Assembly: GCA_038105035.1 (NCBI GenBank)
Contig: JAYOBT010000003.1
Coordinates: forward strand, 4,379 to 68,378
DNA from: Candidatus Poseidoniales archaeon
Lineage (GTDB): Archaea; Thermoplasmatota; Poseidoniia; Poseidoniales; Poseidoniaceae
DNA length: 64,000 nucleotides
Direction: 5' to 3'
Both the position numbers and the translations under genes were made by a program. This document shows positions 1 to 64,000 of the stretch, one piece after another (position 1 is the stretch's first letter; every line of letters starts with the position of its first letter). The notes below the pieces were generated by a model. That model saw nothing but the letters and a program-made list of their open reading frames with translations. It was not told the DNA's origin and ran no database searches.

Positions 1-1731
1 TACTTCGTTAAATCCACCTGATGTCAGGGCTTCGAACGTAATCTCTCCTACCGTTATGTTGGCATCAATTGTCTCAGCCAAATCAGAGACGAGGTTGTGG
101 CGTACCTGAACTTCCAAGGCAAGAATCTCATTGACACCTACAGTGGAGCCAGCGCTCATAACATCGCTTTCTGAAAGAACGATGGTGTCAACAGGAAGTC
201 CAGGATCGACAACGATTGCAGGGCGCACCTCAATCTGACCCGAATCTGTAGCAGGTAGGCTACCAGCATCTGCCTGAGCGATTATGAAAACATTGAGACT
301 GTCACCTGCAGCGTTGTGTTCAGCATCGATTAAAGGAAGCTGAATCGGAGGGATTTCAATGTGAATGAATCCTGAAACCGATTCTCCAACCATGAGCGTA
401 CCTGTATTCTCAATGGAAAGATTGTAGTCCCAATTGAGCGCATTCAAGGAGAGGCCAGCGATGAGATTGAAGTTTCCATTTGCGTTTCCTGTGTTTGTGA
501 CATTGAAAGCAATGGTATCCGTCTTACCCGGAAGGACATATGTCGTATCGTTCGTGATATCGACTGTTGCCTCGAAATATTCTCCTGCCATGACACGCGA
601 TGTGTGTGTGAGGCTGTATCCGCTTCCAGCAGATGTGATTGAGAAAGTGATGATATCCACATCTGAATATCCTGCATTTTGTGGCACGTTGACTACAACC
701 GACAATGTCGTGGTTTGTCCAGCGGTCAGAGGATCTGTCGAGGTTGTATCCAACGTAGTGTCTGCCCACCCAAAGGGTCCGCTACTCACACTGATGTCAA
801 AAATATCGGTTGTCGATCCAACGTTCGTTATGATGTAATGGAGGGTCGTTGAGTCTCCTGGGGCAGTGGTGCGATCTGCAGGACCAATCATCTCTGAGAT
901 GTAATCGCTGAACACAGCATCGAATTGCTCATGCGTGTGCAAATGTTGACCGGCCGAACTGTTCACCCAATAAACTGCAGAGATGTTCCACAATCCCGTC
1001 AAAGAGGATGCTGAGAAACCAGCATTGAGCGAAACTTCTGAGGAAGGAAAAGCGATAGAACCCGGTTGGATTGTTTCAGTGTTCGATGCCTGCCAATACT
1101 CATTCGTCGCACCCGTCGATGCATTGAACAAAACGAGACCCATTTCTGACGAAAACGGCATAACACCGTCGTTCTTCATTGAGATGCTGAACGTGTGCGA
1201 GATCCGGTCAAGGAACACGTAGGTATTTCCTGGAGCAGGCGATGGTAAATCATCCGAGATGATATTCGCCGCACGGTAAGTATCAACATCGAAATCTTGG
1301 CGGTATTCGTTGTTGGCGGTGTTTCCATCGTTTGCGCCACTGACGCGAGCAAAGAGTGTCTGGGACGGACCGGTTGTTGCTGTCCAGCTGAGCAAATAGG
1401 TTGTTGTACCCGTGTTCGCAGTCATCGACCCAAGATCGACGGTATCAACGGTCTGTTCTGCTGCGGACGGTGACCCTTTGTGAACGAGCGAAAGGAACGC
1501 GTTGCCGGTAGATGTTCCAACATTTTCAACGGTGATGCGGACGGTGTGCGTGTCAGGTGCGAGGATAAGGGACGGCGAGTCGATGGACCCTGCACCGTCG
1601 AATGTCATTCCTGTCACTCGGAAGTCAGGCCCTGCACGCCCATTTGTTGACGAAGCATCTGCTAGAGGGAGAGCAAGGTGCCCAAGAAGCAAGACGACGA
1701 GAAGGAGCGGGAGTGTCTTCTGCCTATACAT
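1..1731 (-). CDS. Secreted cell-surface protein, partial (runs off window 5' edge). It has an N-terminal signal peptide and repeated CARDB/APHP-like modules with recurring NVG/NTG motifs.
   Basis: Open frame on the minus strand from the ATG at 1731 with no stop to position 1, so it is absent from the ORF track. It starts MYRQKTLPLLLVVLLLGHLALPLA (signal peptide). Motifs repeat every ~100 aa: VENVGTSTGNAF, ITNVGSTTDIFD, FNVTNTGNANGNF. These are typical of CARDB-like adhesin domains. Confidence 0.6.
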   Translation of the reverse strand, partial: MYRQKTLPLLLVVLLLGHLALPLADASSTNGRAGPDFRVTGMTFDGAGSIDSPSLILAPDTHTVRITVENVGTSTGNAFLSLVHKGSPSAAEQTVDTVDLGSMTANTGTTTYLLSWTATTGPSQTLFARVSGANDGNTANNEYRQDFDVDTYRAANIISDDLPSPAPGNTYVFLDRISHTFSISMKNDGVMPFSSEMGLVLFNASTGATNEYWQASNTETIQPGSIAFPSSEVSLNAGFSASSLTGLWNISAVYWVNSSAGQHLHTHEQFDAVFSDYISEMIGPADRTTAPGDSTTLHYIITNVGSTTDIFDISVSSGPFGWADTTLDTTSTDPLTAGQTTTLSVVVNVPQNAGYSDVDIITFSITSAGSGYSLTHTSRVMAGEYFEATVDITNDTTYVLPGKTDTIAFNVTNTGNANGNFNLIAGLSLNALNWDYNLSIENTGTLMVGESVSGFIHIEIPPIQLPLIDAEHNAAGDSLNVFIIAQADAGSLPATDSGQIEVRPAIVVDPGLPVDTIVLSESDVMSAGSTVGVNEILALEVQVRHNLVSDLAETIDANITVGEITFEALTSGGFNEV

Positions 1732-2155
1732 CAGCACTACCTCCTGCTTTTTCGAATCGTTGAATGGTTACAGATTTGCCTTGCGATTTCCAAATCTCGA
1801 GGAGTTGGTTGAGAAGGCGATCGTGTTCTTCGTCTGAAATGCCAAGTCGCCTTCGTTCTTCCCACAACAACAACTGTTCCGTGCGGGTCAGCAATGCGTC
1901 ACGAAGGTACAACTCGAGCGTTCGACGGTATGCATCCCTGTCGGACACGGCGTATACGATGGACGTGCCCGGGAGTTGATCAGCACGGTTTTGAATGAAA
2001 TTACCGAGGTTCAGTGCTTCGTCGTACGAGAGATTTCGCCGATCAAGATCGGTCTGAATGCTCGAAGCGATGCTTTGAAGTTCGTACCTCGTTTTAGCAC
2101 GCTGAATTTTCTTGAAGTACTTGCGGCTTCGTCGCGTCATGCTTGGAGCCGCCAT
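1724..2155 (-). CDS. Hypothetical highly charged, likely alpha-helical protein. Its stop overlaps the start of the downstream CARDB surface protein.
   Basis: ORF 1724..2185 in the track starts with TTG. In-frame ATGs at 2155 (MAAPSMTRR) and 2140. No recognisable motif. The 8-nt overlap with the next start suggests translational coupling. Divergent from bcp. Confidence 0.35.
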   Translation of the reverse strand: MAAPSMTRRSRKYFKKIQRAKTRYELQSIASSIQTDLDRRNLSYDEALNLGNFIQNRADQLPGTSIVYAVSDRDAYRRTLELYLRDALLTRTEQLLLWEERRRLGISDEEHDRLLNQLLEIWKSQGKSVTIQRFEKAGGSADV

Positions 2156-2312
2156 GATTGCTCTTCCCCACTGGCAGTTTATCAAACAATTGGCACAAAT
2201 TCACCAAATTATTTACTCTGCATTACATTTTATTCATAATGCATTAGGCTGGGCTGTTTGCTTCTTGCGGCCAAAACCAAGCATTCATGACGTGTATCGG
2301 CATCCAGCACCC

Positions 2313-2798
2313 ATGAGCAACCCTGTTACCCTTGAGATTGGGAACCAAGCACCAACGTTTACCTGCAAAGATTCAGTAGGTATGGACCATGATTTAGCAA
2401 CATATGGGGCTGAAGGTAAAACAGTGATTCTCTATTTTTATCCTCGCGATTCGACCCCAGGGTGCACGAACCAAGCCTGTGATTTCAGAGACAACATGGG
2501 GCGTCTGCACAGTGATGATTACATTGTCCTGGGTGTTTCCAAAGATTCCGAAACATCTCATGAAAAATTCATTGCCAAACAAGAACTGAATTTCCCCCTC
2601 TTGATGGATACAGAGGGGCACCTGCATGAACTGTTCGGGACATGGCGAATGAAGAAAAATTACGGCAAAGAGTATCTTGGTTGTGTTCGATCGACGTTCG
2701 TCATTAATCCGGATGGGACCATCAAGTGGTGCCGATACAACGTCCGAGCAAAAGGTCACGTTGACATGCTCATGCGTGAGCTTGGATTTGAAGAATGA
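2313..2798 (+). CDS. bcp: Peroxiredoxin, Bcp/PrxQ type (thiol peroxidase).
   Basis: YFYPRDSTPGCTNQAC contains the T-P-G-C-T peroxidatic-cysteine motif of Bcp-type peroxiredoxins. The track ORF 2112.. has a 67-aa non-homologous N-extension, so the start is placed at ATG 2313 (MSNPVTLEIGNQAPTF). An AT-rich box lies upstream, around 2222-2243. Confidence 0.85.
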   Translation: MSNPVTLEIGNQAPTFTCKDSVGMDHDLATYGAEGKTVILYFYPRDSTPGCTNQACDFRDNMGRLHSDDYIVLGVSKDSETSHEKFIAKQELNFPLLMDTEGHLHELFGTWRMKKNYGKEYLGCVRSTFVINPDGTIKWCRYNVRAKGHVDMLMRELGFEE

Positions 2799-2807
2799 GG
2801 GTCATCC

Positions 2808-3275
2808 ATGGACCAAGACATCGGTGGCGAACGCTTGCCCTTGTCGGGCACATCGTGTGCCTACAAACCATGTTACATTGGAAAACAGCTCGACGTCGGT
2901 GAGAATGTTTCAATCGGTTCGATGTGCCACATTGGCCGCAATGTCACCATCGGCAACAACAGCAACATACAGGGATCGAATTATATCGCAGACAAAACAA
3001 TCATCGGGAATTCTGTTTTCATCGGTCCGAATTCAACCATACTCAACGACAAGTATCCTCCTTCTGGTGGTGCAACCAAATGGGTTCCAGTTCAGATTCA
3101 CGACAACGCCGTCATAGGAGGAGGATGCACCATCCTCCCTGGCGCACACATTGGAGAAAGGGCAGTGCTTGGAGGGGGCTCCGTACTCACGAAACCCATT
3201 CCCGACGGCGAAGTATGGGCTGGAAATCCTGCACAATTTCTTATGACTAGGGAAGAATACGAAGACAAGAGGTGA
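2808..3275 (+). CDS. Left-handed beta-helix (hexapeptide-repeat) acyl/acetyltransferase.
   Basis: Tandem [LIV]-G-x4 hexapeptides: VSIGSMCHIGRNVTIGNNSNIQGSNYIADKTIIGNSVFIGPNSTI, AVIGGGCTILPGAHIGERAVLGGGSVL. Starts 9 nt after the bcp stop. Confidence 0.8.
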   Translation: MDQDIGGERLPLSGTSCAYKPCYIGKQLDVGENVSIGSMCHIGRNVTIGNNSNIQGSNYIADKTIIGNSVFIGPNSTILNDKYPPSGGATKWVPVQIHDNAVIGGGCTILPGAHIGERAVLGGGSVLTKPIPDGEVWAGNPAQFLMTREEYEDKR

Positions 3276-3280
3276 CGAGG

Positions 3281-4084
3281 ATGGAGGGTAAAGCACACAT
3301 CATTTCGTTCCTCAAGAAATGCATCGAGTATGCAAATGCCTCCATCGAACGAAAGCAGAAAAGAGGCGATGTTGAAGACATCGCAAAATGGGAAGCTTAT
3401 CGCGACTATACCGCACATGCAGTGATGGAGGTCGAAGCAGGTGAGCTCGACCGATGGTTTCCTTCCCAACAAAAGGCGCTTGGAGAATCTGATGTGAGCA
3501 ATCTCAGCCTTGATGCGCTCACTCACGAGGCTCGCTCCGCATGGCTGACCAACCTTGCAAGCCCACGACCGTTGGCGCTCATTGCTACATCATCAGACTC
3601 GGGGGTTCGCAACATTGCACCTTACACGTCGCTCTCGATTGTATCCAATTCGCCTCCGATGGCGATTGTTTCGCTCTCAGCAGACCGAAACGATCGTTGG
3701 AGAGATACCTTGTTGAACATGAGGCAGACAAAAAAGGCCGTACTCAACTTCCTGCCGATTTCATTGGATTCAGCAAGCGTGGTTGAACAAACTGCAAAGC
3801 CAATCGACCACGGTACCAGCGAATGGGATGCGTTTGGCTTGGAAAGTTTGGAAACAAACGAACTCGTCATGAACGATGCAGCCTTTGCCATCGTTGGAGA
3901 ATTGGTCGAAGAGGTCGATTTGCCTGATGCAAAAGCCAAATTAGCCATCCTTCGATTGTCAGACATTCTCATCCCAGGTAACCTCGATGCGTCTCAGCCT
4001 GCGCATATACTGTGCCAACACGGTTTGAATCGACTGATGGCAACGCCAACAGAATGGCATTACAACATCGACCGAAGCGTTTGA
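3281..4084 (+). CDS. Flavin reductase-like FMN-binding split-barrel protein with an ~90-aa N-terminal extension.
   Basis: RPLALIATSSDSGVRNIAPYTSLSIVSNSPPMAIVSL and a downstream G-rich core fit the flavin-reductase domain pattern. ATG at 3281, 6 nt after the upstream stop. The track start at 3272 is GTG. Confidence 0.55.
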   Translation: MEGKAHIISFLKKCIEYANASIERKQKRGDVEDIAKWEAYRDYTAHAVMEVEAGELDRWFPSQQKALGESDVSNLSLDALTHEARSAWLTNLASPRPLALIATSSDSGVRNIAPYTSLSIVSNSPPMAIVSLSADRNDRWRDTLLNMRQTKKAVLNFLPISLDSASVVEQTAKPIDHGTSEWDAFGLESLETNELVMNDAAFAIVGELVEEVDLPDAKAKLAILRLSDILIPGNLDASQPAHILCQHGLNRLMATPTEWHYNIDRSV

Positions 4085-5013
4085 CCAAGGCCGTCCTCGA
4101 GTGTGGTTTGGGCTTGCCAATTCAGGTGCTTCTTGGTCTGTTCGAGATTGGGCAAACGGCGTTTTGAGTCACCCGGATGTCCTTGCTCGTTACGAATTCG
4201 GACCGCGTGACCTATTTCGTTTCCAACAAGTTCAGCGACTCTTTGAGCAAGGTCAAGCATGGAACATTCTTCCTCAGAACCGAGATTCAAACTCATTCCT
4301 CCGAGGCCCTCGGCCAGACCTGCGGCCTCAATACCACGAACGAGATCATCAATGTAGGTCAACGAACGAGTTTGTGAACCATCACCATGAACGATGATTT
4401 CTCCTTTCTGAACAGCACGTTGCAACATCATTGCGACAACTTGACCGTATTCGTTGCCGAGCAATCGAGGCCCGTAGCCATTGAATGGGCGCACGATACG
4501 GGCATCGAGACCTTGGCGAACAGCGTGTTGAACAGCCAATTCACCGAGATACTTGCTCGCTCCATAGGCATGTCGTTGGTGTTCATGGGCGACAGGAAAA
4601 ACCGACGCTTCATCGCCTCCGAGTGGCATGATTTCTGACTCTCCATATGCTTCTGGTGATGATGTGAAGACGTAGCGACAATTGTTTTCTTCTGCAAATT
4701 CGAGAGAACGCAATGTCGAATTGAGATTTACATCCATCACCATTCTAGGTTCTTCATGAAACCACTTGGTTCCATTGATGGCAGCGAGGTGATAGATGAT
4801 GTCAATGCCACTCGGGTTCGGAATCATCTCGTAGGTGCCAGAATCACAAGCATCACCTTCAATGAATGTGATTTGAGCCTCAACCGCTCGTAGATTCGCT
4901 TTCTTCCCCCGCCAGCAATTGTCGAGAACCACAACATTGTGACCTTGTTTTACCAGCGACTCAACCAGACTTGAACCAAGAAAACCTGCACCTCCCGTGA
5001 CGAGGATTCGCAT
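4060..5013 (-). CDS. NAD-dependent sugar-nucleotide epimerase/dehydratase (extended SDR, UDP-glucuronate decarboxylase/UDP-glucose 4-epimerase-like).
   Basis: MRILVTGGAGFLGSSLVESL Rossmann GxxGxxG. YGASK catalytic YxxxK. GDGSQTRSLTYIDDLV. Start placed at ATG 5013, directly after the stop of the upstream AcnX gene. The track M at 5085 lies inside the upstream gene. Confidence 0.8.
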   Translation of the reverse strand: MRILVTGGAGFLGSSLVESLVKQGHNVVVLDNCWRGKKANLRAVEAQITFIEGDACDSGTYEMIPNPSGIDIIYHLAAINGTKWFHEEPRMVMDVNLNSTLRSLEFAEENNCRYVFTSSPEAYGESEIMPLGGDEASVFPVAHEHQRHAYGASKYLGELAVQHAVRQGLDARIVRPFNGYGPRLLGNEYGQVVAMMLQRAVQKGEIIVHGDGSQTRSLTYIDDLVRGIEAAGLAEGLGGMSLNLGSEEECSMLDLAQRVAELVGNEIGHAVRIRNEQGHPGDSKRRLPNLEQTKKHLNWQAQTTLEDGLGQTLRSML

Positions 5014-5017
5014 CGTT

Positions 5018-6763
5018 TCACACTCGCTCAAGAATTTCAATCGAAACCTGATCTTGTACTCGCTTGAAGCGAACAAGGTCTCCATCGTTAACCATCATGC
5101 ATGGATCCTCCTCAAACCCATGCCCATATGGAACGTTCAACAACGAACATGCAGGAAGCGTCAACGGACATACGTCCCGGTTGACGATGGCAAGTGGGCC
5201 TTTGTTTTCGTACAACAGCCCCATCAAAACGTAGGGAGCAACGGTCGAACCTGAACCCTTGGGATAGATGAGAATACGATTCTCAATCGCACGTCCATCG
5301 AGGGGGTGTCCCGCTTCCTCAACAACGCCAGTATCACGGTTGACATAACCAAGATACGTAATTGGAACATCTGTCACCATCGCTCGACCCTCAACAGAAA
5401 AGTCGCCTTGTGAATTCAACCCAGAACCGTTGATGATGCGAAGGCCAGTTTGCAACGTCTTTGCACTGACGTGACCACCATGCGAAGATTGAGCAAGCGT
5501 CGGCGTCGGTCCTTTTGCTCTCTCTGGGTCGATAGCATGACGGACGCATTCCTCAATCGGGGCAACACTCGTCGGTATTCGATTGAGACCACTGGTCAGG
5601 TAATGTTCTGCCTTCATCGAATTTGTCAGCAGATGATTGTATCTTTCACGGTTGTACGGCGTGACTTCAGGACAAGTGTCAACGAGAACCAAGGCACCTG
5701 CTTCTTCCAACATCGAGACGGTTCCATCCGCCTCGGCTAAAGCGTAATTCTCTTGACTTGTGAACACCCACAGCCGTTGATTTGGTATGGATTCTCCAAA
5801 CTCCATGTGTGTGCGAAGCGCAGCTGCAGTCGTCCGCATTTCTTCCAAACTGGCTTGTGGACATCCAATAACGATGAGATCAACCTTTCCTTTCGGACTG
5901 AGTTCCTCATAACGTGCTTCAAGATCCGATTGTGTGAAGATGAGCGTTCCTTCCCAATCGATCGAATCAACGGGTTGCGTAGGTGGTTCAGTGTGCCCTT
6001 CAACCCACATCATCGGTGAGCCGTAATTTGCTGCTGCAGCAGTCAATGCCTTTTTTCGTGCAAAGGAAATGAAATCATCGAGTCCCTCGACATATGGCAT
6101 TGGTCCGAACGGCAAATCCCACTCAGGCTTTGCATTCTTACCAATCCAATCACCAAGGATGGAATAATCGGAAAGCGTTTCAAGTTCACATTCAACCACG
6201 ACCCTGATATTCGGTTGACGATTTGACTCGAGGTGCAGCCCCCATGCGGGAGCATATCCAGTAAGGGCTGTTGCAAGGGCGCTCAATCCCGACTCACGAT
6301 TGGTGATCAAGGACGTCCATGTGTTCGAATAACAAACAGCATTCGACTCGGCCCACGATGCGGTTTCACCCTCAATCTCAATGCCTCGATCGTAAGGTGT
6401 ACAGGACAGTGTTGCTTCGATGCCAAGTCGGTCATAGGCCTGGATAATCTCGAATTGTTGTTCAAGGAAATTCGGCCATGCAATCCCCATTTCTTCCATT
6501 TTTTCCCGATCGCATCCCGCTGAATTCAAGGTTGTTGGGATAACTACCGTCCCTTCATCATCTCCACTCAAATCCTTAAGGAAGGTACGCAACCCATGGC
6601 CTCCAGTAATGACTGAAACGCCAGAAACGTGTGCGTGATCAACCTCAACAAAGGATTCTGCCTTCGCAACTCTTGCGAGGTCAACCACGAGGCGAGCAGC
6701 CTTCTGTCGTGTTGGTCCTTCGTTGCCTTCCAACTGTTCCGACAAACGCTTTGGAAGTTGCAT
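5018..6763 (-). CDS. Fused AcnX-family dehydratase (DUF521 aconitase-X catalytic domain plus C-terminal DUF126 swivel domain in one polypeptide; type-I AcnX architecture).
   Basis: N-terminal region (EVDHAHVSGVS, SCTPY, VLVDTCPEV) matches the AcnX large-subunit pattern. The C-terminal ~130 aa (ILIYPKGSGSTVAPYVLMGLLYENKGPLAIVN, DVCPLTLPACSLLNVPYG) matches the AcnX small-subunit/DUF126 pattern. The track start is TTG at 6808. In-frame ATGs at 6790 and 6763; the latter fits the family N-terminus. Confidence 0.7.
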   Translation of the reverse strand: MQLPKRLSEQLEGNEGPTRQKAARLVVDLARVAKAESFVEVDHAHVSGVSVITGGHGLRTFLKDLSGDDEGTVVIPTTLNSAGCDREKMEEMGIAWPNFLEQQFEIIQAYDRLGIEATLSCTPYDRGIEIEGETASWAESNAVCYSNTWTSLITNRESGLSALATALTGYAPAWGLHLESNRQPNIRVVVECELETLSDYSILGDWIGKNAKPEWDLPFGPMPYVEGLDDFISFARKKALTAAAANYGSPMMWVEGHTEPPTQPVDSIDWEGTLIFTQSDLEARYEELSPKGKVDLIVIGCPQASLEEMRTTAAALRTHMEFGESIPNQRLWVFTSQENYALAEADGTVSMLEEAGALVLVDTCPEVTPYNRERYNHLLTNSMKAEHYLTSGLNRIPTSVAPIEECVRHAIDPERAKGPTPTLAQSSHGGHVSAKTLQTGLRIINGSGLNSQGDFSVEGRAMVTDVPITYLGYVNRDTGVVEEAGHPLDGRAIENRILIYPKGSGSTVAPYVLMGLLYENKGPLAIVNRDVCPLTLPACSLLNVPYGHGFEEDPCMMVNDGDLVRFKRVQDQVSIEILERV

Positions 6764-6930
6764 GAAGTAATGCAAACATCGGCGCTTCATCAAGACTCGT
6801 GTTCTCAACCGATGGTTTTGATACGGTTGACGTCGCTCCGCCGTTTATGTCCTCAACTGAGAACAATACACTAGGAGCCCGCCGTGATGAACAACAACCA
6901 CGTTTTCTATCACGTGAAAACATCGTCAAG

Positions 6931-9012
6931 ATGCTGAAGACAACCATCGTGCTTAGTGCACTATTCATGTCCATATGGGCAGTCGTGCTAAACCAATCGG
7001 TTGTATCGCTTGAACCAACTGCAGAGGATGAATCAGTCATTCTTGTTGAGACAGAAGGCCGTGAAGCCGACGTCTACTGTCCAGAGGGAGGAGCAGACAT
7101 CTTCCTCGGTACAGATTTCGATGGCGATGGGAAACTTTCAACCAGCGAGATCACCACCAGCACCAAGGTTTGTCATGGCCAGCAAGGGCTCTCTGGACCT
7201 CAGGGGCAATCTGGTCAAGATGGTGAAAACGGATTCAACGGAAATTCAAGTCTCGTCAATCTAACAGCTTTGTCACCTGGAATTCCTTGCCAGTTCGGTG
7301 GAATTCAAATTCAGTCTGGAATCGACATCGATCACAATCAATTCTTGGATGAGGTAGAAGTGCAAACAACGGCCCATATTTGCGATGGTCAGCTTGGAGA
7401 AGAAGGACCAGAGGGCCAGCAAGGAACCGATGGTGCACAAGGATACTCTGCCTTGATTGAACAACAGCAAGCTCCTACTTCGATCTGTCCGCAAGGCATC
7501 GTCATGCAATTCGGAGTTGACGATGGAACAGACATGGCAACAGCAAACGACGGAATTCTTCAGCAAGACGAAATTCGAGAGTCGTTGAAAATCTGTTCTG
7601 AACAATTGTATGAAGGATTAACAGGAGACATTTTCACCAACTCGGGAGATGCGATGTCTTCTGTTTGTGATCAATCACAGTGGGGCGATTTATCCTCGGC
7701 TTTCATATTCTCAGCAACCGATGGAATAAACGGATGTGAACTTTGGATTCTTGATCAGGACAACACGCCATCGATGCTCATGGACATTCATGCATCTGGT
7801 GATTCAATTCCAGGGCGAGAACTTGGTATTCACGTCGTTGAGACCGAGCGAGGCCAACGATTCTTCTTTGATGCTGATGATGGCGTTCATGGACGAGAAC
7901 TATGGGTCAGTGATGGAACCTCCATCGGAACAACAATGCTCGGAGACATGGAAACTGGTGATGCCATCGGTTGGAATTCGGAATTAACGACATGGATGAA
8001 CGGTGTTGTGTTCACAACAAACGGGCAACAAGGGAACAGAATGTGGTGGAGCAATGGAAGTGTAACAACATCAATTTGGCAAGCACCTTGGTTTTCATCT
8101 TCTGCTTCTTCGGACTTGATGAATCAATCCGCTGCATTGACCTCGATTGGACAAGGCTTGCTGCAAGGCGATATATCGGGTCTTTGGTTTGCAGCGAAAG
8201 AGACCCAAATTGGACTTGAAATGATGCATCTCGACAACAATGGTACGCTTCATATGTTCGACTTGCAACCATTCGGTGACTCTTCACCCTCACGTGGCCT
8301 TTCGATCGAGGATGGCTTTGTTGTTGTCGCCAGTGATGGGACTGGACGTCAGTTAGCAAAGTTGAATCACGATGGAGGCTATCAATGGCTCACATCGATG
8401 ACAAAGGAGGGGACAACAACACCAACATCCGTAGTTGCTCCTGCATTTGGAATCCATAAGCTAAGCGATACAATCGTGTTTGACGTCGTCTACCGTGGTG
8501 CTGATGCAACTTTGTTTAGTTACTCCTTAACCAGTGGGATGCTTCAAGAACTCAGTTCAAGCATTATTGCACCAGGCCACAGTGTTGATGTTGTCTCGAA
8601 TGGAAATACGATATGGTTTGATTGTGTTCAATCCAATACGGGTATGGAGATTTGCCAGACCGATGGAACGGTTATGGGCACGATGTTGACTGTGGACTTG
8701 ATGCCTGGTGTGACTGCTAGTCAGCCACGTGCGTTTGCCTATGTTGATTCAACGTTGTATGTTCTCGCTGAAGGATTGGATGGTTCAGGAACAAACAGTG
8801 GTCACGCTTTGTGGTCCATCGATGGACACTCGGCGACACTCGAACTCGATGTATGGACTGGCATTGGTAACGATTCCAATGCAGGAACGTATGGAGAACT
8901 TGTTGCAACATCGAACCATCTGTTGTTCATCGCTGATGATGGTCAACATGGTCATGAATTGCATCAATACCTTCGTTCATCCATCCGAGATCAGTGGATG
9001 GTTTGGGATTGA
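6931..9012 (+). CDS. Secreted protein with an N-terminal signal anchor, two Cys-framed collagen-like (G-X-Y) modules and ELWxxDGT-type repeats.
   Basis: MLKTTIVLSALFMSIWAVV signal/anchor at ATG 6931. GLSGPQGQSGQDGENGFNG and GEEGPEGQQGTDGAQG are G-X-Y runs. GCELWILDQ, GRELWVSDGTSIGTTMLGD and GHELHQ match the ELWxxDGT repeat pattern. The track start at 6799 would put a long non-hydrophobic leader before the signal. Confidence 0.65.
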   Translation: MLKTTIVLSALFMSIWAVVLNQSVVSLEPTAEDESVILVETEGREADVYCPEGGADIFLGTDFDGDGKLSTSEITTSTKVCHGQQGLSGPQGQSGQDGENGFNGNSSLVNLTALSPGIPCQFGGIQIQSGIDIDHNQFLDEVEVQTTAHICDGQLGEEGPEGQQGTDGAQGYSALIEQQQAPTSICPQGIVMQFGVDDGTDMATANDGILQQDEIRESLKICSEQLYEGLTGDIFTNSGDAMSSVCDQSQWGDLSSAFIFSATDGINGCELWILDQDNTPSMLMDIHASGDSIPGRELGIHVVETERGQRFFFDADDGVHGRELWVSDGTSIGTTMLGDMETGDAIGWNSELTTWMNGVVFTTNGQQGNRMWWSNGSVTTSIWQAPWFSSSASSDLMNQSAALTSIGQGLLQGDISGLWFAAKETQIGLEMMHLDNNGTLHMFDLQPFGDSSPSRGLSIEDGFVVVASDGTGRQLAKLNHDGGYQWLTSMTKEGTTTPTSVVAPAFGIHKLSDTIVFDVVYRGADATLFSYSLTSGMLQELSSSIIAPGHSVDVVSNGNTIWFDCVQSNTGMEICQTDGTVMGTMLTVDLMPGVTASQPRAFAYVDSTLYVLAEGLDGSGTNSGHALWSIDGHSATLELDVWTGIGNDSNAGTYGELVATSNHLLFIADDGQHGHELHQYLRSSIRDQWMVWD
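7075..7445 (+). repeat. Duplicated intragenic module. A C-x-x-G-G-x-x-I...D-x-D-x-x-G-x-L scaffold is followed by a short collagen-like G-X-Y run (two copies).
   Basis: Copy 1: CPEGGADIFLGTDFDGDGKLSTSEITTSTKVCHGQQGLSGPQGQSGQDGENGFNG. Copy 2: CQFGGIQIQSGIDIDHNQFLDEVEVQTTAHICDGQLGEEGPEGQQGTDGAQG. Confidence 0.6.
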
Positions 9013-9833
9013 ACACGGTCAATGCAGTATGAGCAAGATTCACCAGGAACATAGGCTGGATGCAACTGTTCTTTCGGCGTCAAAGGTTCACGGCATGCAA
9101 AGCAAACCGTGGTACCTGTCTCGCTAAGATCTGGGAGGAGTGCAACGCGCTTGTCGAAGACGAAGCATTCCCCGTCCCAGTAATCTCCGCCGACTTGTTC
9201 AAAATAGCCAAGAATTCCTCCTTCGAGCTGCTTAATGTTGGTAAAACCAGCATCTTTCATGATGACACTGGCCTTTTCACAGCGTACGCCACCAGTGCAG
9301 AACATGACAATTTCTTTGTCCTTGAAAGATTCATCCATCTCTGAAACAGCCTGGGGGAAGGATCGAAACGTGTCAATCTCCAATTCAATGGCATTTTGGA
9401 AGGTTCCTAGACGAGTTTCGTATGTGTTTCGAGTGTCGAGCAGAACGACGTCATCCCGATTGAGGAGTTTTTCATGCAATTGAGCAGGAAGAATCCTTCC
9501 ATCATCCGATTCGACTCGATCGAAGTTTGGCATACCAACAGAGATGATTTCGTTCTTGAGACGTACATTCATGCGATTGAATGGTTGGTGTTCGGAATAC
9601 GATGTCTTGAAATCGATGTCAGAAAAACGTTCATCTTCGCAGAGATATGCTTGGAAACGTTCGATGTTCGGTTCAAGACCGGCCACAAAAATGTTGATTC
9701 CTTCATGGCTGAGGAGGATTGTTCCTTTCAATTCAAGTGCATCGCACTTCTGTTTGAACGGTTGACGCAGAGCATCACGATCGTCGAGCACAACAAACTT
9801 GTACCCAGCGATGTTAAGGTGCTGCTCCGTCAT
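8991..9833 (-). CDS. trhO: Rhodanese-domain tRNA uridine(34) hydroxylase TrhO (UPF0176/YceA family).
   Basis: Rhodanese active-site loop MFCTGGVRCEKAS. C-terminal Cys cluster CFACREPL...CSYC. Length and architecture fit TrhO/YceA. Confidence 0.8.
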   Translation of the reverse strand: MTEQHLNIAGYKFVVLDDRDALRQPFKQKCDALELKGTILLSHEGINIFVAGLEPNIERFQAYLCEDERFSDIDFKTSYSEHQPFNRMNVRLKNEIISVGMPNFDRVESDDGRILPAQLHEKLLNRDDVVLLDTRNTYETRLGTFQNAIELEIDTFRSFPQAVSEMDESFKDKEIVMFCTGGVRCEKASVIMKDAGFTNIKQLEGGILGYFEQVGGDYWDGECFVFDKRVALLPDLSETGTTVCFACREPLTPKEQLHPAYVPGESCSYCIDRVQSQTIH

Positions 9834-9870
9834 AATGATTCGTCCGGATTCATCCTCTTATGCTCATCGT

Positions 9871-11616
9871 TTAGCGACGCCAGTCGTGTTTGCTTGCAAG
9901 AGGATGACGCCAGCCCTGTCCGAAAGCACGTGAGGAAACGCGGGGTGCTGGAGCCATCTGCCAACGCTTGTGCTCATTGGCTTCAAGCCGTTGAAGCACA
10001 GTGACGACGGTCGAATACTCATAACCATGTTCGGTGATATCTTCGGCTCCAAGACCTTGCTCGATGTGGAGTTTGAGGATTTCATCAAGCATCTCGTAAG
10101 GGGGAAGCGTATCATCATCGCGTTGGTCTGGAGCAAGTTCTGCCGATGGTGGTTTGGTCATGGTTGAATCATTGACGGGTGGACTCTTTCCATTTGATTG
10201 AGCTCTACGATTGAACACCTCTCCAAGACCGTAGACATCCATTTTGTAGACATCCCCTAAAGGCGTGTAGCCTCCAGCCATGTCACCGTACAATGTACAG
10301 TAGCCTTGTGCAAGTTCGGATTTGTTTCCAGTTGCAATGGCCATTCGACCTTGTGCATTGGCGTGGGCCATCACGAGAATTCCTCGTAGCCGTGCTTGGA
10401 TGTTCTCTTGAGCGACGTTTGCGCCTTGCTCAAGCATCTCTGCTAATTGTTCTTCAAGTCCTGAATGATGGTTATCAATGGAAATTGATGCATATTCCAT
10501 TCCAAGAGCCTCGGCTGTGTACTTTGCATCGTCAATGGAATGTTGTGATGAGAATCGAGATGGCATGGAGATTCCAAGCACGTTCTCTGGACCAACAGCC
10601 TCAGCAGCAACACAAGCCGCAACGGCAGAGTCAATACCGCCACTCAATCCAAGGACGATACGTTGTATTCCAGATTTCTGGCAGTAATCACGTAACCCGA
10701 GAACGACCGCATCGGCAAGTTCATCGAGGACGTTATTTTGTTCTTCACCAGTTTCATGTGAGGCGTAGTGTCTGATTTCATCTTCTGAGGAGTCCACAGC
10801 GATCCACGAAGTTGCTTCAGGATTGTTGATGTCGACTAGAAGGATACCTTCTTTCCAAGAAGGGGCGACAACGACCTCGCCTGTTGGCCAAGCAGCGAGA
10901 GATCGCCCATCGAAGAGAAGGTCGTCGTTCCCTCCGATTTGATTGCATAACAGGAACGGATGACCCAGTGTTTTGGCAGCTGTTCGAGCAACGTGAAGTC
11001 GTGTTTGGATTTTGTTGGAATGATAAGGAGATGCGGAAAGATTGACTGTTGCATCGAGGTTGACACCTTGACGACCCCATTCAGCAAGTTGCTCGATTGG
11101 ATCTGCATCGTATTCTGAAGGTGTTTCTCCTGCAACCTGCCAAGCATCTTCACAGATTGTAACACCGAGTTCAAGTGGCCCTGAGAGTGTTCGCGCAATA
11201 CCTGGCCTGTCATCGGAATCGAAGTATCGGGCTTCATCGAAGACATCGTAGGTTGGAAGCAATTGTTTTCGAGCAACGATTTTCACAGGAGCCTCATTAC
11301 CGATCAAGGCAACACCATTTCCAGGTTTTGCTCGTTCCGATTCGGGAACCGTTGGTGTGCCGATAAGCGATGGAATGTCGACGTTGAGCGATAGGGCTGC
11401 TTGTTGTGCGAGTTCAACAAAACTCGATTGCATCAACAAATCCCGTGGAGGATAGCCACAAATGGCCAACTCAGTGCTGACACAGGCCACGGCACCATGG
11501 GCTGTTGCAGCCGCAACAAAGCGCTCCAAACGCTCAGCATTTCCAGTCAAATCACCAACGGTTGGGTTGATTTGAAGCAGAGCAATGATGCTGGCATCTT
11601 GCTCGCTCATGACCAT
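9871..11616 (-). CDS. nadE: Glutamine-dependent NAD+ synthetase (N-terminal CN-hydrolase/glutaminase domain plus C-terminal NAD synthetase domain).
   Basis: SGGIDSAV PP-loop ATP pyrophosphatase motif in LGLSGGIDSAVAACVAAEAV. The N-terminal nitrilase-like domain begins at ALLQINPTVGDL. The track start at 11652 overlaps the upstream gene. ATGs at 11616 and 11610 fit the family N-terminus. Confidence 0.88.
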   Translation of the reverse strand: MVMSEQDASIIALLQINPTVGDLTGNAERLERFVAAATAHGAVACVSTELAICGYPPRDLLMQSSFVELAQQAALSLNVDIPSLIGTPTVPESERAKPGNGVALIGNEAPVKIVARKQLLPTYDVFDEARYFDSDDRPGIARTLSGPLELGVTICEDAWQVAGETPSEYDADPIEQLAEWGRQGVNLDATVNLSASPYHSNKIQTRLHVARTAAKTLGHPFLLCNQIGGNDDLLFDGRSLAAWPTGEVVVAPSWKEGILLVDINNPEATSWIAVDSSEDEIRHYASHETGEEQNNVLDELADAVVLGLRDYCQKSGIQRIVLGLSGGIDSAVAACVAAEAVGPENVLGISMPSRFSSQHSIDDAKYTAEALGMEYASISIDNHHSGLEEQLAEMLEQGANVAQENIQARLRGILVMAHANAQGRMAIATGNKSELAQGYCTLYGDMAGGYTPLGDVYKMDVYGLGEVFNRRAQSNGKSPPVNDSTMTKPPSAELAPDQRDDDTLPPYEMLDEILKLHIEQGLGAEDITEHGYEYSTVVTVLQRLEANEHKRWQMAPAPRVSSRAFGQGWRHPLASKHDWRR

Positions 11617-11648
11617 CCCACGTACTCGTGTTTCATAGAAATGATGCA

Positions 11649-14600
11649 TCATTTGTATTGCAAAATTTCACCGTTGGCATCCTTGTACCACCAACTTCCG
11701 TCTTGTTGATTCTGCCACCACCAAACCCCATCGGCTCCTTGCGTCCAGCCATCTGCAGAAGCAGTTTGGGTGGTTGCAGCAACCGGTTCGGATTCTTGAA
11801 TGGGTTCGCTCAGGTTGAGATCGGCATCGTCATCACTGTACTCTTCTTCATCTTCATCAAGATAATCGGAATATTCGTCCCATTCGTATTCCGATTTGGA
11901 ACCGCGACGTACGGTTGCATTTCGAGCCATGAGCAAGAGAGCGAGGATAATGGAAAGGCCGAGCAAGGCGCCGATGGACCCAAGAATTGGGTTCACCTCT
12001 CCAAACACGGCTTCGCTGAAAGAAGGATCGCTCTTTGGTCGGACGTCAACCGATGGGCCGTTGCCTTTGACACCGTTTTCGAGTTGAACTTCAAGCCATT
12101 GAAGACCAACTTGTTCAGGAGCCCAGTCGATGAGAATAGTACCCAATCCGCCTTCTGCAACCTCCAATTCTGTTTGACGGAGAACCTCTGACGTTCCATC
12201 AGCACGGACTACGGAAATCGTGGCATCGGTTGTACCATCCAATGTCCCAACGTTCTTGACAAAAATTTGGACAGCGGTCGAATCACCTTGTTGGAGGTTC
12301 AAGCGCGAGTATTCCATGGCCGGCGTTTCAAGCTCAAACTTCGGTTGTCGCCATTCCATAAGCCAAGAAGTGACAGCATTGCCTGCCGCTGAACCCGCTT
12401 CCCCGAGAACGAGGTTTCCTGCAAGGTCACGGCCTTCGACGAGGACGTAGACGGTGAAGCGATCGACCAACATATCGTCCGTGATGACGCTCAAATCCAT
12501 CGTTCCTGTACCAATAAGACTCAATCCACTGATTTCGGTCCCTTGCAAGAGGAAAGGACTGTCACCCTCTCGAATGAATTCACCCGTTTCGCTATCTTCG
12601 ATCCACCACGCTAATCTCAAGGATTCGAAGTCGATTCCGCCTTCCTCAGAGAGAACAATCGTCACTTCGTGTTCATCGGCAGAAAGAATCGATCCAGGAC
12701 GGGGCGTCTGTACTTCAATCGGCTGAGGACCGAGTCCATCGACAACCATCCATTTTACCGAGGATTCCTTCTCAGTTGCATCAACACCTTGAGGCGGTAA
12801 GCAACCAACGGACCATGTTAGTGGAATGGTTCCAGAGGCTTGTGGCGAGCGAAGTTCAACGTTCCAAATCCCGTTGTACGTTTCAGCAGAATAGGTTTGA
12901 CCAGCGAACATGATTTCAACGCTGCAGTTGAAATCAGGTGTTTCTTCTGTTGCAGCGAACACCAAACCACCTGTCAGTTCAAACGGAGAATTCGGCGGCA
13001 ATCGAGCTCCATCATCGAGAACAGTGCCTTGAGTCAACACCAACGAAACAGATTCTTGCGGAATGGTCAATGCAGGTGAAAAGCGCCAACGTAGCGCAGG
13101 GAACGTTTGGATAACTTCCTGTCCAGCGCGATCGATGATCTTCACACTCGGCTCTCGGAAGGTATCACCAAGGTCTGGCGTGGTCCACGCCAATTCGAGG
13201 TCAACGACCAATCGCGTGTCCTTCTCGTAGGGACCAGCCGTGGTGCCATCAAGGGCGAGCATGGCACAATCACTGACGATCAGATGGATGCTGTTCGATG
13301 TGCATGAATCGGTTCTGAAATCCCATGTAAACGACAGAGGTGAAGTTAGGATGTTCGATGCAAGCTGGATTTCAACCGTTGTCAAATCCGAGGCACCGTT
13401 TGGTTCGCTCATGTCAACTCGTAGCGTGTAAGCCTGCTCAGGGTGCAACCACGGTTGCGCACCGCCTGTCCATGACATCGCAGTGGAGGAGAGTGTTGGC
13501 GGTCCATCCGGTCCAATTTGATACATGAACAAGTGCTCGCCTTCCTCTCCAGTTCCTGCATCCTCAAGAATTTGCCCAGATTCGTCCTGACCGACCAGAT
13601 ATCCTGCAACCTTCTGGCCTTGAGACCCCATGGAATCATCAAACAAGAGAGTGTAGATACCAGTTGAGAGCGTCAAATCCGTAGGAATGATGAGCGACCT
13701 TTGCTTGTACTCGTCAGGACTTGGCCAGCCGTTAAGATCAACATCGTCAATCCATTCCCGCCAAAGCATGATATGCACATCAGATGGCAATAACACAGGG
13801 TCGAGAATCTGGAATTGAACGGTTTGACTGGTCGATGCGAGTCGGTGATCGTACCAAGCAACCGTTGAATCGATAACAGCTGGAGCAGTTGGATCAATCT
13901 TGAAGGTTCGAGTGTATTCAGAATCACCGACAACATCACCTCCGTTCAGTGGAATTACACGAACGGTCCACGTCAAATCTCCGAATGAGAATGGAGCCAC
14001 ATCGGAAACATTCCACATGTCCACATCGAGACTAGTGGTGTTAGCAACCATCGTATTTCCTTGCCACAACTGAACCTCAGCATCACCGTCAGCAAAGGCA
14101 TCGATACTGTCAACGCCTTCATAACCGACATCGATCGTGAAATTCAAGCCCATGCCTGCTGCAAGGTACTCGGTGGACGAATCAATGATACCATGATCGT
14201 CCATGATATCGACCGATCTGATGACCAAATCATTCTCAAACGCCTGCCCTCCTCCGAGACCATTCCACATGTATTGACCTGGTCGTGAAATAACGCTGTT
14301 ATCGAGGACAAGACGCATCGAAGCCGTGAGCCAGTCTTCATCGTCCCATCCTTGCTCCACTCGGAATTTCACGGTTATTTCGCGCATCGTTGCCGATGTT
14401 TCTGAGATGCTGAACGATTCGGTTGGATGCAATTCGATGAGGCCACTGTCTGCTTGTCCTAGAGCGGCCCCCCCTCCAGTTGGCAGCAACCACGTGGCAT
14501 GATTGTTTTCTCCTTGGACATCAAGTCGAATCAATGAGATGGTTCGTGCAGTGTCAACGCTAAATCGCGTCGTAAACGAAAGCCAACGTTGGGAAGGTGT

Positions 14601-16742
14601 TAGTGGAGTCGACGCATTTTCAACAGTGACCATGCCTGCTGCAACGTCGTCACTAAACTCCATGTCTGTGACTTCAACGATTATTTTTCCATTGGACAAA
14701 CCAGTGAACGGGAACATGATCGATGGCGATGAGCCAGGCGTACGATAAGCAGCATTCGCAGCCATCACGAGAGGAGATTGCTCGCTCGCAGAGATGGAAA
14801 CCATGGTCGCATAAGGTGCTGCAAGATTGGAAAAGGTGGCAACACCGTTTCCATATGCCTCGATATCAACAAGAGCGAAGCCTTGGCCCAAGTTGTTCAA
14901 TAATGCACTCTGGCTGCTCAACGTTGATTGCATAAGTGCATATTCTGACGCATTCAATTCGAGGCGGTAAACGGTTGCGTTGTCCAATGTTCGTGAAAGG
15001 ATGGTCGACCCAGCAATGCGCAATGACACACCTGTCATGTTTCCGTTTTCACTGGAAACTGAAACTGCAAAATGCTCGAGATTCGATGCAGGAATCCATG
15101 TCGAAGCCTCGGCAAGGCCTGCGAATCCGAAGGATGCGCGATGGGTCTTTTCACCGGTTGAGAAGTGATCTTGGAAGCCCCATGAGCCGATTCGAACGTC
15201 TGGGTCGCCCCATTCAAGCAAACCGTCTCCATTCAAATCAAGCGAAGGTGAATGCACACGAGTGCCCGTTGACATGGTGACCTGAATCATATCGAGCAGG
15301 GCAGGTTGTGTTGAATTGTGCATGAACATGAGTTGGAAAGCATGCTCGTTGGCGTTAAGCTGTCCGGAGTAAGGGAGCGTGATGGCAATCCACGCATCCG
15401 CTTCATCGTGGCGAACGTATGCATCGTATTCTTGCACTGTCGCCGCAATTTGGTACCCAGAAAGAGGAGAATTGCTCGTAAACCATGGCGAATGGACTGT
15501 CCCATTGGCGATCGATGTGATGGAACCTGCCAGATAGGTGCTGTTGTTCATTGTCCACCCACGTTCCATTGGGTCTGTCGAGAATGTGTCTTTGAGCAGA
15601 CCACCTGCTGTAATGGATTCAACCGATGGCATAGAACTTGCATCCAATCCCTCGAAGATCATGCGAAGGCGAAGGGATCCATATGTTTCCCAATCAACTG
15701 CATCGAGATGAACAAGGGTGCCTTCGATGTTTTCGAATCCTGAAAGGTTGTCTCCTGTCGTGGCATCGATGAGGGTCCATGTAAGACTCGAACCAGTAGG
15801 CAAGTCTGCATTGATGTGCATAGGTGCATAAGGCCCCATGGCGAGAGAGAAACTGTTGGATGAATTGTATCCAAACGATGGGCTCGTCCATGATGTCAAT
15901 GGAGGGATAACCACTTTGACGTCATCAACAAACCAGTAATCACAGCAAGTCCCACTACCAGACGTTTGCTGGATGCGGAATTGCGATGTGGAATGGAGTG
16001 CAGCCGCCGGCAGGGTGGTTGAATATTGGAAATTGCTGGTTTGTGAACCACCCCCTTGGAAGGTGTGGAAGGTCGTCCATGTTCCACTTGCAGTCTTGTA
16101 CTTGAACTGAAGATTCTCACCTGAATCAGGCGTTTCTCCACAACCAGATCGGCCTTCGTGCACCCATGCATGGAACGGGATGTTGGAACGTCCAGCGAGA
16201 TCGGTCGCAGGCGAAGTTGCATGGGTCAAACCAGCATAGGTCCGCAGAGAACCTCCCGAACTGCCATTATGACCACATGCAGAATAACCTGAGACCCCCG
16301 ACGTCCAATGAGTACTGTATGAGTTGGAGAATGTCCAACCTTGTGCTCCATTGTTGAAATCGTATCCTGGTGCTGAACCATCGCCGGTTAGAACACCCGA
16401 GTTTGAGAAGGTGTTGTTCTTGACCGCATCAATGTGATTCCAAGCGGCATCACCTTCCCAAAGTAACGTCTGAGAATTCTCCATCGTCTCGGATTGAAGG
16501 CTCATGTCAAGCGATGTGATGGCACCAGAGCTGGTCGGAACATCAAGTTCAAACGATGTTAAACTGGCTTGATTTGGACGGATATCGACGGTCACAGGCG
16601 TATTTTCGCCAACCGAAGCGATAGCCTGCTCGTCATCCAAGTGAACAACTGGAGCGGGTGGGGCAAAGGTGGTGTATGGTCCCATGACGAACAGAAAGAG
16701 TACGAGGAAAGCAACTCCACGTCCCTTCGGAGAGGCGGCCAT
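11649..16742 (-). CDS. Giant (1697 aa) type-I membrane-anchored surface protein. It has a signal peptide, a MAM-like domain, a C-terminal TM helix, an acidic stretch and a Trp-rich GW...WWY repeat tail.
   Basis: MAASPKGRGVAFLVLFLFVMGPYTTFA signal. MAM-like block GWTFSNSYSTHW...ACGHNGSSGG...FKYKTASGTW...CCDYWFVDDVKV. C-terminal ILGSIGALLGLSIILALLLMARNATVRRGSK (TM plus basic stop-transfer), then EYEWDEYSDYLDEDEEEYSDDDAD, then DGWTQGADGVWWWQNQQDGSWWYKDANGEILQYK. Confidence 0.8.
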   Translation of the reverse strand: MAASPKGRGVAFLVLFLFVMGPYTTFAPPAPVVHLDDEQAIASVGENTPVTVDIRPNQASLTSFELDVPTSSGAITSLDMSLQSETMENSQTLLWEGDAAWNHIDAVKNNTFSNSGVLTGDGSAPGYDFNNGAQGWTFSNSYSTHWTSGVSGYSACGHNGSSGGSLRTYAGLTHATSPATDLAGRSNIPFHAWVHEGRSGCGETPDSGENLQFKYKTASGTWTTFHTFQGGGSQTSNFQYSTTLPAAALHSTSQFRIQQTSGSGTCCDYWFVDDVKVVIPPLTSWTSPSFGYNSSNSFSLAMGPYAPMHINADLPTGSSLTWTLIDATTGDNLSGFENIEGTLVHLDAVDWETYGSLRLRMIFEGLDASSMPSVESITAGGLLKDTFSTDPMERGWTMNNSTYLAGSITSIANGTVHSPWFTSNSPLSGYQIAATVQEYDAYVRHDEADAWIAITLPYSGQLNANEHAFQLMFMHNSTQPALLDMIQVTMSTGTRVHSPSLDLNGDGLLEWGDPDVRIGSWGFQDHFSTGEKTHRASFGFAGLAEASTWIPASNLEHFAVSVSSENGNMTGVSLRIAGSTILSRTLDNATVYRLELNASEYALMQSTLSSQSALLNNLGQGFALVDIEAYGNGVATFSNLAAPYATMVSISASEQSPLVMAANAAYRTPGSSPSIMFPFTGLSNGKIIVEVTDMEFSDDVAAGMVTVENASTPLTPSQRWLSFTTRFSVDTARTISLIRLDVQGENNHATWLLPTGGGAALGQADSGLIELHPTESFSISETSATMREITVKFRVEQGWDDEDWLTASMRLVLDNSVISRPGQYMWNGLGGGQAFENDLVIRSVDIMDDHGIIDSSTEYLAAGMGLNFTIDVGYEGVDSIDAFADGDAEVQLWQGNTMVANTTSLDVDMWNVSDVAPFSFGDLTWTVRVIPLNGGDVVGDSEYTRTFKIDPTAPAVIDSTVAWYDHRLASTSQTVQFQILDPVLLPSDVHIMLWREWIDDVDLNGWPSPDEYKQRSLIIPTDLTLSTGIYTLLFDDSMGSQGQKVAGYLVGQDESGQILEDAGTGEEGEHLFMYQIGPDGPPTLSSTAMSWTGGAQPWLHPEQAYTLRVDMSEPNGASDLTTVEIQLASNILTSPLSFTWDFRTDSCTSNSIHLIVSDCAMLALDGTTAGPYEKDTRLVVDLELAWTTPDLGDTFREPSVKIIDRAGQEVIQTFPALRWRFSPALTIPQESVSLVLTQGTVLDDGARLPPNSPFELTGGLVFAATEETPDFNCSVEIMFAGQTYSAETYNGIWNVELRSPQASGTIPLTWSVGCLPPQGVDATEKESSVKWMVVDGLGPQPIEVQTPRPGSILSADEHEVTIVLSEEGGIDFESLRLAWWIEDSETGEFIREGDSPFLLQGTEISGLSLIGTGTMDLSVITDDMLVDRFTVYVLVEGRDLAGNLVLGEAGSAAGNAVTSWLMEWRQPKFELETPAMEYSRLNLQQGDSTAVQIFVKNVGTLDGTTDATISVVRADGTSEVLRQTELEVAEGGLGTILIDWAPEQVGLQWLEVQLENGVKGNGPSVDVRPKSDPSFSEAVFGEVNPILGSIGALLGLSIILALLLMARNATVRRGSKSEYEWDEYSDYLDEDEEEYSDDDADLNLSEPIQESEPVAATTQTASADGWTQGADGVWWWQNQQDGSWWYKDANGEILQYK

Positions 16743-16838
16743 GCCTTTGCCTGATTTTCAAAGGACTTGAATGTGTCAGTCCCAACGACTGCTCTGATTG
16801 AGGGGAGAGATTGAAAACAAGGGGCCAATTCGCAAACC

Positions 16839-19800
16839 ATGGTTCGACCAAATCCGGCAGGTGAACTCGATGCCGTTGCCTTGGAAACGGCGCTCCTTGA
16901 ATCTTGGAAAAACGAGCAAACGTTCCAGCAATCTATCGATTCAAACCGGACAGGCGCACCCTTCATTTTCCTCGAAGGCCCGCCGACGGCCAACGGAAAA
17001 CCGGGCATTCACCACGTTGTGGCTCGAGCCTACAAGGACCTTGTTTGCCGTTGGAAGACAATGGAAGGTTTTCTTGTCGAGCGAAAAGGTGGCTGGGATA
17101 CGCATGGGCTTCCTGTCGAAATTGAAGTACAGAAGCGACTTGATTTGATGAGCAACGAAGCCATTGAAGAATTCGGAATGCAAGCCTTCAACGATGCATG
17201 CCGTGAAAGTGTTTGGACGTACGAAAGCGCGTGGAGAGAAATGACCGAACGCATGGCATACTGGGTCGATCTCGACAACCCATACGTCACACTGCACAAC
17301 GATTATGTCGAGTCGTGTTGGTGGGCACTCAAACAAATGTTCGACAAGGATTTACTCTACCGGGGCCACAAAGTTCTACCGTATTGTCCACAAACTGGAA
17401 CATCCTATTCGAGCCACGAAGTGGCCTTGGGCTACAAAGAAGTCGAGGAACCTTCGGTCTATGTGAAATTCAAATTGGTTGATGATTCTGCATCCATCCT
17501 CGCTTGGACCACAACGCCTTGGACCCTTCCAGGAAACGTTGGTCTTGCTGTTGGACCGGATGTAACCTATGCACGCTGTCGTGTTCGTGAAGAACCCGAA
17601 GGTTGGCAAGGGCGCGGTGGTGCATCGGTTGGTGAGGAATTGATTCTCGCCAAGGATTTGATGGGTGAAGTACTCCGTCATCATGTCGATATCATTGAAG
17701 AAATACCAGGATCGTCGCTTGTTGGCAAATCCTACGAGCCTTTGTTCCCAGATGCTGTCCCACGTGGCGACTCCACAACGGCATGGACCGTGTTGTCTGC
17801 AGATTGGGTCACAACGACCGATGGTACTGGTGTCGTCCATACCGCTGTGATGTACGGTGAAGATGACTACAATCTTGGAATGGAAGTGGGTCTTCCAGCG
17901 TACCACACCGTCAACATGGAAGGAAACTTCGTTGACGGCGTCCATCCTGAACTGGATGGTCGATACGTCAAATCCTGCGATGAATCTGTGATGGACATCC
18001 TCGTCGGCCAAAGCGATTCGATCGATTCCGGCCTGTTGTATCGAGAGAAGAGTTACCTCCACGATTATCCACATTGCTGGAGAACCGATCACCCACTCTT
18101 GTACTACGCCATGGATTCATGGTTCGTTCGTATGACCGCCGTCAAAGAGCGCCTCCTTGAATTCAACGATGGTGTTGAATGGGCTCCGGATTGGGTTGGA
18201 GAAGGTCGATTTGGAGAATGGCTCCGCAACGTCAAGGATTGGGCGATTTCTAGAGAGCGCTACTGGGGCACTCCACTTCCCGTTTGGAGAGATGAAGATG
18301 GGAACATGAAATGCATCGGCTCGATTGCTGAGTTGCAAGCTGAAGTAGCAAAGGCCAATGCAGCAGGATTCGAAAATCCTGAATGTCCTGATGATGTTGA
18401 TTTGCACCGGCCTGTTGTCGACGCATTCACACTCGTTTCAGACGACGGAAAACCAATGCACCGTGAACCGTTCGTGATGGATTGTTGGTTCGATTCAGGA
18501 TGCGCTCCATTCGCTCAATGGCACCATCCGTTCGATGAAAACAAGACGTTCGATGCTTCCTTCCCAGTCGATTACATCTGTGAAGGTGTTGACCAAACTC
18601 GAGGATGGTTCTACACACTGCTTGCTGTATCTACAACGGTGTTTGATTCCCCCGCTTACAAGCGATGCTTGTCACTGGGGCTAATTCTTGACGCTGAAGG
18701 CAAAAAGATGTCCAAGTCACGAGGCAACATTGTCGACCCCTGGGATCACTTCAATCGAGAAGGTGCTGATGCAACACGATGGTACATGGTCACTGCTGGT
18801 GCTCCGTGGAATCCATTGAAGTTTGATTCAAACGGCGTTCGAGAGACCTATGCTAAGATGTTCTTGACCCTATGGAACGTCTATCGATTCCATGCAGATT
18901 ATGCTGCTTTGGATGCTTTTGATCCTGCTTCGTCTGCCTCGACATATGAGAATCGTTCTCGTCTCGATCGATGGATTCTATCCAAACTCCACACCACGGC
19001 AAAAGCGTACCATGAGGGGTTCACAAACTGGAACTTCCACAAAGCATGTCGAGAACTTGAGGATTTCATTGTTAATGATTTGTCGAATTGGTACGTTCGT
19101 CGAAGTCGTCGACGATTGTGGGACGAAGCCGAATCAGGCGACAAACTTGCTTGCCAGCACACTTTACACGAACTTCTTGTCACCCTGTGCAGATTGATTG
19201 CACCTGTGAGTCCGTTCATGGTTGATACCATTCATCGAAACTTGACCGGCGAAACGGTTCACACTGCAGCATGGCCACTCGGGACACCTGGTTCAACAGA
19301 AGGTGCAACAGCCGATGCGTGGGATGAAGACCTCGTTGCTGCAACTGAGCAACTACCGCCACACAACGCTGGACTCGAGCATGAGATGGCCCTCGTGCGT
19401 GAGCTCGCTGAGACGGGCCGACGCATCCGTATCGATGCACAGCGACGTCAACGACTTCCTTGTGCAGAGGGATGGATCGTGGCCGGTCCAAATCTCGAGG
19501 CATATCATGACTTATTGTGCGAGGAACTTAACGTCGAGAGTATCTCTGTTGAAACCGACCTCGACCGCTTCCAACAAGTCGAACTTGGTGTTAATTTCAG
19601 AGCACTGGCTCCTAGAGCGAAGGGTGACGTCAACGCTATCGCTGGCCAAATCAAGAATCATTCAGATCAAGATGCTCTGCTTGCTGACATCCGTAACGGA
19701 TCATGCACCATCATGGGCGTCGATATTCTCGAATCCGATGTTGAAGTTCGTCGTGCGGAACGTGAAGGATACGCTGCTGCCACCATCACGGTAGGCGAAG

Positions 19801-20114
19801 GGGATGATGCATCGCATGTCAGCCTCGTTCTCGATATGCAGGACACGCCCCATCTACTCTCCAAAGGTCTTGCCCGTGATATCACGCGAAGAATTCAATC
19901 AAAACGCAAGGATATGGACTTGGAGATTGAAGCCATGATTGATGTTGAAGTATGGATGAAAGGTGCTCCTGAACTGTTCGAAGACGATCAATCATGGATT
20001 GCCAAAGAAACGCGGGCTTCAGGCATTGCCTTCAGTGAAGAACAACCACCTGCTGAGGTGGAGTCCTTCGATGTTGATGGTGCTGAAGTCTCCTATCGTG
20101 TAAAGAAGGTTTGA
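16839..20114 (+). CDS. ileS: Isoleucyl-tRNA synthetase.
   Basis: Class-I aaRS signatures: PTANGKPGIHHV (HIGH-type region) and KMSKSRGN (KMSKS). 1091 aa with the archaeal/eukaryotic-type C-terminal extension. ATG at 16839. Confidence 0.96.
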   Translation: MVRPNPAGELDAVALETALLESWKNEQTFQQSIDSNRTGAPFIFLEGPPTANGKPGIHHVVARAYKDLVCRWKTMEGFLVERKGGWDTHGLPVEIEVQKRLDLMSNEAIEEFGMQAFNDACRESVWTYESAWREMTERMAYWVDLDNPYVTLHNDYVESCWWALKQMFDKDLLYRGHKVLPYCPQTGTSYSSHEVALGYKEVEEPSVYVKFKLVDDSASILAWTTTPWTLPGNVGLAVGPDVTYARCRVREEPEGWQGRGGASVGEELILAKDLMGEVLRHHVDIIEEIPGSSLVGKSYEPLFPDAVPRGDSTTAWTVLSADWVTTTDGTGVVHTAVMYGEDDYNLGMEVGLPAYHTVNMEGNFVDGVHPELDGRYVKSCDESVMDILVGQSDSIDSGLLYREKSYLHDYPHCWRTDHPLLYYAMDSWFVRMTAVKERLLEFNDGVEWAPDWVGEGRFGEWLRNVKDWAISRERYWGTPLPVWRDEDGNMKCIGSIAELQAEVAKANAAGFENPECPDDVDLHRPVVDAFTLVSDDGKPMHREPFVMDCWFDSGCAPFAQWHHPFDENKTFDASFPVDYICEGVDQTRGWFYTLLAVSTTVFDSPAYKRCLSLGLILDAEGKKMSKSRGNIVDPWDHFNREGADATRWYMVTAGAPWNPLKFDSNGVRETYAKMFLTLWNVYRFHADYAALDAFDPASSASTYENRSRLDRWILSKLHTTAKAYHEGFTNWNFHKACRELEDFIVNDLSNWYVRRSRRRLWDEAESGDKLACQHTLHELLVTLCRLIAPVSPFMVDTIHRNLTGETVHTAAWPLGTPGSTEGATADAWDEDLVAATEQLPPHNAGLEHEMALVRELAETGRRIRIDAQRRQRLPCAEGWIVAGPNLEAYHDLLCEELNVESISVETDLDRFQQVELGVNFRALAPRAKGDVNAIAGQIKNHSDQDALLADIRNGSCTIMGVDILESDVEVRRAEREGYAAATITVGEGDDASHVSLVLDMQDTPHLLSKGLARDITRRIQSKRKDMDLEIEAMIDVEVWMKGAPELFEDDQSWIAKETRASGIAFSEEQPPAEVESFDVDGAEVSYRVKKV

Positions 20115-20123
20115 GGTAGAAAC

Positions 20124-20888
20124 ATGCGGGTGATTTCGCTCGTTCCTAGCCTTACTTTGACACTTGCTGAATTGGGTCTCGACAGGTCACAACTTGTCGG
20201 TCGAACACCGTGGTGCATCCATCCTGAATCCTTTGTTCAAGATGTTCCAATCGTTGGTGGAACAAAAACACCCTCTCTCGCTAAAATACGCAATGCTAGA
20301 CCAGATCTTGTCGTTTTGGATCGAGAAGAGAATCCAAAGGAGTTCTATGATGCGTTAATTGAACTGGGTATTGAGGTCTATGTGAGCACGGTTGAGCATC
20401 CAAATGAGGTTCCTGAAATGCTTATTGAATTAGGACAATTATTGAACCTCGAGACAAAAGCCGTGCAACTTGCTCAAGAGATTCGCGCTGAACTTTCTTC
20501 AGATTTCGATTCAGGTCCAACCATTTTGCCAATGATTTGGCATGACCCATTGATGGCGGTTGCGCCAACGAAGTATGCTGGAGCTTTGCTCGAATGTTGT
20601 GGATTCAAGGTCCCAAATCTCGAGCCAAACGGGAACGGTTACCCCGTTGTCACGCCTGAAGCCATCCAATCGCACGGCGTTGAAGGCTTGTTGTTGTCGA
20701 GTGAACCGCACGAGTTTTCCAAACAAGAAGGCGAGGTGATATGCGATGCTGTTGAAGCGTTGGGTGGACCAAGACCGTGGACACGATGCATCGATGGTGA
20801 GGCTTTGACATGGTTTGGTAGCCATACATTGCTCGGACTTCGGACCTTCAACGCCCTTTGCAAGGATTTGAAAACAGCCGACGAGTAG
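20124..20888 (+). CDS. Periplasmic-binding-protein-like (BtuF/TroA-type 'helical backbone metal receptor' fold) protein without a detectable signal peptide.
   Basis: MRVISLVPSLTLTLAELGLD resembles the N-terminal strand and helix of BtuF/FhuD-class binding proteins. There is no hydrophobic leader and no lipobox. It lies 9 nt after ileS. Confidence 0.5.
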   Translation: MRVISLVPSLTLTLAELGLDRSQLVGRTPWCIHPESFVQDVPIVGGTKTPSLAKIRNARPDLVVLDREENPKEFYDALIELGIEVYVSTVEHPNEVPEMLIELGQLLNLETKAVQLAQEIRAELSSDFDSGPTILPMIWHDPLMAVAPTKYAGALLECCGFKVPNLEPNGNGYPVVTPEAIQSHGVEGLLLSSEPHEFSKQEGEVICDAVEALGGPRPWTRCIDGEALTWFGSHTLLGLRTFNALCKDLKTADE

Positions 20889-20895
20889 GCTTGTC

Positions 20896-22299
20896 ATGCG
20901 CAGAGTCATTCTCGCCATGATGCTGGTCAGTAGCATGGTCCTTGCAGGTTGTTTCGGTGACGGTGAAGCCATCGTTGAAACCGAGGAAATCAAGCCAGTG
21001 TGGGACGACTATGTCCTCATCGATGAGCAAACACACGAGATGCCGCGTGAGTTCATGACCCTCGATTTACGAACAAACGAAACCACAAACATGACCTGGG
21101 CGGTCTTTGATGAATCGAAAGGGGGCAACTGCTGTGAGCATTACATCGCCACAACCATACAAGGTTCCATCCTGAACATAGGCGGAGAATACCCAGTATG
21201 GTCGGTCGACCGGGGCCACGAATGGGACACATGGATTCCAGGAGTCACGCCTGATCTTCAATGCAGAACGTTCGTGCCCACAAATCCAGGAACGGAAGGT
21301 CTCGGAGAGGGAAGCATTGTTCAAGCGACCAATGGTGACATCATTTCCATGTCCTGGTTCCCGTACGTCGGCGGCGATCTCAAACTCGACAAATTCTACG
21401 CCATTCTCTACGACGATTCCGAGATGGAGTGGAAATGGTGCTACAACAGAATTACAGAACCGTTCTACGACAGAAGCTGGCAAGTCGAAGTGGTTGGTCC
21501 AATCTCATCGAGTATCGGAAATGGAGAATGGGCGTCGCTTGTCATTTCCAATTTCTGGCATCAAACGCAGAATGCTGGGGGGCAAATATCCGTTGATGGT
21601 CTGAATTACTATCCCATTCAATTCCCAGGTCGATCATCGTCACAACCGGATATTGAAGTCGATTTTGACTTCACCAACGCCTCACTTGATTTCTATTGGG
21701 ATGTAAATAAACCGCACAAAGAAATGCGTGCTTTCGCTGTCCCGAGTGGTGGACTGCTCTTCCCGCAATACTTTGACAACGGAAACGCAGCTTTCCTCGA
21801 CACAACGCTATCCTGGAACGAAGTGTCCACGCAATTCCCAAGCGAATACTGTCAGATTGACATGACTGGCACCATCCATTGTGTTGCCAACGCAGGTACA
21901 ACGTTCACGCATTACACCTCACAAGACGGTGCACTTTCATGGGACAACTACACCTATGACCTTGGCAATGAGGCTTCAAGCATCGAGGAATGGGAATTCC
22001 AAGCGAATGGCGAGCACGACCTCTTTGTGTTGAACGTTCGATACCAATCCAGTGAAGGTCCAGATGTTGATGTTCTGTTCCACACTCGAGGTTACAGTGA
22101 AGATCTCAGCCCAGACACCATGACGTACATTGGTCAAGGTGATCTTGATTCGACATCGGGTGCTGGAAACGACATTCGATTCGACTTCGCAAGTTTGGCG
22201 ATTCTTCGAGATGGTGGTGTCGTCGTCGCCTACCATGATTCAACGCACGTAGACCCATTGTTTGCTGTAGAATTGAACATGCCAGATTACCAAGAATAG
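20896..22299 (+). CDS. Lipoprotein with BNR/Asp-box (S-x-D-x-G-x-x-W) motifs, probably a beta-propeller glycosidase/sialidase-like or binding protein.
   Basis: MRRVILAMMLVSSMVLAGCFGDG is a lipobox with an RR. Asp-box-like SVDRGHEW and SQDGALSW. Rich in W/Y/N, typical of carbohydrate-active propellers. Confidence 0.5.
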   Translation: MRRVILAMMLVSSMVLAGCFGDGEAIVETEEIKPVWDDYVLIDEQTHEMPREFMTLDLRTNETTNMTWAVFDESKGGNCCEHYIATTIQGSILNIGGEYPVWSVDRGHEWDTWIPGVTPDLQCRTFVPTNPGTEGLGEGSIVQATNGDIISMSWFPYVGGDLKLDKFYAILYDDSEMEWKWCYNRITEPFYDRSWQVEVVGPISSSIGNGEWASLVISNFWHQTQNAGGQISVDGLNYYPIQFPGRSSSQPDIEVDFDFTNASLDFYWDVNKPHKEMRAFAVPSGGLLFPQYFDNGNAAFLDTTLSWNEVSTQFPSEYCQIDMTGTIHCVANAGTTFTHYTSQDGALSWDNYTYDLGNEASSIEEWEFQANGEHDLFVLNVRYQSSEGPDVDVLFHTRGYSEDLSPDTMTYIGQGDLDSTSGAGNDIRFDFASLAILRDGGVVVAYHDSTHVDPLFAVELNMPDYQE

Positions 22300-22349
22300 C
22301 GTCGAGGCGAGGGTTATCCTCAAAAGCCCTTGACAAACCATGTTGCTTG

Positions 22350-24341
22350 ATGGTGCTTAGCAATCTGCCTGGAATTGGCGAACGATTGATGAAACGTTTG
22401 GACAACCACTTCGGCGGTCGTCATGAGTTGATCAAGACGCTCGAATCGGGCGACATATCTCGGATAGCCGAAGTCGAAGGCATATCGATCAAACGAGCCC
22501 TGTCCCTTGCCCGTGAATACAATGGTGCAGAGACATCGTTTCTTGCGACCCCTGAAGCGGAGAAATTGCATGCACAACTCGTCGCTTCGCTTCAGAAATT
22601 TTCGTCCAATACTGCTAGTTCGTCCAGAATGCAGATGTTGATGCCACTCCATCAAATTGAGGAGCGACGCATTCGTTGCCAACTGATGTTGGATTTTGCA
22701 AAGGAAGCGCCTGATGCCTTTGCTCATCTTCGCACCCTGCTCAAGGACTTGAGTTACACTCGACGTCCAACCCAACGATATGAGAGAGTGATCGTCAGCC
22801 AACAGGAACACGCAGAGTGGGCTTCTTACGTCCGTATCCTCACACCGAGTGCTCAAGAGACATGGAAGGATTACACCGTCTTCAAATCCGTGACCTGGGT
22901 TGGTCGCCATGGACCTGAAGAGTTACCTCCTGGTTGGCTGGTGCTTCCTGAAACAGGACGAACCGACGTGATGGTGCCTGAATTTACACTTGATTGGTTC
23001 ACCAACAATCGAAAAGCATTGAAGGTTCTTCTCGACCTGATGCAATGGAAAAACGAAGGAAATGGAGACATTCATGCAACTCTCAAGACCATCTTTTCTG
23101 AAACAGACGGGCTTGAACAACTGGCCAGTGTATTTGCGATGATGAGTGATTCTGGTGACGTCGAAGCGATGGAAGAAATCCGTGATGGGCTTTGGAACAT
23201 GGCCAAACGAATGGAGGAAGACCTCAACCAGCGTATTTCAGCAGGAATGGAAACCGCTTCACTGGATTTATCAGGCTCGGATATGCTTGAAGCGTTGGCC
23301 GATGCTGCAACATTCCAACGAAAACTTGCATCAGCCACCGAAGATGTCATCGCCGATATCCTCGAACAAGGGCGGAACGAATTTTCAGCCTACTTGGAAT
23401 CCAGTGGGCTACAAGCACCGTTCGATCTCTACGCCTCAAATTGGCCCGTCAAGCTCAACCGCTCTGTTCTTGACAAAATCAACGACGAACTTGAGCGCCG
23501 AATCAACGATAGCAGGAACGACCATTTGCTTCGTCTTGCAACCAAACTTGCCGACCTCAAACCCAAGTGCGAGACAGCAATCCAAAGGCTCGTTGAGCAT
23601 GATATGTGGTACAGCATTGCTTCTTGGGCCATGCATCACAAAGCACAGCTTCCTGAGTTGGTGCATCATGGGATTTGGTTCGAAGATGGGCGACATCTCT
23701 TCATCGAGGGGGATGTACAACCCGTGAATTACGGTCTCGGGAGTGCGGCGCCAAAAGGTGATCAACAACCTATTGCGCTCCTTACTGGTGCAAACAGCGG
23801 TGGGAAAACAACACTCTTGGAATTGGTCGCCCACATAACGATTCTTGCTCACATGGGGCTCCCTGTCCCCGCAATGAATGCCTTTGTTGGTCGTGTTGAA
23901 GCACTACACGTGCTCGCTAAATCAAGCGGAACGCAAAGTGCGGGTGCGCTCGAAACCACGTTGGTTGACCTTGCCAATGTTGTCAGCAACGATCAACCAA
24001 AACTCATCCTAGCAGATGAACTTGAAGCCATCACTGAACCTGGTGCAGGAGCACGAATTATTGCCGGAATGTTGCGGGCTGCACAACAGCAATCCGATTC
24101 GAGCATGGTGCTTGTCACGCATCTCGCACCGGCAATCCTTGAAGCATACGGGAACGATGATTTGCGCATCGATGGAATTGAAGCCAACGGTCTTGATGAG
24201 CACCTCGAGTTGATGGTCGATCGTACTCCGAAGCGTAATTGCCTCGCACGATCAACACCAGAATTGATTGTTCGCCGACTGGTTGAACGATCTTCAGGTG
24301 ACGCAAAGAACGTGTTCAGTGACATTTTGTCGTTGTTCTGA
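22350..24341 (+). CDS. MutS-family ATPase (domain V) with an N-terminal helix-hairpin-helix region. This is an archaeal MutS2-like protein lacking an Smr domain.
   Basis: Walker A GANSGGKTTLLELVAHITILAHMGLPVPA. Walker B/D-E in KLILADELEAITEPGAG. N-terminus NLPGIGERLMKRL is an HhH-like GIG motif. The track start at 22347 is TTG; ATG is at 22350. Confidence 0.72.
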   Translation: MVLSNLPGIGERLMKRLDNHFGGRHELIKTLESGDISRIAEVEGISIKRALSLAREYNGAETSFLATPEAEKLHAQLVASLQKFSSNTASSSRMQMLMPLHQIEERRIRCQLMLDFAKEAPDAFAHLRTLLKDLSYTRRPTQRYERVIVSQQEHAEWASYVRILTPSAQETWKDYTVFKSVTWVGRHGPEELPPGWLVLPETGRTDVMVPEFTLDWFTNNRKALKVLLDLMQWKNEGNGDIHATLKTIFSETDGLEQLASVFAMMSDSGDVEAMEEIRDGLWNMAKRMEEDLNQRISAGMETASLDLSGSDMLEALADAATFQRKLASATEDVIADILEQGRNEFSAYLESSGLQAPFDLYASNWPVKLNRSVLDKINDELERRINDSRNDHLLRLATKLADLKPKCETAIQRLVEHDMWYSIASWAMHHKAQLPELVHHGIWFEDGRHLFIEGDVQPVNYGLGSAAPKGDQQPIALLTGANSGGKTTLLELVAHITILAHMGLPVPAMNAFVGRVEALHVLAKSSGTQSAGALETTLVDLANVVSNDQPKLILADELEAITEPGAGARIIAGMLRAAQQQSDSSMVLVTHLAPAILEAYGNDDLRIDGIEANGLDEHLELMVDRTPKRNCLARSTPELIVRRLVERSSGDAKNVFSDILSLF

Positions 24342-24343
24342 GG

Positions 24344-26143
24344 CTAGCATTGGCGTCCGCCATCTGAGGAGTAGTCAAGCATTGGTGCTTGGAAGAGATC
24401 TTCACATGATCGCTCAATCAGCGGCAAAGTCAGGGTGCTTTGCGACCAATCAATTGTCACTGCTCCAGAGGCGGCTGGTGAAGGCACGTAGTCTTCCCCA
24501 GTCTGGGTCACTTGGAGAATGATGCCTTCTCCTTCCTGAAGAACAACATCCATCGGCATGAATTCCATCATAGCGGTAACAGATGCGAACGGAACAAGCA
24601 CTTCCTGACCGTTTCGTCCCCCTGCATGATATCGAAGATCCATTACGGCATGACCGAGATGCATTCCCGTTCCATCCGTCATCTCGATGAAGAGATGACC
24701 TCCGGTCAATCCAGGGGTCGCATCGATGTGGAAGGTTGGCATTCCGATGATCCGCGTTTCTTCATCAAATGGTCCGTAACTCAGGGTGACTGAACTCGAT
24801 CCTGAAACTGTTGAGCCAGTCGGTGAAAGGTCGCTTCCTGTTAAGACAAGGTTCTCAACATCCATTGGAGGGTAGGTCTGTTCAAATCGCCATCCTCCTC
24901 GATTGTCCTGCATTTCTACACCAAGGGTTGGTGCTCGACCTTCGCCTTTGAGATACCAATCAAACCAATACAGCATTTCGTCAGCCCAATCCCAACGAAG
25001 CGTGTATGGATAGGCTTCCGCTCCACGTCCTACACCTTGCGAAGAATGTCCTTCGACTCGGTCAGGGTAATCATGAGCCCATTGTCCTGCAAGTGTCTTG
25101 ATTTCAATACCAGCATCAGCGACCTGCTGATGAACTGGGAAGGACATGTGAGGATCGACGTTCCAATCCTGCATGCCTTGAATTAGATATACAGACCCAT
25201 TGTAATTCTGAAGGACACGATCAAGGAAAGAGCGTTCCGTCCAATAGGTGTTACCAGCATAATCAACCATACCCCCGCTGAGATAAGCTGCTGGGCCGTT
25301 CACATAACCCTGAATGTAACCCTCACAAAGCGTGTGACTGTCTTCGGTATCACCATCGATTCCAAACGAGCCGTAGACACCATTGTGCATAATCATGCCA
25401 CGAGCCTCCATGCTACCGTTTCTCCACATCAATTCATGAACGCCAATCAGTCCTGACATTGGTACGATGGTTGCAAGATGTGGGTTTCCAAATGTCGCCG
25501 CTTGCCATGGTGTTGAACCATCGTAGGATTTTCCGATGATGCCAACGTTACCATTTGACCATGATTGGGTGCCAAGCCAGGTCACTGCGGCATCGATACC
25601 ACGTTGCTCATCCGTACCCATCAAGTCCATGCAATGATTTGATTCGCCCGTTCCAAACACGGAAACTTGAGCAACACCATATCCATGTGGAACGTAGTTC
25701 TCAATCAGCATGCGACCCAACCGATTGGCAGGTGTGGTGGCATCAACATCACCGTCGCTGTAATACGGCCCAATTTCGGCGATAACTGGAACTTGACAAT
25801 CCGAACTCAAATTTTCTGTTGATGAATAATCGCATCCGTCGATAACAGGCAACCACAATCCAAGGTGAACTTCTGCGCCACCTGCTGCACCTGCACCTCC
25901 ATCTGCAAGCGTAATGCTTGGAACAGAGACAAAGACAGACTGCACGGAGCCGATATCGTACGTACCATTTACGGTAACTCTAGAAAAGACGTCAGTGTTG
26001 TCGTATTCGAGATTGGAACGATCCCACGGTTCGGGATAAACTGCCTCTGATGCATCGCCTATGTTGTTTTGTAAATCCTCTCCAAAACATCCTGAAAGAA
26101 TGGATGGTAGGAGGAAAATCAACAGCATGGATATGCTTCGCAT
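24344..26143 (-). CDS. Lipoprotein peptidase of the CocE/NonD (S15 Xaa-Pro dipeptidyl-peptidase) alpha/beta-hydrolase family.
   Basis: [23 protein letters not shown] lipobox. Nucleophile elbow [11 protein letters not shown] (GxSYxG, diagnostic of S15/CocE). Confidence 0.78.
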
Positions 26144-26183
26144 TGTCCTTGCGTTACAAATCCGACATAAGACGCTTTTCGCC

Positions 26184-26558
26184 TTATGCTACGTCTTCAG
26201 ATTCCCGCGCTTCGAGTTCGGCGCGAACTTCATCCATGTCCAAGACTTGGAGTTTCGTAATCAAATCCTTGAGCGCTTCTTCCGGAAGTGCGCCAGGTTG
26301 CATGAATACCCCAATTCCATCCTTGAATGCAATTGTTGTTGGGATGGAACGGATGCCAAACGAACCCGCTAGCGCTTGCTCGACTTCTGTATCGACTTTC
26401 GCAAAAACGACATCAGGGAATTCCTCAGAAACACGCTCGAAGACGGGACCATAAGCACGACATGGCCCGCACCATTCGGCCCAAAAATCGATAATCACGA
26501 GGTTGTTCTCCTCGATGATGTTGTTGAATGAGGCCTCTTGCATTTCCACGGTCGCCAT
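26184..26558 (-). CDS. trxA: Thioredoxin.
   Basis: WCGPC active site in [20 protein letters not shown]. About 110-aa Trx fold with a short acidic C-terminal tail. Confidence 0.9.
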
Positions 26559-26650
26559 ACTAGGGGCTCTCGCTCACAGTATAAGTGCTCATGCATTTTA
26601 CCTGAGTAGCGAATCGACGGATTGATGTGCTGTCCAGTCGAGCGCGGGGC

Positions 26651-29170
26651 ATGAGCAGACTCATGACAATCGTGACCGCATTTCTGTTCCTCAGCGTTCT
26701 TGTGATTCCGCAAGGTGTTTCTGAGGAGACCGCAGATGACGGTGCTACAACACCTTCCATCATCATTTCAGAAGTTCTCGCATCGCCAAATGGGATGAAA
26801 AACAACGAAACGTGCTCGAATTGTTACAACGCAACGGATTGGAACGGTGACGGAGAATACGGAAAATTTTCGGATCAGTTCATTGAATTGCATAACCCAA
26901 CCGACCAAGCCATCAACATCTCAGATTGGGTTTTGGACGATATTGCAGACGGAGGTAGCGCTCCCTGTCAATTGGCACGCAACACGATTCTCCAGCCTGG
27001 AGAATATGTTTCAGTCTTCATCAATGCTTCCCGTATCGAATTGGATTACTACGATGGAGATACCGTGAATCTCTACGATGTCGACGGCACGTTGGTGGAT
27101 TCCTTGTCCTATCCGGACCGTGATTCATGGTACGGGAACTCCTACATTCCACTCGACAATGGGACCATTTGGAAGGTTCGACCACCTACACCGGGCTATG
27201 CTCCAGACGAATCATTCGATGTCGCCCAGAACATGATCGGTTGCTTTGGAATCAGTGACGGTGGATTTGTTGAATCCATGCTCCTCAAAGGTAGAGTCGT
27301 CACCATGAACAACGAAGCTGATGTCATCAACGAAGGTCGTGTCTTGATTCGTGACGGTAAAATTGAGGCTGTGTGGGGTGGAGACAACATTCCACAGAAC
27401 GTCGACCTTACCGATGTTCAAATCGTTGAAACAAACGGTACCATTTACCCGGGATTGATCGATTCGCACAACCACATGCATTACAACCACATTCCTTTGT
27501 GGGATTTCGAGGTCCACACCTCCGTGAAATCAGAGGAAGGCGGTTACTCAAATCGGAACCAGTGGAAGAACAATCCGAACTACAAACGGGACATTTCTTG
27601 GATGAAGACCTTCGTTCAAACCGCTTCGATGTGGAACATGGCCGATCAACAAATGAAGTACGCAGAGGTCATGGCTGTCGCTGGAGGCGTGACGGCTGTC
27701 CAGGGTTCACCCTCAAGCAACACCGACGCTTGGGACAGTATGCTCTCACGAAACATCGAATTGTACAATTTTGGTGGCGATGGCATCCACACCAAGGTGA
27801 CTACCCTTGAATCCGATTATATGGGAAGCCACATCACATCAGGTAACAACAGTGGAAGTTTGAATGCGTGGTACCTCCATCTATCCGAAGGCGTCGATGA
27901 ATCAAGCCGTGCAGAATTCGACATCCTTGTCCAAAACAACCTCTTGGTTGGCGAATTGGTCGTCGTTCATGGGACTGCGCTCACATCTGTTGAATTCCAA
28001 AAGATGGGTGAAGTTGGTGCCGACCTCGCATGGTCGCCACTGTCGAACCTCTTGTTGTACGGAGACACAACCGATGTGGTAGCTGCCGACCAGGCTGGCG
28101 TTCGAATTTCACTCGCACCTGATTGGGGGCCAAGTGGTTCGAAAAATGTTCTCCATGAAATGAAGGTCGCAGATATGTGGAATACGAACAACCTCAATTC
28201 CTACTTCTCTGATTACGACCTTGCTACCATGGTTACGAAAAACCCTGCTCTTGCCAACAACTGGGATGATTCTGTTGGGACCATCAACGCTGGACTCTAC
28301 GCTGATCTTGTCGTTCTGGACACGTTCCACCAAGACCCGTATCGGAACCTTATCGAAGCCATCGATGCAGATGTACGACTGACCATCGTCAACGGACAAC
28401 CTGTCTTTGGTGATGTTGACATCATGGCCGAACTCAAGGGTGACGATTGGGAGCTCGTCGAAGGACCTGGTTTCAACAAGGCAGTGGATGTTACGGATCG
28501 ATCGGTCACTGAAGGAACACAATCTTGGTCAAGCATTCTTGCGGACATGGAGATGGCCATGGCACTCAATTCTGAGGATATTGCTGCAACATGGTCATCG
28601 AGTACGGACAGTTATTCGTCCATGCAAAGCAACGTCTTGAACAACATCTTCACGACTGGCGATACACGTCACTTTGGCATCATTACACAATCCACTCATG
28701 CCAACACCCATATCGATTTGACACAGCTGGAGAATTACTACGAAGTTCCGATGAACAATGGTGAGCGAACTGGGGTGAACGTTGTTCTTGAACCACAAGA
28801 TAACACCGGAGGTTCAACCATCGACCCAGTGGATGAAACTCCAACCGGAGAGACAAATCAAGAAAACGAAACTACTGGTGGGACTGAAACAGGAAGAGAT
28901 TCAGAATGTCCACCAAACTGCATCCTCGGAGAAGATGTCGAAGATGCATCATCTGAAGGTTCTTCCCTCATCGGCCCTCAGTCGCTTCTGATTCTTGTAT
29001 CGTTGTTGCTGCTTGTAGCCATTGGCTTGTTGACAAGAGGAAGTGACGAGGATATGGAAATGGGTGCAGACCAAACGGTCATGATCGAAAACCAATGGCA
29101 AGATGAAACGAAACAATTCGTTCCAGAATTGCCTCCGCTCTCTGCTCCACCTTCTTCGGAAGAAGAGTGA
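26651..29170 (+). CDS. Surface-anchored metal-dependent amidohydrolase: signal peptide, lamin-tail-like (LTD) domain, amidohydrolase domain, Thr/Glu-rich linker and C-terminal TM helix.
   Basis: MSRLMTIVTAFLFLSVLVIPQG signal. LTD-like SDQFIELHNPTDQAINISDWVLDD...LQPGEYVSVF. Amidohydrolase HxH YPGLIDSHNHMHYNH. C-terminal LLILVSLLLLVAIGLLTRGSDED TM plus acidic tail. The track start at 26627 is GTG. Confidence 0.75.
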   Translation: MSRLMTIVTAFLFLSVLVIPQGVSEETADDGATTPSIIISEVLASPNGMKNNETCSNCYNATDWNGDGEYGKFSDQFIELHNPTDQAINISDWVLDDIADGGSAPCQLARNTILQPGEYVSVFINASRIELDYYDGDTVNLYDVDGTLVDSLSYPDRDSWYGNSYIPLDNGTIWKVRPPTPGYAPDESFDVAQNMIGCFGISDGGFVESMLLKGRVVTMNNEADVINEGRVLIRDGKIEAVWGGDNIPQNVDLTDVQIVETNGTIYPGLIDSHNHMHYNHIPLWDFEVHTSVKSEEGGYSNRNQWKNNPNYKRDISWMKTFVQTASMWNMADQQMKYAEVMAVAGGVTAVQGSPSSNTDAWDSMLSRNIELYNFGGDGIHTKVTTLESDYMGSHITSGNNSGSLNAWYLHLSEGVDESSRAEFDILVQNNLLVGELVVVHGTALTSVEFQKMGEVGADLAWSPLSNLLLYGDTTDVVAADQAGVRISLAPDWGPSGSKNVLHEMKVADMWNTNNLNSYFSDYDLATMVTKNPALANNWDDSVGTINAGLYADLVVLDTFHQDPYRNLIEAIDADVRLTIVNGQPVFGDVDIMAELKGDDWELVEGPGFNKAVDVTDRSVTEGTQSWSSILADMEMAMALNSEDIAATWSSSTDSYSSMQSNVLNNIFTTGDTRHFGIITQSTHANTHIDLTQLENYYEVPMNNGERTGVNVVLEPQDNTGGSTIDPVDETPTGETNQENETTGGTETGRDSECPPNCILGEDVEDASSEGSSLIGPQSLLILVSLLLLVAIGLLTRGSDEDMEMGADQTVMIENQWQDETKQFVPELPPLSAPPSSEEE

Positions 29171-30658
29171 TTATTGCAAATCCCAAACAGGGCCGTCTGC
29201 GGTATCGGTAACTACGACACCAAGGGCGTTGAGTTGATCTCGGATTTCATCTGCGCGAGGCCAATCCTTGTTGGCACGTGCAGTGCTACGTTCACTCAAC
29301 AAGGCTTCGACTTGGTCCGCAATTTCTGCTTTTCGAGGGTCTTCAACCGGTTCTGCAAGAAGGACATCGGGTGAGGGGAGAATACCGAGAATGTTCCCTG
29401 CTGTTTCTTCCAGCCATTCCTTCGCATAGGTTCCAATAGCACGCTTGTCTTCCTCGTCTGTACCTAAGGTCATGAAATATTGGAGTTGCTTGGTTGCTGC
29501 AAGCACTTTCGCAACACCTTCTCGGCTGTTGAAATCATCATCCATGGCTTGTGCAAAGCCTTCAGCAAGACGCTCCAACAAGCCAAGCGATTTCGCTAAC
29601 GGATCTGGACTTGCCATGTCTGGTTCAGGGAGTTGATGCTGCCTGCCACTCGATGACATCCGCAATGCCTTCTCATACACCTGAACAATTCGATCATGAT
29701 TTCGCTGAGCGTCGCTTAGTAGCTGTTCGTTCATATCGATTGGAGAGCGGTAATGCGCATTGACAAGAGCAAGTCGTAAGACGAGTGGATCAACCTTCTG
29801 AATGATGTCACGGATGGTCCAGAAGTTACCGAGCGATTTGCTCATCTTTTCACCATCAATGTTGACGAATCCATTGTGCAACCAATAACCCGCAAGAGGT
29901 GCATGGCCAGTATGGCATTCACTTTGGAAGATCTCGGCCTCATGGTGAGGGAATCGTAGGTCATGCCCCCCTCCATGGATATCAAACGAAGTCCCGAAGT
30001 GGTCAAGGCTCATCGCACTGCATTCAATGTGCCATCCAGGACGCCCTTCACCCCATGGAGAAGGCCATGTTGGTTCGTCTGGTTTTGCCTGTTTCCACAA
30101 TGCGAAATCCTTGTGATCACGCTTTCCGCCACCCGTTTTCTCGACACGACCACCAGCACCTTGCCGCACGGCATCGATGGATTGTCCAGTCAACTGGCCA
30201 TATTTTTCTGGTGCTGATTCGACGTGAAAGTATACGCCGTCATCAGCGATGTAGGCGTGACCTTTCTCGATGAGATCCTCAATAATGTGAATCATTGATT
30301 CGACGTATTCCGTACATCTTGGATAGTGATCAGCTCGAAGAATGTTCAGAGCGTCCATGTCCTCGTAATAGGTCTCGATGTTTCGGTCGACGATCGCCTT
30401 CCAATCCTCACCAGATTCGATTGAACGCTTGATGATTTTATCATCGATATCGGTAAAATTTTGCACATAGTCGACGTCGTATCCAGAGGCCTCAAGCCAT
30501 CGGTGAATGAGATCAAAGGCGATGTAACATCGTGCATGCCCAAGGTGACAATTGTCGTACACCGTCACGCCACAGACATACATCGTGACTCTTCCCGGCG
30601 ATTGAGTCGTGAAATCAACCTTCTCTCGCCGGCGCGTGTCGTGCACTCGTAATGGCAT
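29171..30658 (-). CDS. cysS: Cysteinyl-tRNA synthetase.
   Basis: MYVCGVTVYDNCHLGHARCY (HIGH-type). KMSKSLGN. Zinc-binding Cys residues. The track start is TTG at 30670. ATG at 30658 gives MPLRVHDT, the canonical N-terminus. Confidence 0.95.
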   Translation of the reverse strand: MPLRVHDTRRREKVDFTTQSPGRVTMYVCGVTVYDNCHLGHARCYIAFDLIHRWLEASGYDVDYVQNFTDIDDKIIKRSIESGEDWKAIVDRNIETYYEDMDALNILRADHYPRCTEYVESMIHIIEDLIEKGHAYIADDGVYFHVESAPEKYGQLTGQSIDAVRQGAGGRVEKTGGGKRDHKDFALWKQAKPDEPTWPSPWGEGRPGWHIECSAMSLDHFGTSFDIHGGGHDLRFPHHEAEIFQSECHTGHAPLAGYWLHNGFVNIDGEKMSKSLGNFWTIRDIIQKVDPLVLRLALVNAHYRSPIDMNEQLLSDAQRNHDRIVQVYEKALRMSSSGRQHQLPEPDMASPDPLAKSLGLLERLAEGFAQAMDDDFNSREGVAKVLAATKQLQYFMTLGTDEEDKRAIGTYAKEWLEETAGNILGILPSPDVLLAEPVEDPRKAEIADQVEALLSERSTARANKDWPRADEIRDQLNALGVVVTDTADGPVWDLQ

Positions 30659-30732
30659 GTGAACATGCAACCGGTTGCGCCCCTCTCACTTGAAGATTGA
30701 TACGTGGAGGCGTCGAGGAGATACAGAAGACG

Positions 30733-31467
30733 ATGCTGGATTTAACTCGGAAAGAGGGAATCAGGATTGGTTCCTATGTTCTTCGTGACCCGCAATTGGT
30801 CAAGTTAGCATGGTTGGTCCCATTGTGCTCAATTCTCGCAGCCGTCGGCATTCACGTTGCGCTTGGTAACACACGTGATGTTCCTTTCTTCATTTCAGAA
30901 GCGGACTACCCTGGACTTGAGCGGTTCGTGTTTACCAGCGGATTGTTAGCATCAGCCGTGTTTCATTTCTTTCTAACACTTCGACTGTATGCTCTGTTTA
31001 AGAAAAAAGCACGTAGGAGGATATTGCTAACGGCAACAATACTTGGCATTGCGAGTTCGACCCACCTTGCGGTCCTATCGTTCGCCAACATGTACGACCA
31101 CCTCTCCCTTCACGTCTACACCTCATTGGTGGTTTTTCATGGAGGGTTCACGTGGGCTATTCTCGCTCACTTCTCATTACCAGTTCCAAATAGGACTGGA
31201 AGATTGATTCGATTGGTTTCCCTATTCATGGCGTTTGTTTCTCTGACAACGATGACCATCGCCATGAGCAGAGGTATTGAACATCAAAGGCGTACACTTG
31301 ACATCCAGCCAGAAATGATTCCATTGGACGACCTTCAGCCCTGGATTGATGTGGCAGCTCCTGCAGAATTCATTCTTTTCTTTTCACTACTCGGATGCCT
31401 CGCCTCGTTTTCATGGGACATCATCGAGCACGCCGACCAAAACGAGGATTCGACGATCGAGGCTTGA
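30733..31467 (+). CDS. Hypothetical polytopic membrane protein (about 6 TM helices).
   Basis: Alternating hydrophobic segments: LAWLVPLCSILAAVGIHVAL, FTSGLLASAVFHFFLTL, ILLTATILGIASSTHLAVLSF, LVVFHGGFTWAILAHF, LVSLFMAFVSLTTMTIAM, FILFFSLLGCLASF. No recognised motif. The track start at 30697 is TTG. Confidence 0.45.
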   Translation: MLDLTRKEGIRIGSYVLRDPQLVKLAWLVPLCSILAAVGIHVALGNTRDVPFFISEADYPGLERFVFTSGLLASAVFHFFLTLRLYALFKKKARRRILLTATILGIASSTHLAVLSFANMYDHLSLHVYTSLVVFHGGFTWAILAHFSLPVPNRTGRLIRLVSLFMAFVSLTTMTIAMSRGIEHQRRTLDIQPEMIPLDDLQPWIDVAAPAEFILFFSLLGCLASFSWDIIEHADQNEDSTIEA

Positions 31468-32352
31468 CAGAGCAACGGTCTGGGGGACAATCCCCTTCCT
31501 ACCGCTCGTTTTCCATACTTTGACGACCATTTCACGATGGGAAAGAAGATGACGGACTGTGCCGATGTATTCACATCCTGTTGTCTCCAAACCCGTAGCC
31601 ATCTCTGGGCCCCAAAGGCCTGCAAACAATCCTGTTTGTGGACGTTGATGCAATTCAGGATGCCCTTTCTCATCGATTCGAACAATACAGTCATACTCGA
31701 TGATTGTTTTTTTCGTCTTCTTTGGACGGGGCAATTCATGCGCACGAGAACGTCCTTGACAGGTTTCTGAAATTGGGCATTGTTCGCAGATCGGATTGCG
31801 TGGCTTACACACAAGAGCACCCAATTCCATCATCGCCTGATTCCAATCACCTGGAGCATCAATGAAGAGATGCTTGTCTGCAAATCGTTGCACATCCTTC
31901 AACGATGGCTCCTCTTGATTGGATTGACGAGCCATCACCCGACGAATGTTTCCGTCAACGCACGCAACGGGTTCCGAGAACGCAATAGAAGCAACAGCAG
32001 CGGCTGTATATGGTCCAATACCAGGGAGTTTCACTAATTCTTCGTATGTATTAGGAAGCACCCCCCCATGCAATTCGACAACTTCGATTGACAATGCATG
32101 CAAACGGCGTGCTCTTGAGTAATATCCAGCACCTTGCCAAAGAAGAAGCACATCGTCAACACTCGATTTAGCCATTGAGGGAAGGGTTGGAAAGCGTTTC
32201 AAAAGACGTTCATGATACTCTATACCACGTTCCATCTGAGTTTGCTGAAGCAGAATCTCAGAGAGGAGAATCGACCATGGTGAAGGCTCCAACCGCCATG
32301 GAAGCGGGCGCTTGTTGCGCCTATACCAAGCAAGCAAGGCCTCTTGATTCAT
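31411..32352 (-). CDS. mutY: A/G-specific adenine DNA glycosylase MutY (HhH-GPD plus [4Fe-4S] plus C-terminal NUDIX-like domain).
   Basis: HhH-GPD region VKLPGIGPYTAAAV. [4Fe-4S] ligands C-x6-C-x2-C-x5-C in CKPRNPICEQCPISETCQ. C-terminal MutT-like domain. Confidence 0.88.
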   Translation of the reverse strand: MNQEALLAWYRRNKRPLPWRLEPSPWSILLSEILLQQTQMERGIEYHERLLKRFPTLPSMAKSSVDDVLLLWQGAGYYSRARRLHALSIEVVELHGGVLPNTYEELVKLPGIGPYTAAAVASIAFSEPVACVDGNIRRVMARQSNQEEPSLKDVQRFADKHLFIDAPGDWNQAMMELGALVCKPRNPICEQCPISETCQGRSRAHELPRPKKTKKTIIEYDCIVRIDEKGHPELHQRPQTGLFAGLWGPEMATGLETTGCEYIGTVRHLLSHREMVVKVWKTSGRKGIVPQTVALSSLDRRILVLVGVLDDVP

Positions 32353-32369
32353 CTGAAATCATCGCTCGA

Positions 32370-34397
32370 TCAAGCCGCTTTGGCTTCTTCGATCTTGGCA
32401 TCGTTGGCTTTGATTTGTTCCCATACCAATTCTGCAATATCCTTGACGTCCATTTCCGCATCAATGGCAGACAAACCGTCTGTTACCATGGTGGAGCAGA
32501 ACGGACAGCCGACAGCGACGGTATCGGCACCCGTTGAGGCCAATTCCTTGGCCCTGATGATGTTCACTCGATCGTTGCCTTCAGGAACGTGTTCCTCCAT
32601 CCACATTTGGGCGCCGCCAGCACCGCAACAGAAGGAGCCTCGACCACTGCGTTCGGTTTCGATATCAACACCACCAATAGCGTCACGAGGAGCATCGTAT
32701 TCTCCACCGATGCGACCGAGGTAACATGGGTCATGGTAGGTGACGGAACCGTCGTGCTTTGGTTGAGGGAGTTTACCTTCGTTTTGCAAGTGCGAGATCA
32801 ACTGAGAGTGGTGCATAACTTCGATGTCTTCGCCTCCGTAGTCTTTGTATTCCTTACCCAATGTGTGGAAACAGTGTGGACAGGATGCAACGACCTTCTT
32901 GACACCTAATTCGTTGAATGTCTCCAAGTTGGTCTCAGCGAGCATTTGGAACAGATATTCGTTTCCGGCTCGACGTGCTGCATCACCGCTGCATCCTTCC
33001 TGCATGCCGAGAATACCAACATCAAGGCCTGCTTCTTTCATGATGGAGATGGTGTCCCGAGCAACCTTCTTGTTTCGCTCATCGAACGACGCTGCACATC
33101 CTGCGAAGTAGATGTATTCGGCAGGTTCAGCAACCTTCACATCGAGGTCAGCAGCCCAATCACCACGCTCGTGGGATGGCAATCCATACGGGTTTGAATC
33201 CGATTCGAGATTCTCAATGGTCGCCATCAATGGCATAATGGTGTCTTCAACCGATTCATCGAATTCCATTCGCTCCATCATCAGATGTCGGCGAGCATCG
33301 GTCAACTTGGGCACGTGCTCGATATTGACAGGGCAAACATCAACACACGCATGGCAAGTTGTGCAGGCCCAGATGGATTCCTCTCCAAATCGTGCGATGA
33401 TGTCTTCCTCAGGCGTTTCACCAGCAAACAATTGGGACGCATGATCGTTCGCATAATGACGAACATCGTGAACAATCTGCATTGGATTAAGCGCTTTTCC
33501 ACTCGCATAGGCAGGACAGACGTCTTGACAGCGAGCGCAGGAAGTGCATGCCCAACCATCGATGAGACTTCTCCAGGTCAACTGAGTGTAATTTGCTGCA
33601 CCGAAGGATTCCAAATCAAGTTCTTCCAAGGAAACAGCAGAGCCACTTTCATCGGTTGCAAGTGGACGCATCTTTGCCATTGGCTCCGTATCGTAGAATG
33701 CAACATTTGGAAGTGCCATGACCAAGTGCATGTGCTTCGAAAGAGGAATCAGGAACAAGAAGGTACAGATAGCGACCATGTGCGCCCAATAAGCTGCATT
33801 GATGGTTGTCTGGGATGGTGCAAACGTATCCGCAACCCAAGCACCAATCATTTCCCATGTTGGATGTGGATTTTCACCTGCTTCGACGACGTAGGATGTT
33901 GTGCAGATGGTCATAATGAGAAGCAGAATGACATTGCCTTCAAGTTGAGACTTCCCTTTGAGTTTCTCGGGTGTGAACAACACACGTCGGTTGAGTGCGA
34001 GGAAACAACCGATCAATGCGCTCGTGTAACCAAGTTCAACCATGCCGTTCCATATCCCGTTTAATGCGTCGGGAAGAATGTGTTCGCTGAATCGATTGGC
34101 CGTAGCCAAGTCCAGCATGTCCGATGAGAGCATGAGGAAGCCCCAAAACATCAGAACGTGCATGGTTCCTGCCACTTTGTCTTCCAGAACTTTTCGCTGA
34201 CCGAGCCACACTGTCAGCGTCTCTTTGAGTCGCTTCCCCCACGAATCGAATCGCTTGTCGGGAGCGCCAAGGAGAACAAGACGTGTCGCCTTTTGCACCT
34301 GATAGGCAAAGAAGGCGATTGAGATTCCACCCAAAACAAGAAGAAGGTAGTATCCCTTGATTCCCGCGTAGGTTACGTCGAGCGGATGTTCCATCAT
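32370..34397 (-). CDS. Membrane-bound Fe-S oxidoreductase. It fuses an N-terminal cytochrome-b-like (NarI/HdrE-type) membrane domain to an HdrD/GlpC-like domain with two [4Fe-4S] ferredoxin motifs and two CCG domains.
   Basis: About 230 aa with 5-6 TM helices. Then CTSCARCQDVCPAY and CTTCHACVDVCPV (CxxCxxCxxxCP). Then cysteine-rich CCG signatures CPHCFH... and FCCGAGGA. Confidence 0.72.
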   Translation of the reverse strand: MMEHPLDVTYAGIKGYYLLLVLGGISIAFFAYQVQKATRLVLLGAPDKRFDSWGKRLKETLTVWLGQRKVLEDKVAGTMHVLMFWGFLMLSSDMLDLATANRFSEHILPDALNGIWNGMVELGYTSALIGCFLALNRRVLFTPEKLKGKSQLEGNVILLLIMTICTTSYVVEAGENPHPTWEMIGAWVADTFAPSQTTINAAYWAHMVAICTFLFLIPLSKHMHLVMALPNVAFYDTEPMAKMRPLATDESGSAVSLEELDLESFGAANYTQLTWRSLIDGWACTSCARCQDVCPAYASGKALNPMQIVHDVRHYANDHASQLFAGETPEEDIIARFGEESIWACTTCHACVDVCPVNIEHVPKLTDARRHLMMERMEFDESVEDTIMPLMATIENLESDSNPYGLPSHERGDWAADLDVKVAEPAEYIYFAGCAASFDERNKKVARDTISIMKEAGLDVGILGMQEGCSGDAARRAGNEYLFQMLAETNLETFNELGVKKVVASCPHCFHTLGKEYKDYGGEDIEVMHHSQLISHLQNEGKLPQPKHDGSVTYHDPCYLGRIGGEYDAPRDAIGGVDIETERSGRGSFCCGAGGAQMWMEEHVPEGNDRVNIIRAKELASTGADTVAVGCPFCSTMVTDGLSAIDAEMDVKDIAELVWEQIKANDAKIEEAKAA

Positions 34398-34481
34398 GAT
34401 TCAACCCAAGCGCATTCAATCCTTCAACCCAACGATGGAATCAATACCAATCCTAATGGTTGAGATAGGTCTCCAGCGAAC

Positions 34482-35462
34482 ATGGTCAAGGCGAGTGCTC
34501 CCGGGAAGTGCATACTTTTCGGAGAACATGCGGTTGTCTACGGCCAACCAGCGTTAGCCTGCAGCATCAGTCAACGTATGATTATCGAACTCGAAGTGGA
34601 GGAGACATTCGACAAGTGGCGATTGGATGGGCGAACTTTCAACCCCAAGAAACACCCACACATCGATTTCCTTCGAAAGCAATTGCCACCGATCGAAGAT
34701 CAACCAGTTCACATTCGAATACGTGGTTCGATACCCAAAGCCTCCGGTCTTGGTTCCTCTGCTGCATTGTCAGTCGCTTTGTGTGGCGCACTGCAGCAAA
34801 TGCGTGGGGAAGAGGTTGACCCTTTGCAAGCGAGCGAACTGTCACACCGTGCTGAAGCTAGCGCACAAGGTGGACGGGCCAGCCCAATGGACACTGCAAC
34901 CAGTTCTTTTGGAGGATTTGTTGTCCTTTCAGATACTGTTGAAGACGGCCTCGAGTACATCGGTGTGCGAACCATGAACGTTGATGGAACAACGCTGCAA
35001 TGGCACCTGCATACTTTCAATGCCGTCATTCCAGACGACGTTGCTCTTGTCATAGGGAACACAGGCGTTCACGGTTCAACCTCGGCGATGGTAAAGCAGG
35101 TAGCTAGTTTGATCGGGAATAATCCAGGGCGGAGGGTTGAACTCGAAACCATCGGCGCCATTGCCAGAAGAGGTATTCAGGCCTTACGAGACGGTAACAT
35201 GCAAGCGGTTGGTCAAGCCATGACAGAGAATCACATGGTCTTACGTTCACTCGGCGTTTCTTCACCTGAACTCGAACGTTTGATTCGAGCAGCTGCACCT
35301 TCTAGCCTCGGCGTCAAACTCACAGGTGCAGGTGGAGGCGGTTGCATGATTGCTCTGACAACGAATCCTGAAGAAACAGTTGGTGCCATCGAAATGGAAG
35401 GCGGTCGAGCGTTTATCACGCGCTTTAATGAGCCAGGACTTGAAATTGAGCATTTAAGTTAG
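34482..35462 (+). CDS. mvk: Mevalonate kinase (GHMP kinase).
   Basis: N-terminal SAPGKCILFGEHAVVYG. GHMP motif IPKASGLGSSAALSVA. ATG at 34482. Confidence 0.88.
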   Translation: MVKASAPGKCILFGEHAVVYGQPALACSISQRMIIELEVEETFDKWRLDGRTFNPKKHPHIDFLRKQLPPIEDQPVHIRIRGSIPKASGLGSSAALSVALCGALQQMRGEEVDPLQASELSHRAEASAQGGRASPMDTATSSFGGFVVLSDTVEDGLEYIGVRTMNVDGTTLQWHLHTFNAVIPDDVALVIGNTGVHGSTSAMVKQVASLIGNNPGRRVELETIGAIARRGIQALRDGNMQAVGQAMTENHMVLRSLGVSSPELERLIRAAAPSSLGVKLTGAGGGGCMIALTTNPEETVGAIEMEGGRAFITRFNEPGLEIEHLS

Positions 35463-35506
35463 AAACCGATACTCATAGGTTTCCCCATCAGATGGCGGGC
35501 TCTTCC

Positions 35507-35514
35507 TTTATATA
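35507..35514 (+). promoter_or_regulatory. Archaeal TATA box (TTTATATA) driving a leaderless tbp transcript.
   Basis: The exact TTTATATA consensus at 35507-35514 ends 22 nt upstream of ATG 35537. This predicts a TSS at or 1-2 nt before the ATG. Confidence 0.6.
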
Positions 35515-35536
35515 TGCGGGGAGAAAGCCGCAACTC

Positions 35537-36151
35537 ATGACCACCGATGAAGAGCGCTTGACTGTTGTCAACGTCGTAGCAAGTACCCGCGTAGCCGAAG
35601 AACTCGATCTCCCTGACATCGCAATCCAACTCAATTGCGAGTACGAACCGGAACAATTCCCTGGTGTCGTTTACCGTGTCACGGACCCAAAACTCGCCAT
35701 TCTTATGTTCCGCTCAGGACGTGCAGTTTGCACTGGCGGAAAAGACGAGGACAATATTCACACAGGTATCGACCGAATGATCAAGGATTTGCGAGCTGCA
35801 GGAATCACAACATGGGACCTCAAAGATGTTGAAATCGAAGTCCAAAACATGGTTGCGACCTACGCACTTCACTACCCTGAAGACTACGATGGGAACGACA
35901 AGTTCACTGGTGCTCCACTTGCAGGAGAGCCACGTAAGTTGAACCTGAACAACCTCACCTTCCACTTGCCTTTCGACAAGGTCGAGTATGAGCCAGAACA
36001 ATTCCCTGGTCTTATCTATCGACTCGATTATCCTAAGGTTGTCTGTTTGATTTTCGGCAGCGGTAAAATGGTCATTACCGGTGCACGACACAAGGACGAA
36101 ATCTTGGAAGCAGTTGAAATCATCAAGGACGAACTTGCTGATCTCCTCTGA
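35537..36151 (+). CDS. tbp: TATA-box-binding protein.
   Basis: Two direct TBP repeats, each containing EYEPEQFPG (also a repeated 15-nt stretch gaacaattccctggt at the DNA level). Acidic C-terminal tail. The track start at 35492 would place the TATA box inside the CDS, so ATG 35537 was chosen. Confidence 0.93.
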   Translation: MTTDEERLTVVNVVASTRVAEELDLPDIAIQLNCEYEPEQFPGVVYRVTDPKLAILMFRSGRAVCTGGKDEDNIHTGIDRMIKDLRAAGITTWDLKDVEIEVQNMVATYALHYPEDYDGNDKFTGAPLAGEPRKLNLNNLTFHLPFDKVEYEPEQFPGLIYRLDYPKVVCLIFGSGKMVITGARHKDEILEAVEIIKDELADLL

Positions 36152-36196
36152 GGCCATCGTCGCACCTTTCATGTGCAAGAAGGTACAAGCGATAGC

Positions 36197-39100
36197 ATGG
36201 GCGGAGTGCTCAAGCCACGTGTCTTGACCTTGCTTGTACTTGGGCTGATGATTGGATTCAGTCAAATCCCATTGGTTGAACATCATATCGAACTTCCAGA
36301 TGATCAAGAAATCCAACGGAGTGGTTCAGATCCAGGTGTAACCGACCTACCCTCTTGGAGAGTTGGCGACAAGTGGATTTATTCTGGAACGTTTGACCCA
36401 TCCATTCTCATCACTGACACAGGCGTATCCGCAAACGTGGGTGAAATCCGTGGAGATGCAACTGCAGAAGTCATCGATATTCTGGAACTTCAATTCGATA
36501 ACGGAACCGAATGGGTCTACAAACTGCGGATGTCTGCTGATTTTGACAAAAGCGGTGTCGAACTTGAAGGGTTTACTGGGAACGCAGAGATTGAATTCAC
36601 ACAAACCGAATATTTGCGAGTGAGCGACTTTGCGACTGTGAAGAACGACCTTGATTTGTACATCAAATTCATTCCGTACGGTATCGGGTCACTGACACAA
36701 ATCCTCGGTGACATCACCATTACCAACGAATACAGCCCTGCTACAGAAGCCTACGATTTCCCACTTCGGTATGGTGAACGATGGACTTCATTGACGACTG
36801 CTTCATCGCAATGGTCTGGACAAAGCGATTACATAACGCCGTTTCCCCCTCCAGAAACAGATACCAACACAACGACATGGGAAGTTACGGATGTTGGACA
36901 ACCTCGGAACGCAATTGGAGCTGGAATCGCTTACAGTGGATGCGATGCATCCTATGAACTGACATCATGGAACTCCGACGGCGTCTCGACAGGTTACCGT
37001 TGGTATTGCCCGGCTGTCAACAATTACGCATGGCGACATGCAGAAGAGGACGTTGGTCTGACCATCGATTTCCGATTGAAACAATACATGCCAGTTGGAG
37101 CAACGGGGGTTGAAAGCAACAGCGACCCAGGTACTCGAGCAACATGTGTTGATGTCGCTCCTGAACGTTCCCTGACAGCGCTTGATTCCCCTCTCGAAGT
37201 ATGGGTCCATCTTAGCCCATCTTGCTATGGAACAATCGACGGAGTTGGTGTTGAGATAGCATACGATGGCACCTCAACCACCGTTAACACGGCTTCAAAC
37301 GGTTCTGCCAGCACGACCATTGACTCGGGCAGCAGCATTGACTATTCAGCAACGAATACGGATTGGTCCAGTCATGGCATCATGGCAAAATCTGGAAGTT
37401 ACGTCGGTGCAGCCACCATCACGCTCGACGAGTATCTTGTTGGGCTGGACTTGATTGCGGATGAGGAGAGAGCCGTCATTATCCGAAATAGGAGTGGCGT
37501 GGTCAGTACTGTGAGTTCCCTTTCGGGTTACAATGTACTCCCGGGTGATGATTTGACCATCGAGGTCGCTGTTGTCAACAAAGGCATCACGACTTCGGCA
37601 GCGACTGATTTACGCATCTATCATCCAGATGGTTCCATCTTTGATCTTGGACTACCACCGCTCTCTACATACGAATCGCATAAGGTGAATTTCACTTGGA
37701 CGGTTCCCGCCGATGCAGCGATTGGAACTTTACCGATTCGTTGGGAATCAGACCCACTACAAGTCAATTCAGCAGATGCGGACGCCGACAACGATCTTGG
37801 AGAAATTGAGTTGTTCATTGGACGCTTACCAACAGCAGTACTCGAACCCATCGAGATCTACACGAACGTCGAGACGATGATCAACGCCTCTGGTAGTTTC
37901 GATGAAGATGGTGGAAATGTTTCCTGCCTGTTCAACGTTCCTTGGTATGACGGTACTCGTACCGCTGCATGGACGAGGGTTGAATCAATCGACTGTATGC
38001 TGAACTGGACATGGACGAACGATGGAGAATACCCCATCGAGGTCACCATAACCGATGAAGAACAAGACCAAGTTGAAGCCATCCTTGATGTTGTTATCTT
38101 GAATCGAGCTCCGAACATCGAAGTCATAAGTGCCCGCAACGAGGTGAAGGTCGAATACCCCGTGACATTGTATGCTTATGCAAACGACACAGACTCCGAG
38201 GACCCATTCCCCGGAATTGTGGATGTGTATTGGCCAAATGCAATCTGTGAAGAGGGGTACTACACCCGTGTTTGCACAACAACCGCTCCAACCGAAGGAT
38301 GGCACACCTTCCAAGCCGTAGGTGTCGACGATGACAGTGCCATGACCATGGCAAGCATCGACATCCGATTTACCAACATCAACCCTCACGGGCTATCCGT
38401 CACCATGACCAATGCGAGTGGGCCTCTGCCTCTCGATGTTCAGCAAACCTGGCATGTTCAAGAAGATCAGGTCGTCAACCTTCGTGGACAAGCGCTCGAT
38501 TCTATCGATGATTTGGATGGCCTGACTCACCGCTGGTGGCCTGATGATGCACAGCCAAATCTCATCAAGACGTTCGATGGACGTGTCTCGGAATTTGAAA
38601 TGATGTGGGAAACATCTGGGCTGCACCGAATGCGACTCGAAGTCAGCGACTCGGAAGGAGCCAGCAGTGGTACGTACGAGCGATGGGTGAGCGTTGCAAA
38701 CGTTCCACCGGTCGTTCAACCATTGCAGGAAGTGCTCCCACTTGCGGAAGGGGAAGAAGTTCGCTTGGTCGGTAATGCAACCGATACAGCCTCCGATTAC
38801 GATACCTTGATTCGATGCTGGGACGTAGATCCTGGTCTCGATTCCAATGACATTGGAGGTGCTGATGATGACTGTGATGTGGTTGGTGATGAGCTGATTT
38901 GGCACTGGAATACGAGCGGAACACACACTGTCATCTATCACGTAACCGATGATGATGGAGTTCGTGTCAGTGAGATTCTCTCTATCGATGTCCTCAACAT
39001 TCCACCCATCGTTCGGACAAAGGACATCGTTTGCAACGCACTCGAATCCTGTCTCCTCGATGCTACTGGAACGATTGACTCGATGAATGACCTCGACCAA

Positions 39101-39697
39101 ATCACAGTTGTTTGGGATCTTGACACATCCATTGACAGCAATGGGGATGGGGTAAAAGACAACGATGCCGACAAAATTGGAAAACAAATAGAGCATGTGT
39201 TTACCCGTCAAGGGTCCTACACAATCCGAGTACTTGCTTGGGATGAGAATCCAGAACGACCCGGAACTCGGGTTATCAATGTTGAAATTGGTGCACCCGA
39301 ACGCACCATCGTTGAGGATTTAGGCGCTGCACTCATTGGAGAAGAGGCAAATCCTGTCGCACAACTCTCCTTGCTCACGTTCATGCTTCTCACGTTGGCT
39401 ATGATGACCAGACGTAGGCGCTCAGGCCGGCAACAACGAGCGATGGAGCGACTCGACCAGCAGCAAAATGCAATTTTCAGCGATGAAGAAGTCGGTCTGA
39501 TGCCACATGAAATTTCTGCCCGTCGCAATCGCCCACAAGATCCTCCTGTTGAGCGGGCGTTTGATTCTGTTGATAGGAATCCTGCATCATTGAATGGACC
39601 TCCAATCCCGGAATCCGGATTGCCTGACGGATGGACAATGGAACAATGGGGATACTATGGTCAACAATGGTTGGACTCACAACTTGACAATGGCTAA
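36197..39697 (+). CDS. Giant type-I surface protein A (about 1166 aa): signal peptide, conserved about 280-aa N-terminal domain, PKD-like repeats, C-terminal TM helix and conserved cytoplasmic tail.
   Basis: MGGVLKPRVLTLLVLGLMIGFSQ signal at ATG 36197 (track start at 36173 is GTG). PSWRVGDKWIY and GCDASYELTSWNSDGVSTGYRWYCPAV are shared with the downstream paralogue. PKD-like modules (ASGSFDEDGG...W.W.DG). C-terminus LLTFMLLTLAMMTRRRRSGRQQR ... GPPIPESGLPDGWTMEQWGYYGQQWLD. Confidence 0.85.
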   Translation: MGGVLKPRVLTLLVLGLMIGFSQIPLVEHHIELPDDQEIQRSGSDPGVTDLPSWRVGDKWIYSGTFDPSILITDTGVSANVGEIRGDATAEVIDILELQFDNGTEWVYKLRMSADFDKSGVELEGFTGNAEIEFTQTEYLRVSDFATVKNDLDLYIKFIPYGIGSLTQILGDITITNEYSPATEAYDFPLRYGERWTSLTTASSQWSGQSDYITPFPPPETDTNTTTWEVTDVGQPRNAIGAGIAYSGCDASYELTSWNSDGVSTGYRWYCPAVNNYAWRHAEEDVGLTIDFRLKQYMPVGATGVESNSDPGTRATCVDVAPERSLTALDSPLEVWVHLSPSCYGTIDGVGVEIAYDGTSTTVNTASNGSASTTIDSGSSIDYSATNTDWSSHGIMAKSGSYVGAATITLDEYLVGLDLIADEERAVIIRNRSGVVSTVSSLSGYNVLPGDDLTIEVAVVNKGITTSAATDLRIYHPDGSIFDLGLPPLSTYESHKVNFTWTVPADAAIGTLPIRWESDPLQVNSADADADNDLGEIELFIGRLPTAVLEPIEIYTNVETMINASGSFDEDGGNVSCLFNVPWYDGTRTAAWTRVESIDCMLNWTWTNDGEYPIEVTITDEEQDQVEAILDVVILNRAPNIEVISARNEVKVEYPVTLYAYANDTDSEDPFPGIVDVYWPNAICEEGYYTRVCTTTAPTEGWHTFQAVGVDDDSAMTMASIDIRFTNINPHGLSVTMTNASGPLPLDVQQTWHVQEDQVVNLRGQALDSIDDLDGLTHRWWPDDAQPNLIKTFDGRVSEFEMMWETSGLHRMRLEVSDSEGASSGTYERWVSVANVPPVVQPLQEVLPLAEGEEVRLVGNATDTASDYDTLIRCWDVDPGLDSNDIGGADDDCDVVGDELIWHWNTSGTHTVIYHVTDDDGVRVSEILSIDVLNIPPIVRTKDIVCNALESCLLDATGTIDSMNDLDQITVVWDLDTSIDSNGDGVKDNDADKIGKQIEHVFTRQGSYTIRVLAWDENPERPGTRVINVEIGAPERTIVEDLGAALIGEEANPVAQLSLLTFMLLTLAMMTRRRRSGRQQRAMERLDQQQNAIFSDEEVGLMPHEISARRNRPQDPPVERAFDSVDRNPASLNGPPIPESGLPDGWTMEQWGYYGQQWLDSQLDNG

Positions 39698-39721
39698 GTA
39701 CAAGGAAGCAGACATTCTGGC

Positions 39722-42700
39722 ATGGCGAACCGCATTCTTGCACTGCTTGTTTTGTTTCTCATGGCAGGTTCATCTGCCGTGCACGTTGTCAGCAACAACA
39801 CAACGGAACTCGACGAACTGCCAACCATTGAGCAATCCTCGGGTACGACAAGCTCCACAGATGTGCCAAGTTGGCGTATAGGTGACAAATGGACCTATGA
39901 GACACAATTTGATGTTTCTCAGCTGCTTGCACAAGCCAACGTATCTGCAAGCCTCAACACATTAACCGGAGATACTGTTTACGAGATTGATGACATCTTC
40001 TTCATCAATGTTGACGGAATCCAAACCCTTGCCTACAAGATGCTCATTGAAGGAGAATTCTCATCAGGAAACAATGGCGCTACGCTTGAAGGCGTGAGTG
40101 GAAGACTCGACATTGATTACTCTGGAGAGGACATCGTTCGAGTTCGAGATCTCGCAGTCATCAATTCGGAATTTGAATTGGACGTCGACTTTGCACCATT
40201 CAATCTTGGCTTCTTATCTCAGAAATTAGCCACAATATCATTTGACACCTACTACGATCCACCCAAAGAAAAATACGATTTCCCAATGAGAACGGGTGAC
40301 CAATGGTACATGCCCTTCATGTCGGGGACCAGTGTAAGCGGCTCATCGGATTACTTTGACCCAACGTCGTTTGATACACAAGGGGCTGAAAACACATCTT
40401 GGCAGGTCACCAAAGATGGTATTCCGACCGAAGACGGACAGAATATCAAATACGAAGGCTGTGATGATTCCTACAAGATCAACGAATGGAACGCTACTGG
40501 TGTAAGTGCTGGATTCAATTGGTATTGTCCAGCTGTTCGATTCAACTCTTGGATTCGAATCTCAAACGCTGCTGGATTCACGATTGATTGGCTGTTGAAA
40601 GATTACGAGCCTGTTGATTCGTTCGGCGTTGACAAGAGGAAGAACCCCGGTGGCAGAAACGTCGATATCGAGGTTGAAACACAATTCATCGCAACATTAC
40701 CAGATTCAATGTCAAAAATTTACGCAACATACTCGGTCGCTCCCAATGGCATTCCCGAGGTCAACAAAAACCTCCAATTGCGTTACGAAATGGCGGGAAC
40801 GCTGATCAATCCAACCACCAACGGTAGCGGACAGATTGAAGAAACAATCAACGTTTCAAATGTCGTTGATGACACGATTGCTAGCGACGATTTTAGCAGC
40901 AATGGCGTGATTGTCTGGGATCCAGTCCAGGAAATTATTGGCGTTGCTACAGTCGTCATCGACTTGTCTGTTGTGGGCATCGATTTGGTTGCTCAGGAAG
41001 ATTCCATCATCGTCACACGAACACGCAACGGAGAAGTTGCTACACTCTCCAAATCAATCGGCTACAACGCATTGCCTGGTGACGAACTTTCGTTCTCCTT
41101 GCCAGCCCAAAACAGAGGTGTTTTGCCGTCCCCTTCAACTGAAATGGAAATCGTCGTACCAGATGGTGATTCAAGCCGACAGGCTGTTCCATCCATCGAT
41201 GCATACAGTGAGCAACGAATTGTCATCGACTGGATTGTACCCGAGGAAACCACCATCGGCAATCAAACACTGACGTTCACCGTCGACCCAGATGAACTGA
41301 TCACAGGAGATGCCAATCGAAGCAACAACCAAGCAACAGTTGACGTCTTTATCGGTCGTGCCCCGAATGCCTCCATCTCCATAGATACTGGAAATTACAC
41401 ATTCGAGAACGTCTTGATTGACGCCCGGTCCTCTTTCGATCCTGACGGTGGGGACGTAGAGTGCCGATTTGAAATCGAGTCTCGACCAGGTCTTGTCGAT
41501 GTTATCACAACACCAGACTGTGCCATGAATTGGAACTGGTCCGACGATGGTGACTGGGAGATACGGACTGTTGTCACAGACGATGAGCTTGATACAACTG
41601 TATTGATCAGCAATGTCACCATCTTAAACAGAGCACCGTACATCAACCTCAGTCACCCGGCAGAAGTTGCTGTCGAATCCTCGATTACCATTGATGCAAG
41701 TGAAAGTGGAGACCTCGATACAATATCTCCATCGGGCCAGCAGGTCAGTGTATCTTGGCCTGATTTGAATTGTATCGAAGGGTTAACCCAACCGACGTGT
41801 ACATTCACGCCACTTGAAGAGGGTACGATGCCGATCCGTGCCATTGCAACCGATGACGATGGTGAGGAAACCGAAGTGCTCTCATCGATTGAAGTTCTCA
41901 ATGTCGCCCCGACCATTGGAGAAATAGGCGTGTGGATTTCAGGCGTAAACACGCCCTTCGATGCAAACGGAACGTGGATACTACAAGAAGATCAAACGGT
42001 TATCTTGCGCGCTCAAGGCGATGATACGCTCAACGACCGTGACGGACTTATCATCGATTGGAACCTCAGCGATGTTCTCGATAATCTCACCGTTTCAACC
42101 GATGGATCAGCCTCAGATGTTGCAACTTCATGGCCGACGTCAGGTGAACATATCATCTCAGTTCGAGCTGTCGATGATGATGGAGCAACTTCTTCGACAT
42201 CCCTGGCAAAAGTCACGATTGTCAACGTACCTCCAACCATGACCGCTGAAGCAAATTTCCTCAATGCTGTCAACAATGGCATCACAGTATCTGAAGACGA
42301 CAAAGTGGTCTTCGACGTCGCTGTCGATGACACCGCTTCCGACAAGGATTCATTGGAAGTTTGCTGGGATATTGATGGAACACGAGATGCAGATCTTGAT
42401 GGAACCCTAAACAACGATTGCGATGTGAGTGGTACTCATTTTGAATACACATGGGAAACCAGCAATCCTCAGTTCCAAACCGTGACGGCATGGGTGAAAG
42501 ATGACGATGGGGCCATGGCTTCAATCTCTGCTGTGGTGAAGGTTCAGAACGTGTTGCCAAGCGCTGAAATTTCGTTTGCGAATGGTTCGCTCGACAATTT
42601 GGTCAAGGGCGATACGCTCAATCTCACGTCTGATGGGACCTTTGACTCAGACTCGGACATTTTGAATATGCTCTACGTCTGGAAATTTGAATGGAGAGGC

Positions 42701-43306
42701 GAAAGCGACTTGGGAGAAACAGGCCCTGTTGTATCCATTGCAAATTTGCCAGTAGGTACATGGGACGTCAACCTCACTGTTACAGATGATGATCTAGCGT
42801 CTTCTACCACGACCATTACCATCGTTGTTTCAGAACCACCTCCTGAAGGATTCCTTGAGGAATTCAGCGATACACTGGGCGTGTCTCAGACCATGTCGAT
42901 TGTCATCATAGGCCTCGTTGTTTTGGTGATCGTGTTGGCATCGTTCCTCTTGGTCACTCGTCGTTCACCTCCGGATTTGGTCGAAACACCGTCAAACAAA
43001 GCATGGGATACAACTCCGTTACCGAGTTACGAACCCTCGGAAATGCCTGCATATGGACAGCCTGCACAACAAGCCCCTGCACAACCTGAACCCATCGCTG
43101 AGCAGCCTGTCACGAATCAAGGGCCACCACTTCCAGCCACTGGTCTACCGGCTGGTTGGACCATGGAACAATGGGCGTATTATGGTGAGCAGTACCTTGC
43201 TGCAAACCAAGCACCTGCACCCACCTATCAACCGACACCTTCAATGACTACACCATCGCCTCAGAATACGAATCTGTCCGACCTACTGGATGATTTGGAC
43301 CTGTGA
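39722..43306 (+). CDS. Giant type-I surface protein B (1194 aa), a tandem paralogue of protein A.
   Basis: MANRILALLVLFLMAGSSAVHV signal. PSWRIGDKWTY and GCDDSYKINEWNATGVSAGFNWYCPAV. PKD-like modules (ARSSFDPDGGDVECRF...W.W.DG). C-terminus IVIIGLVVLVIVLASFLLVTRRSPPD ... GPPLPATGLPAGWTMEQWAYYGEQYLA. Starts 24 nt after the protein A stop. Confidence 0.85.
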   Translation: MANRILALLVLFLMAGSSAVHVVSNNTTELDELPTIEQSSGTTSSTDVPSWRIGDKWTYETQFDVSQLLAQANVSASLNTLTGDTVYEIDDIFFINVDGIQTLAYKMLIEGEFSSGNNGATLEGVSGRLDIDYSGEDIVRVRDLAVINSEFELDVDFAPFNLGFLSQKLATISFDTYYDPPKEKYDFPMRTGDQWYMPFMSGTSVSGSSDYFDPTSFDTQGAENTSWQVTKDGIPTEDGQNIKYEGCDDSYKINEWNATGVSAGFNWYCPAVRFNSWIRISNAAGFTIDWLLKDYEPVDSFGVDKRKNPGGRNVDIEVETQFIATLPDSMSKIYATYSVAPNGIPEVNKNLQLRYEMAGTLINPTTNGSGQIEETINVSNVVDDTIASDDFSSNGVIVWDPVQEIIGVATVVIDLSVVGIDLVAQEDSIIVTRTRNGEVATLSKSIGYNALPGDELSFSLPAQNRGVLPSPSTEMEIVVPDGDSSRQAVPSIDAYSEQRIVIDWIVPEETTIGNQTLTFTVDPDELITGDANRSNNQATVDVFIGRAPNASISIDTGNYTFENVLIDARSSFDPDGGDVECRFEIESRPGLVDVITTPDCAMNWNWSDDGDWEIRTVVTDDELDTTVLISNVTILNRAPYINLSHPAEVAVESSITIDASESGDLDTISPSGQQVSVSWPDLNCIEGLTQPTCTFTPLEEGTMPIRAIATDDDGEETEVLSSIEVLNVAPTIGEIGVWISGVNTPFDANGTWILQEDQTVILRAQGDDTLNDRDGLIIDWNLSDVLDNLTVSTDGSASDVATSWPTSGEHIISVRAVDDDGATSSTSLAKVTIVNVPPTMTAEANFLNAVNNGITVSEDDKVVFDVAVDDTASDKDSLEVCWDIDGTRDADLDGTLNNDCDVSGTHFEYTWETSNPQFQTVTAWVKDDDGAMASISAVVKVQNVLPSAEISFANGSLDNLVKGDTLNLTSDGTFDSDSDILNMLYVWKFEWRGESDLGETGPVVSIANLPVGTWDVNLTVTDDDLASSTTTITIVVSEPPPEGFLEEFSDTLGVSQTMSIVIIGLVVLVIVLASFLLVTRRSPPDLVETPSNKAWDTTPLPSYEPSEMPAYGQPAQQAPAQPEPIAEQPVTNQGPPLPATGLPAGWTMEQWAYYGEQYLAANQAPAPTYQPTPSMTTPSPQNTNLSDLLDDLDL

Positions 43307-43311
43307 TAGCA

Positions 43312-43863
43312 ATGGGAAATCTTTGGCAGTTCTTTGGACTCCCCGACCCTGATGCAGGCGGCGTAGCTCGAGTTACCGAGGCACCAGCCACTGCGCAGAG
43401 AAGTCAATTGTCCAGTGAACCTGTTGAAGCAGTAACACAAGTTGTTGAAGAGACGCTAGAACCTCCAACTGACAGGCCCACGACGTTTGAGTGGAATGGA
43501 CCAGTGACTCCTGACGGACAGCCATTTCATGATCTGTCTCAACATAATGGACGGATTCTGATTCGACCGACACGCGCACTACGTTATGTTAAACCAGATG
43601 AAAAACATCGCATCCACACAAGAGACATCGCTCAACGAGTGTTGCAGGGAGATACGGTGATTGTTGATCTAAGGACGTTGGTCCACATGGAATCCCATCA
43701 ACAGGCCTGTCGACGAGAATTACGAGTTATGTGTGAACAAGTTGGTGTTGGCGTGTTTGCCTTGGATTCGGAGGATAAGTTGCTTATGATTCCAGGGGCT
43801 GATGTCGTTGTTGACATCGAAAAGCACGAACTTGGACTCACACGATTGCTTAACGTATCCTGA
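43312..43863 (+). CDS. sepF: Cell division protein SepF (FtsZ-anchoring), archaeal type.
   Basis: The C-terminal domain aligns with the SepF pattern: ILIRPTRALRYVKPDE..DTVIVDLRTL....ACRRELRVMCEQVGVGVFALDSEDKLLMIPGADVVV (compare bacterial VVVNL...AKRIVDFLSGTVYAI.GDIQRIG.DIFLCTP). ATG at 43312 is 6 nt after the upstream stop. The track start at 43303 is GTG. Confidence 0.72.
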   Translation: MGNLWQFFGLPDPDAGGVARVTEAPATAQRSQLSSEPVEAVTQVVEETLEPPTDRPTTFEWNGPVTPDGQPFHDLSQHNGRILIRPTRALRYVKPDEKHRIHTRDIAQRVLQGDTVIVDLRTLVHMESHQQACRRELRVMCEQVGVGVFALDSEDKLLMIPGADVVVDIEKHELGLTRLLNVS

Positions 43864-43872
43864 GGTGAAAAA

Positions 43873-45159
43873 ATGGATAGGCGTCAGCAATTCACAGGTT
43901 CTTATCTCGAACTCTTTACCTCATCGATGTTGTTTTTCATTGCCTTGACATTCTTACTGGCTTGGCTAACGTTTTTTTCGCCATATGAATTGTTTGAAGA
44001 TGAAGAACGTCTTGCTATGATGAACTATGTTCTCATCACAATGTTTGCTCTGGGCCCTGTCATGGCCATTCTAGCAGGAATTGCGTTTGATACATTGCCG
44101 CTTGTGTACAGTGTCCCGTCCTTTGAACGTACAACAATGCGACATTTTCTCCAACTCAATGCACTTGGGCAATTGTTCATTCATGCTGGGATTTACATTG
44201 GTAACTGGAATTTGTTCATTGAATTCTCAGGAATCGGAATCACACTGATGTGCCTTGCATTGCTAACGCTAACTCCCTCATCGATTGACATTGTGAAACA
44301 GAAGAGCAACTCGGGCGAGGTGGGAATCTTTTCTTACTCACCCGGTCTTGTTCTTGTCTTCTGCTCTTTGTGTATTGCAGCCACATGGTTTATGCGCGAT
44401 GTTCCCGGCATGATCGAGGTAGGGGTCGCCTTCATCGTCGGGATTTTCTGCATGATGATGATGTCAACAGTCATGCTTTCGCATTTCAATCGAAGATTGG
44501 GTTGGAATGTAACAAACCCGAAAACCCTTCCAATTCGTTTCTTCATCCTGATTTTCCTAGGCATTGGCTACGTTGCAGCGAGCTTCCTCCGGGCGAGAGG
44601 AGCAATCTCAGAGGATTTGATTGACATCGGTTTTTCAGTGCTTCTTCTGAATGTGTTTTTGATGATGAATCCATTGAAGATCTTACGATACTCGATTGGT
44701 AAATTTGCGAAACCGCATTCTCGATTTGTATTCGTAGGATATCTGCTCCTACCCCTTCTCTCGCTCGTTTCAATCGCACCTATTTGGACGGGTCACGAAG
44801 GCATGGCGAACATTCAACCAGCACACTGGTTGTTGATTGCCTATTCTTGTTTCTTCGTGGTGTGTGGATTTGCTATCTATCTCCATGAGGACCATTTGCA
44901 TTATTCCCCTTCAACCAGGATTACACACTGGCACCTCGTCTTGATGTTCCTCGCCTGTGGTGTACTTATGACATGGTCGCTGTATGACGGGGCCGTTTTG
45001 CTTGATGGAGAATATTTGCCAGTTTATGTTTGGATTGGAACACAAAGTCTTGCATCGTTCTTGCTTGCCATCCTTTTTATTCGTCATACTGTTTTCCCAT
45101 CGGACAACTGGCATCGCATGCCTATGTTCTACGATCGACTCATGGAAAGTAAGGATTGA
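43873..45159 (+). CDS. Hypothetical polytopic membrane protein (about 12 TM helices).
   Basis: Twelve hydrophobic segments throughout, e.g. MLFFIALTFLLAWLTFF, VLITMFALGPVMAILAGIAF, GIGITLMCLALLTL, LVLVFCSLCIAATWF, LLLNVFLMMNPL, FVFVGYLLLPLLSLVSIAPIW. No recognised family. It lies 9 nt after sepF. Confidence 0.5.
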   Translation: MDRRQQFTGSYLELFTSSMLFFIALTFLLAWLTFFSPYELFEDEERLAMMNYVLITMFALGPVMAILAGIAFDTLPLVYSVPSFERTTMRHFLQLNALGQLFIHAGIYIGNWNLFIEFSGIGITLMCLALLTLTPSSIDIVKQKSNSGEVGIFSYSPGLVLVFCSLCIAATWFMRDVPGMIEVGVAFIVGIFCMMMMSTVMLSHFNRRLGWNVTNPKTLPIRFFILIFLGIGYVAASFLRARGAISEDLIDIGFSVLLLNVFLMMNPLKILRYSIGKFAKPHSRFVFVGYLLLPLLSLVSIAPIWTGHEGMANIQPAHWLLIAYSCFFVVCGFAIYLHEDHLHYSPSTRITHWHLVLMFLACGVLMTWSLYDGAVLLDGEYLPVYVWIGTQSLASFLLAILFIRHTVFPSDNWHRMPMFYDRLMESKD

Positions 45160-45713
45160 ACATCGTTAAGGAAATCGAGCGATGACTGGGTAAATCCCAA
45201 CACAGCCGGCTCCGTTCCTTCAATCAAATGAGCGTACTTTCCCATCATACCAGCCAAGTCATAGCCTCCTGCTTTACCAACCCATGAGTTTGATTCGATA
45301 AGTTCGATAAGAGCATCATCAGAAAAGTCTTCGATTTCAACAACAGCATGTTCGATGCTTGAGTGCCAATTGCCCATTGCATGCACCATCGTTGCGGACC
45401 ATACGCGGTGACGGCGCCCTCGCAAACGCAGAAGCATAGCAACTGCTTGTTCTTTCGAAGATGGTTTTCCCATTGCAGCTTGTTCATCATCGGGATCCTC
45501 GACAAGCGTATCCGATACGATTACGACATCGTATTCCTCATCGAATGAGACTGCATTTGCTTTACGTAGGGCCACTTCTTTCACCTGGCCAGAGAGAATT
45601 TGCCGAGGGACGGATTCATCCACACCTTCAATCGCAACTTGTTCGACGTTTGCAAAGCGCTCTCGAAGAATGGCCCCACGTCGCTCAGATGCAGAAGCAA
45701 GGAGGATGCGCAT
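45129..45713 (-). CDS. maf: Maf-family nucleoside triphosphate pyrophosphatase (septum formation protein Maf).
   Basis: MRILLASASERRGAILRE. DVVIVSDTLV. GKPSSKEQAVAMLLRLRGRRHRVWSATMV. Typical Maf motifs (S-x-R-R, GKP, L-S-G-x-x-H). ATG at 45713; the track start at 45722 is GTG. Confidence 0.8.
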   Translation of the reverse strand: MRILLASASERRGAILRERFANVEQVAIEGVDESVPRQILSGQVKEVALRKANAVSFDEEYDVVIVSDTLVEDPDDEQAAMGKPSSKEQAVAMLLRLRGRRHRVWSATMVHAMGNWHSSIEHAVVEIEDFSDDALIELIESNSWVGKAGGYDLAGMMGKYAHLIEGTEPAVLGFTQSSLDFLNDVQSLLSMSRS

Positions 45714-45810
45714 AACCAACACACGTCACATCAACCACATCACATTTTGCAAACAAATTGGGGGTGAATTTCAAGTGTTGAATCGTGTTCCTCCAATATG
45801 AGGCGGAACT

Positions 45811-46530
45811 ATGGACATCATGGAACGAATTCCCACACACGTTGAAGGACTCGATGAGAACATGCAAGGTGGCATTCCAAAGGGACATATCTGCATCGTC
45901 GCAGGTGCATCCGGTGCAATGAAGTCGAGTGTTACGTTCTCAATGCTTTACAACGCAGTCTTGTACGGGGAAACGAGTGGAATTTACGTCACGCTTGAAC
46001 AAGGAAAAGATTCCTTGCGGGCACACATGTCCAACATGGGTATGAACGTTGACGACGCTCGTGTGCGCAACCGTATTGCAATTATTGATTTATCAGACCT
46101 TCGCGTTCAACTCGACGAACAAGGGATGAGCAATCGTGTTGATTGGATGGGTCAGCTGATTAAGCAACTCACAAACTACAGAAAATCCATTGGCTTCGAA
46201 CTCCTTGTTTTCGACTCGCTTGGTGCGTTCTTCACACTCACCAAAATGGAGAATCCTCGTGATGAGATCTTCAGACTTTTCGAAGCAGTACGTCGTCTCG
46301 AACTTACTTCCTTCTTCATTTGTGAAATGACCGGTGAAAATCACAGGCAATTTGGTGAGTATGGCGTAGAAGATTATCTCTCTGACGGCGTTATTCACCT
46401 TGTTATGGATCGCAAAGAGGACGATGTACAACGAAAACTCGGCATCATTAAGATGCGTCACACTCGGCATGCACTGGGTTACAAGCCTTTCAATTGGAAA
46501 CAAGAAGAACAGCGATTTACTGTTCTTTGA
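45811..46530 (+). CDS. Single-domain KaiC/RecA-superfamily ATPase (archaeal KaiC-like).
   Basis: THVEGLDENMQGGIPKGHICIVAGASGAMKSS is the KaiC-like N-terminal loop plus Walker A. Walker B LLVFDSL. About 240 aa, typical of archaeal KaiC-like regulators. Confidence 0.72.
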   Translation: MDIMERIPTHVEGLDENMQGGIPKGHICIVAGASGAMKSSVTFSMLYNAVLYGETSGIYVTLEQGKDSLRAHMSNMGMNVDDARVRNRIAIIDLSDLRVQLDEQGMSNRVDWMGQLIKQLTNYRKSIGFELLVFDSLGAFFTLTKMENPRDEIFRLFEAVRRLELTSFFICEMTGENHRQFGEYGVEDYLSDGVIHLVMDRKEDDVQRKLGIIKMRHTRHALGYKPFNWKQEEQRFTVL

Positions 46531-48348
46531 TCATTCAACCGTTACTGATTTCGCAAGGTTGCGAGGACGGTCAACATCATTCTCCAAGGCCAATGCCGCT
46601 TGATAGGCAATGAGTTGTGTTGGAAGCACACTCAACAATGGTGTTAACATAGGCATCGTTGATGGAATTGGAATACTTACATCCGCTATTTCTGAGATAG
46701 CATCGCCTTCCTCGTGGATCAAGATGATCTTTGCACCGCGCGCTTTGCATTCATGAATGGCATTCAAGGTTTTATCTTGAACACCATCGTTCGGTGCAAT
46801 GACAACAACGGGTGAATTCTCTTCAATCAACGCAATTGGCCCATGCTTCATTTCACCGGCAGGGTAAGCGAGGCACGGAATGTAGGCGATCTCCATTAGT
46901 TTGAGCGCACCCTCAGATGCGACAGGAGATGAGATGCCTCTACCCAGAAACAAGACACTTTTCGCCTTTGTAACCAATCCAACTGCTTCTTCAATGGGAC
47001 CGGGTTTGTCAAGATAACTTCGTATTTTTTCTGGGAGTGTGCGCATTTCACGGATAATCGATTTCCCCTTCGTTTTAGAAAGATGGCGGCTTCGACCGAG
47101 TTGTAGAGCGAACAACGCTAAGGCTCCGACCATATTGGTAAACGCCTTTGTTGAAGCAACGGATTGTTCTGGCCCAGAATGTATGTATACGCCTTTGCCG
47201 CATTGCCTTGCTATACTTGAACCGACAACGTTCACGATGCCATAAACATCCGCCCCCTTGCGTTGAATTTCCTTGACTGCTGAGAGCGTGTCGGCCGTTT
47301 CTCCGGATTGAGAAATGGCTAAATGAAGTGCTTTAGGATTGATAACTGGGTCGTTGGCATTGAATTCACTCGCCACGTGAGATACCGCAGGAATTCTAGC
47401 CCATTGTTCAATCAGAATCTGGCCAATCTGAGCGGCATGCAAGGCCGTACCACAACCGATGAGGCGAACGTGCGGGAGTTGCGCGAGATCTTGTGGTTGT
47501 ACTTGCAAACCACCGAGTACGGATGTTCCCTCTGCATGACGTAAGCGACCCGAAATACAGTGCTGTAAGGATTGAGATTGTTCATGTATCTCCTTCAACA
47601 TGAAATGGGGATAATCCCCTAAATCGCTTTCTCCCCATTCCTCTTCTAACTGGAGATGGGAAGATTCAACCTCTTTGCCGTCGATTCGCATTACCTGAAG
47701 ATCTTGATCATCAACCTTTGCAATTTGTCCGTCTTCGAGCGCTACCAATTTGTCAGTATGCTCGCGAATCGCATGAGGATCGCTGGAGATGAACATCTCA
47801 TTCTTTCCCCGACCGATGATGAGAGGTGAACCATTCCGAGCGCACAGAACATAGTCGTAGTCTTCAAACAAAACACATACACCCCATGTCCCTCTCGCCA
47901 TTGAAAGAACACTCTGAAGCGCTTCAAGTGGCGCATCACCTTTCTCAAGTGCCATCGAGATGTAATGGCAGAACACTTCTGAATCGGTTTCAGAATTGAG
48001 TTGTACGCCTACGCTTTCAAGACGCTTACGAAGAGCATCCGAGTTTTGCAGAATACCATTGTGAACGATAGCCACTTTTCCATCGTTACTGAGATGAGGG
48101 TGCGCATTTTCTTTGGTGACCGCACCATGCGTAGCCCAACGCGTGTGGGCGATGCCCATCGAACCCTTGAATTTCGGTAATGACGAAGCCATTTCGGAAA
48201 TTTTTCCAATATCTTTGTACGATTGCAAATGTCCGTTCTTGACAACCACGCCACTTGAGTCATACCCGCGGTATTCAAGACGCATCAATCCTTTGACAAG
48301 CAAGGATGAGGCATTGCGGTGACCGATGTAGCCAAAGATTCCACACAT
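46531..48348 (-). CDS. glmS: Glutamine--fructose-6-phosphate aminotransferase.
   Basis: N-terminal nucleophile MCGIFGY. Two SIS domains. 605 aa. Confidence 0.95.
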   Translation of the reverse strand: MCGIFGYIGHRNASSLLVKGLMRLEYRGYDSSGVVVKNGHLQSYKDIGKISEMASSLPKFKGSMGIAHTRWATHGAVTKENAHPHLSNDGKVAIVHNGILQNSDALRKRLESVGVQLNSETDSEVFCHYISMALEKGDAPLEALQSVLSMARGTWGVCVLFEDYDYVLCARNGSPLIIGRGKNEMFISSDPHAIREHTDKLVALEDGQIAKVDDQDLQVMRIDGKEVESSHLQLEEEWGESDLGDYPHFMLKEIHEQSQSLQHCISGRLRHAEGTSVLGGLQVQPQDLAQLPHVRLIGCGTALHAAQIGQILIEQWARIPAVSHVASEFNANDPVINPKALHLAISQSGETADTLSAVKEIQRKGADVYGIVNVVGSSIARQCGKGVYIHSGPEQSVASTKAFTNMVGALALFALQLGRSRHLSKTKGKSIIREMRTLPEKIRSYLDKPGPIEEAVGLVTKAKSVLFLGRGISSPVASEGALKLMEIAYIPCLAYPAGEMKHGPIALIEENSPVVVIAPNDGVQDKTLNAIHECKARGAKIILIHEEGDAISEIADVSIPIPSTMPMLTPLLSVLPTQLIAYQAALALENDVDRPRNLAKSVTVE

Positions 48349-48357
48349 GGTATCATC

Positions 48358-51300
48358 TCAAAGATTGAATTTTTCCGAACAAATCGGGCAGGTGACTTGA
48401 GCTCGCATCAAATCCGTCACAGGGAAATTGGCATTGCATGAAGGGCAGACAGCTTGCCGCCGAAGAGGTGGCAAATCTGCTAACGGTGGAAGCGCACCAG
48501 GTTCGAGTTCAGCCACTGGTAGAGGAGGTAGGCCTTCTGCGACAGGAATGGAAGGCAATGGTGCTGGGTTCGGTAATGGAGGGAGCCCTTTAGAAACAAT
48601 ATCTGCAATTTCACGATCCTGTTTTCTCTTCATGCGGCGATTGAGTCGTGCATTCCCTTCCCCAGCAATGCTCTTGGCTTCAAGTTCTTCTGCAAGTGTG
48701 GGTTCTTCCATCTCAACCTGCACTGGAGGACTTATTGGTACTGTAGCGACTAGTTCTTCCTCTTCGTCGTCTTCCTCTACGTGTACGAGAATGGCAACTT
48801 CATCTTCCTCAAGGACGTCTGCGTCGACAACATCTTCTTTTTTGCCAGAACGAAGAGAGATGACCACGAGAACGAACAGAATGAAAAGGACTGAAATCAG
48901 ACCAAGGAAAATCCTCACCTTCATTTTGTCCGACCCTGGAAGAGGTTCAAGCAGTTGCTCAAGCAGGGACTTTGCTTCCCCTGCATCTTGTTCCTCATCG
49001 AGGAGGAATTTCTGCATAGAAAAACGTCCTGTTTCAGATACGAGGAACAGAATTCCGTCTTGAGCATTCATACTGTATCCGAGAACCCCGTTCTCAGATA
49101 CAATGTTTCCAAGACCAAATACGGGTTGCTCTTTTTCACTTGTCAGAATTCCATAACGAGCTACTTTTCCACGGACTGTGATTTCATCGTAAATGACCTC
49201 GACCATATCGTTACGTTGGTTGTACAAGACAATGGATGCGCCTGGTGCCTGAACACGATACATCTCCTCGTCCCAATCTCCTTGGGTCGCTATCGTAACA
49301 ATCTCCGCATTTTGACCAGAACCTTCAATCCATGAGGCAAAAATGGTCTTATCGTTATCGATTGTTAGTATCGCAATTTGAGCAGAGAATGCGTCATCTC
49401 CAATCGAAGACTGGTACGACCATGAAGTCGACATGAGATCACCTCTTGCATACATCAAGCCACTTCGCTCGACTCCGGTTACATCGTCTCGTTCCTGTTG
49501 GAAGAGAATATGCAAGACTTCGTCATCGAGTACGGTCGACAACTTGTCACCATCATCGGGATGAATCTCGACGTTTGCGAGATGCGTCTTTGGCTCACTC
49601 CAACTCGCACCCTCATCGGGAGTGGAAGAATACAAACTGAAAATCGAGGTGACATCACTCCATGAGCCACCCGTGGAAATATTACGGTAGTATCCTGACA
49701 AAACCATTGTTCCATCATCCTCGGCCAAATCAAGTCCCCAATATTTGCCCTCGGAAATTTTCAGTGGCGTGAGGTGCTTGTGTATGGGAAGCATCTGCCC
49801 TGCAGAAGAAAAAGAAGTCATAGCAACATTGCTCATGAAGTATCCTTGCTCGCTTTGTTCTCTGCTCGTCCAAGCAGCATGCACCAACCCGTCTTCTCTA
49901 AGGTGAACGTCAAGTTCTCCTTCCCAGTTATCCTCGACGAGTGTGTCTGTCAGGAGCAAAAGATTGTCGTTCAAAGATCGAACGTGAAGTTCTCCGTCAA
50001 TCGATGTAAACACGAGCGTTGAGGATTCTACGCCGACAAAAGCAACAGGGAATTCGCCATCGGATAAGGAAAGCGTGGTTGAACCTGCAACGGTTGATAC
50101 ATCGCTCACTACAACACTGAACGTTGTCTGACTGAATTCGCTTTCGACACCATCTCCCGTAAGTGTAGCACGGTACAATACCGCGCCGATCTCATCTGAT
50201 TGATGTCTAAAGTCAACGGTGGTGTATCCGGATTCACTGGTAGCACCTGGAACGAAACCAATTCGTTCTTCATCAATAAGTTGCCATCCAGCCTCAGGAA
50301 TCCAATACTCAAGTGCTATGTCAAGAGAGAATGCTTCGGATTTGCCAAGGTTGTCAATCCGTAGGTCAATTCTGTATTCTTCATCCACTAAGGGGACGAC
50401 TGGCAAGGTCGTAACGAAGCCAGGCAAGTAGCGTAGTACGGGTTGATCTGGTCGTTCCAAAATTTCGTAATCGATGGTGTACACATTGTCCGAGGTATCA
50501 GGGTCACCTTGTGCGTTGTTCGGATCCAGTTCAATCTGAACTTGATGCAACCCTGCAACGGTCGCAGACCAAAACAACGTGACTTGGACTGATTCTCCTT
50601 TTGGCAGATCAGGAATGAGGCCTTGCGAAGGATAGATTTCAGATTCATCCCCCGGAGCAACCAGTCGAACAAAGATATCCGAGGCATCAGCATCACCTGC
50701 ATTGTAGACCTCAAACTTGATCTCAAGTAAACTTCCTTGATACGCCTCTTCTGCTGGCATGCCGCGATTCAGCACCTCAAAATCACCAACAAATCGCAAC
50801 GATGGCGCAGGGTCAACGTTGTCGATTGTGTAACTCCTTTGAACGATTTTTGATTCTTTTCCGGAGTTGTTCACCATGCGTACAGAGAGTTCTCTGAATC
50901 CATCATCAACTTCGGTTGTATCCCAGTTGAACGACCAAACTGACTTCCCATCTTCGCCTGGATTGTTATTGGTTTGAATTGTACTACCAAACAACCATTC
51001 GCCATCATCGACACGGTACTCGATTCGATCATGCTCCACGCCTTCAACTTCTCCTTTGACTTCAACCGTACCTGTCAAGGAGTTTCGCGAGATGGGCGTA
51101 TCTATCAGGATACTTTCTCGAGAAACCTTGAACTTGCGATAAGCCACGTTGGAAACGTTTCCATCATCGTCGGAGGCTTTAGCATGTAGAAGTAAGAACT
51201 TCTCATTCGAGCTATAATCGACCCATGAATCTTGAACTTCAACATCGAGGAACCAACTTTCCATGGTACCATTGGCTTCAGTCCAATCCAGCAGCATCTT

Positions 51301-53205
51301 TGGACCACGATTGTTGAAATGTTGCTCAATGTACACCTCAACACGTTGATAGGCGATTTCGGTCATGTTGACTTCCCCTGAAATGCGAGTGAATGAATCG
51401 CTCAGCAACCACGTTCCATTGGAAGGATAACTTACGTTGACATCGCTCTTTGATTCTTTCACTACGAACCCGTTGTCGCATGGAACGCCCTCGATTGAAT
51501 TCACGGCACATGCTGCGTCGATGATTCCAAATCCGTACTTTTCATTCCATCTCTCGGACAAGGTTTCGTCGTATGGGTCTCCTCTTTGTTCGGAACTGTT
51601 TCGAAGAATATCCTTTACTTCCTGAGGGCTGAGGGACGAATCGGCTTCCAACATGAGCGCAACAATTCCCGAAGCAATCGGAGTGGCCATGCTCGTCCCT
51701 GACTTCGAATCGTATTGGTCGTCCGCAAGACCCGTATCTCCCGGTATCGGTAATGATGTTCCGTAGGTCGCTGAGATAATGTTGTGGCCATACGATGTGA
51801 TGTCTGGTTTGAGTTCATCCCATTCATCATCATCTCCATCGCTAATTCGTGGGCCCCAATTTGAGAAATCAGAATGCTCGTCGTCATCGCGTAGGATTGT
51901 GTTCTTGTCGTTGACTGAGCCGACTGTGATTGCACCGTCTGCACTTCCAGGGGACGGTACTCTGTTGCTACCATCGTTACCGATGGCTACAACACAGATG
52001 ATACCTTCAGCAGTGGCTTGGTTAATGAGTGATGCCTCAGCGCTTGTTCCATTATCCCCCTGATCGCCTGCATTAAGAGGAGTCCCCACAGAGCCGTACG
52101 ACATGGATGCGACCTGAATACCACGGTATGTCGAGTTGATGCCCCAGTCCGTATCCTTGTTGTTGATCATCCATTGGATTCCAGCTAAACTCGCTTGCGA
52201 ATTGGTTCCACCGCTGTCTGTTAAGACCTTGATATCAACCAAAGCAGCACCAGGAGCAGTTCCTCTGTGAGTACGGGTTGTATCGCCTGTGCCCAATGCA
52301 GAACCTGCTACGTGCGTTCCGTGACCGTTTCCATCGTCTGGATCGGCGGAGCCATCTGGATTCGGATTTGGAGAAGTCGCATCAAAACCTGCGACCCACT
52401 TCTGGTCGCTGTAAGTTGATGCATCTGCATCGGGTGCATCATCGATGTCATCAAAATCATTGAGGGAACGATGTTCATTATCGACACCAGTGTCCATCAC
52501 TGCAATAACGACCCCTGTTCCATAGTAACCCAACTCATGTGCTGTGTTTCCGTATTCCTGTGAAGGACGTGCCAGTGCTGCTTTTGAAGCAACATCGTTC
52601 AATGGAGCCATGACGTTTTGCATCTCAACAACGACAACTCCCTCAAGGTGATAAATATCCATGAGAGCGGATACAGGGACCTTGTCGACAACGATGCTGT
52701 CAATACTCCGCAGTACTTCGAACCAAGCGCCATTCTCAATACCAATCCAACCATGGGCATCGAGCGTTGTCTTCAGAGAAGTGATCTCTGGCTCTGAAGG
52801 ATGCCACGCGTAATCGACGACGATAGCCACCGTTTTGCGACCATCTGGGCCAATGATGGCCGTAGGTGACGCTGAATCCATGCCGTCAAGAACACGCTGT
52901 AGTCGATCATCCATCCCATTCCAGTCAAGGTCTGGACCGTAGGCCTGCCACCATCCGTAATCCAAGGAAGCGGCTCGACCTTGACGGTCGTACATTCGAA
53001 GTGGGCGGTCGCACAACTCATCACCACACATGAGTGGAGGGAGCCCTTCGACCATAATCGGAGGCGCATGTGTAGGTTCTTGCACCTCAGGAAGCGTTTC
53101 TATTGCCTGAACTTGTGATGCCATAGGCAACAAAAGCATGAGCAAAACCAAGAACAATGCCTGCCTTGGATTCGAATAACGAGACCTTCCGCTCATAATC
53201 GCCAT
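48358..53205 (-). CDS. Giant (1615 aa) membrane-anchored subtilisin-like serine peptidase (S8). It has C-terminal beta-rich domains, a TM helix, a poly-acidic stretch, GLPPLP repeats and a terminal C4 zinc ribbon.
   Basis: Signal MAIMSGRSRYSNPRQALFLVLLMLLLPMASQVQA. Catalytic triad motifs VIAVMDTGVD (Asp), HGTHVAGS (His), GTSMATPIASG (Ser). C-terminus GLISVLFILFVLVVISLRSGKKED (TM), EEDEVAILVHVEEDDEEEE, KGLPPLPNPAPLPSIPVAEGLPPLPVAELEPGALPPLADLPPL, CPSCNANFPVTDLMRAQVTCPIC. Confidence 0.9.
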   Translation of the reverse strand: MAIMSGRSRYSNPRQALFLVLLMLLLPMASQVQAIETLPEVQEPTHAPPIMVEGLPPLMCGDELCDRPLRMYDRQGRAASLDYGWWQAYGPDLDWNGMDDRLQRVLDGMDSASPTAIIGPDGRKTVAIVVDYAWHPSEPEITSLKTTLDAHGWIGIENGAWFEVLRSIDSIVVDKVPVSALMDIYHLEGVVVVEMQNVMAPLNDVASKAALARPSQEYGNTAHELGYYGTGVVIAVMDTGVDNEHRSLNDFDDIDDAPDADASTYSDQKWVAGFDATSPNPNPDGSADPDDGNGHGTHVAGSALGTGDTTRTHRGTAPGAALVDIKVLTDSGGTNSQASLAGIQWMINNKDTDWGINSTYRGIQVASMSYGSVGTPLNAGDQGDNGTSAEASLINQATAEGIICVVAIGNDGSNRVPSPGSADGAITVGSVNDKNTILRDDDEHSDFSNWGPRISDGDDDEWDELKPDITSYGHNIISATYGTSLPIPGDTGLADDQYDSKSGTSMATPIASGIVALMLEADSSLSPQEVKDILRNSSEQRGDPYDETLSERWNEKYGFGIIDAACAVNSIEGVPCDNGFVVKESKSDVNVSYPSNGTWLLSDSFTRISGEVNMTEIAYQRVEVYIEQHFNNRGPKMLLDWTEANGTMESWFLDVEVQDSWVDYSSNEKFLLLHAKASDDDGNVSNVAYRKFKVSRESILIDTPISRNSLTGTVEVKGEVEGVEHDRIEYRVDDGEWLFGSTIQTNNNPGEDGKSVWSFNWDTTEVDDGFRELSVRMVNNSGKESKIVQRSYTIDNVDPAPSLRFVGDFEVLNRGMPAEEAYQGSLLEIKFEVYNAGDADASDIFVRLVAPGDESEIYPSQGLIPDLPKGESVQVTLFWSATVAGLHQVQIELDPNNAQGDPDTSDNVYTIDYEILERPDQPVLRYLPGFVTTLPVVPLVDEEYRIDLRIDNLGKSEAFSLDIALEYWIPEAGWQLIDEERIGFVPGATSESGYTTVDFRHQSDEIGAVLYRATLTGDGVESEFSQTTFSVVVSDVSTVAGSTTLSLSDGEFPVAFVGVESSTLVFTSIDGELHVRSLNDNLLLLTDTLVEDNWEGELDVHLREDGLVHAAWTSREQSEQGYFMSNVAMTSFSSAGQMLPIHKHLTPLKISEGKYWGLDLAEDDGTMVLSGYYRNISTGGSWSDVTSIFSLYSSTPDEGASWSEPKTHLANVEIHPDDGDKLSTVLDDEVLHILFQQERDDVTGVERSGLMYARGDLMSTSWSYQSSIGDDAFSAQIAILTIDNDKTIFASWIEGSGQNAEIVTIATQGDWDEEMYRVQAPGASIVLYNQRNDMVEVIYDEITVRGKVARYGILTSEKEQPVFGLGNIVSENGVLGYSMNAQDGILFLVSETGRFSMQKFLLDEEQDAGEAKSLLEQLLEPLPGSDKMKVRIFLGLISVLFILFVLVVISLRSGKKEDVVDADVLEEDEVAILVHVEEDDEEEELVATVPISPPVQVEMEEPTLAEELEAKSIAGEGNARLNRRMKRKQDREIADIVSKGLPPLPNPAPLPSIPVAEGLPPLPVAELEPGALPPLADLPPLRRQAVCPSCNANFPVTDLMRAQVTCPICSEKFNL

Positions 53206-53266
53206 ACCTCACCACAAATCGATATATTTTGATGGTATCGCTCCAACGTGTATTGATTAACCCAGA

Positions 53267-54367
53267 TTATCCATGCTTTGGCCAGGACAGATGTTTCGGT
53301 TCTTTTGAGCATTGAAGTTGAGGCCCTGTACGGCGCTCGACCATACCTAGTGGAGCCAAACATACAGGGCAGTCTCCTGCTTCTGCAATATGTTCCATCC
53401 ACGCTATTCGGGTTTCTGCCTCATCTCCTGCTTCCTTGAGTTTTCGCAATGGTTCGCGCAAGTTCTTGGGGACATCGAGTCCGAGTTCTGTCCAAGGGTC
53501 GTCAATATCGGACACGTCGACCATCGATGATTTAATTTGATCAAATCCTGCTCTTGAATTACCGAATCCTTTGGGGCCTCCATCGACAACACCCATCGGA
53601 TAAGGCCCCCCTCTTGCGACGAGGGGAAGCAATGCATAGGCAGCGACGAACCCTCCGATGTGTGCCATGTGGGCAACTGTGGAATATCCTCCGAGGCCAA
53701 CCGTATTGAACGCTCGAATCAACTCAAATCCAAAATAAAACAAGGCTATGATGGTAACTGGCCATGGTCGAATCAGAATGAGTGGGAACGGGATTTCGTC
53801 CCGAGGCCAACCAGAAAGATAGGCTCCAAGTAGGCCATATGCTGCACCAGACGCTCCCCAAGATGGTGTTCCTGAGCCACTGTTGAAGAGGACCCAGGCA
53901 ATTGAACCTCCGAGCAATCCTGTCACATAGACGATTGTGAACCGTTTTGTGCCCAACCGCTGCTCAAGTGGAATTCCAACCAAGGCGATGACAAGGACGT
54001 TTCCAAGAACGTGGGTCACGTCGCTCATACTGTGTAGGAAGCCTGCTGTGAACAGGGTTGGGTAATAGACAACGGAATTCAATCGTTCAGGAATCAACCA
54101 AAAATCAAACCACACAAAGCGGAATTCAAGACCGTACGAAGCCATCACAACAAAGGCATACTGGACAATGTAACCCAACAATAATCCAACGGAAATCCCC
54201 AGTGCAATCGGTGTCTTATTGCGGAATGAGTAAGCAATTGGAGACACAACTGCGAAAATCCACAAGCACAAGATGATCCATTCAGAGGCTCCGAATGTTG
54301 TAAGATACAACTGCCCCATACATCCCCGACCATTTGCTCGACTATGGGTCTTGTCCTGTCGTAGCAT
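53267..54367 (-). CDS. Rhomboid-family intramembrane serine protease with a C-terminal cytoplasmic Cys-rich (zinc-ribbon-like) extension.
   Basis: GASGAAYGLLGAYL (GxSG catalytic Ser) and AHIGGFVAAYAL (catalytic His) in TM helices. C-terminal CPVCLAPLGMVERRTGPQLQCSKEPKH. It lies 61 nt upstream of, and co-oriented with, the S8 subtilase. Confidence 0.85.
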   Translation of the reverse strand: MLRQDKTHSRANGRGCMGQLYLTTFGASEWIILCLWIFAVVSPIAYSFRNKTPIALGISVGLLLGYIVQYAFVVMASYGLEFRFVWFDFWLIPERLNSVVYYPTLFTAGFLHSMSDVTHVLGNVLVIALVGIPLEQRLGTKRFTIVYVTGLLGGSIAWVLFNSGSGTPSWGASGAAYGLLGAYLSGWPRDEIPFPLILIRPWPVTIIALFYFGFELIRAFNTVGLGGYSTVAHMAHIGGFVAAYALLPLVARGGPYPMGVVDGGPKGFGNSRAGFDQIKSSMVDVSDIDDPWTELGLDVPKNLREPLRKLKEAGDEAETRIAWMEHIAEAGDCPVCLAPLGMVERRTGPQLQCSKEPKHLSWPKHG

Positions 54368-54396
54368 TCATTCATGTGTGTGTTTTGGATTGCACT

Positions 54397-55629
54397 ATGA
54401 GCGAAGCGCTGTTGTCTCTGAACGGCGTTTCCATTCGTCGCGGTTCCTCGGTCGTTCTCAACGACTTCAACCTTGAAGTCTCAAGCGGACAACTCGTCCT
54501 TTTGAGCGACAGGAATGGTGCTGGAAAGTCGACCATGATCGAAGCAGCAGCAGGTCTTTTACCTCTTGAAAAAGGAGAAATTCTCCACAATGGGGAAATT
54601 CTTCTCGATGCATCTGGACGATCAAAAAGGCCAAAATTTCCCTTTGGATTGACGTTGCAATCCGATGGATGTGTTGGAAGTTTACGCGTCGAAGAACATC
54701 TTTTCAACGCCCTCGACCTTGCAGGCGGCCGTATCGAAATCGATGCATGGCTCGAGCGGTACAATCTGGCTCATCGAAGACATGATTTGATTGCACATTT
54801 GTCTGGCGGCCAACGACGCAAAGTGGCCATGCTCGCTGGAATGTTACCTGGATTTGTTAGCCAAACACCCCGTATTTTACTGTTGGACGAACCGGCAGCT
54901 GGACTTGACGCAGCATCCCGTTCGTCACTGGTTGAGGATTTGCATGAACTTCGGCATCGAGGAAACGCTATTCTCCTTGCAAGTCATCACTCTGATTTTA
55001 CGGCTTGTGCAACGCATATTCTAACTGAGAATAAAATGGAAACAAACGAAGCCACAGAGAAATCAGATCTAATGAATCGGGACTTGAAATCAACGTCTCA
55101 TCAAAGCAATTCTGCATTTCGAACAGGATTTTTGCTCAACCAACGTACGCTATCTACACTCGCAAGCAATGGTATAGCCGGATTCCTGACGCTCGGGATT
55201 CTGCTCGCACTCGTCGATGCTTCAGCCGTTGATTCTTCTTTGCTGCAAGCATCTGGTTTGTTCCTGAGTGCAGCTTTCGCAGCAGGGCTCGTCGGCGATA
55301 ACATGGTTTCGATGTTGCATGAACACAGAGCTTTGGATTGGTGGAAAGCCCATCGACAAGGCATTCCAAATTCGTACATCCACGGTCTTGTCCTCGGTTC
55401 AGGATTGACAGCATTGACGCAGTTAGGATTTGATGTTGCCGTTTCATGGCCTCTGTTGGCCATTGGTGGCTTGCTCACAATCTCGACCATGATGATGGTC
55501 CGATGGATGGATCTTGCCGCCTCGCGATTGGCTCGACCACGTGCTGCATACACTCGAATTCTGACACCAATTCTGATTCTTCCTTTCGCACTGCTCGTTC
55601 AATGGATTACCGATTCTGGTCTATTGTAA
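54397..55629 (+). CDS. ccmA: Cytochrome c maturation ABC exporter: CcmA ATPase fused to a CcmB-like membrane domain.
   Basis: Walker A DRNGAGKST. Signature LSGGQRRKV. Walker B ILLLDEPAAGLD. H-loop LLASHH. Then about 200 aa with 4-6 TM helices (GIAGFLTLGILLALV, LFLSAAFAAGLVG, LVLGSGLTALTQLGFDVAVSWPLLAIGGLL, ILTPILILPFALLVQWI). ATG at 54397; the track start has a non-homologous extension. Confidence 0.72.
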   Translation: MSEALLSLNGVSIRRGSSVVLNDFNLEVSSGQLVLLSDRNGAGKSTMIEAAAGLLPLEKGEILHNGEILLDASGRSKRPKFPFGLTLQSDGCVGSLRVEEHLFNALDLAGGRIEIDAWLERYNLAHRRHDLIAHLSGGQRRKVAMLAGMLPGFVSQTPRILLLDEPAAGLDAASRSSLVEDLHELRHRGNAILLASHHSDFTACATHILTENKMETNEATEKSDLMNRDLKSTSHQSNSAFRTGFLLNQRTLSTLASNGIAGFLTLGILLALVDASAVDSSLLQASGLFLSAAFAAGLVGDNMVSMLHEHRALDWWKAHRQGIPNSYIHGLVLGSGLTALTQLGFDVAVSWPLLAIGGLLTISTMMMVRWMDLAASRLARPRAAYTRILTPILILPFALLVQWITDSGLL

Positions 55630-55667
55630 ATGCAACTATTGAAAGCAAAAGGTTCGGTGGAACAAAT

Positions 55668-56360
55668 ATGACCAAGCGATTGTCAGAGATGATTCTCTTG
55701 GTTGGTTTCATTGGTATTGGAGCAACCTTAGGTCTTGCGTTTCTCAAAGCACCTAGTGTTTCCATCAATGCCTTTGAATCACCTGACGCACAACGGATTT
55801 TCTATTGGCACGTTCCTGCTGCATGGGCTGCATTCATTGCCTTTGGCTTCCTTTTCTTGGGTTCAGCATTGTGGTTTTTCAAGCGTTCCGACCTTGGTTG
55901 GAGAATGCATGTTGCAGGCGCACAGGCTGGACTCGCCACCGGTTTGATGACAGTCTGGAGCGGTATGGTTTGGGGTTCCGCAGAATGGGGAGTTCCTTGG
56001 GATTGGACCGACGTTCGGCTGAACACATTTGGGCTACTCACATTCCTAGCATTGTTTCTCGTTCTGGGTAGGCAAGCGCAGCCCGATGGGGTCGAAACAC
56101 GCGATACCTTCTCGACATTCGGCCTGTTTGGATTTGTACTCGTTCCAGTTACATACGTTGCAACCCGGCTCTGGCAAATTCGACATCCTGGTCCAGTGAT
56201 CGGTGGTGGTGAAAGTGGAAGTCTTAATGGAGAAATGGCCCTTATTCTCCTCATTGGTGCAATCTCGTTCACAGTTTTCATTATCGGTCATGTCCTGATG
56301 AGCATGCGCATTACATCGCTCGAACAACGATTGGAAAGGATTCAAGAATCAAAGGATTAG
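55668..56360 (+). CDS. ccmC: Heme exporter protein CcmC (WWD-domain heme-handling protein).
   Basis: Trp-rich WWD motif WSGMVWGSAEWGVPWDWTDVRLNT (WGxxWxWDxRL). Conserved His in YWHVPAAW. Six TM helices. ATG at 55668, 38 nt after the ccmAB stop. Confidence 0.85.
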   Translation: MTKRLSEMILLVGFIGIGATLGLAFLKAPSVSINAFESPDAQRIFYWHVPAAWAAFIAFGFLFLGSALWFFKRSDLGWRMHVAGAQAGLATGLMTVWSGMVWGSAEWGVPWDWTDVRLNTFGLLTFLALFLVLGRQAQPDGVETRDTFSTFGLFGFVLVPVTYVATRLWQIRHPGPVIGGGESGSLNGEMALILLIGAISFTVFIIGHVLMSMRITSLEQRLERIQESKD

Positions 56361-56368
56361 GTGTAAAC

Positions 56369-56527
56369 ATGGCGGAAGGAATGACGTATCTTGCTGTGGC
56401 ATATCTCGGCATGCTCGTAGCCATCGGCCTTTGGACCTGGACGGTCTTTGCAAGAAGCAATGACCTTGAGAAAAGGATTGAGGCTGTTGAACGAAGCTTC
56501 GAAAAGGTTGGTCACGAACAGGAGTGA
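56369..56527 (+). CDS. ccmD: Heme exporter protein CcmD-like small single-pass membrane protein (52 aa; below the ORF-track length cutoff).
   Basis: Manual translation of ATG 56369 to TGA 56525-56527 gives MAEGMTYLAVAYLGMLVAIGLWTWTVFARSNDLEKRIEAVERSFEKVGHEQE. This is one TM helix plus a charged tail, positioned immediately after ccmC as in system I operons. Confidence 0.55.
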   Translation: MAEGMTYLAVAYLGMLVAIGLWTWTVFARSNDLEKRIEAVERSFEKVGHEQE

Positions 56528-56532
56528 GTTCA

Positions 56533-57600
56533 ATGAGTCGAGGGCTTGGTGGTGACTTTTGCCTCGTATGCGGAAACGAGCCACCTCTGTTCACCGACAA
56601 AATGTGTGAACCATGTACACGAAAACGAACCAAACTCGCCGAAGTACCTGAAAATACGAATTTTACGCAATGTGCTCGGTGCGGATTGATCGACATCCAA
56701 GGCCGTTGGGTCAACATTCCAGAAGATACATTGTGGGACGAATTAATTCAACGAAACGTTTCGTTTCATGAACGTGCAGAAGAGGTTGGTTTAGGTTTCG
56801 AACCACGTACTGTTTCTGACCGACATACTTTGCTCCATATGCAGATGGAAGGCGTCATTGACGATCTCTTGTACACTGAAGAACACACCATGAGGGCCCG
56901 TCGTTCAAACGGTGTGTGTCTGACATGCACAAGGCGGGCTGGAAACTATTTCGAGGCGACTGTGCAACTTCGCTCAACTGGTCGCCGACTCGAAGAAGGT
57001 GAACTCAACAACCTGCGAGCAAGTCTTGACAATGTTATCGAACAACTAAGCGATGATCCAATGTTTTTCATCACCAATGAGGGTCCTGTAACGGGTGGCT
57101 ACGATGTGGTGATGGGATCGAAGGGACTTGCTCGAGCATGGGGTCGTCATTTGATTGAACATTGGGGAGGGCAAGTCACAGAAACCAATTCCACAGTCGG
57201 GCGAAAAGATGGTGTTGATGTTACACGGCTGACACTGCTCTACCGCAAACCAGGATACGATCTCGGAGATGTCGTTCGTTGGCGTGGCGAGTTGTGGCGG
57301 CCAAGTTCTTGGAGCAAAGATGGTGCCATCATGGAGCGTATATCTCGCCAAGAACGTACAGGTGCTACATGGAGAGACTTGGACGGGGTGAAAGTGTTGT
57401 CACAGATGGACGACCACATGGTTGTCGATATTCTCAACCGCGATGATTCAGCAGCGGAATTCTTGGACCCAAACACATGGCAAATGACCTCGGTGCGTCT
57501 TCCTTGGGACTATGACGGTGCAGCACAATTGCGACTCGCTCGAGTTGATGGCGAATACATCGCCTTGCACGATATGGCTCTTGACCACTCCAATCGATAG
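56533..57600 (+). CDS. nmd3: Nmd3-family protein (archaeal homologue of the 60S ribosomal subunit export adaptor).
   Basis: N-terminal double CxxC zinc-binding region CLVCGNEPPLFTDKMCEPC...CARCG...CLTC, followed by the Nmd3 OB/SH3-like region. About 355 aa. ATG at 56533; the track start at 56524 is GTG. Confidence 0.78.
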   Translation: MSRGLGGDFCLVCGNEPPLFTDKMCEPCTRKRTKLAEVPENTNFTQCARCGLIDIQGRWVNIPEDTLWDELIQRNVSFHERAEEVGLGFEPRTVSDRHTLLHMQMEGVIDDLLYTEEHTMRARRSNGVCLTCTRRAGNYFEATVQLRSTGRRLEEGELNNLRASLDNVIEQLSDDPMFFITNEGPVTGGYDVVMGSKGLARAWGRHLIEHWGGQVTETNSTVGRKDGVDVTRLTLLYRKPGYDLGDVVRWRGELWRPSSWSKDGAIMERISRQERTGATWRDLDGVKVLSQMDDHMVVDILNRDDSAAEFLDPNTWQMTSVRLPWDYDGAAQLRLARVDGEYIALHDMALDHSNR

Positions 57601-57634
57601 GAGCCCATATGAAGGTCGAACCTTCCATAGAACC

Positions 57635-58732
57635 ATGGCCGATGAGACGCTCAACATCGACGACTTGTCTCGACAATTGGATTCTGAAGGCATGATTGGG
57701 TTCACACAGTCGTTTGTTTCCGATCTCGAACATGGCTTCTCAGCGATTGACGAACAACACCTACCATGGCTGCAACAACTCAAGTCCAATGTTTGGAACG
57801 GTGTACTCTGCTTCGGAATGGGTGGCTCTGCTGCCGGGGGTGATTTCTTAGCACGAATTGCAGATGCTTCTGGCTCTAAACCGTTCATTGTGCACAGAGG
57901 CTATGAGCTGCCATCCTGGTGGACATCGGAATGGTTGATTCTCGCTACATCGCACAGTGGCAACACAGAAGAGACCATCGCTGCAACTGAAACTGCCCTC
58001 AAGCAGGGCGCTACTGTTGTGGTCATTGCAACGGGTGGTATCCTTGCAGGGTTCTGCGAATTGTACGATAACTGTCATCTCATTCCATCGGTTGGTGGTC
58101 AACCACCTCGTACCGCTTTCGGGCATTTGTTCTCTCGTCAACTCGCTTTGATGGAACATCTTGGATTGATCCCCCAACAAGCGGATGATGAACGAGAAGC
58201 CATGCTCGTTCGTCTTGAGTATGCCTGTCAATCCAATGATTTTCGCAATGCATCCGGCGTACCATTACTCGAACTTGCTATGGCTTTACGAGAACACCCA
58301 ATTGCATTGCTCGGACCAACGGAAATGCAACCAGCCTTGGTACGATGCAAGAATCAATTGAATGAAAATTCTGGGCGCTTTGCTCGTGTTGGAGTTGTTC
58401 CTGAAATGAATCACAATGAAATTGTCGCATGGGGAGGGGTGTCCGATGATGCTGACCCAGAACGAGAAAATCAAGCTACGCTGATACTCACATGGGATGG
58501 AATGAACGCACGCGTACGCCGTCGAATCGATTGGATGATTGAGCACACGCCAACCGATTATGCATGGAGAATTCATGGAGAAGGAACCTCATTACTCGAA
58601 GCACTTCTTCATCACTGTATCGTCATGGATTGGCTGACCATCGCACTTGCATTGCTTCATGGTAAAGACCCAGCAGCCATCCGCCCCATTCAAGCACTGA
58701 AGGGCTACCTTGCCGATGACGCATCAATATAG
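57635..58732 (+). CDS. Bifunctional phosphoglucose/phosphomannose isomerase (archaeal SIS-domain PGI/PMI).
   Basis: SIS motif LCFGMGGSAAGGDF. LILATSHSGNTEETI. Second SIS-like half. The track start at 57512 overlaps nmd3; ATG at 57635 gives about 365 aa, typical for the family. Confidence 0.75.
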   Translation: MADETLNIDDLSRQLDSEGMIGFTQSFVSDLEHGFSAIDEQHLPWLQQLKSNVWNGVLCFGMGGSAAGGDFLARIADASGSKPFIVHRGYELPSWWTSEWLILATSHSGNTEETIAATETALKQGATVVVIATGGILAGFCELYDNCHLIPSVGGQPPRTAFGHLFSRQLALMEHLGLIPQQADDEREAMLVRLEYACQSNDFRNASGVPLLELAMALREHPIALLGPTEMQPALVRCKNQLNENSGRFARVGVVPEMNHNEIVAWGGVSDDADPERENQATLILTWDGMNARVRRRIDWMIEHTPTDYAWRIHGEGTSLLEALLHHCIVMDWLTIALALLHGKDPAAIRPIQALKGYLADDASI

Positions 58733-59338
58733 TCGACCGAGAATGTTTCGAGGGTCAGGATAACGCTCAAGAGCAGTCGTTCGATGTTCAGGTGAGACAA
58801 CGCCCTCCAAATCAGGCACTAGTGGTTCGATCAACGATAACTGAATATGGACATGAGGCGGCCAACCTCCGTTTTCGTGTTCTTCCCCCATTTTTCCGAT
58901 AACATCGCCCTTTCGGATGGGCGCACCTGCTTCCAAATCTGTTAACGATTCATGGGATAAATGGCCGTGCAAAACCCAAATCGTTTGCCGTTTCCCCTCG
59001 ATGTCAATCGTGTGTTCTGTGATGATTGTCGGTCCATAGGAACCATCTTCATCGTTGTTAGCGAAGCTGTGGATTGTTCCATCTTCAAACGCAAAAATTG
59101 GTGTTTGCGCAGGACCACCGATATCGAGGCCAACGTGAATGGTTCGTTCACCACCAAACAAGTCCTGCGTGTACATCCCTTTTCGATCTTCATCGTAGCG
59201 ACCGACCGTGTACTCATACTGCTGATTCCAAGTGGTTTGTGGCCTCTGAAGATTCAAAACCCAGTACTCCTCAGGAAGAAGAACAATTGGGTGGAAAACA
59301 TTCTCTCCACTCCCTGCTCGGTCTGGAGAACCCCACAT
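58724..59338 (-). CDS. M23-family (LytM-type) zinc metallopeptidase.
   Basis: HxxxD and HxH pattern: HVGLDIGG...LHGHLS...GGWPPHVHIQL. About 200 aa with no signal peptide. Confidence 0.65.
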   Translation of the reverse strand: MWGSPDRAGSGENVFHPIVLLPEEYWVLNLQRPQTTWNQQYEYTVGRYDEDRKGMYTQDLFGGERTIHVGLDIGGPAQTPIFAFEDGTIHSFANNDEDGSYGPTIITEHTIDIEGKRQTIWVLHGHLSHESLTDLEAGAPIRKGDVIGKMGEEHENGGWPPHVHIQLSLIEPLVPDLEGVVSPEHRTTALERYPDPRNILGRLY

Positions 59339-59410
59339 GGACCGAAGAAGGGATTCACCTCTAAGAGTTCATGCATGAACTTGATGTGATGCTTGAACGA
59401 GCGGCTGAGC

Positions 59411-61747
59411 ATGTGGGAGGTTGTGATTGCGGTTCTCCTCCCAACCATTGCTCCGGGTCTTGCGTTGCTGCGTGTCCTCGATGCATCTGCGGATACGTTT
59501 CGAAAAGCATTGCTGTGCTTTCCAATCGGACTCTTGGCGTTGTATGGGACCTCTGGTTTGCTGTTTGTCCTTCAAACATGGAGCGTAACAAATCTGACTG
59601 TCGCAATCGTCCTCCTGAATGCCTTATCGATTGCATTCTTGTTCCGCAAAGTACAGGTTGAGCGCACCACATACACTCAATGGCAAAAGATGGAAGCAGC
59701 GATTCATGGCCTTGTTCTCAGCGAATCTGAGCCTGAAATTGAACAAGAGGTTGCTGCGCAACAATGGTTCCAGAGCAATAGAAATCCATTGCTTCAGATT
59801 GCAGCAGGGTGCTTTTGTCTCCTAACGTTGGTCCCAATTGTCATGTTTGATCGTCCGTTCGGGGTCGATTGGATTGGATTCAGTACACTTGCGAGCCATG
59901 TCGGTCAATCAGGAACCTTTGAGGTTCCATCACCAAATGCTGGGTTATGGACGTATCCTCCTGCGTTCCCGACCGTACTTGCTTGGATTGTCCATGTGAC
60001 AGGATCATCCATCGAACAAACGATTCTTATTCAGGGTCATCTCTCACTCTTTGCACTCCTTCTCGGAATTTGGGGGAGTATGGATCGACTCGGAGCAGGT
60101 GCTTCGAGTGTGCTTGCGATGGGTGGTTCTTTCGCATTGTATGCAAAAGTGTTCGACTCAGGCTACCCCACCGTGGCAAGCCAATTGGGACTGGTCGTGG
60201 GATTGATGATTGTTCTTCGCCCGATTCAACAATCACTTCGCTATCATCTGGTAACGTTTGTTTTCCTTTCAATCTGCACTGTCCTCATCCATCCAACTGG
60301 AGCCATCTATCTTGCAGCATTGCTCGTAGCCAGTCTCCTAACCAGAGAACGGTTATCGGAAGACGAGAAATCAAACCAGAGACCAATTTTCTTGACGTCG
60401 ATCCTCATTGTGAGTTCAATGTTCATCATTGCTCTCATCTATTTTGCACCACGTATGCTAAGTGAGCCTGTCTTTGCGGAATACGGGTGGCAAGGCGGCA
60501 AGCCCATGCTCATGTTCAATGGACTGTTGATGCTTTTTGCAGGTTTTTCGATCTTCTTGGGACGAAAGAGTCGCGAAATCCAATTGCTATCCCTCTGGTT
60601 CTTGGCCTTGTGGCTTCTCTCATTTGTGCATCTGATTGAAGGGTTGGCAAACATTCAGGTTCTAAGCCTGCTCTCTTACACACTTTACTCCATGGCACTG
60701 CATGCCTATCACGTCCCATTAGCAGTGATTGTGGGGTTGCTTGCTAGTCGGTCAACGTCGTTGACAACAGTTGATGATTCAAAGTCATGGTTTGGATTGG
60801 AAATGGATCCGTTCATTCGACCACTGTACAGTTCAATCTTCCTTGTCGTACTTGTTCTTGGATCGATGTTGAGTGTTGGTTTGTTGGCCAACCTTTCAAC
60901 CCACGAAGAACTTCACGCAACAACATCAGGTGATGGTGAACTTCGAGCCTATCTCCTCAAACATCCCCCAGATAAATTCGTCTATTCTGAAAACGTTCAC
61001 TGGGGCCATAGTTACGCCTTCGATGCATCAATTCAAACAACAAGCCTGCCCACACTCGGGCTTTTGACGTTGGATGAAACCATACAGGGTGCGGCGACTA
61101 CAGCCATACGTTTGGATGATGTTGAGACCTTGAAGCAGCTTGGTATCGGTTATGCGGTCTCAAGCCCGATTGGGACGATTGCATTGACCTTGGGTCCGTC
61201 CCCCTATTGGAGCATGGAGCAGGAATTTTCAGGAGCTCGATATTGGAAGGTATGGGACGAACCATCTCCTACACGGGTTTCCTCTGTTGTTACCTTGAAT
61301 CAAGGTGAATGCATGTCAAAGAAAGGGTGTGTACTGGAAGAAGATCCCTGGCGCAATCATCGCTTCAACGACCCGCTTGAACGTGGCGAACAACGGATTG
61401 TTCTCAGCAAGAAAAGCGCATATGTCTGGGATGAAGTACTGAATGAGACAAATCATCAGGGCATGTACAAGATTTGTGTCGTTTACGAGCAAATCGGTTT
61501 GTTTGAAGATTATTCGATCACATTCAATGATGAATCCTTGGACTTGGAGAAAACAGCCGGATGGAACATGGCATGTCACAATCTACAACTCGATCAGCGA
61601 CTTGATGTTGAATTCAACTTGGATTCGGATGGCTCATCCTGGATCAACCCACTAGGATTTTCCGGAAGGAGCTCAAAAATTGTTGATTCAACTGGACTCC
61701 GCATTCATCATTTGGAATTGAATCGGCTAAATCCTGCGAAGGCATGA
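59411..61747 (+). CDS. Large polytopic membrane protein (about 13 TM helices plus an about 300-aa C-terminal soluble domain). It is probably a GT-C-fold glycosyltransferase using a polyprenol-phosphate sugar donor.
   Basis: Dense N-terminal TM domain (VVIAVLLPTIAPGLALL, LLCFPIGLLALYGTSGLLFVL, TVAIVLLNALSIAFLF, GCFCLLTLVPIVMF, ...). C-terminal globular region. Immediately followed by a Dpm1-like GT2 gene. The family assignment is inference. ATG at 59411; the track start is TTG. Confidence 0.4.
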   Translation: MWEVVIAVLLPTIAPGLALLRVLDASADTFRKALLCFPIGLLALYGTSGLLFVLQTWSVTNLTVAIVLLNALSIAFLFRKVQVERTTYTQWQKMEAAIHGLVLSESEPEIEQEVAAQQWFQSNRNPLLQIAAGCFCLLTLVPIVMFDRPFGVDWIGFSTLASHVGQSGTFEVPSPNAGLWTYPPAFPTVLAWIVHVTGSSIEQTILIQGHLSLFALLLGIWGSMDRLGAGASSVLAMGGSFALYAKVFDSGYPTVASQLGLVVGLMIVLRPIQQSLRYHLVTFVFLSICTVLIHPTGAIYLAALLVASLLTRERLSEDEKSNQRPIFLTSILIVSSMFIIALIYFAPRMLSEPVFAEYGWQGGKPMLMFNGLLMLFAGFSIFLGRKSREIQLLSLWFLALWLLSFVHLIEGLANIQVLSLLSYTLYSMALHAYHVPLAVIVGLLASRSTSLTTVDDSKSWFGLEMDPFIRPLYSSIFLVVLVLGSMLSVGLLANLSTHEELHATTSGDGELRAYLLKHPPDKFVYSENVHWGHSYAFDASIQTTSLPTLGLLTLDETIQGAATTAIRLDDVETLKQLGIGYAVSSPIGTIALTLGPSPYWSMEQEFSGARYWKVWDEPSPTRVSSVVTLNQGECMSKKGCVLEEDPWRNHRFNDPLERGEQRIVLSKKSAYVWDEVLNETNHQGMYKICVVYEQIGLFEDYSITFNDESLDLEKTAGWNMACHNLQLDQRLDVEFNLDSDGSSWINPLGFSGRSSKIVDSTGLRIHHLELNRLNPAKA

Positions 61748-61773
61748 AAAGGAACCTTCTGTAAGAAACAAAC

Positions 61774-62517
61774 GTGAAACGTTTGATGATTCTGCTTCCT
61801 GTCCTCAATGAGGCAGAAGGTTTGCGTTTGGTGTTGGAAACAATACCTCATGCATTGCTTGAAGAAGCGGGCTGGCAATCTGATATCGTCATCGTTGATG
61901 GGAAAAGTACGGATGCATCCCCTCAAGTTGGTGCCGATGCTGGCTGTATCGTTTTGGTCCAACCTACAAAAGGCAAGGGTGAAGCAGTTCGATTTGGATT
62001 CACCTATGCGCTCCAGCATAGGTATGATGCTGTCATCATGTTCGATGCAGACCAAACGTACAATCCAATGGATATGCTGAGGATGCTGGAAAGGCTCGAG
62101 CCAGGTATGGTGGTTGTCGGAAATCGATTGAATCACCACCTAGCAAGTGATGCCATGTCACCAACCAACTGGATTGGAAATCATCTTCTAACATGGTCAG
62201 CAGTTATCCTTCATGGGCTTGAAATCCATGATGTATGCAGCGGCTTTTGGTTGTTCGAACGAGAGGCTTTGGTGCAAATGAACTTGAACAGCATGGATTT
62301 CGAAATCGAGGCAGAGATGTACGCACAGTGTGCCATCTCTGGAATTCCTCTCGCCAACGTGCCAATCTCCTATAGTGCACGTGTCGGTGAGGCAAAATTG
62401 GGTTCTCTTCGAGATGGTTCATCCATTCTGAGAAAACTTCTGGTCCGCAAGTTGTTCCCCCTACCCGTTGAAGAAGAATTAGGACAAGGAAAATTAGCGT
62501 TTGAATCCAAGAACTGA
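61774..62517 (+). CDS. GT2-family polyprenol/dolichol-phosphate glycosyltransferase (Dpm1/AglD-like).
   Basis: MILLPVLNEAEGL (P-x-x-NE motif). IVIVDGKSTDAS (D-x-S-T-D). MFDADQTY (DxD-equivalent). About 245 aa, soluble. Start ambiguous between GTG 61774 and ATG 61786. Confidence 0.78.
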   Translation: MKRLMILLPVLNEAEGLRLVLETIPHALLEEAGWQSDIVIVDGKSTDASPQVGADAGCIVLVQPTKGKGEAVRFGFTYALQHRYDAVIMFDADQTYNPMDMLRMLERLEPGMVVVGNRLNHHLASDAMSPTNWIGNHLLTWSAVILHGLEIHDVCSGFWLFEREALVQMNLNSMDFEIEAEMYAQCAISGIPLANVPISYSARVGEAKLGSLRDGSSILRKLLVRKLFPLPVEEELGQGKLAFESKN

Positions 62518-62769
62518 GTGTATTGGAATCAATCCATAGTTGTGTGAATCGGTCGAGGCTGTGGGATCGGGATTGTCTCCCTCTACAAAAAGTCCGTTCG
62601 CTTCTATACGCTTCAATCGCTTGATGCAAATTCTTGAGGTGTTGCGGGGGTCTGGAAACACAACAACATCGCCTGATTGTAGTTGTTGGTTGTTGTAGAC
62701 ACACACCTTGATCGTGTCGCCATCTTTGAGTGTCGGCCACATGCTGTCGCCATGAACGACCACAGCCAT
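62494..62769 (-). CDS. sodX: NiSOD maturation endopeptidase SodX (S26/S24 signal-peptidase-like).
   Basis: VVVHGDSMWPTLKDGD is the S24/S26 catalytic-Ser motif (GDSMxPT). Catalytic Lys in RICIKRL. Small, about 91 aa. Lies 18 nt downstream of sodN on the same strand. Confidence 0.7.
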   Translation of the reverse strand: MAVVVHGDSMWPTLKDGDTIKVCVYNNQQLQSGDVVVFPDPRNTSRICIKRLKRIEANGLFVEGDNPDPTASTDSHNYGLIPIHSVLGFKR

Positions 62770-62787
62770 TGATTCCAACGAATCGCC

Positions 62788-63228
62788 TCAGCTTGCTCGG
62801 ACCCAAGAGACTTCGCGTCCCTTGGTTGTCCAGAACATGTTGTGGATCGCTTCGACAGCATCCATCAACTCTTGCGCATGTTGTTCAGAGACTTCGACTT
62901 TGCAAGCAGAGCAAAGTTTTGCAGCCATCCAAAACGTTGTGTGAAGATCTGGGTTGGACTCAAGATGTTGAGGCTTGAAGAAATCGGTCCAAAGAACGAG
63001 AAGTTCATCCTTGCACTTCTGTGCTTCTTCTTCCTTGATGGCTGCGTAGCGGCTCATGGTGTTGATGTATGAGGCAGAGGACTTGTCTGCATCGCCAGTG
63101 CTCAATGCAACCATTTTCTTGGTCATTGATTGCACGGCTTCTGCTGCAACACGTGCGCTTGCAGGGTCGTAGACGCCACATGGGCCGTCACAGTGGGCAA
63201 AGGCTTCGATGGTGATGGTGTTCTCCAT
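62788..63228 (-). CDS. sodN: Nickel-containing superoxide dismutase precursor.
   Basis: Ni-hook H-C-D-x-P-C-G-V-Y: MENTITIEAFA|HCDGPCGVYDPA, with an 11-aa leader before the His that becomes residue 1 after SodX cleavage. About 145 aa, four-helix-bundle length. ATG at 63228; the track ORF has an 18-aa upstream extension. Confidence 0.85.
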   Translation of the reverse strand: MENTITIEAFAHCDGPCGVYDPASARVAAEAVQSMTKKMVALSTGDADKSSASYINTMSRYAAIKEEEAQKCKDELLVLWTDFFKPQHLESNPDLHTTFWMAAKLCSACKVEVSEQHAQELMDAVEAIHNMFWTTKGREVSWVRAS

Positions 63229-63319
63229 GTCGGTGCCTTGGATGTCGAGCACTTGAAGATATGCTTTGGAGCAATTTCTCAATGCAAGGGACTAAAATGA
63301 CGAAGTGTGAGACTCGGAC

Positions 63320-64000
63320 ATGCCAAGGGTTCGAGTGGCTATCCTTGGTGCTTCAGGCTTGGTATCGCAGCGCATGCAGCAACGTCTCGCTATGCATCCC
63401 TATTTCGAATTGGTTGCAGTTGCTGGACAATCTCCCGGAATGAAACTCTCGCTTGTTGACTGGCATCTGGATGAACCACGGCCCCTATTTATCGAATCAA
63501 GCGAGATGAAAATCCTCGATATCAACGATCGAAACTTAGCAGATGAACTCAGAAATCGAAACGTGAGTGTTGTCTTCAGTGCATTGCCAAGTGAACCTGC
63601 GTCGAGGATTGAAGCAAATCTCGTCAGTGCTGGGCTTCACGTCTTCTCCAATGCGAGCGCCTATCGGATGCATCCTGATGTTCCGCTTGTAGTTGCTGAT
63701 GTCAATCCTGAAGCCCTTCAAACACCTCAAGGTATGGCCATCCATGCATGTGCAACAAACTGCACGCTCATTCCGATTCTTCACCCACTTGCTGTTCTCT
63801 CACAACATTACACCATCACCAAAGTGGTTGCTCGAAGTGAACAGGCCCTTTCTGGAGCAGGTTGGAAGCTTCTCCACAGTCAGGAATTAAGACATCAGGC
63901 CATCGATCAGGAAATCTCAGGCGAGGCTGAAAAAATCGTCGAAGAGATTGAACGAATTCTCAATCTCAATAGTGAATGGGATGTGCAAACAAAGCGCGTC
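63320..64000 (+). CDS. asd: Aspartate-semialdehyde dehydrogenase, partial (runs off window 3' edge).
   Basis: Manual translation from ATG 63320: MPRVRVAILGASGLVSQRMQQRL...AIHACATNCTLIPILHPL. This is N-terminal NAD(P) GxxGxxG plus catalytic Cys in the N-C-T context. No stop before 64000. Confidence 0.82.
   Translation, partial: MPRVRVAILGASGLVSQRMQQRLAMHPYFELVAVAGQSPGMKLSLVDWHLDEPRPLFIESSEMKILDINDRNLADELRNRNVSVVFSALPSEPASRIEANLVSAGLHVFSNASAYRMHPDVPLVVADVNPEALQTPQGMAIHACATNCTLIPILHPLAVLSQHYTITKVVARSEQALSGAGWKLLHSQELRHQAIDQEISGEAEKIVEEIERILNLNSEWDVQTKRV

Follow-up and report, generated by a model that had tools for sequence, protein, structure and literature searches.

A nickel superoxide dismutase gene pair, sodN-sodX, on a contig of Poseidoniaceae (Marine Group II a)

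Genomic organization and archaeal context

The window, meaning the whole 64-kb stretch of DNA that was analysed, carries a gene for a nickel superoxide dismutase (NiSOD) precursor, sodN, followed on the same strand by sodX, which encodes the NiSOD maturation protease (Table 1). The pair lies between a convergent glycosyltransferase gene and a divergent aspartate-semialdehyde dehydrogenase gene (asd). It had been reported as complete in a preliminary description, and this was borne out by matches to the TIGR02753 and TIGR02754 models, by a PDB match and by the peptidase S26 boxes of SodX.

Table 1. Coordinates of the genes and sequence features in the window
Feature	Position	Strand	Remarks
TBP	35492..36151		171.8 bits
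NMD3	56524..57600		124.4 bits
GT2 glycosyltransferase, AglJ-like	61774..62517	plus	convergent with sodX, 3' overlap of 24 nt
sodX, NiSOD maturation protease	62494..62778	minus	94 aa from TTG 62778 (91 aa from ATG 62769); profile match and S26 boxes
sodN stop TGA plus GG, forming the Shine-Dalgarno-like motif GAGG	62786..62790	minus	7 nt before the sodX TTG
sodN, NiSOD precursor	62788..63228	minus	146 aa; profile, PDB and fold matches
CSAC (Cys106, Cys109)	62902..62913	minus	third long helix of SodN; invariant in 35-sequence alignment
Ni-hook HCDGPCGVYDPA	63160..63195	minus	read directly from the sequence
Propeptide MENTITIEAFA	63196..63228	minus	11 aa; ends in the small-x-Ala motif AFA directly before His12
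Non-coding block AAAGCATATCTTCAAGTGCT	63248..63267	minus	spans 20-39 nt before the sodN ATG
Non-coding block TTTAGTCCCTTGC	63284..63296	minus	sodN-asd divergent intergenic region, some 25 nt before the asd ATG
asd, archaeal/eukaryotic type	63320..64000	plus	divergent from sodN; runs off the window end

The flanking GT2 protein scored 53.2 bits against Glycos_transf_2, and its best NCBIfam match was TIGR04182 (AglJ) with 154 bits, a score below the cutoff of that model. The asd product, incomplete in the window, matched Semialdhyde_dh with 84 bits and, as its best subtype, asd_EA (TIGR00978) with E = 3e-39. Both flanking genes were syntenic in 32 loci. The archaeal neighbours named in the preliminary description, TBP and NMD3, could also be recovered in the window.

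The best 80 GTDB loci all belonged to Poseidoniales MAGs. Among these, the eight-gene order NMD3-PGI-M23-membrane protein-GT2-sodX-sodN-asd was whole in 24 loci and present in parts in 27-32, and the MAGs sharing it came from many independent studies. The GC and tetranucleotide composition was unremarkable at the window end (z < 0.7). Because the synteny recurs across MAGs and the composition is flat, the contig is not chimeric, which settles a doubt raised at the outset; the window is a contig of Poseidoniaceae (Marine Group II a, MGIIa) and its archaeal context is genuine. A mis-assembled or mis-binned bacterial fragment at the contig end, which would make this context an artefact, would agree with the bacterial nature of the nearest non-MGII relatives and with two close loci that carry bacterial record titles (L004, 'Rhodobiaceae'; L008, 'Salipiger'). 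However, sodX and sodN lie between the AglJ-like glycosyltransferase gene and the archaeal-type asd with NMD3 5 kb off, no break is visible in GC content or in the tetranucleotide profile, and the eight-gene order recurs in independent MAGs, L004 and L008 included. The titles of the latter two records are wrong, since both loci share the Poseidoniales gene order. The probability of a bacterial fragment is therefore vanishingly small.

The SodN of the window was 79-98% identical to those of the Poseidoniales MAG loci, and its exact sequence was absent from the matches returned, the best of which reached 96-98%. SodN remained 88-98% identical between species whose flanking genes were 57-91% identical, while the fraction of identical synonymous codons in sodN dropped from 0.81 to 0.55. 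Since this drop is in step with the flanks, the pattern points to strong purifying selection on sodN and not to a recent sweep. A recent spread of sodN among MGIIa, considered in view of an amino acid identity of 95-98% vs 66-80% in the neighbouring genes, was rejected because synonymous divergence tracks the flanks.

Analysis of the NiSOD precursor

The ATG of sodN at 63228 was kept, as MEN..., across the 32 syntenic loci. The NCBIfam profile search of SodN against TIGR02753 returned 183.9 bits (cutoff 90), and Pfam Sod_Ni (PF09055) was matched with 158.9 bits (cutoff 25) over profile positions 3-127 of 127. A phmmer search against the PDB aligned the protein over its full length with the mature Streptomyces NiSOD 1q0d (E = 2.4e-24), residue 1 of which corresponds to SodN His12. 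The AF2 model (pLDDT 85.2) revealed a four-helix bundle with helices at residues 23-44, 52-83, 95-111 and 115-135, in which the hook was disordered, as it is in apo structures. Foldseek comparison of the model with 1q0d gave a TM of 0.91, and the top 16 matches were all NiSOD (target-normalised TM 0.88-0.92). SodN is thus a NiSOD by family, motif integrity and fold.

The Ni-hook had been described as intact, and it aligned as expected: HCDGPCGVY (residues 12-20) lines up, position by position, with residues 1-9 of 1q0d, so that His12, Cys13 and Cys17 stand for the mature ligands His1, Cys2 and Cys6, and Tyr20 for Tyr9. The hook 12-mer HCDGPCGVYDPA was identical in the window and in 79/79 parsed loci (79 of the best 80; L046, which contains Ns, was left out). 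The proposed 11-aa propeptide also stood, its last residue preceding His12, the first residue of the mature enzyme. In the same 79 loci the propeptide was 6-18 aa long and always ended in [A/G/V]-x-A, with Ala at position -1 in every case.

The Streptomyces enzyme (1q0d, 1t6u) shares the fold, the conserved His1/Cys2/Cys6/Tyr9 and a propeptide that also ends in Ala, but its identity to the window SodN is only 42-46%, its hook reads HCDLPCG instead of HCDGPCG, and it lacks both CSxC and a 10-residue stretch of the SodN loop between helices 1 and 2. CSAC could be found in MGII, in cyanobacteria, in a eukprot protein and in P0135/P0406; among the remaining sequences it occurred in one representative only (P0162), and the Streptomyces-type proteins were without it. 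Across the sequences compared, CSAC marks the SodN subfamily of the cyanobacterial type. The SodN of Prochlorococcus and Synechococcus, 60-64% identical to that of the window overall, agrees with it fully in HCDGPCGVYDPA, in KLCSACK and in the C-terminal KGR....AS; the cyanobacterial protein lacks Cys72, which is an MGII-specific addition.

These additional cysteines (C72, C106 and C109 relative to the characterised Streptomyces enzyme) could be taken to mean that SodN has drifted to a role other than superoxide dismutation, such as nickel storage or sensing. Such a drift is highly improbable, as all catalytic-hook residues are invariant and the CSxC pair is common to the Prochlorococcus-type SodN. 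Moreover, NiSOD was reported in eight of eight MGIIa clades and Fe/MnSOD in none of them (PMC10783094); because these clades have no other SOD, SodN is the sole candidate SOD of MGIIa.

The SodX peptidase and the sodN-sodX junction

SodX scored 69.8 bits against TIGR02754, a small margin over the cutoff of 63.25, and the match covered profile positions 3-86 of 90. Its earlier assignment as an S26-like protease was confirmed by a Peptidase_S26 match of 47.9 bits and by the boxes GDSMWPT (Ser12), IKRL (Lys53) and GDNPDPTASTDSHNYG (GDN..S.DS..YG), which align to signal peptidase I (4me8, 4wvh, 4nv4). The GxSMxP motif was present in 79/79 parsed loci and KR[LIV] in all but four, while a hydrophobic membrane anchor was absent from SodX. 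In 80/80 Poseidoniales loci (the best 80 in GTDB), sodX lay directly 3' of sodN or overlapped it.

The position of sodX 3' of sodN had been described correctly, but the gap of 18 nt reported between them had to be revised. The junction alignment of 32 loci revealed that most sister species have ATT, ATC, ATA, TTG, CTG or TTT where the window has the ATG at 62769, and that the TTG at 62778 is conserved. Because the TTG is conserved, the ATG is not, and GAGG stands 7 nt upstream, sodX probably starts at TTG 62778, which gives a SodX of 94 aa and a gap of 9 nt. The TGAGG at the junction was likewise conserved in this alignment, and the overlap of GAGG with the sodN stop suggests translational coupling of the two genes. 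MGIIb differs in that the sodX ATG overlaps sodN by 19 nt.

SodX was conserved far less than SodN: its identity was 59-86% among the syntenic loci and 38-56% between families. This lower conservation, the margin of only 6.5 bits over the TIGR02754 cutoff and the existence of cyanobacteria that carry sodN without sodX (PMC8346466) would fit a generic or degenerate signal-peptidase fragment that does not process SodN; maturation would then depend on another protease, or SodN would be inactive. That alternative is nevertheless very unlikely: sodX adjoins or overlaps sodN in all 80 loci although the genomic context changes, the Ser, Lys and GDN boxes are kept, the size fits the 90-residue family model without a membrane anchor, and the small-x-Ala site is present in the SodN of every parsed locus.

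Phylogenetic position and origin

In the neighbour-joining tree of SodN, which is unrooted as NiSOD has no outgroup, the MGII sequences formed one clade in 200/200 bootstraps. Deep nodes were weak (MGII with P0407, 61/200; the whole cyanobacterial-type clade, 82/200). P0407, the closest non-MGII protein with 69% identity, is encoded on a bacterial-looking contig with a tandem sodN-sodN-sodX arrangement. The nearest named relatives were those of Leptolyngbya (73%), Waterburya (71%) and Prochlorococcus/Synechococcus (62-64%), whereas all compared SodN outside the cyanobacterial-type subfamily reached at most 50% (Streptomyces, 46%). The phylogenetic check proposed in the preliminary description thus placed bacterial sequences as the nearest neighbours of the MGII clade. 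By its sequence, the sodN-sodX pair belongs to a 'HCDGPCG / CSxC' subfamily that is otherwise found mostly in marine cyanobacteria.

Published work attributes the MGII NiSOD to inter-domain transfer (Sutherland et al. 2021, bioRxiv 10.1101/2021.01.12.426412; Qu et al. 2023, PMC10783094), with conflicting sister groups, Marinisomatota in the former and Cyanobacteria in the latter. When a Marinisomatota-labelled sequence was sought as the MGII sister, none was present among the SodN homologues retrieved. NiSOD with the invariant hook occurred in both Poseidoniales families, and the pair was most likely acquired from a bacterium in a single event, by the ancestor of Poseidoniales and ahead of the MGIIa/MGIIb split. 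The initial suggestions of a transfer from bacteria or of a wider archaeal distribution are both supported, as the gene is widespread among Poseidoniales and its nearest relatives are cyanobacterial-type bacteria.

A transfer in the reverse direction, with Poseidoniales as donors to cyanobacteria or other bacteria, or a NiSOD ancestral in the archaeal lineage, would be compatible with a NiSOD tree that cannot be rooted and with bootstrap values below 50% for MGII nested among bacterial sequences; flow from MGII to cyanobacteria was stated as not excludable by Qu et al. (PMC10783094). Against this, NiSOD is broad in bacteria, whereas in other archaea it is rare and its distribution patchy; the subfamily that shares this hook and CSxC covers many cyanobacterial orders and other bacteria; and MGII forms a single tight clade (80-98% identity) while cyanobacterial SodN is more diverse. 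Only a small probability is thus left to these two alternatives, and entry from a bacterium is preferred.

Intergenic elements and cluster composition

The block AAAGCATATCTTCAAGTGCT was near-invariant in the 32 syntenic loci, while the intergenic sequence around it varied. It occurs once in the window, where 0 chance matches are expected, and can be regarded as a candidate archaeal promoter or operator. The second block, TTTAGTCCCTTGC, was conserved in the 32 loci with one exact copy in the window, and may represent the TATA element of asd. A scan of 62300..63500 revealed no sigma-70 promoters or intrinsic terminators, and the tRNA and Rfam scans of the 64-kb window gave no matches.

The order of sodN followed by sodX is the same in Prochlorococcus (L082), the SodX of which is 41% identical to that of the window. 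Cyanobacterial SodN has a longer propeptide (about 20 aa vs 11 aa), and the gap between the genes is wider (about 80 nt vs 9 nt, or an overlap in the case of MGIIb). In cyanobacteria, sodT, the gene for a UreH/HupE-like nickel permease, is co-localised with sodN and sodX (PMC4284471), and a His-rich SodT-like permease with six transmembrane segments adjoins the Prochlorococcus pair, whereas the MGII loci are without it. In a tblastn search with the Prochlorococcus SodT-like query (L081 4842-5513), neither the window nor any of the 80 MGII loci (within 6 kb) yielded a SodT-type permease, and no nickel permease was found among the window ORFs scanned with Pfam.

It is conceivable, though unlikely, that Poseidoniales took only the sodN-sodX core of a cyanobacterial-type nickel cluster, without SodT, and rewired it under an archaeal element, with AAAGCATATCTTCAAGTGCT as the putative site of a nickel- or redox-responsive archaeal regulator and not a plain promoter. 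If so, the CSxC pair together with the MGII-specific Cys72 could add a redox or second-metal function. In Streptomyces, NiSOD is subject to Nur/sRNA regulation (PMC3919588).

Functional interpretation and significance

The best reading of the locus, with a probability of about 0.9, is a sodN-sodX operon that is functional and has been inherited vertically in an MGIIa (Poseidoniaceae) archaeon. In this operon, sodN and sodX would be co-transcribed and probably translationally coupled. SodN would be made as a precursor, which the small, soluble S26-type peptidase SodX is predicted to cut after Ala11 (AFA|H), making His12 the new N-terminus. Ni(II/III) would then be bound by the amine and imidazole of His12, the amide and thiolate of Cys13 and the thiolate of Cys17, and the four-helix-bundle enzyme would dismutate cytoplasmic superoxide.

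The NiSOD of MGII and its origin from cyanobacteria-like bacteria are already published, and the published gene (Qu et al. 2023; Sutherland et al. 2021) is the same gene from the same archaeal order; the observation is correct but ordinary. These two studies make no mention of the sodX gene, the propeptide or the hook. What is added here is minor, namely the obligate sodX linkage, the conservation of the cleavage site, the corrected sodX start, the lack of a linked SodT and the upstream blocks. The window adds one more member to the family, and the operon details help annotation and the design of heterologous expression, while the overall picture is unchanged. Expression of this kind, in E. 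coli with added Ni and with or without sodX, is reported for the sodN/sodX of Prochlorococcus MIT9313 (Eitinger 2004). MGII are uncultured and among the most abundant archaea of the surface ocean, and with NiSOD reported as the sole SOD in all MGIIa clades, their oxidative-stress defence would be tied to nickel and not to iron.

Identification of sodN and sodX

The nickel superoxide dismutase (NiSOD) precursor SodN scored 158.9 bits against the Pfam family Sod_Ni (cutoff 25) and 183.9 bits against the NCBIfam equivalog TIGR02753 (cutoff 90). Translated from its in-frame ATG, the protein begins with MENTITIEAFA followed by HCDGPCGVYDPA, and the nickel hook could be read directly from the sequence. 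A phmmer search against the PDB aligned His12 with the first residue of Streptomyces NiSOD in its mature form (1q0d; E = 2.4e-24); His1, Cys2, Cys6, and Tyr9 of 1q0d were all retained, and the only sizeable alignment difference was an insertion of 10 residues in the loop that joins helices 1 and 2. The AlphaFold2 model, built from an input alignment of 35 sequences (pLDDT 85.2), revealed a four-helix bundle with a disordered N-terminus of 18 residues, and its 16 best PDB matches were NiSOD chains throughout (target-normalised TM, TMt, 0.88-0.92). Family membership, fold, and ligand residues thus bear out the preliminary description of SodN as having an intact hook behind an 11-residue propeptide.

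The next ORF, sodX, matched the nickel-type SOD maturation protease family TIGR02754 (69.8 bits, cutoff 63.25) as well as the Peptidase_S26 and S24 profiles. Alignment with bacterial signal peptidase I crystal structures identified box B (GDSMWPT, with the catalytic Ser), box D (IKRL, with the catalytic Lys), and box E (GDN..S.DS..YG), in keeping with the S26-like SodX protease proposed to follow sodN. The protein is only 91-94 amino acids long and carries no hydrophobic anchor; it should therefore be a soluble cytoplasmic enzyme. The adjacency of the two genes was described correctly, while the reported spacing of 18 nt relies on an ATG at 62769, a codon which is usually ATT, ATC, ATA, TTG, CTG, or TTT in 32 syntenic relatives. 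The TTG at 62778 is conserved among them, and a GAGG formed by the sodN stop codon and the next two bases (TGA-GG) lies 7 nt upstream of it. A TTG start with a 9-nt gap and translational coupling is the better-supported model on this sequence comparison. Unlike in the window, the sodX ATG of Thalassarchaeaceae (MGIIb) genomes overlaps sodN by 19 nt. Downstream, sodX converges with an AglJ-like GT2 glycosyltransferase gene on the forward strand; their 3' ends overlap by 24 nt (62494..62517), and therefore no room is left for a terminator in between.

Features of the NiSOD locus and its genomic surroundings (window positions)
Feature	Position	Strand	Remarks
sodN ORF	62788..63282	-	in-frame ATG at 63228; 146 aa from that ATG
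Ni-hook of SodN	63160..63195	-	
CSAC (CSxC pair, SodN helix 3)	62902..62913	-	
sodX ORF	62494..62778	-	
Block AAAGCATATCTTCAAGTGCT	63248..63267	-	20-39 nt before sodN ATG
Block TTTAGTCCCTTGC	63284..63296	-	about 25 nt before asd ATG
784-aa multi-pass membrane protein	59393..61747	+	no Pfam match
NMD3	56524..57600		profile match
TBP	35492..36151		171.8 bits
Two PKD-domain proteins (about 1,180 aa each, one also CARDB) and S8 subtilase with CARDB (1,615 aa)	36173..43306 and 48358..53205	+ and -	
AhpC/TSA peroxiredoxin	2112..2798	+	123 bits

Genomic context and contig integrity

The archaeal setting claimed for the operon was confirmed by the TBP and NMD3 genes. The immediate neighbours of sodN-sodX are the AglJ-like GT2 and the aspartate-semialdehyde dehydrogenase gene asd, which among the subtypes matches the archaeal/eukaryotic asd_EA best. 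Directly upstream of the GT2 gene lies the 784-aa membrane protein, which is kept in 28 syntenic loci at 60-87% identity and may be part of the N-glycosylation machinery. The window also encodes a GHMP kinase whose N-terminus gives a faint diphosphomevalonate-decarboxylase-like match. The PKD/CARDB proteins and subtilase are large, belong to the cell surface or are secreted, and are typical of Marine Group II archaea (MGII, Poseidoniales) that degrade protein. Besides sodN, the window has another antioxidant gene, that of the peroxiredoxin, in line with reports that most MGII genomes encode thioredoxin-dependent peroxiredoxins.

A chimeric contig with a bacterial end, raised in the preliminary description as a possible explanation, was rejected on the basis of gene order and composition. 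With each GTDB species represented by a single genome, the scan found a SodN relative encoded in 337 genomes, and the best 80 loci (79-98% identity) belonged to Poseidoniales without exception, covering both Poseidoniaceae (MGIIa) and Thalassarchaeaceae. The arrangement GT2-sodX-sodN-asd was found as in the window in 32 of these 80 and extended through the 784-aa membrane protein, an M23 peptidase, PGI, and NMD3 in 24-28 loci. GC content was flat across the window (0.46-0.51), and in tetranucleotide distance the final 1.5-kb windows departed from the window mean by no more than 0.7 sd.

Two syntenic loci carry bacterial record titles, namely L004 (CALDQY010000003.1, 'uncultured Rhodobiaceae bacterium') and L008 (CAXQWT010000090.1, 'Salipiger bermudensis'). 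In both, the genes follow the archaeal order of the window in full, with SodN 95-97% identical. The titles are wrong because the content is archaeal (NMD3 93-97% identical), and these MAGs are mislabelled or mis-binned. Such titles would yield false bacterial nearest neighbours, which calls for caution in label-based inference of horizontal transfer.

Conservation across Poseidoniales and the upstream region

SodX adjoins SodN in 80/80 loci by tblastn. Motifs were parsed in 79 loci, leaving out one containing Ns (L046). In all 79, the hook 12-mer was the same, the AAKLCSACK motif was invariant, and an ORF with GxSMxP, the conserved Ser/Lys peptidase of the operon, began at the end of sodN. The propeptide varied from 6 to 18 amino acids and always ended in small-x-Ala (AFA, ASA, AEA, GHA, AHA, AYA, VFA, or ANA), a conserved signal-peptidase-type cleavage site. 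Conservation in the neighbourhood was highest for SodN, at 88-98% identity against 57-91% for flanking genes. A recent sweep of sodN was rejected, since its identical-codon fraction at conserved residues dropped from 0.81 to 0.55 along with that of the flanks (approximately 0.6 to 0.38). Strong purifying selection is evident, and the pattern fits vertical descent. The GC3 of sodN (0.55) is near that of TBP and higher than in most other genes sampled, in accord with high expression and full amelioration of the gene.

The divergent sodN-asd intergenic region spans 91 nt. Two blocks within it hardly change across 32 species in which the coding flanks are down to 57-90% amino-acid identity, and the remainder is variable; each block occurs as one exact copy in the window. 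Neither a sigma-70-like promoter nor an intrinsic terminator was found in a scan of 62300..63500. At a comparable distance, other MGII lineages, in different contexts, carry a CAT-n-TTGATA[AT]-like element, with GAGG between it and the ATG. We infer that the blocks may be archaeal promoter elements (TATA/BRE) for sodN and a near-leaderless asd; they are also a candidate operator for a metal- or redox-responsive regulator.

Relatives outside Poseidoniales

When SodN was compared with a library of representatives clustered at 50% identity, its top full-length match was the Prochlorococcus-type homologue P0121 (63%); among the neighbours of P0121 is a protein named Prochlorococcus sp. SP3034. In a further homologue search with named sequences, identity to the mature SodN of the window was 73% for Leptolyngbya, 71% for Waterburya, 67-69% for other marine cyanobacteria, and 62-64% for Synechococcus and Prochlorococcus; all compared sequences outside the subfamily reached 50% or less (Streptomyces, 46%). 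The hook variant HCDGPCG and a CSxC pair in helix 3 are common to MGII, cyanobacteria, a eukprot protein, and the orphan homologues P0135 and P0406. The Streptomyces-type hook is HCDLPCG, without CSxC, and other representatives have HCD[IV]PCG, with CSxC in one of these only. Cys72 (in KCK), the fifth Cys of MGII SodN, corresponds to Thr in aligned picocyanobacterial sequences. The neighbour-joining tree agrees with the marker; MGII SodN was monophyletic in 200/200 bootstraps, while deeper nodes were weak (MGII with P0407, 61/200; whole cyanobacterial-type clade, 82/200). The bacterial affinity proposed at the outset is supported.

Outside MGII, the SodN nearest to that of the window is P0407 (69% identity), encoded on a 46-kb contig (locus L083, 9269..10877, +) where two tandem sodN copies precede an S24/S26 peptidase gene (sodX). 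This contig looks bacterial (PEPCK_ATP, FGE-sulfatase, TPR, sulfotransferase) and could represent the Marinisomatota-type sister group of Sutherland et al., who reported archaeal NiSOD, nine Poseidoniales included, and proposed inter-domain transfer with sequences placed within Marinisomatota and not close to cyanobacteria (bioRxiv 10.1101/2021.01.12.426412). Qu et al. (2023), analysing 250 MGII genomes, found NiSOD only, without Fe/MnSOD, in all eight MGIIa clades and several MGIIb clades, with cyanobacteria as the sister cluster and a transfer between the ancestors of MGII and cyanobacteria whose direction was not strictly resolved (PMC10783094). On the sister group, the present data agree with Qu et al. 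The operon finding is accurate and its interpretation supported, and MGII NiSOD with its bacterial affinity is already published. Neither study mentions sodX, a protease, maturation, or the hook; the present analysis adds minor points, namely that sodX is linked to sodN, that its start codon needed correction, that sodT is absent, that conserved blocks lie upstream, and that two MAGs carry wrong titles.

Nickel supply and proposed maturation

Prochlorococcus has the same gene order, sodN then sodX, and its SodX is 41% identical to that of the window. Cyanobacterial sodX has been described as a maturation protease gene (PMC8346466), and sodT as a UreH-family nickel permease gene co-localised with sodN and sodX (PMC4284471). 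A His-rich, six-transmembrane SodT-like gene adjoins sodN-sodX in the Prochlorococcus loci (L081, 4842..5513, -; L082, 4382..4942, -), whereas tblastn with the Prochlorococcus query gave no match in the window or, up to 6 kb from sodN, in any of the 80 MGII loci. The scanned ORFs of the window likewise included no recognisable nickel permease, and therefore nickel supply is not explained by this window.

By analogy with the Streptomyces and Prochlorococcus enzymes, SodX would cut off the 11-residue propeptide of SodN, and the new His1 N-terminus would fold into the nickel hook. Ligands to the metal would be the amine and imidazole of His1, the amide N and thiolate of Cys2, and the thiolate of Cys6, and Ni(II)/Ni(III) cycling by the mature enzyme would dismutate cytoplasmic superoxide.
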